A stretch of 29,643 nucleotides of DNA from Methanobacteriota archaeon (GCA_030606525.1 JAUWGG010000001.1:1-29643); one strand, 5' to 3'. Counted from the first letter of the stretch, positions 1 to 29,643 are shown. The notes: generated from the letters alone by a model not told the origin. Made by a program: numbers and translations.

Positions 1-1248
1 CTCATCGATGATGAAGCTGTCTTTAAACTCAAACTCGATTACTACTTGCTCCACAATAGAAGGATCATCAATAGAACTGATGACTCCGTACTTATTCCAT
101 TCGAAAATCACACCTTTTTTGTAAGGAAGGCTAGAGGATACATACCTGATGCGATAAAGGTTGGTTATGACCTACATATTATGGGGGTGGGTGCTGAAAG
201 TAATGTCACTGCCAGCATTTCAAAAAATGGTGCTCTATATACAAGCCAATATATTGGGAATACGGCGCATTATGATGTTCTTCGCTTTCTTAATCTGAGC
301 GTGGATCATTTAATTAAACTTCTAGGCATCAAAAGAATTGATGGTGTTGGGGTCGATCTACATCCTCAATATCCCACAAGGCGTATTGGAATCGATATAT
401 CAAAAAAATTCGACGCTCCATTCTTCGAGGTACAGCATCACTGGGCGCATGCTGTTTCACTCATGATCGATAATGATGTGGACGAGGATATAATCGCGCT
501 CACATTGGACGGAACTGGTTACGGGACAGATAGCAACATTTGGGGCGGTGAGGTTTTGCGCTCCTCTTACCGTTCATTCAAGAGGGAAGCTTCTTTAGAA
601 TACATACCTTTGCTTGGAGGGGATAAAGCGGTTTTGGATCCAAAGCGAGTTGTCTTTGCCATATATCAAAAACTTAACAAGATTATTCCTTACTATGATG
701 ACCGAACCACAGAAATATTTACGAAAATGATAAACAAAAGCGTGGTTTCAAGCAGCATGGGTCGGATTTTAGATGCTCTTTCATGCTATCTGAATATTGG
801 AATTGAAAGAACATATGACGGTGAACCTGCGATGAAGTTGGAGCGGTATTTGTTGAATGGAAAAGACGAATACGAATTTAAAACAGAGATAGTGGATGCA
901 GATCGAAAGATCGTTCACACATTGCCCCTCTTTGATCAGCTGTATGATTATGTGAGCTATGAAAATGTACCGCATCTATCAGAAAGGGAAAAAGCTGATC
1001 TTGCATATTCGTTCGTTAGATCTTTGATTGAAAAGTTGGTAACCGTAGGAATAGATTGCGCTGAGCGGAACGATATAGGATTCATAGGGTTGAGCGGAGG
1101 GGTTTCTTACAACATTCCGATAACAAGAATGGTGAAAGAGATCGTAGAGGATTCTAATTTAAAACTTCTCCTCCATAAAAGAGTGCCCAATGGTGATGGC
1201 GGCATATCAATAGGACAAAATGCGATCGCTGCACATTTGATCGATTAG
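1..1248 (+). CDS. hypF: Carbamoyltransferase HypF, C-terminal part (5'-truncated by the window edge)
   Basis: Frame 1 is open from base 1 (LIDDEAVFKLKLDYYLLHNRRIINRTDDS). Motifs DLHPQY, QHHWAH, LDGTGYG and PNGDGGISIGQ match HypF. The ORF-track TTG at 46 is internal. Confidence 0.95.
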   Translation, partial: LIDDEAVFKLKLDYYLLHNRRIINRTDDSVLIPFENHTFFVRKARGYIPDAIKVGYDLHIMGVGAESNVTASISKNGALYTSQYIGNTAHYDVLRFLNLSVDHLIKLLGIKRIDGVGVDLHPQYPTRRIGIDISKKFDAPFFEVQHHWAHAVSLMIDNDVDEDIIALTLDGTGYGTDSNIWGGEVLRSSYRSFKREASLEYIPLLGGDKAVLDPKRVVFAIYQKLNKIIPYYDDRTTEIFTKMINKSVVSSSMGRILDALSCYLNIGIERTYDGEPAMKLERYLLNGKDEYEFKTEIVDADRKIVHTLPLFDQLYDYVSYENVPHLSEREKADLAYSFVRSLIEKLVTVGIDCAERNDIGFIGLSGGVSYNIPITRMVKEIVEDSNLKLLLHKRVPNGDGGISIGQNAIAAHLID

Positions 1249-2300
1249 CATATCCTTGGTACAGGATCGCCAATCGGCATCTCGATTATTCTTTTTCCAC
1301 CTATTAGGGTGCGCATGACCACGCCATTAATATCCTCTCTTACCTCGCCAATGATCTCAGCTTCTTTTCCCTCTTCCCTCCCTCTTAAAACACTCAACAC
1401 CTCATCCGCCTTTTCTTTAACAACAGCCATTACCACTTTCCCCTCGTTTCCTATTTCCAAGGGATCGATACCCAATAATTCACAAGCAGATTTCACTCCT
1501 TCTTTTATAGGTATTCTTTCTTCATCGATCAGTATTCCAATTGATGATTTCTCGCTCCATTCGTTGAGTGTATTGGCTAGACCGCCTCTTGTTGGGTCTT
1601 TCATCGCTGCTATGCCCCCTTCCTTCAACGCACTGTTGATCAACTTATTCAAAGGATAAACATCACTCTTGATCACGCTTTCAAAGCCGTACCCCTCTCT
1701 AAAAGAAAGGAGGGCGATACCGTGCTCGCCTATTCCACCTGAAACTATTATCTTATCTCCTTTAGCTAAATTTGCATCCCTCAACCACTTATGTTCGAAC
1801 TTTCGATATTTTCTGATCTCCTTTATATTGTTCTCTAACTCAGTACTTCTTTGTCCCAAAGCGCTTGTGGTGATCAAAATTTTCTCTAAGGCATTCTTTT
1901 CCACGACCTTCGTATCTCCGGTTATGATAGGGACATCTGCCAATTTACTCGTTTCCTCCATGCTGCATAAAATTTTTTCCAAATCATCAAAAGGAAAGCC
2001 TTCTTCTATGACCATAGCACAAGAAAGAGCGATCGGTTCTGCTCCCATTACAGAAATGTCATTGATCGTGCCTGCGACAGACAAACTGCCTATATCCCCT
2101 CCTGGAAAGAAGATCGGTTTTGGGGTATGGGAATCTGTTGTAAATACGATATCGTTGACAGCGGCTGAATCATCCAATTCTTCTATTCCCACCTCAATGT
2201 TTGCTCTATCTGTTTTAAAATGCTTCAGTACATACTCTTTGAGGAACGATTGCATAAGAGCACCGCCTGCACCGTGTGCCATTTTAATTCTTCCTGACAT
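1245..2300 (-). CDS. hypE: Hydrogenase maturation carbamoyl dehydratase HypE
   Basis: Motifs AHGAGG, TTDSH, FFPGGDIG, GDTKVV, DPTRGG and NEGK, plus the diagnostic C-terminal PRIC. ATG at 2300 follows an SD-like GGGGTTGA (the ORF track starts at TTG 2309). Confidence 0.97.
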   Translation of the reverse strand: MSGRIKMAHGAGGALMQSFLKEYVLKHFKTDRANIEVGIEELDDSAAVNDIVFTTDSHTPKPIFFPGGDIGSLSVAGTINDISVMGAEPIALSCAMVIEEGFPFDDLEKILCSMEETSKLADVPIITGDTKVVEKNALEKILITTSALGQRSTELENNIKEIRKYRKFEHKWLRDANLAKGDKIIVSGGIGEHGIALLSFREGYGFESVIKSDVYPLNKLINSALKEGGIAAMKDPTRGGLANTLNEWSEKSSIGILIDEERIPIKEGVKSACELLGIDPLEIGNEGKVVMAVVKEKADEVLSVLRGREEGKEAEIIGEVREDINGVVMRTLIGGKRIIEMPIGDPVPRIC

Positions 2301-2305
2301 TTCTA

Positions 2306-2791
2306 TCAACCCCTTAAATCTTTAACAATTTCTCTGAATATCCTTGTCAGCCTTTCAACTGCCTTCATCACTTCTTTTGAAACGCAGCTGTCAAATGATA
2401 AGTTATACGGCTGTATGCCTATAATGATGATGCTGCAACCAATGTTGGATCTAAGATAATCGCATAAGAAATTTAAAGGTTGTGCATGGGTTGAAAATGT
2501 TGCACCTTTTATTTTGCTTATATCTATTATTCTTATACAGCCGGGCTTTTCTCCCATGCTTGCCGCATCAATTAGGATAACATGGGACGGCCTTATTTTT
2601 TTTATTAGGCCTACGAAGTTCTCTGGCATCAAACCAGTGATAAAAACATGCATTTTAGGTGATAAATTCTTAAGTTCTTTGGCTGCTAAAAGGCCTGCGC
2701 TATCATCCCCTTTGAGTTCGTTACCTATGCCCAGAACGACTATGCTTCTCGCACCCTTCAATTCTTCTTTCAATTTACTCTTAACATCCAT
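2306..2791 (-). CDS. hycI: Hydrogenase maturation endopeptidase, HycI-type (A31)
   Basis: Motifs VLGIGNELKGDDSAG, GLMPENF, VILIDAA and STHAQPL. It lies directly downstream of the hydrogenase genes. Confidence 0.9.
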   Translation of the reverse strand: MDVKSKLKEELKGARSIVVLGIGNELKGDDSAGLLAAKELKNLSPKMHVFITGLMPENFVGLIKKIRPSHVILIDAASMGEKPGCIRIIDISKIKGATFSTHAQPLNFLCDYLRSNIGCSIIIIGIQPYNLSFDSCVSKEVMKAVERLTRIFREIVKDLRG

Positions 2792-2804
2792 TATAAAATA
2801 CCTG

Positions 2805-3161
2805 TTACTCTACAATTAGTGAGCTCTTATCAAAGGTAGAGAACTCGAACTTCTTTGTCAAAGATATGGCGTCCTTTGGACAAACCTCTGCGCACTGCCC
2901 GCAGAATAAACACATGCCCAGATCGAACACTGGCCTGGGCTTCTTATCTTCCTCAAATTTTTTCATTGTACAGGCTCCAGAGGGACAGTCCCTGGCACAT
3001 AACCCGCACCTTATGCACTTATCATCATAATACTCGATCTTACCTCTAAAATTTTCAGGTATTTGAGGCCTCTCAAGAGGATACAGCACGGTTGCGGGTT
3101 TCTTAATAAGATGCCGCCAGATCTCAGACAGCATAGCACCTGGATATTTCACTAAAACCAC
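2805..3161 (-). CDS. 2x[4Fe-4S] subunit (NuoI/MbhN-like)
   Basis: Two CxxCxxCxxxCP motifs (CIRCGLCARDCP, CLFCGQCAEVCP) and the N-terminal T(V)LYP..FRG motif. The start may be GTG 3152, which overlaps the upstream TAG. Confidence 0.92.
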   Translation of the reverse strand: MVLVKYPGAMLSEIWRHLIKKPATVLYPLERPQIPENFRGKIEYYDDKCIRCGLCARDCPSGACTMKKFEEDKKPRPVFDLGMCLFCGQCAEVCPKDAISLTKKFEFSTFDKSSLIVE

Positions 3162-4129
3162 CCCATATATTTAACCCCAGTTATCAACAGTAATTGAATA
3201 ATGGAAAGAGGGGCAAGCCATTTAAAGCAAAAGGTGACCATTTGGTCTATACGGAGACGCGCAAATAAGGCTCTGATGGATGCTAAAAGAAACACTATGA
3301 ATAGGGTTTTAACCAAGAAAGCGGCAAATCCTATTCCGAACTGCGCTAAAGGAGAAAGACCTGCTACTGAGATGAATGCATCAAAACCACCGAGGAATAA
3401 AGCTGAGATCAATGCTGCACCCACAACCATCTCAATATCTATTGCCATTCTAAATAGTGCTAATCTCCTGCCCACGTACTCGACAAGCAGCCCACCAACT
3501 ATTTCCGTTTCCGCGTCAGGTATATCAAAGGGTATCCTCTCCAATTTCCCCTGCAATGCTATAACAGCCACTATAAAACCCAGAGGCATCATAAGGATCA
3601 ACCAAAAATTGCTGGATTGGAAGTTCACTATATCGATGATGCTCCAACTGTCAGCAATGATAGCTGGACCTAACAGCACCAAGAAAAAGGGTACCTCATA
3701 TGCAAAAAGCTGTGTAATAGCCCTCATAGCCCCTACTTGGCTGAACGGGTTTGAAGAGTGCCAACCTGCTAAGAAAAGGGCTAGTGTAGGTATGCTCAGC
3801 AAATACAATACAACTATCAGATCTCCTTGAAATGAAAAAAAAGACTGATTGAACCATATTGGAATGTATAAGAAGGCAGTAATAACAGCTGCGAAGGCGA
3901 AGAGGGGTATGGCTGAAACCATCTTTCGATCAGCTTTTTTAGGAACAAGATCCTCTTTCGACAATAATTTGATTATATCCGCAAAAGGCTGAAGGATGGG
4001 TGGTCCCACACGGTGTTGGAAGCGCGCATATAATTTTCTGTCCACATATTCAATGAATAGCGCGTAAGCAATCAAAAAAAGGAAGCCTGGAAATACAAGC
4101 AGATATAACACTTCCAACAGAATGCTCAT
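3152..4129 (-). CDS. Membrane anchor subunit (NuoH/MbhM-like)
   Basis: Motifs DRKLYARFQHRVGP, QPFADIIKLLSKE and ERIPFDIPDAETEIVGG. About 8 hydrophobic segments. Confidence 0.93.
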   Translation of the reverse strand: MSILLEVLYLLVFPGFLFLIAYALFIEYVDRKLYARFQHRVGPPILQPFADIIKLLSKEDLVPKKADRKMVSAIPLFAFAAVITAFLYIPIWFNQSFFSFQGDLIVVLYLLSIPTLALFLAGWHSSNPFSQVGAMRAITQLFAYEVPFFLVLLGPAIIADSWSIIDIVNFQSSNFWLILMMPLGFIVAVIALQGKLERIPFDIPDAETEIVGGLLVEYVGRRLALFRMAIDIEMVVGAALISALFLGGFDAFISVAGLSPLAQFGIGFAAFLVKTLFIVFLLASIRALFARLRIDQMVTFCFKWLAPLSIIQLLLITGVKYMGWF

Positions 4130-5298
4130 CTTTTCACCTCATACCACTTTATCCCATACCTTCTCAGCGCCTCCCAATTCATGCTTCTTTCATTATTCTT
4201 TTTATCGACCAGGATAACGCGATCCATACACGCTATGCAGGGATCCATCGCTGCAAATACGATTGGGATGTCAGCGATATATCCTCCTTTCAACATCTCT
4301 ATAGTTGAAGGGATGTTTGCAAGCGTAGGTGTTCTGATCTTAACTCTCTCAGGTTTTTCTGTGCCGTTACTTTTAATGTAATAAAGGAGCTCCCCTCTTG
4401 GTGCTTCAGTATAACTGAGGATTTCATTTTCTGGAATCTTTCGACGTGCTTTCTTTCTTATTTCTCCTGCTGGCAAATTATTAACAGCATATTTTATGAT
4501 CTTGTAAGCCTCCAATAATTCTTTCACCCTAACGACTGTTCTTCCCATCACATCACAAAGATCAGAAGTGATGGCTTCAAAGGGTATCTCGTCATAAGCT
4601 GCGTAAGGATCGTCCTTCCGAATGTCCATTCTTAAACCTGAGCCGCGGGCAGTCGGTCCAACTGCACAGAGCTTCTTAGCCACTTCCTTCTTTAGAATGC
4701 CCACACCTTCCACCCTTTTAAGGAATGTTGGTTCTGTCGTAGCTATTTTTACATAATATTTTGTCCTTTCCTCTAAAGCATCCATTCCTTTCAGCAACTT
4801 TTTTTTCTGTTCATCGTTTATATCCCTTCTCGTACCCCCCACGGTGTTCATTGCATAGTTCACCCTATTACCAGAAATAAGTTCAAGGAGATCCATAACG
4901 ATCTCACGATCTCTCCATGTATACATGAATAATGTGTCAAAACCTACCTCGTGGGCTGCGACCCCCAACCATAGAAGATGACTGTGGATCCTTTCCAGCT
5001 CCAAAAATATAGTACGTATGTAAAGACCTCTTCTTGGGATCTCGAGCTCTAAAAGTTCCTCTGCTCCTTGAACAAGTGTTGAAGAATGAACATGACTGCA
5101 AATCCCACATACCCTTTCAGCCAGATATATGTTTTGAATGTAACTCCTTGCTTCCATAGCCTTTTCGATTCCCCTGTGATTATACCCGATGCGCAAAATA
5201 GGTTCAACAATGACCTCCCCTTCAACCTTTAAAGTAATATTTATAGGCTCTTTAAGAGCGGGATGCTGTGGTCCTATTGGAATAGTTATCTCAGCCAT
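4126..5298 (-). CDS. Group 4 [NiFe]-hydrogenase large (catalytic) subunit (NuoD/MbhL/HycE-like)
   Basis: Motifs GPQHP, HRGIEK, L1 ERVCGICSH, EAPRGE and L2 DPCIACMDR, followed by a 30-aa extension. All four metal-ligating Cys are present. Confidence 0.95.
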   Translation of the reverse strand: MAEITIPIGPQHPALKEPINITLKVEGEVIVEPILRIGYNHRGIEKAMEARSYIQNIYLAERVCGICSHVHSSTLVQGAEELLELEIPRRGLYIRTIFLELERIHSHLLWLGVAAHEVGFDTLFMYTWRDREIVMDLLELISGNRVNYAMNTVGGTRRDINDEQKKKLLKGMDALEERTKYYVKIATTEPTFLKRVEGVGILKKEVAKKLCAVGPTARGSGLRMDIRKDDPYAAYDEIPFEAITSDLCDVMGRTVVRVKELLEAYKIIKYAVNNLPAGEIRKKARRKIPENEILSYTEAPRGELLYYIKSNGTEKPERVKIRTPTLANIPSTIEMLKGGYIADIPIVFAAMDPCIACMDRVILVDKKNNERSMNWEALRRYGIKWYEVKR

Positions 5299-5299
5299 A

Positions 5300-5773
5300 T
5301 CATTCCTCCTTTATCTCTCCTCCTTCAACCCAATCTACTTTCCAATCCTTTCTTAAAGGATAGATGCCATCAGGCCAATCATCAGGGAGTATCAATCTCT
5401 TTGGGTCTGGATGATCCTTCACCACCACACCCATCATGTCTTGAATCTCCAGTTCATACAATACGGCTCCAGGCAGTATATCTGTTACAGTATCAACATC
5501 TGGTGCATTTTTTGGCGTATGTATCCTCAAACTAATGCACACACCATCTTTTAACAGATGATACAGCAGTTCAATATTTTCATTTACATCTACCGCTGTT
5601 ATCGTCGATATATGGGTTATGCCATATTTATCGCGAAGGTGGAGCAGCACATCTTTTAACTTTTCCTTTTTGACATCAATGAACACTCTGCGTGCGCGAG
5701 AAATCTTAATGTTTGAGACGTATTCCTTAAAGGTTTTAAGTAAATCTTCCTTAATCTCTTTTTCTACTTCCAT
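5300..5773 (-). CDS. NuoC/MbhK-like subunit
   Basis: Motifs ISTITAVD, LYELEIQDMMG, HPDPKRLILPDDW and YPLRKD. Confidence 0.9.
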   Translation of the reverse strand: MEVEKEIKEDLLKTFKEYVSNIKISRARRVFIDVKKEKLKDVLLHLRDKYGITHISTITAVDVNENIELLYHLLKDGVCISLRIHTPKNAPDVDTVTDILPGAVLYELEIQDMMGVVVKDHPDPKRLILPDDWPDGIYPLRKDWKVDWVEGGEIKEE

Positions 5774-6272
5774 GATCTGTCAACCCTTTAACTTCTATAT
5801 CCTTACCATATCCTTTTCTTTCCAATTCTTCAACTAACTTTGCTATCTTTGGATCCAATGAACTCAATAACTTCAGTACGCCAAATATTATTGCATCTGG
5901 TCTCGGTGGGCAACCAGGGACATATACGTTTACTGGCATTACCGTATCGATGCCGCCAAGCACATTGTAACACCCGCGAAATACACCGCCTGAGCATGCG
6001 CATGACCCGACTGCCAATACAAATTTCGGTTCCGGTGTTTGGTCGTAGATCCTTCTTGCCCTCGTCCATATTTGTCTGGTCATTGCTCCTGTAGCTACCA
6101 ATACATCTGCATGCCTAGGGGTTCCTTTAATTAAAATTCCAAACCGCTCTAGATCGAATCGTGGAGTTAAAGATGCCACGACCTCGATATCACAACCGTT
6201 GCATCCACCAGTATTTAGATGACATATCCACGGTGATTTTACTCGCGACCAATTTATTAATTTATCAAGCAT
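5751..6272 (-). CDS. Hydrogenase small subunit (NuoB/MbhJ-like, one [4Fe-4S])
   Basis: Motifs GGCNGCDIE (CxxC, hydrogenase type rather than the tandem CC of complex I), PRHAD, GSCA and VPGCPPRP. ATG 6272 follows GAGGTGA. Confidence 0.94.
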   Translation of the reverse strand: MLDKLINWSRVKSPWICHLNTGGCNGCDIEVVASLTPRFDLERFGILIKGTPRHADVLVATGAMTRQIWTRARRIYDQTPEPKFVLAVGSCACSGGVFRGCYNVLGGIDTVMPVNVYVPGCPPRPDAIIFGVLKLLSSLDPKIAKLVEELERKGYGKDIEVKGLTDHGSRKRD

Positions 6273-6282
6273 GTTCTTCACC

Positions 6283-6597
6283 TCATTTCCTCAACAACAT
6301 TAGTATTGACACCAAACCAACAAGCAAATAAATAACCCCCAAAATAGCTATGTTACCGCTGGGCATAGTAGCGATCATCAGCACTGCCACATGTAGAATG
6401 GTAAAAAAGAAAGCGATGTGGAAGAAATCATAGGTCTGCTGCACTTTCCCTCCAGGAATGTCCTCACCGCATGCATACGGTTTTAGTTTATCCCCCTCAT
6501 CCTTCAACTTCAAGCCCATAGAGCCGCCCAGCCTATAGATCAAATAGCCTATGACCAGGAAAACGATGAATGCTATTGGTGGGAGCAGCAGCCACAT
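6283..6597 (-). CDS. NuoA/ND3-like three-helix membrane subunit
   Basis: Three hydrophobic segments with the loop motif KPYACGE (PYECG-like) after helix 1. ATG 6597 follows GGAGGTG. Confidence 0.82.
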   Translation of the reverse strand: MWLLLPPIAFIVFLVIGYLIYRLGGSMGLKLKDEGDKLKPYACGEDIPGGKVQQTYDFFHIAFFFTILHVAVLMIATMPSGNIAILGVIYLLVGLVSILMLLRK

Positions 6598-6598
6598 C

Positions 6599-8104
6599 TT
6601 AAGCACCTCCCATCAGTCCCAACATAAATTCAACAGCTGGATCTACAATCCTCAATCCGAACATCGGTGCTATACCTAAAATAATGGTAATGGCTGCCAA
6701 AATGCATATTGCCATTAACATTGATAATGGGACTTCCTTTGCTTTCTTTGCAAGCCCAGATGTTTCCTTAGCAAAGAAGAACGTGTTGATCGCAGGTAAA
6801 TAATAACCGAGGGATAGAATGCTGTTAAATACTGCCATACCTGTGAAGAATAGCCCCCAACCACCAATATCCAGTCCCACCTTGTAGATAAGCCATTTGC
6901 TCATGAACCCGCTTAATGGCGGTACCCCTGCCAGCGATAAACCTGCGATGGCGAATGCTAACGCTGTTAAGGGCATGGTCCTCCCTATGCCTTTCATCTC
7001 CCTAATATCTCTCGTGCCAACACGATATATGATAGCACCAGCGCAAAGGAAAGCCAACCCCTTCATAAATGCATGAGTGAGGATATGGAATAAACCACCT
7101 TCAAGCCCTGCTCTTGCAATTTCACCGAACTCAAATGCGAGCCCGATACCAACAAGGATATAACCCATTTGCGTCACGCTTGAATATGCGAGCATTCTTT
7201 TTAAATCTGTCTGCACCAAAGCCATTATATTTCCAACGGTCATGGTTATCAAACCAAATATCGCAAGCGTGAACCCAAAATTTTGCGTTAACGATGTGCC
7301 TGAGAATATCAATAGGATTCGTATCATGGCAAAGAATCCGCTTTGTATTACTATACCTGAAAGCATTGCACTGATCCCACTTGGTGCTGCTGCATGGGCA
7401 TCAGGCAGCCAAGTATGTAAAGGTACGATTGCAGCTTTCACACCAAAACCAACGATGAGGAAGCAAACAGCTGCAAGTAATGGTGTTTGATTTGATATAT
7501 TTGAGATCTCGCCAGCGAGCAGTGCAAAATCTAAGGTTCCGGTTTGTGCAAATATGATAGATATCGCAAACAATGCGATGCAGGAGCCAGTCGCACTCAT
7601 AACTATATATTTGAATCCTGCTTCAATCGGTTCCCAATTCTCTCTTCTAAAGGCTACTAAGACATATGAGGATATGCACATTAATTCAAAGAACACATAC
7701 AAATTAAAAATATCGCCAGAGAGACCGATGCCAACGATGCCTGTTACAAGAAGGATCAGCAATGAATAATACTTATCCAATCTGGTGTCCTCTTTCATGT
7801 AATTTATAGAATAAATTGATACGATAAGCCCCATGCTAATGGCTATTATCCCTAAAAATATGGCCAAAGGATCAGCTCTGAGCGTGATTCTAAAGGCTGT
7901 TGCACCAGCTAGACAATATGTTGATTCGGTACCAGCCCACACATCTACGGCGATGACGAGGGTAGACCAGAGCGCAACGGTGAAGAAAAGAGCAGCTATT
8001 ATCCCGACAAGATATTCTTTTTTCACTCTGCGTAAAGCTTCACTGCAGGGATAAATGACAAATGCTCCTACGATTAGGATTATTAAAGGTATTATAGGCG
8101 TCAT
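6599..8104 (-). CDS. Antiporter-like proton-translocating subunit (MrpD/MbhH/NuoN-like)
   Basis: Motifs FFELMCISSY, GFGVKAAIVPLHTWLPDAH, LAYSSVTQMGY, THAFMKGLAFL and GFMSKW. Confidence 0.92.
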   Translation of the reverse strand: MTPIIPLIILIVGAFVIYPCSEALRRVKKEYLVGIIAALFFTVALWSTLVIAVDVWAGTESTYCLAGATAFRITLRADPLAIFLGIIAISMGLIVSIYSINYMKEDTRLDKYYSLLILLVTGIVGIGLSGDIFNLYVFFELMCISSYVLVAFRRENWEPIEAGFKYIVMSATGSCIALFAISIIFAQTGTLDFALLAGEISNISNQTPLLAAVCFLIVGFGVKAAIVPLHTWLPDAHAAAPSGISAMLSGIVIQSGFFAMIRILLIFSGTSLTQNFGFTLAIFGLITMTVGNIMALVQTDLKRMLAYSSVTQMGYILVGIGLAFEFGEIARAGLEGGLFHILTHAFMKGLAFLCAGAIIYRVGTRDIREMKGIGRTMPLTALAFAIAGLSLAGVPPLSGFMSKWLIYKVGLDIGGWGLFFTGMAVFNSILSLGYYLPAINTFFFAKETSGLAKKAKEVPLSMLMAICILAAITIILGIAPMFGLRIVDPAVEFMLGLMGGA

Positions 8105-9603
8105 ATTGGCAACCCCAAGAGTTCAGCTGATATTTTAACTAAAGGCATAAATAAATTCGGATAAATTCCAACGAGTATGGTTGCAACTGAAAGAATGAGC
8201 ATCGGGAACATTAAGCAAAATGATGGGTCCTTGACCTCTTTCCTTTCACCGCTTGATTTAGACGGACCAAAGAATACTCTCTTTACAAGCCATAAAGCAT
8301 ACCCCGTGGTGAACACAGCAGCGCAGACAGATAGTATCGATAAGATCTTAATCAAGGTAGTTGCATTTTCAATACCAAAACCACTTCCTATCATCATCCA
8401 TTCACTCTGAAAACCAGCGAATGGCGGTGCTCCAGCTATAGAAAACGCCCCGATAATGCATGCTAACGCAGTTAAAGGCATTTTCTTAGCTAAACCTCCC
8501 AACTGGTCTATGTTTCTCGTGCCAGCTGCAAGGGCTACAGCACCGATGACCATGAAGAGCAGGGCTTTAGCCATCCCATGATTGATGACATGGAATATCG
8601 AGCCGCCAGCACCCAAGCCTACGCATGAACATATCCCAAAGAACATGTATCCCATCTGACTGACGCTCGAATAACCCAATATCCTTTTTATGTCCTTTTC
8701 AACCAAGGCCATTATCGCTCCATAGAATTGGGTGATCACAGCCAATATCAATGTAAAGGGAATGAGGGATTGGCCGACGCCATCAGGCAAAACATTGAAT
8801 AGAAAACGCATCAGTCCATAAGCACCAGTACTCAGCATTATCGCAGCAAGCATGATCGTTATAGGTAATTGGGCTACAGTATGAGCATCTGGCAACCATG
8901 AATGGAACGGGAATATTGCCATTTTTATCCCGAATCCAATCACGAAGAATATAGCTATTGTCTTTAATATTGAGAAAGTTGCGTTTGAACCATAAGTGAG
9001 ACCGTGCATGCTCGTTGATCCGGTCAAGCTGTATACCCATAGAATTCCGACGAGGATGAGTATTGCGCCCACGTGGGTGAAAAAGAAATATTTTAAACCT
9101 ATGCGGTATGATTCTACAGTTTCCCCCCAATATGTGACAAGTGCCCAAGAGGCAACCAATACCATTTCCCAAAACAGATAGAACAGGATCATATCTGAAG
9201 CGAGGACAACTCCGATCATCCCCCCCATGAAGATGAGTAAGCCTGAATAATAACTGTTGATATCATGAAGCGCTTTAACATATTTAAGGGAATAAAGCAC
9301 TGATAAGGTGGAGAGAACAGAGATCGCAATCAGTAAAATCAGACTTAAGCTATCCACCATAAATCCGACAGTAAAAGGAAGATAACGACTGCTTTCAATT
9401 AAAGTAAATGCATAACTTTCATTAGATTGAACGTATGCAATGAGCGGCAGTAATAGTGGTACAGTGAGAATAGATGCGATGAACGCTCCCAGACCCAAAT
9501 CCCTTTCTGTTCTTCTACCTCCAATGAATATCAAAAGAGCTGAAATGAATGGAATGCAAATAAGAAGAATTATAATTGATGCCATGAAGGACAGACTAAA
9601 CAC
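8101..9603 (-). CDS. Antiporter-like subunit (NuoM-like, TM12 Glu)
   Basis: Motifs FWEMVL, GFGIKMAIFPFHSWLPDAH, YSSVSQMGY, NHGMAKALLF and GFQSEW. The start is GTG 9603 or ATG 9585. Confidence 0.9.
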   Translation of the reverse strand: MFSLSFMASIIILLICIPFISALLIFIGGRRTERDLGLGAFIASILTVPLLLPLIAYVQSNESYAFTLIESSRYLPFTVGFMVDSLSLILLIAISVLSTLSVLYSLKYVKALHDINSYYSGLLIFMGGMIGVVLASDMILFYLFWEMVLVASWALVTYWGETVESYRIGLKYFFFTHVGAILILVGILWVYSLTGSTSMHGLTYGSNATFSILKTIAIFFVIGFGIKMAIFPFHSWLPDAHTVAQLPITIMLAAIMLSTGAYGLMRFLFNVLPDGVGQSLIPFTLILAVITQFYGAIMALVEKDIKRILGYSSVSQMGYMFFGICSCVGLGAGGSIFHVINHGMAKALLFMVIGAVALAAGTRNIDQLGGLAKKMPLTALACIIGAFSIAGAPPFAGFQSEWMMIGSGFGIENATTLIKILSILSVCAAVFTTGYALWLVKRVFFGPSKSSGERKEVKDPSFCLMFPMLILSVATILVGIYPNLFMPLVKISAELLGLPI

Positions 9604-11482
9604 CTCCCATTAAAAAGTCGATTATTGATGGCAAAAAGATCAAGATCGTTACTAAGATCGCTCCAATGACTATTCCCACCATATTGTAATTTAGATCCCC
9701 TGTCTGTGCATGTCTGAATTTTTGACCTAGCTTTATAGTACCACCCGCAACGGTCTCATAGCAGAACCTGTCTGTTGCGCCGATATCGAATTTGTGATAG
9801 ACCGTTCTACCTGTCGCCAACAACCCGCCGATCAACCATAGGTAAAATCTATCGAAATAGAAACCATTGGATGCAGCACTATACAAAGAGCTTGTTATCC
9901 CACTTTTTGATAAAGCGATCAATTTATCTCTATTGTGTACATAATATCTGAAGATCAGGAAGCCAATGACCATGATGGTGATGGATGCACCCACAGAAAT
10001 GAAATATTCCAATCCTTCAACAACTTCGACGTGCATGTTTGAATTCGTGAAAAAGTGAAGTAATGTGTGCTCAAAGAAGCCCAATGTTAAAGCGCCAATA
10101 CCAAGAATGAATAAGGGGACGAGCATTATTATCGAAGGGTCATGTGCTTCTACTTCATCATCCCTCTTACGATAAAACACGAGATATATCATTCTTAGAG
10201 TATAAAGAAGGGTCAGCAGTGCAGTGAAAGCAGCGACTATGAAGAAGAGATAATGAGATGTTTTAAGCGCAGATGCAAAAATAAGGTCTTTGCTCCAAAA
10301 TCCACCGAACGGAAAAATGCCAGCTAGGGCAAAAGCACCAAACATCGTCATCCAAAAAGTATAGCGCATCTTGTTCTTCAATCCCCCCATGTCCATCATG
10401 CTTCTTGATCCGACAGAGTGAATAATGGCTCCTGCACATAAGAACAACAATGCCTTAAATGTACCATGCACTAGAAGATGAAAAGAAGATGAGAATAATC
10501 CATACGTTACCCCGAAGGAAGCAGCGAGCATGAGGTATGCGAGTTGGCTTATCGTGGAATAAGCGAGCAATCGTTTCAGATCTATCTCCACCAAAGCCTG
10601 TATCGCGGTTATGAGCATCGTTACACCGCCTATTATGCCAATAGCTAACAACCAATACTGCACATCAATGAAAATAGGCATTACCCTGAGGATCAGATAT
10701 ATGCCTGCATTGACCATTGTAGCTGCATGGATTAGTGCGCTGATCGGGGAGGGGGCTTCCATAGCATCTGGCAGCCAAACATGTAATGGAATCTGTGCAG
10801 ATTTCCCGATAGCTCCTAAAATAAAACATGCGCCTGGAAGTGCAAAGCTGCTTACCGATATACTCCCAGTTTCAACAGCTAATATTATCTCTTGAATGTT
10901 GAAACTCTTTGTCTGCCAATAAAGTACAATGATACCAATCAAAAGGAAAGCATCCCCGACTCTTGTTGTAACAAACGCTTTCATCCCAGCCTTAGCTGCC
11001 TTGGGGTCATCATAATAATAACCTATGAGCGCATAAGAGCATAATCCTACAATCTCCCAAAAGAAATATAGAACCAATAAGTTATCAGTCAGCACAAGGC
11101 ATACCATCGCTCCTATGAATAGGAGGACCAAAGAATAATACCTTGATAAATTGTATTTTTTTTCGTCCGTTTCCATATATTTAACGGAATATATCACCAC
11201 AAGCAATCCTATGATAGTAGCAATTAAAGCTAAAAGTAAACCAAGAGCGTCGATGTAAAAGGTAAGATTGAGACCTATGGCATCATTCCATAAATATGTG
11301 TATCCTGGTGTATAACCATTCCATACATCAGGGATTATACTTACGACGACGACCGCACTCAATGCGGCACATGCAACTGCAAACCATCCTTTAGCTCTTG
11401 GAAAAAAATGACCAACCAATGGAGTCAATGCAGCGCCGATGAATGGAATGGCAATGAGCAACAGATATGTGTAAGGTAACAT
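9596..11482 (-). CDS. Antiporter-like subunit with lateral helix (NuoL/MrpA-like)
   Basis: Motifs FWEIVG, GKSAQIPLHVWLPDAMEAPSPISALIHAATMV, AYSTISQL, HGTFKALLFL and GFWSKD. The C-terminal FYFDRFY...HAQTGDLNYN segment plus a final TM resembles the NuoL transverse helix. Confidence 0.93.
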   Translation of the reverse strand: MLPYTYLLLIAIPFIGAALTPLVGHFFPRAKGWFAVACAALSAVVVVSIIPDVWNGYTPGYTYLWNDAIGLNLTFYIDALGLLLALIATIIGLLVVIYSVKYMETDEKKYNLSRYYSLVLLFIGAMVCLVLTDNLLVLYFFWEIVGLCSYALIGYYYDDPKAAKAGMKAFVTTRVGDAFLLIGIIVLYWQTKSFNIQEIILAVETGSISVSSFALPGACFILGAIGKSAQIPLHVWLPDAMEAPSPISALIHAATMVNAGIYLILRVMPIFIDVQYWLLAIGIIGGVTMLITAIQALVEIDLKRLLAYSTISQLAYLMLAASFGVTYGLFSSSFHLLVHGTFKALLFLCAGAIIHSVGSRSMMDMGGLKNKMRYTFWMTMFGAFALAGIFPFGGFWSKDLIFASALKTSHYLFFIVAAFTALLTLLYTLRMIYLVFYRKRDDEVEAHDPSIIMLVPLFILGIGALTLGFFEHTLLHFFTNSNMHVEVVEGLEYFISVGASITIMVIGFLIFRYYVHNRDKLIALSKSGITSSLYSAASNGFYFDRFYLWLIGGLLATGRTVYHKFDIGATDRFCYETVAGGTIKLGQKFRHAQTGDLNYNMVGIVIGAILVTILIFLPSIIDFLMGGV

Positions 11483-11486
11483 CTTC

Positions 11487-11783
11487 TTAACCTCTCAATC
11501 TTTTTAATTTCTTTAAATTGATAACTCCATGATGAGTATAGGCGTTCACAATAAGTGATAAAGCAATAGCCACAATAACCACGTCGATAACGATAACGAC
11601 GATAACTAGTGCCTGTGCTATCCCACCATACCCTGTAGCAATGAAGTTCAAGGTTACTCCTTTAGATAAGATCTCTATCCCTATGATCATCTTTATCATG
11701 TTTCTTTTCGATATTAAACAATATAAACCAATGAGAATGAGGATCAATACAAGCAACGTATATGCATTCAGATATTCGGTCAA
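11487..11783 (-). CDS. NuoK/MrpC/MbhG-like subunit
   Basis: Motif KRNMIKMIIGIEIL, three TMs and a C-terminal LKRLRG. The TTG start at 11783 follows GGAGGCGA and overlaps the upstream TGA. The ORF-track extension to 11996 is spurious. Confidence 0.88.
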   Translation of the reverse strand: MTEYLNAYTLLVLILILIGLYCLISKRNMIKMIIGIEILSKGVTLNFIATGYGGIAQALVIVVIVIDVVIVAIALSLIVNAYTHHGVINLKKLKRLRG

Positions 11784-12013
11784 GTTTTCGCCTCCGGTCG
11801 CAGCGCTAGGACCCCCAAAGCACCAGCGAAGATTATTATAGCTTGGATGAACACATCCACAGCTCTTTCCCGCCATAAAATATCGCCAATTGTCCCTTCC
11901 TCCCCGCCTTCTTTTATTTCCCCCTGCGTGAGAATGTTGGCGAAGACGATGGTTAGTATTAAAAGAAGTGTGATACCTATGCCGATAACTATCCAAAACC
12001 TACTCTTCTTCAT
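11780..12013 (-). CDS. Small membrane subunit (MbhE/MnhB-N-like; NuoJ C-terminal equivalent)
   Basis: Two TMs with GDILWRERAVDVFIQAIIIFAGALGV. ATG 12013 follows a perfect GGAGGTGA. Confidence 0.72.
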   Translation of the reverse strand: MKKSRFWIVIGIGITLLLILTIVFANILTQGEIKEGGEEGTIGDILWRERAVDVFIQAIIIFAGALGVLALRPEAKT

Positions 12014-12257
12014 GTTCCTCACCTCCTTTAGTGAGATTGATCGTGGAGGCAAATAGAACTGTGATCAAGCCTGCACATACACTCAGCTCAAACATCGCTG
12101 CATATGGAGCGTCGAGCTGATAAAAAATTATTGCAAGAATTACGCTCGCTACGGCAAGAGAGATCGCTGACTTGAGGAGGTCTTTGAGCTCCACTGCTAG
12201 AATGGAGAAGATGATAAGGAGTGGGAAGAGCAATAACAATGATGCATCAATCGACAA
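12000..12257 (-). CDS. DUF4040/MbhD-like subunit (NuoJ N-terminal equivalent)
   Basis: Sequence KDLLKSAISLAVASVILAIIFYQLDAPYAAMFELSVCAGL. The probable TTG start at 12257 follows GAGGAGG; the alternative is ATG 12320. Confidence 0.8.
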   Translation of the reverse strand: MSIDASLLLLFPLLIIFSILAVELKDLLKSAISLAVASVILAIIFYQLDAPYAAMFELSVCAGLITVLFASTINLTKGGEEHEEE

Positions 12258-12383
12258 TCCATTTTCCTCCTCATTCAGTCTTTTTTCACTCCTCAGTTCA
12301 AAACTGAGGGATTCGGACATAACAATTTAATATTTAATAGTTTACGAAATATTAAGTGTCATGGCACATTATAACAAGGCATA

Positions 12384-12407
12384 GTTATTATGCATAACCA
12401 TTAAATA
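12384..12407. promoter_or_regulatory. Palindrome (GTTAT-N5-ATAAC, containing perfect TTATGCATAA) adjacent to a TATA-like TTAAATA in the divergent hydrogenase/glnA spacer
   Basis: Read directly at 12384-12398 and 12401-12407. Function is inferred only. Confidence 0.35.
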
Positions 12408-12447
12408 CGAGCGAAATATCTACTCATCTCTCATCTGGAGGAAGTGC

Positions 12448-13863
12448 ATGACATCATTTCAAGAAGTAAATAAGCTGTTGAGGGAAAAGAACATAGAGTG
12501 GGTCCAAATCCATTTTACTGATGTTTGCGGGTGCTTGAGGTCCTTATCATCTCCTGTGAAAGAGTACACCGATGGGGATGTCTGGAAAAGCGGCATAGGG
12601 ATTGATGGTTCTTCTATTGAAGGTTTCGGAGATGTGTTTAAGTCGGATATGGTCGCTCTTCCTGACCCCAATACTCTCAAAACTCTTCCTTTATCAGAGG
12701 AGGGGGTAGAAGAGGGCATTGTAACCGCGAATATATATACACCAGATGGGAAACGATTCGACGGCGACCCAAGATATATCGCAGAAAGAGCCATGGACCA
12801 TGCTAAAGCAATGGGTTATGATTGTGTTTGGATGTCGGCAGAGTTGGAATTTTTTCTTTTCAAGAATATCGTTTCTGCGATAATTAAAAATGAGAATCAA
12901 ATGGAATGGGCAAAAGAGTTTTTGAGCGCATATACTTCTCTTAACCAAAATCCCAATAAGTTAAATGATTACTTCATTAAATCCAAAAAGGGATATCTTG
13001 CTGCCCATGATGAAACAAAGGAGTTTAGAGATGATTTTAGCAGCTTGTTGTTGGAAATGGGTATTCCTGTAAAATACCATCATCATGAGGGTGGCTCTGA
13101 GCAGGTAGAGATCGAGTTTAAAGCGCTTCCTTCGCCGGTTCAAGTTGGGGATGCTGCAATTTTATACAAGTATTTGGCCAGGAGAACAGCTAAAAAGTAC
13201 GGTCTTACCCCAACTTTCATGCCAAAACCAGTGTCTTCTGATGCAGGTAATGGGATGCATGTCCACCAACATTTAACCCGAGATAAGAAGCCTTGCTTCT
13301 ATGATGAAAACGATGAGTGTCACTTGAGTCAAACCGCTAGATACTACATTGGTGGATTGCTAGATCATGCCTGCGCTATGAGCGCTATAACAAACCCTAC
13401 TGTCAATTCATATAGGCGGTTGGTTCCAGGTTACGAGGCGCCTGTATATGCGTGCTGGTCTCCTATAAATCGAAGTGCTTTGGTACGGGTACCGGCTCAC
13501 TCTACTAATCCTGAGGAAATAAATTGCGAAGCAAGACATCCAGATGCGTCTTCGAATCCCTACTTCACCTTTGCTGTACTGCTCCAGTGTGGTTTAGACG
13601 GAATAAAGAGAAAGATCGACCCAGGAGACCCAATAAATGAGAATGTGTATAAATTATCTAAGAAAAGGAGGAAGGAATTAGGCATCAAACAGCTTCCAAG
13701 GAATTTAAAGGATGCTTTACAGCTCCTTGAAACCGATGACGTTGTACAGCGCGCTATCGGTTCATATGTTTTCGATAGCTTTGTGAGATTAAAAAACAAA
13801 GAATGGGAGCGGTATTGCTCCCATGTTCCTTCATGGGATATTTATGAATACTTCGATATTTAG
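12448..13863 (+). CDS. glnA: Glutamine synthetase type I
   Basis: Motifs DGSSI, AELEFF, HHE, EIEF, FMPKP, GNGMHVH, NSYRRLVPGYEAP, NRSALVRVP and EARHPD. SD GGAGG upstream. Confidence 0.9.
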   Translation: MTSFQEVNKLLREKNIEWVQIHFTDVCGCLRSLSSPVKEYTDGDVWKSGIGIDGSSIEGFGDVFKSDMVALPDPNTLKTLPLSEEGVEEGIVTANIYTPDGKRFDGDPRYIAERAMDHAKAMGYDCVWMSAELEFFLFKNIVSAIIKNENQMEWAKEFLSAYTSLNQNPNKLNDYFIKSKKGYLAAHDETKEFRDDFSSLLLEMGIPVKYHHHEGGSEQVEIEFKALPSPVQVGDAAILYKYLARRTAKKYGLTPTFMPKPVSSDAGNGMHVHQHLTRDKKPCFYDENDECHLSQTARYYIGGLLDHACAMSAITNPTVNSYRRLVPGYEAPVYACWSPINRSALVRVPAHSTNPEEINCEARHPDASSNPYFTFAVLLQCGLDGIKRKIDPGDPINENVYKLSKKRRKELGIKQLPRNLKDALQLLETDDVVQRAIGSYVFDSFVRLKNKEWERYCSHVPSWDIYEYFDI

Positions 13864-13874
13864 TTTGTTTTTTT
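13864..13874 (+). terminator. Oligo-T tract after glnA (archaeal-type intrinsic terminator candidate)
   Basis: TTTGTTTTTTT immediately follows the stop codon. Confidence 0.4.
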
Positions 13875-13931
13875 AGTTTAGAGTTCGTAAACAGGCTAAC
13901 ATTTTTATTCTTCAAGCTCTTTTCACTCCCC

Positions 13932-15314
13932 ATGGAGAATTTCTTTGAGCCTAATGCTGTGGCTATACTCGGTGCATCGTCCAAACCAGGTAAGATAGGA
14001 TATGAAGTTCTAAAGAATCTGATCAGGTCTGGTTTCAAAGGAAGAATTTATCCCATAAATTTAACGGAAGAGAATATCCTGGGACTTGAGGTCTTTAAGC
14101 GCATAGGAGATGTTCGTGGTGATGTGGAATTGGCAGTTTTTGTTCTGCCATCTAATTTAGCCCCACAAGTAATGGAGGAATGTGGAAGAAAGGGCGTGAA
14201 ACGGGTTGTAGTGATCTCGGGTGGGTTTAAAGAATTGAATGATAAAGGAGCAGCGCTTGAAAAAAGAATGGTTGATATCGCTTCCAAATACGGTATCAGG
14301 ATAATCGGACCCAATTGCATTGGTATCTTCGATGGTAAGAATCGCTTGGATACCTTTTTCCAACCCTATGAGAACATGGTTCGCCCAAAATACGGAAATA
14401 TAGCAATTCTTACCCAATCGGGGACCTACGGAGCTTCTCTATTAGAATGGTTTTACGAGGAGCAGATGGGGGTAAGTAAATTCGTGAGCTATGGGAACAA
14501 ATGTGATGTGAATGAAGTTGATATGCTCAAATACTTAAAAAATGATGATAATACAAAGGTCATAGTGATCTATGTTGAAGGGTTTGCGAATGGAAAGTCA
14601 TTCTTAAAGATCGCGAAGAATGTTTCCACCAAAAAACCGATAGTTTTGCTAAAATCCGGAAGAAGTAAAGAAGGCGCTAGAGCTGCCAAGAGCCATACTG
14701 GCGCTCTATCGGGCGATGATGGGGTATTCACTGGTGCAATGGCTCAAGCAGGCATCATAGTTGTGGATAATTTGGAAGAGATGCTTGATGCAGCAAAGAT
14801 TCTTTCCCTTCAGCCCTTACCCAAAGGTGGAAAGATCGGGATGGTAACAAATGGTGCAGGGCCCTGCGTTGTGGCGGTTGATAACATGGCTGTTTGTGAC
14901 AATCTAGAGGTCGCAAAATTGAAGGAAGAGAGCATAGAATGTTTAAGAAAGAACTTACCTTCCTATTTTGTATTCGATAATCCGATCGATGTTACAGGCA
15001 GCGGTACAGCTGAGCACTACGACTTTGCCCTTAAAGTACTTGCACAAGCGCCTAATGTAGATATCCTTCTGCCTTTTTTCGTATTTCAAGATGCGCCATT
15101 AGCCAGCACGATAGATCACCTTCACAAGGCCATGAACGATATAAAGAAATATAGAAAGACATTGATCGGCAGCGCTGCTGGTGGACCTTTTACTAAAGAG
15201 CAGGGGAAAAGATTTCAAGAAAACAATATACCATTTATACCAACAGCTAACAGGGTGATAGGCGCATTAGATAAAATCGTTAGATATAGTAAATGGTTAA
15301 GGAGCAGGAGCTAA
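13932..15314 (+). CDS. acdA: Acetate/acyl-CoA ligase (ADP-forming), alpha subunit
   Basis: CoA-binding N-terminus ([13 protein letters not shown]), GPNCIG, TQSG, SYGNKCD, KSGRS...SHTGAL (phospho-His) and NPIDVTG. No beta subunit in the window. Confidence 0.9.
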
Positions 15315-15761
15315 AGAGAACTTTCTCACGGTGATCCCGCTTTCCTTTAACACTTGTTCTGCCAATTCATCAGCATAACCACTATCATAAACCACTTCTT
15401 CAATACCAGCATTAATCAGTATCTTAGCACAAACACTGCAGGGATGGTGGGTAACAAACAACGTTGCATCTTTTATACTCACACCAAAAACTGCTGCCTG
15501 AATCACGGCATTTTGCTCTGCATGAACGCCTCTGCATAATTCATGTCGTTCTCCCTGCGCAATTCCCAATTTTTCCCTCAAACATCCGACTTCAGCGCAG
15601 TGTTTTAACCCTTTCGGTGCACCATTATAACCGGTTGTTAAGACCCTTTTATCTTTAACTATTACTGCACCCACGTTCCTTCTTATGCATGTAGACCTAG
15701 ATTTGACCAGATGCGCCATCCTCATGAAATATTCATCCAATGTCGGTCTGTTTTCGCTCAT
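15297..15761 (-). CDS. dCMP deaminase (ComEB/cytidine-deoxycytidylate deaminase family)
   Basis: Motifs [25 protein letters not shown] and PCSVCAK (Zn site). ATG 15761 follows GAGGACGA. Confidence 0.92.
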
Positions 15762-15843
15762 GATCGTCCTCAACCGTTAACCATCCCCCCCTTATTTACT
15801 TTTTTGGCGGAGGCATGAAAGATATTTATACGGTGAAAATATT

Positions 15844-16860
15844 ATGCGCTCTTCAATAGTGAGGTTCATGGCTGTCTTCGGCAAAATACCTAAATCGGTT
15901 CTTTCCTTGCTTCGTGACGTAGGATTAGCGCTTTTGATTGTTGTTGTCATAATGCTGATCTTATATGCCTACTCAGGGATCTGGCCTCCAATGGTCGTGA
16001 TCGAATCTGAAAGCATGCAGCATAGTGGTGATACGAGTTATATTGGTGTGATTGATACAGGCGATCTTGTCCTCGTTAAAAAAGTAACAGGCAAAGGAGA
16101 TGTAGTCAGTTATATTGAAGGAAGAGCAATAGGTTACAGAACGTATGGTGATTATGGTGATGTGGTCATATACAGGAGGGGTGGCAGTTACATCACAACA
16201 CCAATTATTCATAGGGCTATTTTGTGGCTAGAATGGAACAGCACGAATAATAGTTTTAATGCTCCTGATCTAGCGCTTCTAGAGCAGGGCGTTGATTGGA
16301 ATGTGAGTGGAGGCGATAGCCCTTATGATATCAATGGCAATATCATTCTATATGGAGTGGGATATGAAAACAAGACTGTAATAATCCAACTTAGCTCATT
16401 TGAAAAACATAGTGGTTTCATAACGATGGGGGATCACAACTGCGCAAAGTGGCCAAATGCATATGATCATTCGATCGTTCATGAGGGTTGGATTGAAGGG
16501 AAGGGTCGTGGAGAGCTTCCCTGGTTCGGCCTGATAAAATTAGCTTTCGGCGGGGATATACGATGGGATGCTGATAGAGGGTGGTTCGAAGGTCCGCAAA
16601 ATAGTTGGTACAACTTAGCGATCGCACTCACCATTTTAATTGTTACGCCAATACTCCTTGACTTCGTTTCTGGTTTGCTTGCTAAAAGAAAGGAGATGGA
16701 AGAAGGGGAAGAGATAGAGGAAGGTGTGGAGGAGGTTAAGGATATGGCGGAAGATGTGGAAGGGATCGAGGAGATAGAGGAAAGTGTGGAGGAAACGGAT
16801 GATGAAAAGGAACAAGATGAAAATATGGAAAATGATGGAGACGATGTGATCTCAGAATGA
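15844..16860 (+). CDS. Signal peptidase I (S26, Sec11-like) with acidic C-terminal tail
   Basis: N-terminal TM, WPPMVVIESESMQH (catalytic Ser), GDLV, GDVVIY, IIHRAI (His) and TMGDHN. The start may be ATG 15868. Confidence 0.88.
   Translation: MRSSIVRFMAVFGKIPKSVLSLLRDVGLALLIVVVIMLILYAYSGIWPPMVVIESESMQHSGDTSYIGVIDTGDLVLVKKVTGKGDVVSYIEGRAIGYRTYGDYGDVVIYRRGGSYITTPIIHRAILWLEWNSTNNSFNAPDLALLEQGVDWNVSGGDSPYDINGNIILYGVGYENKTVIIQLSSFEKHSGFITMGDHNCAKWPNAYDHSIVHEGWIEGKGRGELPWFGLIKLAFGGDIRWDADRGWFEGPQNSWYNLAIALTILIVTPILLDFVSGLLAKRKEMEEGEEIEEGVEEVKDMAEDVEGIEEIEESVEETDDEKEQDENMENDGDDVISE
16691..16793 (+). repeat. 60-bp-period imperfect tandem duplication in the acidic tail
   Basis: GAGATAGAGGAAGGTGTGGAGGA (16711-16733) vs GAGATAGAGGAAAGTGTGGAGGA (16771-16793), 22/23 identical. 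Confidence 0.75.
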
Positions 16861-16862
16861 GA

Positions 16863-16880
16863 TTTTGTTTTTTTGATTTT
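16863..16880 (+). terminator. T-rich tract after the S26 gene
   Basis: TTTTGTTTTTTTGATTTT lies 2 nt after the stop, between convergent genes. Confidence 0.4.
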
Positions 16881-16917
16881 GCTATTAAGGCATGTAGAGT
16901 GGAATGCTATGTTTCAC

Positions 16918-18153
16918 CTATATCAGAGTTGTTTGGAGCTTTGGTCTGCAGTTCTTGATTTGCATGAGGATTTCATCTCTTTCAAGCACCTTTTTTGTCT
17001 CGAAAGGCGATACGCTTACCTGTATTTCTTTCGTGCGACCTCCTCTACCGAATGACTTAACTCGTGCATTGATTATGCCGAGCATGTCCAATTCAGATAT
17101 TAGATCTGTGATCCTTCGTTGCGTTAGGATGGTTATACTAGCGCTTCTACACAATTGTTTGTAGGTGGTGTAAACATCACCTGTTGTAAGCTTGTGGTTT
17201 CCAACCTCTTCATTAAGAATTATGCCTAAAAGAACTAACTTGGATTGTGTCGGGAGGGTGCGAATAGTCTCACACACACAATCTAGTTCGATCCTATTAT
17301 TTGCCTTGTATACGTGGTGCTCAGTTATTTTCCTCTCTTGATTTCTCTCAGCTATCTCTGCAGCAATTCTTAATAAATCTAGGGCTCTTCTAGCATCACC
17401 ATGCTCTTGAGCCGCGAGAGCAGCGCATAAAGAGATAGTCGATGGGTCGACGATGCCACTGTCAAAAGCTAAACTTACTCTTTGGGTTAAAATGTCCTTC
17501 AACTGATCTGCATTATAGGGTGGGAACACCATTTTTTCCTCTCCGAGACGACTTCTCACCCTGGGGTCTAAGAAGTCTGTGAACTTCAAATCGTTGGATA
17601 TGCCTATCATACTCACCTTAGCGTTAATCAGATCGTCATTTATCTTAGATAAATGGTAAAGTACATCATCCCCGCTTTTATAGACTAGTTTGTCCACTTC
17701 ATCCAAAATAATCACTACTACTCTTTTTTTCTCATCAATCTTTTCCCTAAGAGTGTTGTATACTCTCTCTGTAGGCCAACCTGTAAAAGGAATGCGTTCG
17801 TCGAATTTGTCTATGAATCGGTTTCCTATATTCTGTAATACACCATATTGTGTGTCTACGATCTCGCAATTCATGTATATGTAGCTAATATTGCTGAGCT
17901 TGGATCTTGTCTTTTCAATCTCTAATCCTAGATAGTTAACAGTAGCAGTCTTCCCCGTACCGGTTTTTCCGAACAACAGAACGTTCGACGGTCTTTCACC
18001 CCTTAATGCAGTCGATAAGATAGATGCTAATTGCTTTATCTCTTCGTCCCTATGAGGCAGCCTTTCAGGTATGTAGGAAGGACGCAAGATATCTCTATCC
18101 TTTTTGAATATTGACTTCGTCTGAATATACGCATCAAATATGTTGCTTTCCAT
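16918..18153 (-). CDS. cdc6: Orc1/Cdc6 replication initiator
   Basis: PERLPHRDEE, Walker A GKTGTGKT, Walker B IILDEVD, GDARRALDLL and a winged-helix C-terminus (LDMLGII..GRGGRT). ATG 18153 follows GGGGGAGA. Confidence 0.96.
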   Translation of the reverse strand: MESNIFDAYIQTKSIFKKDRDILRPSYIPERLPHRDEEIKQLASILSTALRGERPSNVLLFGKTGTGKTATVNYLGLEIEKTRSKLSNISYIYMNCEIVDTQYGVLQNIGNRFIDKFDERIPFTGWPTERVYNTLREKIDEKKRVVVIILDEVDKLVYKSGDDVLYHLSKINDDLINAKVSMIGISNDLKFTDFLDPRVRSRLGEEKMVFPPYNADQLKDILTQRVSLAFDSGIVDPSTISLCAALAAQEHGDARRALDLLRIAAEIAERNQERKITEHHVYKANNRIELDCVCETIRTLPTQSKLVLLGIILNEEVGNHKLTTGDVYTTYKQLCRSASITILTQRRITDLISELDMLGIINARVKSFGRGGRTKEIQVSVSPFETKKVLERDEILMQIKNCRPKLQTTLI

Positions 18154-18184
18154 AGTTCTCCCCCAAGAACGTTGAAAAGGGTAG

Positions 18185-18207
18185 ACCCCTCTATTTCCAC
18201 TGGAAAC
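18185..18207 (-). promoter_or_regulatory. Origin recognition box (ORB)
   Basis: The minus strand reads GTTTCCAGTGGAAATAGAGGGGT, matching the archaeal ORB consensus (TTCCAGTGGAAA core plus G-string). It lies 32 nt upstream of the cdc6 start. Confidence 0.88.
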
Positions 18208-18240
18208 TTGCATACAATAGAAGGTTGAAAAATAGATGAG

Positions 18241-18390
18241 ATAATAGATACAAATACTTTTCTTTTATTTGTTTTTTTTCATAATATCTCTAACTCAACT
18301 TTTTTAGAGTTTAGCGTTAGCCAGTAATTATTCGGTATTTATCATTAAGAAATTCAAAACTTTTAATTTCTTTTGGAAATATTTTTATTT
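18241..18390. other. AT-rich tract, candidate DNA unwinding element of oriC
   Basis: Long A/T runs (e.g. TTTTCTTTTATTTGTTTTTTTTCATAATAT) in the noncoding region next to the ORB. Confidence 0.6.
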
Positions 18391-18765
18391 TCTAATTCTT
18401 AATTTATTCTTCCTTTCCAAAACCTCATCTTCGTATTTGGAGGAGAGCCTCCAAGCAAGATATTCTATTCTATCTAAATTCTTTATGAATTTTGATCTGC
18501 TATCTATATCAACGAGCTGCTTAAATTCTCTTATCTTGTTAAATGTGTCGTATAAATACCACCCACCAGTGAGAAGAAGAATTGGTCCAATTAAAATGAG
18601 CCAATACTTCCAGTCACCTATGTCTTCTGATAAATCGCCAAATATAGTTGATAATACGGTATTTGTATAAAAGCAGTTTAAACCGAATAATGTTACAATA
18701 ACCCCTATGAGAAGTATAACAGTAGCGAATTCAATTAAATACTCCCTTATCAAATTGTGTTTCAT
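18385..18765 (-). CDS. Small two-TM membrane protein, DUF3198-like
   Basis: Two TMs followed by SRSKFIKNLDRIEYLAWRL. The family assignment is recalled resemblance only. Confidence 0.6.
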   Translation of the reverse strand: MKHNLIREYLIEFATVILLIGVIVTLFGLNCFYTNTVLSTIFGDLSEDIGDWKYWLILIGPILLLTGGWYLYDTFNKIREFKQLVDIDSRSKFIKNLDRIEYLAWRLSSKYEDEVLERKNKLRIRK

Positions 18766-18848
18766 TGTCTACGGGATATGAAAATACAAATAAAAACTTT
18801 CGCCTACATGTAAGAAAAAATTATTAACCATAGCCCTATACCTGATTT

Positions 18849-19940
18849 ATGAAGTTCACGCCTATCTATGAATATCATAAAGCACAAGGAGCAAAACTTG
18901 TCAACTTCAATGGATGGGAGATGCCACTCTTGTACAGTAGCATTGTAAATGAACACCTTGCTGTTCGCAACGCTGTCGGTCTTTTCGATGTCTCCCATAT
19001 GGGGGACATTCTCGTTAGTGGTAAAGGTACAAATGAATTAATGAAGCGTCTGTTTACCAATGATGTTTTTAACGCGGAATTTGGGCATGCGAAGTACACC
19101 CATATTCTCAACGAAGAAGGAAAAATATTAGATGATATGATCGTTATTCCTATTAGAGAGGAAAAATATTTGTGCGTGCCAAACGCTGGAACAATTCAGA
19201 AAATTCTAAAATGGTTCAAGGGACATGCAACGACCCAGAAGATAGAAAATGTAACTGATAAGTATGTATGTATAGCAATTCAGGGACCTAAAGCATCTGA
19301 CACTCTTCAAAAATTAACTAATTATGATCTTAACGATTTAAAATTCTTTAGAGCTGATTATATTCCTCTCGGTGGAGGAAGGGATCAATCCATAGATCGA
19401 GAGTGCCTAGTATCAAGAACGGGTTACACAGGTGAGGACGGTTTTGAAATCACTGCAGAGAATGACATTGGGAGATATTTATGGGATTTAATCCTATTGG
19501 CAGGTGAGGAGTTCGGTATCAAACCAATAGGCTTAGGAGCTAGAGATACGTTAAGATTAGAGAAAGGATTTTTACTATCAGGACAAGATTTCAATGATAA
19601 TCGCACAACGCTGGAAGCGAACCACGAATGGGTTGTTGAGTGGGACCACGATTTTATTGGGAAAGTAGCATTGTTGAAACAGAAGGAGAAGGAAGATTAC
19701 GATCGATTCGTTGGCATACAACTACTAGAAAAAGGAGTGCCGCGGTATGGATATAAGATAATGAAGGATGGTGAAACCGTGGGAGAGGTGACAAGTGGGT
19801 GTATTTCACCTTGTTTAAAAAAAGGAATAGCCTTGGGTTACGTCAAGAATGAGTACAAAGAGGTAAGCACAAAAGTGGAAATCCTGATTAGAGGTAAGAA
19901 ATTAAAAGGAGAGGTTGTTAAACTGCCGTTTGTAAAATAA
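18849..19940 (+). CDS. gcvT: Glycine cleavage system T protein (aminomethyltransferase)
   Basis: Motifs FNGWEMPL, EHLAVRNAVGLFDVSHMG, RTGYTGEDGFE, GLGARDTLRLEKG and GEVTSG. Confidence 0.93.
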   Translation: MKFTPIYEYHKAQGAKLVNFNGWEMPLLYSSIVNEHLAVRNAVGLFDVSHMGDILVSGKGTNELMKRLFTNDVFNAEFGHAKYTHILNEEGKILDDMIVIPIREEKYLCVPNAGTIQKILKWFKGHATTQKIENVTDKYVCIAIQGPKASDTLQKLTNYDLNDLKFFRADYIPLGGGRDQSIDRECLVSRTGYTGEDGFEITAENDIGRYLWDLILLAGEEFGIKPIGLGARDTLRLEKGFLLSGQDFNDNRTTLEANHEWVVEWDHDFIGKVALLKQKEKEDYDRFVGIQLLEKGVPRYGYKIMKDGETVGEVTSGCISPCLKKGIALGYVKNEYKEVSTKVEILIRGKKLKGEVVKLPFVK

Positions 19941-19963
19941 AATGTAAATGGATAGGTGAATAT

Positions 19964-20992
19964 ATGATAGAATTATTAGAAGAGTTGATAAGAACACCAG
20001 GTATATCTGGTTACGAAGACCCAATAAGGGATCGAATCAAGAAAGAGATAGAGAAATATGTTGAGACCAGGATAGACAATATTGGCAATCTGATTGCAAC
20101 TATCGGTGATGGAAAACACATCGCTCTGATAGCTCATATGGATGAGATCGGATTGGTGGTCTCGAACATCGATGATAAGGGAACGATAAGGATAAGCAAA
20201 CTCGGAGGGATTGACGATAGGATACTTGTGAGCAGAGCTGTAGAGATTCATACGAAGAAAGGGATAGTTGAAGGTGTTATCGGTCTCAAGCCCCCCCATC
20301 TGATGATCGATAGAGAGGAGGCTAAAAAAACAAAACGCTCTGAAACACTTCATTTAGATGTAGGGACAAGAACTCGAGAGGAAACGAAGGGGTTGGGGGT
20401 TGAACTTTTAAATCCCATTACATTCAAAAAACATTTCTCGATATTGAACAAGAATATGATTTGCACGAGAGGCATTGATAATAGAGCCGGGTGTTTGGCA
20501 CTCATAGAGATGCTGAAGCTCGTGCACAATAAAAAACTAGGAGTAAAATTATCGTTCGTATGGTCAGTTCAAGAAGAGATCGGGCTAAGGGGTGCGAAGG
20601 TCGTGGCAAATACGATGAGACCTGATTATGTCCTTGCGGTCGATACATACACAACAACAGATGCACCCGACATGCCCAGCCATCTGGAACCAGTTAAATT
20701 AGGTGAAGGACCAGTGCTTAGGCTGATCGATAGCAGGGCGATAGCTTCACCAATTCTTCGTGAAATGATAACGAAAGTAGCGAAAGAATACGATATTCCA
20801 TTGCAGTTGGGGATTACAGGTGGGACTACAGACGGTGCTGCGGTACAGGAGTGCGGCGCACTAACTATGCCTTTAGGTATACCTCTGCGTTATACCCACT
20901 CCTTAGTTGAGTGCTGCCACAAAAACGATTTGGAAAATCTTATACAATTGTTGACAAGGATTATCGAGGAAATTGAAAAGCGAGAAAGATAA
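19964..20992 (+). CDS. M42 family (TET-like) aminopeptidase
   Basis: Motifs AHMDEIG, IDNRAG, QEEIGLRGA, GGTTDG and YTHSLVE. Confidence 0.92.
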   Translation: MIELLEELIRTPGISGYEDPIRDRIKKEIEKYVETRIDNIGNLIATIGDGKHIALIAHMDEIGLVVSNIDDKGTIRISKLGGIDDRILVSRAVEIHTKKGIVEGVIGLKPPHLMIDREEAKKTKRSETLHLDVGTRTREETKGLGVELLNPITFKKHFSILNKNMICTRGIDNRAGCLALIEMLKLVHNKKLGVKLSFVWSVQEEIGLRGAKVVANTMRPDYVLAVDTYTTTDAPDMPSHLEPVKLGEGPVLRLIDSRAIASPILREMITKVAKEYDIPLQLGITGGTTDGAAVQECGALTMPLGIPLRYTHSLVECCHKNDLENLIQLLTRIIEEIEKRER

Positions 20993-21003
20993 GTAGTGAG
21001 AAG

Positions 21004-22074
21004 ATGCATGATTTTATAGATAAGGTATTAGCAGATCTGATAACGATTGACAGCTCGCCCCATGCCGATAAAACAAGAATAATAGAATACGCAGCTAAAA
21101 TTACAAAGTCCTTTGGTATGGATAACGAAATTTTTGGGAGGGATGCCCCGTCCTTATTAGCACACTTTGGTGAAGGAGGTGTGCATTTCAGCGGTCATTT
21201 GGATACAGTTCCGCGCGGTGATAATTGGAAATATGAACAAGGCGAGAAGATTAATGGAAGGGTATATGGACGCGGTGCATTGGATATGAAGGGAGGCTGC
21301 GTTTCAATGCTGGAGACTGCAAAGAGGCTTGTTGCTGCCAAAATAAATTTTTCACTCTCATTCACAACCGATGAGGAAACGACAATGAACGGTGCTGAAT
21401 TGATAGCGAAAACCGATGCTATAAAGAACGCTCAAGCTATAGTAATATGTGAACCAACAGATTTTGATGTCATCACCTTTGAAAAAGGTGTATACCAATT
21501 CAAATTGATCACGCGTGGAAAAATAGCGCATGCGAGCATGCTTGAATTGGGAGAGAATGCAATAATGAAGATGAATAGATTGATCACCACTTTAGAAGAT
21601 ATGACAATCCCACCAAAAACGCCATTAAATGAAATAAGTTTAAATGTCTCAAAGATTGCTGGTGGTGAAAAGATCAATGTGGTACCTGCAAAATGCGTTT
21701 TAGAGGTGGACGTTCGTTTTCCGCCAGCATACAGCTTTAAGGATGTAAAAGCGCTGATTGAAAAAAAATTAAGTACTGCGAATCTAACCTTTGAATGGGA
21801 GACGATGCATAAGCTGCCGCCAGTAAAGGTAGACCCAGATCAAAAAGTGATAAAGAAGATGGTGCGTATTTCTAAAGGGAAGATCAGAGGAGCGCTGTAT
21901 GCGACAGAGATGGTGCGCTTCTTCCCAATTAATAAAAAAGTAATGGTCTGCGGACCAGGTGACCCAAAGAGAGCGCATACGATAGATGAGTATATTGAAT
22001 TAAAGGACCTATACAAAGCTGCTGATATATATGAGAAATATGCAAGGGAAATAATGAAAATTCCAAATCCGTGA
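21004..22074 (+). CDS. M20A metallopeptidase/deacylase (ArgE/DapE family)
   Basis: Motifs SGHLDTVP, GRGALDMKGG, TDEET, CEPT, EKG and AHTIDE. Confidence 0.88.
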   Translation: MHDFIDKVLADLITIDSSPHADKTRIIEYAAKITKSFGMDNEIFGRDAPSLLAHFGEGGVHFSGHLDTVPRGDNWKYEQGEKINGRVYGRGALDMKGGCVSMLETAKRLVAAKINFSLSFTTDEETTMNGAELIAKTDAIKNAQAIVICEPTDFDVITFEKGVYQFKLITRGKIAHASMLELGENAIMKMNRLITTLEDMTIPPKTPLNEISLNVSKIAGGEKINVVPAKCVLEVDVRFPPAYSFKDVKALIEKKLSTANLTFEWETMHKLPPVKVDPDQKVIKKMVRISKGKIRGALYATEMVRFFPINKKVMVCGPGDPKRAHTIDEYIELKDLYKAADIYEKYAREIMKIPNP

Positions 22075-22235
22075 TTTTTATAAGGAAGTTAAGTGAAATT
22101 GCCCGCATGATAGAGGAAAAATTAAATGTTGTGCACCATTCAAATATGCGTGACTAAAGGCGTTTAGCAGTCAATCAACACTTTCACTGACCCCCCTCAA
22201 GAAATCTTATTAAAGACTAATGCAATATAGGTACG

Positions 22236-23201
22236 ATGAGGATGCAAAATATCAAGATTGGATCTCAATATTCTCCTAACAATGATGCAACTATTTACTT
22301 GGGGGACTGTAGAGATTTACTTGATTCCATACCTCCAAATTCTGCAAGGCTGATAGTTACTTCCCCTCCGTATAATATTGGAAAAGCATATGAAAGGAAA
22401 ATTGATATTGATGAGTATGTGTCTCAACAAAAGGATGTTATCTTGCGTTGTATAAAAATTCTAGCTGATGATGGCAGCATATGTTGGCAAACTGGGAACT
22501 ATATTCAAAAGAAAGAAGTGGCTCCATTAGATATTCTCCTTTATGATATCTTCAAATCTCAGGGCTTAAAATTAAGAAATCGTATAATATGGTATTTTGA
22601 GCATGGTCTTCATTGTCAAAAACGCTTCTCAGGACGATATGAAACAATAATGTGGTATACAAAATCAGATAAATATGTTTTCAATCTTGATCCTATCAGA
22701 GTTCCTCAAAAATATCCTGGGAAAAAATATTTCAAAGGACCTAAGAAAGGACAATATTCCTGCAATCCTAATGGAAAAAATCCAGGGGATGTTTGGGATA
22801 TACCAAATGTAAAACACAATCACCCTGAAAAAACAACACATCCCTGTCAATTTCCTGTGGAATTGATAGAGAGATTAGTGCTTTCAATGACAAATAAAGG
22901 TGATTTGGTCTTTGACCCATTTTTGGGTGTCGGAACAACGATAGTAGCAGCAATTAAACATGGTCGGAGGGGTGCGGGTGCGGATATTGTGGAAGAATAC
23001 ATTAATATTACGAGAGAGAGAGTTAAACTAGCTGCCAAAGGAAAATTAAAAACCCGTCCGATGTACAGACCTAAATATATTCCAGGAAAGAACATTTATA
23101 TAACAAAATATCCTCCTAAAAATGGAAGTATTGATGAGTATATCTCTGATGATGTTGATGCCGTTAAAGAAACTAGAACAGCAAAGGGTGTGACAGATTG
23201 A
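22236..23201 (+). CDS. Beta-class amino-DNA methyltransferase (SPPY; probably m4C), M.BglII/M.BstYI-like
   Basis: Catalytic VTSPPYN is N-terminal and SAM-binding DPFLGVGTT is C-terminal. Also HPCQFPVELIER. A TATA-like TTATTAAA at 22207-22214 suits a leaderless start. Confidence 0.9.
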   Translation: MRMQNIKIGSQYSPNNDATIYLGDCRDLLDSIPPNSARLIVTSPPYNIGKAYERKIDIDEYVSQQKDVILRCIKILADDGSICWQTGNYIQKKEVAPLDILLYDIFKSQGLKLRNRIIWYFEHGLHCQKRFSGRYETIMWYTKSDKYVFNLDPIRVPQKYPGKKYFKGPKKGQYSCNPNGKNPGDVWDIPNVKHNHPEKTTHPCQFPVELIERLVLSMTNKGDLVFDPFLGVGTTIVAAIKHGRRGAGADIVEEYINITRERVKLAAKGKLKTRPMYRPKYIPGKNIYITKYPPKNGSIDEYISDDVDAVKETRTAKGVTD

Positions 23202-23746
23202 AGAAAGTTTACGAATATTCCCATCTGGGTGGAGCGGAGATATTAAAGGTTCACTATCCAAAAATAGAAAAAGAAATTGATGAGATAATTGCTGGTATAA
23301 AAGACGTAGAAAAAACCAAAATTAGCAAAGAAAAGACTATGATTGGTAGGAAGTTATATTCCCCACGAGATCTAAATAGATATTTTAAAGAGCGTTTTAC
23401 AGAAAAAGGCTATAAAGAACTTAGGGATACTTATACAATCACTCTTCCTGACTATGATAAAGAAATAAAAGGTGCATTTAAACAAATCGATTTTGTAAAA
23501 TCTAAGGTATTAGTGGAAGTTCAGTTTGGAAAGTATGCATTTATGTTTTACGATTTAGCAAAATTCCAGTACTTCTTCAATGAGAATAAAGCAGATGTTG
23601 GTATAGAAATAGTCCCGTGTCATAGATTACATAAAGATATGTCCACCGGTGTCTCTTATGGGGAGCAGTTAGTATACGACATTGAGAGACTAAGAAGGCA
23701 TTTTCCATCAGTCCCAATCAAAGTTATTCTGATCGATATAGAGTAA
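23198..23746 (+). CDS. Type II restriction endonuclease, BglII/BstYI family
   Basis: Motifs YSHL, LYSP, QIDFVK..VEVQFGKY (D...ExQ catalytic motif), DVGIEIVP and MSTGVSY, closely resembling BstYI. Its TTG start overlaps the MTase stop (TTGA). Confidence 0.88.
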   Translation: MKKVYEYSHLGGAEILKVHYPKIEKEIDEIIAGIKDVEKTKISKEKTMIGRKLYSPRDLNRYFKERFTEKGYKELRDTYTITLPDYDKEIKGAFKQIDFVKSKVLVEVQFGKYAFMFYDLAKFQYFFNENKADVGIEIVPCHRLHKDMSTGVSYGEQLVYDIERLRRHFPSVPIKVILIDIE

Positions 23747-23823
23747 TTTACCGCTCTCCCACCCTCAAATTCCCGTATCTTTTAATAATATCAAAATAAT
23801 CCTAAAAAGCCCTTTATCCCCGT

Positions 23824-25113
23824 TTATGGATAAACCCTCGTTATGGTTCTTGGGAAAGGGGTTGCATCCCTGATATGATCTAATTTACATATCCATGTTA
23901 CCAAGCGCTCGATCCCTAGACCAAAGCCTGAATGGGGTACACTTCCATATTTTCTCAGATCCAAGTACCATTGATAATATTTCAGATCAACGTTTTCCGC
24001 TTTTAATCTTTCAAGTAATTTATCGTGGTCATCTTCCCTTTCGCTTCCGCCAACGATCTCACCATACCCCTCAGGCGCTAGCAGATCAGAGCACAAATAT
24101 GTTCTTGAATCGTCTAGATTCTCTTTCATATAGAACGCCTTCACTTCCTTTGGATAATTTATTATGAATAGAGGAATCTTTTCATTTATCGTCATCTCTC
24201 TTTCTTCTTTTGCACCTAGATCATCCCCCCACTCAAAATCGTATCCCTTTTTTTGTAGGAGATCAGAAGCATCATCATAGCTCATCCTCTTAAATGGAGG
24301 TTTGATCTTTTTTAGATCTTCGACATCCCTCCCCAAAAACTTCAATTCTTCCTCTCTTTCAGTAGCTACCTTCTTGCAAATATGACCAATTAAGTTTTCC
24401 TGGGTTTTCATATTTCCTTCATTGTCAACCCAGGCCTCTTCGCTTTCCAAGTGCCAATACTCGGTGATGTGCCGTCGAGTGCGGGATTTCTCCGCTCTAA
24501 AGGAGGGTGTTATACTCCATACCTTGTCAAAAGAATAGATCAGCGCTTCCAAATACATTTGGGCACTTTGAGAGAGATAAGCTTCCCTGCCGAAATAATC
24601 GAAATCAAATAAGGTGCCGCCCCCTTCACAAGCATTGGTCGTGATGAGCGGAGGTGTCATCTCGTAAAAATCGTTCTTATCGAACCACTCTCTCGCAGCC
24701 TTTAACACAGATGCCTTGACCTTCATCACATTCGTTAACTTCCTTGACCTCAACCAAAGATGTCTATTATCTAGAAGAAATTCTTCACTCTTGTCTTTAG
24801 TTATAGGGAACACATCTGCTTTCCCTACGATCTCAAATTTAGTTGCTTGGATTTCAAAACCACCAGGTGCCCTATCATCTTTTACAACGCGCCCTTCAGT
24901 TATTACTGACGATTCGATCAATGTTTTTGAAGCCTCTTCGAATTCTTCATTTACAACATTACCCTTTTTTACTGTAACTTGAATGATGCCGCTTGCATCC
25001 CGGACAACAGCAAAAACAATACCTCCGCTGCTCCGGATCCGATATATCCATCCCCTTATCTGCGCTTTTTTACCTTCGAAATCGCCCTTTATTACATCGT
25101 TGATCGAGACCAT
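23824..25113 (-). CDS. asnS: Asparagine--tRNA ligase
   Basis: OB-fold GWIYRIR, NRHLWLRS, YLSQSAQMYLE, motif 2 FRAEKSRTRRH and motif 3 HSGFGLGIER. ATG 25113 gives 429 aa. Confidence 0.93.
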   Translation of the reverse strand: MVSINDVIKGDFEGKKAQIRGWIYRIRSSGGIVFAVVRDASGIIQVTVKKGNVVNEEFEEASKTLIESSVITEGRVVKDDRAPGGFEIQATKFEIVGKADVFPITKDKSEEFLLDNRHLWLRSRKLTNVMKVKASVLKAAREWFDKNDFYEMTPPLITTNACEGGGTLFDFDYFGREAYLSQSAQMYLEALIYSFDKVWSITPSFRAEKSRTRRHITEYWHLESEEAWVDNEGNMKTQENLIGHICKKVATEREEELKFLGRDVEDLKKIKPPFKRMSYDDASDLLQKKGYDFEWGDDLGAKEEREMTINEKIPLFIINYPKEVKAFYMKENLDDSRTYLCSDLLAPEGYGEIVGGSEREDDHDKLLERLKAENVDLKYYQWYLDLRKYGSVPHSGFGLGIERLVTWICKLDHIRDATPFPRTITRVYP

Positions 25114-25220
25114 AGTTACCGATACCCAATTGTTTTTCACGTTAATTACTTTTCGCAATACACCGATTTTCCCTAAAATTTGTACAAAAATATTTAAAGG
25201 ATTGCGAGCTTTTAAGCACG

Positions 25221-26090
25221 ATGAATGTGAATAAAAAATTAATTTCTATCGGAGGGCAGGGGGTTTTTGAGGGCGTAATGATGCGCTCACCCAATTATAT
25301 GGCAATAGCTGTTAGAAAATCAGATGGAACGATCGAGGTTAAGAAAGAGAAGTTAAACTCATTAGCCCATCGATATAAATTTCTTAAATGGGCGTTCTTT
25401 AGGGGTATATTAATGTTATTCGAAACCCTCATACTGAGTTTTAAAGCTATAGCCTACTCAGCAGACGAAACTATGGAAGAGGAAATGAGCAAGAAGGAGA
25501 TAGCATTAACCTTTATCTTTGCATTCGCAGCTGCAATTTTGTTATTCATTGTTTTACCTCTTTATTTAACAAAACTCATTTTTAATGTAGGTGGATTCTT
25601 GTTTTACCTGCTTGAAGGTTTGATAAGATTGGGAGTATTCTTGGCTTATATAGCATTGATGCCTTTGATAAGGGAGATCAAAATCACTCTGCATTATCAT
25701 GGTGCAGAGCACAAATCGCTCCACACTTATGAATCTGGTGAAGAGCTAACTGTTCACAATGCCAGAAAATATTCACCCTTACATGCAAGGTGTGGAACCG
25801 CCTTTCTGCTGATCGTCTTGGTCTTATGCGTTTTACTATTCTCACTGATAAGAAGTGATAATTGGTATGTGATGATCGTTTATCGAATCATCCTCATACC
25901 TTTTGTTGCTGGTATCTCCTATGAACTATTAAAACTAAGCGCGAAATATGCAAAATCTCGATTGGTGAAACTGTTAATAACCCCTGGTCTTTGGTTGCAG
26001 AAATTAACTACAAGGGAGCCTAGTGATGAGCAGTTAGAGGTAGCTCTTGCAGCCCTAAAAGAAGTGATAGCATTGGAGCTGGGTGGATGA
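25221..26090 (+). CDS. DUF1385 (YqhQ-like) membrane protein
   Basis: Motifs IGGQGVFEGVMMR, YHGAEHK, HARCGTAF and LQKLTTREP. Confidence 0.85.
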   Translation: MNVNKKLISIGGQGVFEGVMMRSPNYMAIAVRKSDGTIEVKKEKLNSLAHRYKFLKWAFFRGILMLFETLILSFKAIAYSADETMEEEMSKKEIALTFIFAFAAAILLFIVLPLYLTKLIFNVGGFLFYLLEGLIRLGVFLAYIALMPLIREIKITLHYHGAEHKSLHTYESGEELTVHNARKYSPLHARCGTAFLLIVLVLCVLLFSLIRSDNWYVMIVYRIILIPFVAGISYELLKLSAKYAKSRLVKLLITPGLWLQKLTTREPSDEQLEVALAALKEVIALELGG

Positions 26091-26290
26091 GATTTGGAGC
26101 GATTGTATGTCCGAGGTGTAAGAGAGCTAGAGGAATTATTTTAACAAGTAAAACCACTGCATGCCCCCACTGCGGTAAAAAATTTAAAACCCGAGGATTG
26201 AAAGTTTATTATAAAACAGATTCCGCTAAGGAGTTAGCTGCCGCAGTAGGGAAATTGAACGAATCGCTGCATGGAACTGGGAAAGAGTAA
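26087..26290 (+). CDS. Small zinc-ribbon protein (DUF1922-like)
   Basis: CPRC...CPHCG motifs. Its ATG overlaps the DUF1385 stop (ATGA). Confidence 0.75.
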   Translation: MRFGAIVCPRCKRARGIILTSKTTACPHCGKKFKTRGLKVYYKTDSAKELAAAVGKLNESLHGTGKE

Positions 26291-26300
26291 ATGTTAGGTC

Positions 26301-27512
26301 CTACAGCGCTTGCTTTTTACGCTTTTTTATAACAATGGCAATGGCAATGGCAATAAAAACAAAGCAAAATTCCAAACCAGGGAGCACATAGGTCCCATCA
26401 TCATCCAATCTAACTGTTATCGAGCCTTGAGAAGTAAAAGTTCCTTGATACTCTTCATTGTAATTAAATGTGGATGTTGAAGGGCTGTATGTGAAAGTGT
26501 GATAATAATCCTCAAGGTGCTCACCATTCCCATCGCTTTCCCATTCTGAAAAACGATTGCAATCCCGGAATAAAAATTGACCATTTACAACATCGATGGT
26601 TACATTCTCCCCCTCTTTCCCATTCAAAGGAATATAGGATTTTGCCCATGCATGTCCCCCCCACTTGTTTTGCAAGCTATCATAGAGCCCACCGAACTCA
26701 AGCCAAACCGGAATCCCAGAGGCTCTGCAAAGAGCGCTGAACAAGATGGATTGCTCGTCACAATCACCGCTTTTATCTTGGAGCGTGGTAAGGCAATCCT
26801 TCGGCTCACCTGAGTGGCCAGCAACATATCTAAAATTGTGGCGCATGTACTCATACACCGCCCTCATCCTATCATAAATATTGGTCTTGTTTTGTGTCAA
26901 TTCATCTGCTAAGTTTTTGATCTCGTCATCGGTAGGTCTAATCTTCCATTCATCGCGATTATATGTATCAGTCAACTCTCTAAAGTGCGTATCTCCCATC
27001 GCTTCATCAACACTCATGGTGTCGCTAGATTCGATATCCCACCATACGGTTTTTGTTGTCATGTGATAGGATATTGCAACGGAGATTGTACCGCTCCCTG
27101 TATCTTCCCAAATAAGCCATGTATGATCGCTGTAATGGTGAGGAAGCACATTCGTAGGAGTTGGGTCTCCTTCTATATAACTTACATTCTGAATGAGCCC
27201 TCCAGAACTGTCTATGATATTTTTGGGCTGCGGTATGTCCAGTGTGTAATGTATGGTACTAGAGCCAACATTTATCGTGATTGTTCGCTGTATATCGAAC
27301 TCAGCAGATTCAGGATACTGCCTGTAAGCCATGGGGTTCAACCATTTAAGCAAAAGATATCGAAACTCTGGGCACAATAGGATTATGCAGATTATGATGC
27401 AGATGATGATAAGAACTATGCTGCGGCCTATCCTGCCCTTTCTTCGTTGTTTTGGCAGCGATAACTGCCTATACTCCCTTTTCTCAAAATCATCGTCACC
27501 GGAAAAACTCAT
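26301..27512 (-). CDS. Transglutaminase-like (Cys-His-Asp) surface protein
   Basis: Motifs GDCDEQSILFSALCRASGIP, GHAW and IDVV. It has an N-terminal TM and a C-terminal PGLEF-TM-KKRKK. Confidence 0.85.
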   Translation of the reverse strand: MSFSGDDDFEKREYRQLSLPKQRRKGRIGRSIVLIIICIIICIILLCPEFRYLLLKWLNPMAYRQYPESAEFDIQRTITINVGSSTIHYTLDIPQPKNIIDSSGGLIQNVSYIEGDPTPTNVLPHHYSDHTWLIWEDTGSGTISVAISYHMTTKTVWWDIESSDTMSVDEAMGDTHFRELTDTYNRDEWKIRPTDDEIKNLADELTQNKTNIYDRMRAVYEYMRHNFRYVAGHSGEPKDCLTTLQDKSGDCDEQSILFSALCRASGIPVWLEFGGLYDSLQNKWGGHAWAKSYIPLNGKEGENVTIDVVNGQFLFRDCNRFSEWESDGNGEHLEDYYHTFTYSPSTSTFNYNEEYQGTFTSQGSITVRLDDDGTYVLPGLEFCFVFIAIAIAIVIKKRKKQAL

Positions 27513-27554
27513 GTTGTTTGATATAAGATTAATCGAATATTAATTTTTCCTCAA

Positions 27555-28301
27555 CTATCCTCTCATCTTTTTTCTAATGTCTCTTCTTCTCTCTTTTCTC
27601 AGTGCTTCAGGTAATGTCTGAGGCAACAATTTAGAACGGAAGTAGTGATAGAGGACGACACTCAAAGGCAAAGTTATAAGGGAATACTCAATATTGCCCA
27701 GAGAAAGAAATGGGAACATAAGGAGATTGAAGATCAAATGGATCAATATTGCAAAAACGAGGTAATGCCACCCCCTTCCCTTATAACACCCAAAACCTAT
27801 AAAACCGCCAAGGGAAGCATGCAGTAAACATACGCTTGTTGAAAATACTAATAAAACTAATAAAGTCGCAGTTATATTTATTATACCGCCAACTGGAAAT
27901 CTCATAAAAGACATTGCAGTGATGCCGATGGAACCCATCCCTAATCCAAGGGAAACGCCGTAAAAGGTGGTATCGAACTTCAGCTGGAAACGAGGCATAT
28001 TCAGTATTATAAGTCTAATTAACTCCTCGAAAGTTGAAAGCCCTACAACATAGATAAGAAGAAAAGGAACTATAATGAAACGCCCAGCACCCACCCAGTA
28101 ACCTCTTAAAAAGATATCGAATGAGAAAATGAGCATGCCGATAACGATCCCAACAGCGAACATTCCAAATACCTTCCTATCGTCAAAGTAGGATTTATCC
28201 ACTATAGGCCAGGAGTATTGACGCATTGTGAACCAAAGTATTGCTACAGCCGGGGTGAAACCAATGATGCTGCTGATAAACAATTCTATATTCATCTTCA
28301 A
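27555..28301 (-). CDS. Multi-pass membrane protein, PrsW/YhfC-like intramembrane glutamic protease
   Basis: Motifs FEELIR, GVSLGLGMG, LLHASLG and IHLIFN across about 7 TMs. The start may be ATG 28295. Confidence 0.6.
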   Translation of the reverse strand: MKMNIELFISSIIGFTPAVAILWFTMRQYSWPIVDKSYFDDRKVFGMFAVGIVIGMLIFSFDIFLRGYWVGAGRFIIVPFLLIYVVGLSTFEELIRLIILNMPRFQLKFDTTFYGVSLGLGMGSIGITAMSFMRFPVGGIINITATLLVLLVFSTSVCLLHASLGGFIGFGCYKGRGWHYLVFAILIHLIFNLLMFPFLSLGNIEYSLITLPLSVVLYHYFRSKLLPQTLPEALRKERRRDIRKKMRG

Positions 28302-28355
28302 CTGTTGATGACCAAACCTCTATTTTTAGATTGCTATGCGCAATGAGCATTAAAA

Positions 28356-29585
28356 TCATTGAGCTGAGAATAGCGATGCGTAAACCTTGGCATCGTTAAC
28401 TAAATTTTCGATCCTTATATTTTCATTTGCTTCGTGAGCAGTTTGCTCATTTGTACTCCATACTGCGACATCAAAACCTGCATTCCTAAAAATGCTAGCG
28501 CAAGTTCCACCCCCGATGCCCATGACCTCAGCATCAATGAACAAAACTCTTTTAATTGCTTTTTTTAATAGGCCCACGATCTTGCTGTCTTCAGCTGTCG
28601 CGGGACTAGAAGCACTTTGCACGATATCTACATTTATTTCTACTCTGCTTTCCCTTTCCACTTCTCTTGCAACATTTTTTATCAATGCTATTACATCATT
28701 CATTGAATGAGCAGGGAGCAGCCTGCAATCCATGTAGAACACATCATCTCCTGGTATGGTATTTATGTTGGGGACATTATCCTCTTTCTTCGTAGGCTCA
28801 AATGTAGAATAGGGCACATCAAAAAAAGGATTTTTATCATTGAACTCTTGATGCAATCTTTTATCTACGTTACATAAGAACGAGGAAGCAGCTCTAAGTG
28901 CGTTGCGCCCTTTATTTGGGGTACTAGCATGACATTGTTCCCCATTTGTGTTTATCTTAAGCCATAACCCTGATTTCTCAGCAACCTCGATCTTCGCGCC
29001 ATCTGGAGAACCATAATCCGGGATCAATATAAGATCTTGTGGGCTGAACAATCCCTGATTCAGTAGATATTCCATTCCTTTTTCACTTCCAGTTTCCTCA
29101 TCAGCGACGAAGCCCAGATTTATATCCATTTCAGGAATTAACCCCTGCTCTTTTATCGATTTAACTGCATAGATAGAGGCGATTAATGCTTGCCCATTGT
29201 CTTCCACTCCCCGCCCAAAGATTCTGCCGTTTTTTATGACTGGTGCGAAAGGATCATTTTCCCAATTTTTTAGATCTCCAGGAGGAACAACATCCATATG
29301 CGTGATGACCCACATCTTTTCCGCTTTTTTCCCTTTATTCTTTCCCTTCAATTTGGCAACGATATTCGGTCTATAACCCACCTTATCATCAGGAGCATTA
29401 TACCATTCTACTTCATCAAAACCGATCTCATCGATTAATTTAACTATAAATTCAGCTTTTTTCTTCTCTCCACTACCGCCAGATTTTGGGTCGATAGCTG
29501 GGATCTTGCACATCTCTATTAAACTATTGACCATCTCCGCTTTCAAATCATCGATATTCCTAAACACATCGTTCAATCGGGGCAT
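28356..29585 (-). CDS. M20 family metallo-hydrolase (DapE/YgeY-like)
   Basis: Motifs IPAIDP, THMDVVPPG, GRGVEDN, ADEETGS, AEK, DCRLLP and AHEANE. The likely start is ATG 29585; the ORF track runs on to the window edge. Confidence 0.88.
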   Translation of the reverse strand: MPRLNDVFRNIDDLKAEMVNSLIEMCKIPAIDPKSGGSGEKKKAEFIVKLIDEIGFDEVEWYNAPDDKVGYRPNIVAKLKGKNKGKKAEKMWVITHMDVVPPGDLKNWENDPFAPVIKNGRIFGRGVEDNGQALIASIYAVKSIKEQGLIPEMDINLGFVADEETGSEKGMEYLLNQGLFSPQDLILIPDYGSPDGAKIEVAEKSGLWLKINTNGEQCHASTPNKGRNALRAASSFLCNVDKRLHQEFNDKNPFFDVPYSTFEPTKKEDNVPNINTIPGDDVFYMDCRLLPAHSMNDVIALIKNVAREVERESRVEINVDIVQSASSPATAEDSKIVGLLKKAIKRVLFIDAEVMGIGGGTCASIFRNAGFDVAVWSTNEQTAHEANENIRIENLVNDAKVYASLFSAQ

Positions 29586-29643
29586 GGATTCTGATAATAA
29601 ATAAAGAGCATAAAAGCTTTTGTTTGAATCAATCGAACCCACT

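Follow-up and report, generated by a model that had tools for sequence, protein, structure and literature searches.

The window analyzed here, a stretch of 29,643 nucleotides from an uncultured cold-seep Thermoplasmata archaeon, raises the question of whether its hydrogenase operon encodes a [NiFe] enzyme built on the plan of complex I and, if so, whether such an enzyme is new, what reaction it would catalyze, and whether all of its antiporter-like subunits would pump ions.

Results

The operon lies on the minus strand, from position 12320 to 1245, in the order J1-J2-K-L-M-N-A-B-C-D-H-I-hycI-hypE, so that every gene named in the initial annotation was found. The ends of neighboring genes abut or overlap across the whole operon, and each gene could be assigned. 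The genes form one operon, which lies between glnA and hypF. This one locus encodes each of the eleven subunit types (A, B, C, D, H, I, J, K, L, M, and N): by sequence, twelve genes are equivalents of the eleven core subunits of complex I, with J split in two, and they are predicted to be cotranscribed. Because the N/M and M/L junctions are spanned by contigs from independent metagenomes, an assembly artifact is excluded as the origin of the three-antiporter layout. The assembled genome is 74.7% (~75%) complete. The one sequencing run labeled as RNA resembles DNA.

The catalytic subunits bear out the reading of the operon as a true [NiFe] enzyme. The large subunit, D (positions 4126 to 5298; 390 amino acids [aa]; this and all other operon genes on the minus strand), matched PF00346 and PF00374. 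Its translation contains the L1 motif RVCGICSHVH and the L2 motif DPCIACMDR, with both Ni-Fe cysteine pairs and the L1 histidine kept, and ends in a 30-residue tail predicted to be cleavable. Both motifs are kept in all 85 of the 85 clade members checked. Among solved relatives, D scored best against MbhL (283 bits), followed by HycE (270 bits) and Nqo4 (225 bits). The small subunit, B (5751 to 6281; PF01058, 2e-30), has the NuoB fold and the ligand pattern CxxC...C...CP, in the motifs GGCNGC, GSCAC, and GCPP, for one proximal [4Fe-4S] cluster; GGCNGC aligns with HycG/HyfI and not with the CC of NuoB. The NuoC-like 30-kDa subunit, C (5300 to 5773; PF00329, 4.9e-30), is encoded separately from D. 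Subunit I (2805 to 3161; 118 aa; Fer4 families), a 2×[4Fe-4S] ferredoxin-like protein of the NuoI/MbhN type, is the likely electron entry point.

Genes for maturation accompany these subunits. The product of hycI (2306 to 2791; PF01750, 2.3e-16), a maturation endopeptidase whose gene is placed identically in most of the related loci, is the operon's own protease and should remove the tail of D. The last gene of the operon, hypE (1245 to 2309; AIRS and AIRS_C domains), overlaps hycI by 4 nucleotides and converges with the 3' part of hypF, which runs off the window on the plus strand (1 to 1248; HypF_C_2, 4.2e-57, and HypF_C); hypC and hypD are on C40. Escherichia coli Hyf and Hyc, which are also group 4 [NiFe] enzymes, mature through HycI as well, and Hyf likewise has three antiporter-like subunits. 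However, Hyc (FHL-1; PDB 7Z0S) and Hyf have a fused C-D large subunit, lack NuoA and NuoJ, and connect to formate dehydrogenase by way of HycB/HyfA, whereas C and D are separate here and genes for HycB/HyfA and FdhF are absent from the operon. In the tree of D, Hyc/Hyf forms a long separate branch.

Among the membrane subunits, H (3152 to 4129; 325 aa; PF00146, 5.7e-84) is a NuoH/MbhM-like anchor that, in alignment to E. coli NuoH, keeps the E-channel acidic residues as well as those in the TM5-6 loop. The separate three-helix NuoA that had been annotated is present as A (6283 to 6606; 107 aa), a NuoA/ND3 homolog with three TM helices and the conserved K..YACGE loop. Its match to PF00507 (21 bits) is slightly below the cutoff, and its family profile aligned with E. 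coli NuoA over 98 columns (hhalign, 96.8%; E = 2.6e-10). As of 2011, hydrogenases were held to lack NuoA (PMC3144371), a view that is outdated.

NuoJ is represented by two genes. The N-terminal half, J1 (12000 to 12320), is MbhD-like, comprises TM1-3, and matched PF13244 MbhD (4e-10) and PF00499 (1.2e-08); its true start is likely an in-frame TTG at 12257, the boundary given in the initial annotation, behind GGAGG, which gives a protein of 85 aa, as in relatives. The C-terminal half, J2 (11780 to 12013; 77 aa), is MbhE-like; its ATG lies behind AGGTGAGG, it overlaps the end of J1 in a different frame, and a Pfam search returned no match for it. In bacterial relatives J is a fused protein of 165 aa; on a profile built from it, J1 corresponds to positions 5 to 81 (E = 1.6e-34) and J2 to positions 91 to 160 (E = 8.6e-15). 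The NuoK/MrpC/MbhG-like K (11487 to 11783; 98 aa) matched PF00420 (2.5e-18), with PRK08388 as its best NCBIfam match, and when aligned to E. coli NuoK it keeps the TM2 Glu and has an Asp in TM3.

Three antiporter-like subunits follow, the first with a NuoL-type lateral helix, in agreement with the initial annotation. L (9596 to 11482; 628 aa) is a full NuoL-type subunit that scored 493 bits against TIGR01974 NuoL, above the cutoff, and aligned with residues 36 to 600 of the 606 of Nqo12. A model of L (pLDDT 85) gave Foldseek TM scores of 0.82 to 0.84 to full-length NuoL/ND5 over ~625 columns. The lateral helix, HL, occupies residues ~518 to 596 and is followed by the anchor helix TM16 (597 to 625); the HL segment, at 79 aa, is long enough to span two further subunits. 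M (8101 to 9603; 500 aa) is of the NuoM type (TIGR01972 NuoM, 330 bits, above the cutoff), and N (6599 to 8104; 501 aa) is nearest to the MrpD/MbhH type, with 391 bits for PRK08376 versus 254 bits for TIGR01770 NuoN, both below the cutoffs. A residue table showed the TM5 Glu and TM7 Lys in L, M, and N alike, together with a TM12 Lys or Glu (Glu in M and Lys in N). The central lysine of TM8, however, is replaced by Ser in M and by Gln in N, so not every module need pump. Judged by these models, the arm has a mosaic character: J comes in two parts, as it does in Mbh; K and N fit best on Mrp/Mbh-type models; and only L and M pass Nuo models.

The subunit set and membrane arm are those of 11-subunit complex I, the Fpo-like complex, and NDH-1, and L, M, and A are recognizably Nuo-type. 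Complex I has seven membrane subunits, including a NuoL whose HL spans M and N; equivalents of all seven are encoded here, and by analogy they would be arranged as H-A/J/K-N-M-L. In contrast to the window, which keeps the hydrogenase features, those complexes no longer have the tail or the Ni-Fe cysteines, have the NuoB CC, and reduce quinone or methanophenazine. Among 30 related operons, the HL segment measures 46 to 52 aa where there are two antiporter-like subunits and 78 to 80 aa where there are three. The nearest Thermoplasmatota relatives have only two.

These features make it very probable that the locus encodes an energy-converting [NiFe] hydrogenase of the complex I-like Hfo type (HydDB 4g-6 and its kin); the enzyme encoded here appears HydDB 4g-like. 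Loh, Hervé and Brune (2021) gave the name Hfo to a [NiFe] hydrogenase in HydDB subgroup 4g that is Fpo-like, has 11 subunits and the NiFe motifs, and lacks the Na+ module of Mbh; in their view, it links more closely to complex I than Mbh does (PMC7886697). The same kind of hydrogenase is described in PMC10667645. In 2024, Valentin-Alvarado et al. (PMC11291895) and, in a preprint on groups 4j to 4q, Appler et al. (bioRxiv 10.1101/2024.07.04.601786) modeled Asgard versions that have an HL helix and additional antiporters. The Hfo-type family is known from genome sequences alone (PMC7886697; PMC5037454).

Like the window, Hfo has the eleven subunit types, the NiFe L1/L2 motifs, and a hycI gene within its cluster, and it lacks the MbhABCF Na+ module. 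It differs in gene order, which is A-B-C-D-H-I-J-K-L-M-N in loci L050 and L062 and J1-J2-K-L-M-N-A-B-C-D-H-I here; because order varies widely in the clade, the JKLMN-first arrangement is a variant and does not exclude the locus from the Hfo type. Between these two bathyarchaeal loci and the window, D is 56% identical and L (620 aa), M, and N are 41 to 46% identical, and the host here is a Thermoplasmata archaeon. The Asgard hydrogenases of Atabeyarchaeia and Freyarchaeia, like the window, combine two further antiporter-like subunits with an L-like one whose HL is full length; on the Atabeyarchaeia-1 chromosome (locus L018), the HL segment is 80 aa and three antiporter-like genes are present. 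Their membrane and catalytic clusters are divergent and belong to a block that also contains Hdr, ATP synthase, and a hydrogenase of group 3 (PMC11291895), whereas the window has one operon. D is 56 to 59% identical to bathyarchaeal D and 61% identical to Atabeyarchaeia D; its tree places it outside the bathyarchaeal clade, on an unresolved backbone.

Thousands of sequences are related to D at ≥60% identity. Dozens of GTDB species have the same gene set, and they are spread over Bathyarchaeia, Asgard archaea, Thermoplasmatota, Bacillota, Chloroflexota, and further phyla. The enzyme type is thus already known and widespread, and the window is a further member of the Hfo family. An H2-linked ion pump of complex I architecture, as initially annotated, agrees with each test made here and is still what the sequence predicts, but the novelty implied for it is not supported: the identical subunit set was published for Hfo in 2021, with the same argument on the relation to complex I (PMC7886697), and Asgard versions were modeled in 2024. 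What this analysis adds is the gene order, the two-antiporter Thermoplasmatota relatives, the relation between HL length and antiporter count, and the absence of the central TM8 lysine from M and N.

Discussion

Most likely, the predicted enzyme would evolve H2, driven by ferredoxin, and couple this reaction to the export of ions. The genome encodes four POR-type 2-oxoacid:ferredoxin oxidoreductases, several M20/M42 peptidases, the T and H proteins of glycine cleavage, and an acetyl-CoA synthetase of the ADP-forming type. It also encodes an ATP synthase c subunit with a partial Na+-type Q...PET motif. During peptide fermentation, the four POR-type enzymes would generate reduced ferredoxin, whose electrons would travel via I and B to D; there, the Ni-Fe site would reduce protons to H2. 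As in complex I, this redox step would be coupled, conformationally and electrostatically, through H, A, J, and K into N, M, and L. The exported cations, most likely H+, would feed the A-type ATP synthase. Complex I pumps four ions per two electrons. Calculated from standard potentials, the energy of the ferredoxin-to-H2 step is too small and cannot drive four, so the stoichiometry of the hydrogenase is probably below that of complex I.

The hydrogenase reaction is probably reversible, and the same enzyme could instead consume H2, with ions flowing inward through the arm so that the membrane potential powers the reduction of ferredoxin, which would serve biosynthesis or the fixation of CO2. 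For Hfo of acetogenic Bathyarchaeia, this direction was put forward by Loh et al. (PMC7886697). Three antiporter-like modules would provide ample drive for the uphill step, cold seeps offer H2, and the genome encodes further hydrogenases, of the group 3 type. We nevertheless consider it unlikely here, as the neighborhood and the genome indicate peptide and amino acid fermentation, which would produce rather than need reduced ferredoxin.

Another reading is a Na+-translocating enzyme of the Mbh type, with a module resembling MrpE/F/G/B, encoded in the missing quarter of the genome, docking onto the arm. Like the group 4d MBH of Pyrococcus furiosus (PDB 6CFW), the window has a split J (MbhD/MbhE), K and N of the MbhG/MbhH type by NCBIfam, and, as predicted from sequence, ferredoxin dependence through a 2×[4Fe-4S] subunit. 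The Q...PET motif of the c subunit would suit Na+, and some authors term group 4g enzymes "Mrp-linked" (PMC8542988). [quoted passage not shown] In line with the initial annotation, no match to PF01899, PF04066, or PF03334 (MrpE, MrpF, and MrpG) exceeded the cutoff, either among the operon genes or across the genome, which is 75% complete; the sole weak match was BacA. Related operons are contiguous and leave no space for such genes, and Hfo-type clusters are reported to lack MbhABCF (PMC7886697). A docked Na+ module is therefore very improbable.

A hydrogenase-derived complex that passes electrons to an acceptor other than protons, as in Mbx/Mbs, Ehr, or Fpo-like complexes, is scarcely credible: although the Ni-Fe site was lost several times within the superfamily and most Thermoplasmata D homologs in a 200-species sample lack the tail, like FpoD/NuoD, here D has the L1 histidine along with all four cysteines and ends in the cleavable tail, the operon encodes HycI, and hypCDEF are present in the genome.

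A broader and decidedly speculative idea is that this one hydrogenase family forms a modular series of arms with two, three, or four antiporter-like subunits, in which HL lengthens by ~31 residues per added subunit. The lineage of the window would then be the three-module Thermoplasmata form, in which M and N have both lost the TM8 central lysine. If M and N are structural or gating elements rather than pumps, the family would show an ion-to-electron stoichiometry tuned to the tiny energy of the ferredoxin-to-H2 step. If the series is real, the family would be a natural one for testing how many complex I modules really pump.

The operon encodes a [NiFe] catalytic module

Fourteen genes lie on the minus strand from position 12320 to 1245 of the window, with overlapping or abutting ends, in the order J1, J2, K, L, M, N, A, B, C, D, H, I, hycI, and hypE, where capital letters denote equivalents of complex I (Nuo) subunits. 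Every open reading frame (ORF) within the operon could be assigned, and the gene content and order are those of the initial annotation. On the left is hypF, convergent with the operon; on the right is glnA, which is divergent. The window corresponds to contig C184 of a metagenome-assembled genome (1.24 Mb, 251 contigs, 74.7% complete). Near-identical DNA was found in numerous metagenomes of cold seeps and marine sediments, produced by several studies, and the N/M and M/L junctions are bridged by independent metagenome contigs. The sole run labelled RNA-Seq gave flat, low coverage and was flagged as probably DNA.

The gene content of the window confirms an archaeal host through a Cdc6/Orc1 gene, and the aspartyl-tRNA synthetase encoded there is at most 64% identical to the enzymes of Thermoplasmata and Thermoplasmatota genomes. 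At 16918-18390, cdc6/orc1 (431 aa, minus strand) adjoins an intergenic region where the window is richest in A+T, and the two together are probably a replication origin. On the plus strand, a stretch of lower G+C content (0.35-0.38) carries a type II restriction-modification pair (22236-23746), in which an N6/N4 DNA methylase (321 aa) precedes a BglII-like endonuclease (182 aa).

The large subunit, D (390 aa), contains RVCGICSHVH and DPCIACMDR, the latter followed by 30 residues. Such a tail is the arrangement processed by a HycI-type protease, and hycI is present in the operon. The small subunit, B, carries GGCNGC...GSCAC...GCPP in alignment with Escherichia coli HycG and HyfI rather than with the CC motif of NuoB. 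The claim that RVCGIC and DPCIAC in D and a CxxC in B mark a real [NiFe] enzyme is therefore upheld by the translation of D and the alignment of B. Among 87 D sequences drawn from 80 GTDB loci and references, 85 contain both cysteine motifs and the remaining two keep the C-terminal one. E. coli NuoCD has neither.

The membrane arm contains equivalents of all seven complex I membrane subunits

The first antiporter-like subunit, L, scored over the cut-off of the NCBI NuoL model (493 bits versus 407.5) and aligned to residues 36 to 600 of the 606 residues of Thermus Nqo12. L was also modelled with AlphaFold from 31 relatives (pLDDT 85.2, pTM 0.84), and the model superposed on full-length NuoL, ND5, and NdhF chains with TM-scores of 0.82-0.84 over approximately 625 columns (rmsd 4.4-5.0 Å to two of them). 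By this superposition, L has both a lateral helix (HL) and a sixteenth helix. M scored over the cut-off of the NuoM model, and the best scores of N and K were with MrpD/MbhH-type and MrpC/MbhG-type models, respectively. A fell just under the Pfam NuoA cut-off (21.2 bits versus 23.3), and a profile of its family (32 members) gave a match to E. coli NuoA at 96.8% probability, with 98 columns aligned and all three helices covered. The A family has a conserved K..YACGE loop at the position of PFESG in NuoA. J2 had no Pfam match; the fused 165-residue J of bacterial relatives is matched by J1 over its first half (E value of 1.6e-34) and by J2 over its second (8.6e-15), and J is likewise split in two in Mbh, the Pyrococcus membrane hydrogenase. 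From the matches of A, H, J1/J2, K, L, M, and N, all seven complex I membrane subunits are thus present.

We rejected a read-through or a fused J2-K protein past the J1 stop (11997-11999): J2 occupies a different frame and has an ATG and a Shine-Dalgarno-like AGGTGAGG of its own, K starts at a TTG at 11783, and the in-frame 169-aa ORF beyond the J1 stop has 78 low-complexity N-terminal residues with no match.

No match to the MrpE, MrpF, or MrpG family was over cut-off across the 74.7%-complete genome, and a weak MnhG match on contig C160 proved to be BacA. Thus, the NuoL-type lateral helix on the first antiporter-like subunit, the separate three-helix NuoA, and the absence of an Mrp Na+ module, all noted in the initial annotation, stand. 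A complex prediction of H, A, J1, and K, comparing complex I-like and Mbh-like arrangements, scored 0.01, a level uninformative either way.

We compared the HL segment in an alignment of 31 L subunits, using the part matching residues 518-596 of the window L (9697-9933). The segment falls into three length classes. Every one of the 17 loci that have two adjacent antiporter-like genes has a segment of 46-52 residues, and each of the 7 loci that have three has one of 78-80 residues (the window, with three genes, has 79); in five further loci, where three or four antiporter-like genes were detected, it measures 107-133 residues. The step of approximately 31 residues equals roughly 46 Å of helix, or about the width of one antiporter-like subunit. 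These length classes match the known rule that HL scales with the number of subunits clamped (PMC8165549). The agreement of HL length with gene count supports M being a genuine part of the predicted complex.

L, M, and N all retain the TM5 Glu, TM7 Lys, TM11 His, and TM12 Lys or Glu, and L retains the TM8 His. The central TM8 Lys of NuoM and NuoN is replaced by Ser in M (8830-8832) and by Gln in N (7343-7345), with the TM12 Glu/Lys retained in both. Across the family, this TM8 position is occupied by Lys, Glu, Gly, Gln, Ser, or Ala; Thermoplasmatota relatives with two antiporter-like subunits have Gly or Ala there, together with an M-like TM12 Glu. In K, the TM2 Glu is conserved and TM3 contains an Asp, and H retains the acidic residues matching E157, D213, E220, and E228 of E. 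coli NuoH.

Related loci share the gene set in varied order

Database relatives of D number in the thousands at identities of about 60% or higher and come from Thermoplasmatota, Bathyarchaeia, Asgard archaea, Chloroflexota, Bacillota, Acidobacteriota, Elusimicrobiota, Omnitrophota, and others. Synteny comparison showed that the same gene set recurs in varied order: A-B-C-D-H-I-J-K-L-M-N-hycI in some Bathyarchaeia (loci L050 and L062), and three antiporter genes followed by J-K-A-B-C-D-H-I-hycI, with a fused J, in Bacillota, Acidobacteriota, and Elusimicrobiota. The nearest Thermoplasmatota relatives are arranged as J1-(J2)-K-L-N'-A-B-C-D-H-I-hycI, with only two antiporter-like genes. Approximately 21 of 200 sampled species of the window's class have this kind of D (51-63% identity, tails of 31-37 residues), and the remaining species mostly encode NuoD/FpoD-like or Ech-like homologs without a tail; no genome in this sample shared the window's family.

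A quick tree of D had an unresolved backbone and placed the window D in no supported clade, nearest to a Dehalococcoidales sequence and a Thermoplasmatota clade. The references in this tree were E. coli HycE, HyfG, and NuoCD; in place of MbhL, MbsL, EchE, and FpoD references, the comparison used only phmmer scores against PDB chains. HycE and HyfG joined the tree through a long branch close to the genome's second hydrogenase, a placement that is not to be trusted. Desulfosporosinus orientis, a named reference for HydDB subgroup 4g, was absent by name among the best 120 matches to a Peptococcaceae homolog used as the query.

The closest homolog of D (68% identity) belongs to a Dehalococcoidales B-C-D-I-hycI cluster (L012, 9063-12065) without H between D and I. 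Six Thermoplasmata genomes contain the same H-less cluster (L139, L141, L142, L147, L150, and L151). Membrane-arm genes were not found near L012, the sole such locus with wide flanks (10 kb on each side). These clusters may represent a version of the same catalytic module that is soluble or anchored in another way.

The genome itself encodes further hydrogenases. Contig C121 (L095, 3-6849, plus strand) contains genes for an antiporter-like subunit truncated at the contig end, B (132 aa), a second antiporter-like subunit (628 aa), C, D (398 aa), H, and I (210 aa). Its D is 52% identical to that of the window and has RVCGIC, DPCFCCTDR, and a tail; one antiporter-like subunit is without the TM7 Lys. 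The upstream part of the cluster lies beyond the contig end, so its known subunits are those on C121. Two more large-subunit genes, on C69 (525-1781) and C221 (5464-6726), encode proteins of approximately 495 aa, and their full match to the Pfam NiFeSe_Hases model suggests group 3-like soluble hydrogenases. Together with the others, they bring the genome to at least four hydrogenases.

Predicted physiology and energetics

Four POR-type 2-oxoacid:ferredoxin oxidoreductase genes occur in the genome, which also encodes an A-type ATP synthase. Within 13932-15314, 19964-22074, and 28356-29642, the window encodes the alpha subunit of an ADP-forming acetyl-CoA synthetase, beside the operon, along with three M20/M42 peptidases and a glycine-cleavage T protein, which together fit a peptide-fermenting lifestyle. 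We infer that such a host would dispose of ferredoxin electrons as H2 through the complex and would gain ion-motive force in doing so. The Mrp module is absent, and the ATP synthase c subunit (74 aa; C153, 1486-1710, minus strand) resembles those of Na+-binding c rings in its helix 1 Gln and helix 2 PET motif. Its Na+-type Q...PET motif is partial, with Phe where Tyr is usual.

Calculated from standard potentials, electron transfer from ferredoxin at -500 mV to H2 yields about 17 kJ per 2 electrons at 1 bar H2 and perhaps 45 kJ at seep-like trace H2. This energy would cover one to two or three ions but would fall short of four. It may be that some modules do not pump, as the missing TM8 lysines could indicate, or that the enzyme runs at low stoichiometry. 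Alternatively, the complex might operate in reverse, driven by the membrane potential, as Loh et al. proposed for Hfo, the Fpo-like 11-subunit [NiFe] hydrogenase (PMC7886697).

Relation to known complexes

The initial annotation viewed this complex as a candidate evolutionary intermediate between Mbh and complex I with an 11-subunit architecture. That reading was right in substance, but such a complex is not novel, having already been published (PMC7886697). Loh, Hervé, and Brune placed Hfo, which is without the Na+ module MbhABCF, in subgroup 4g and considered it a closer evolutionary link than Mbh between energy-converting hydrogenases and respiratory complexes (PMC7886697). A study of Korarchaeia reported NuoL/M-like genes in 4g loci (PMC10667645). 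For Asgard archaea, Valentin-Alvarado et al. (2024) built models of complexes in which a full HL is accompanied by two more antiporters (PMC11291895); the D of their Atabeyarchaeia-1 chromosome (L018) is 61% identical to that of the window. Appler et al. (2024 preprint) described Asgard groups 4j-4q, ranging from Mbh-like to complex I-like. Judged by its sequence, the operon is a member, with a variant gene order, of this already known and widespread family of predicted hydrogenases.

The locus adds a cold-seep Thermoplasmata member with a different gene order and leaves what is known of the kind unchanged. The same class also holds the two-antiporter sister form and many Fpo-like complexes without Ni-Fe ligands. 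Moparthi and Hägerhäll (2011) predicted an 11-subunit ancestor of membrane hydrogenases and complex I, Ni-Fe site included, at a time when hydrogenases with NuoA or NuoJ were not known (PMC3144371). With its eleven subunits and Ni-Fe site, the predicted family is a living form of that ancestor, and it poses a bioenergetic puzzle, in that three pump-like modules are set on a reaction of very little energy yield.
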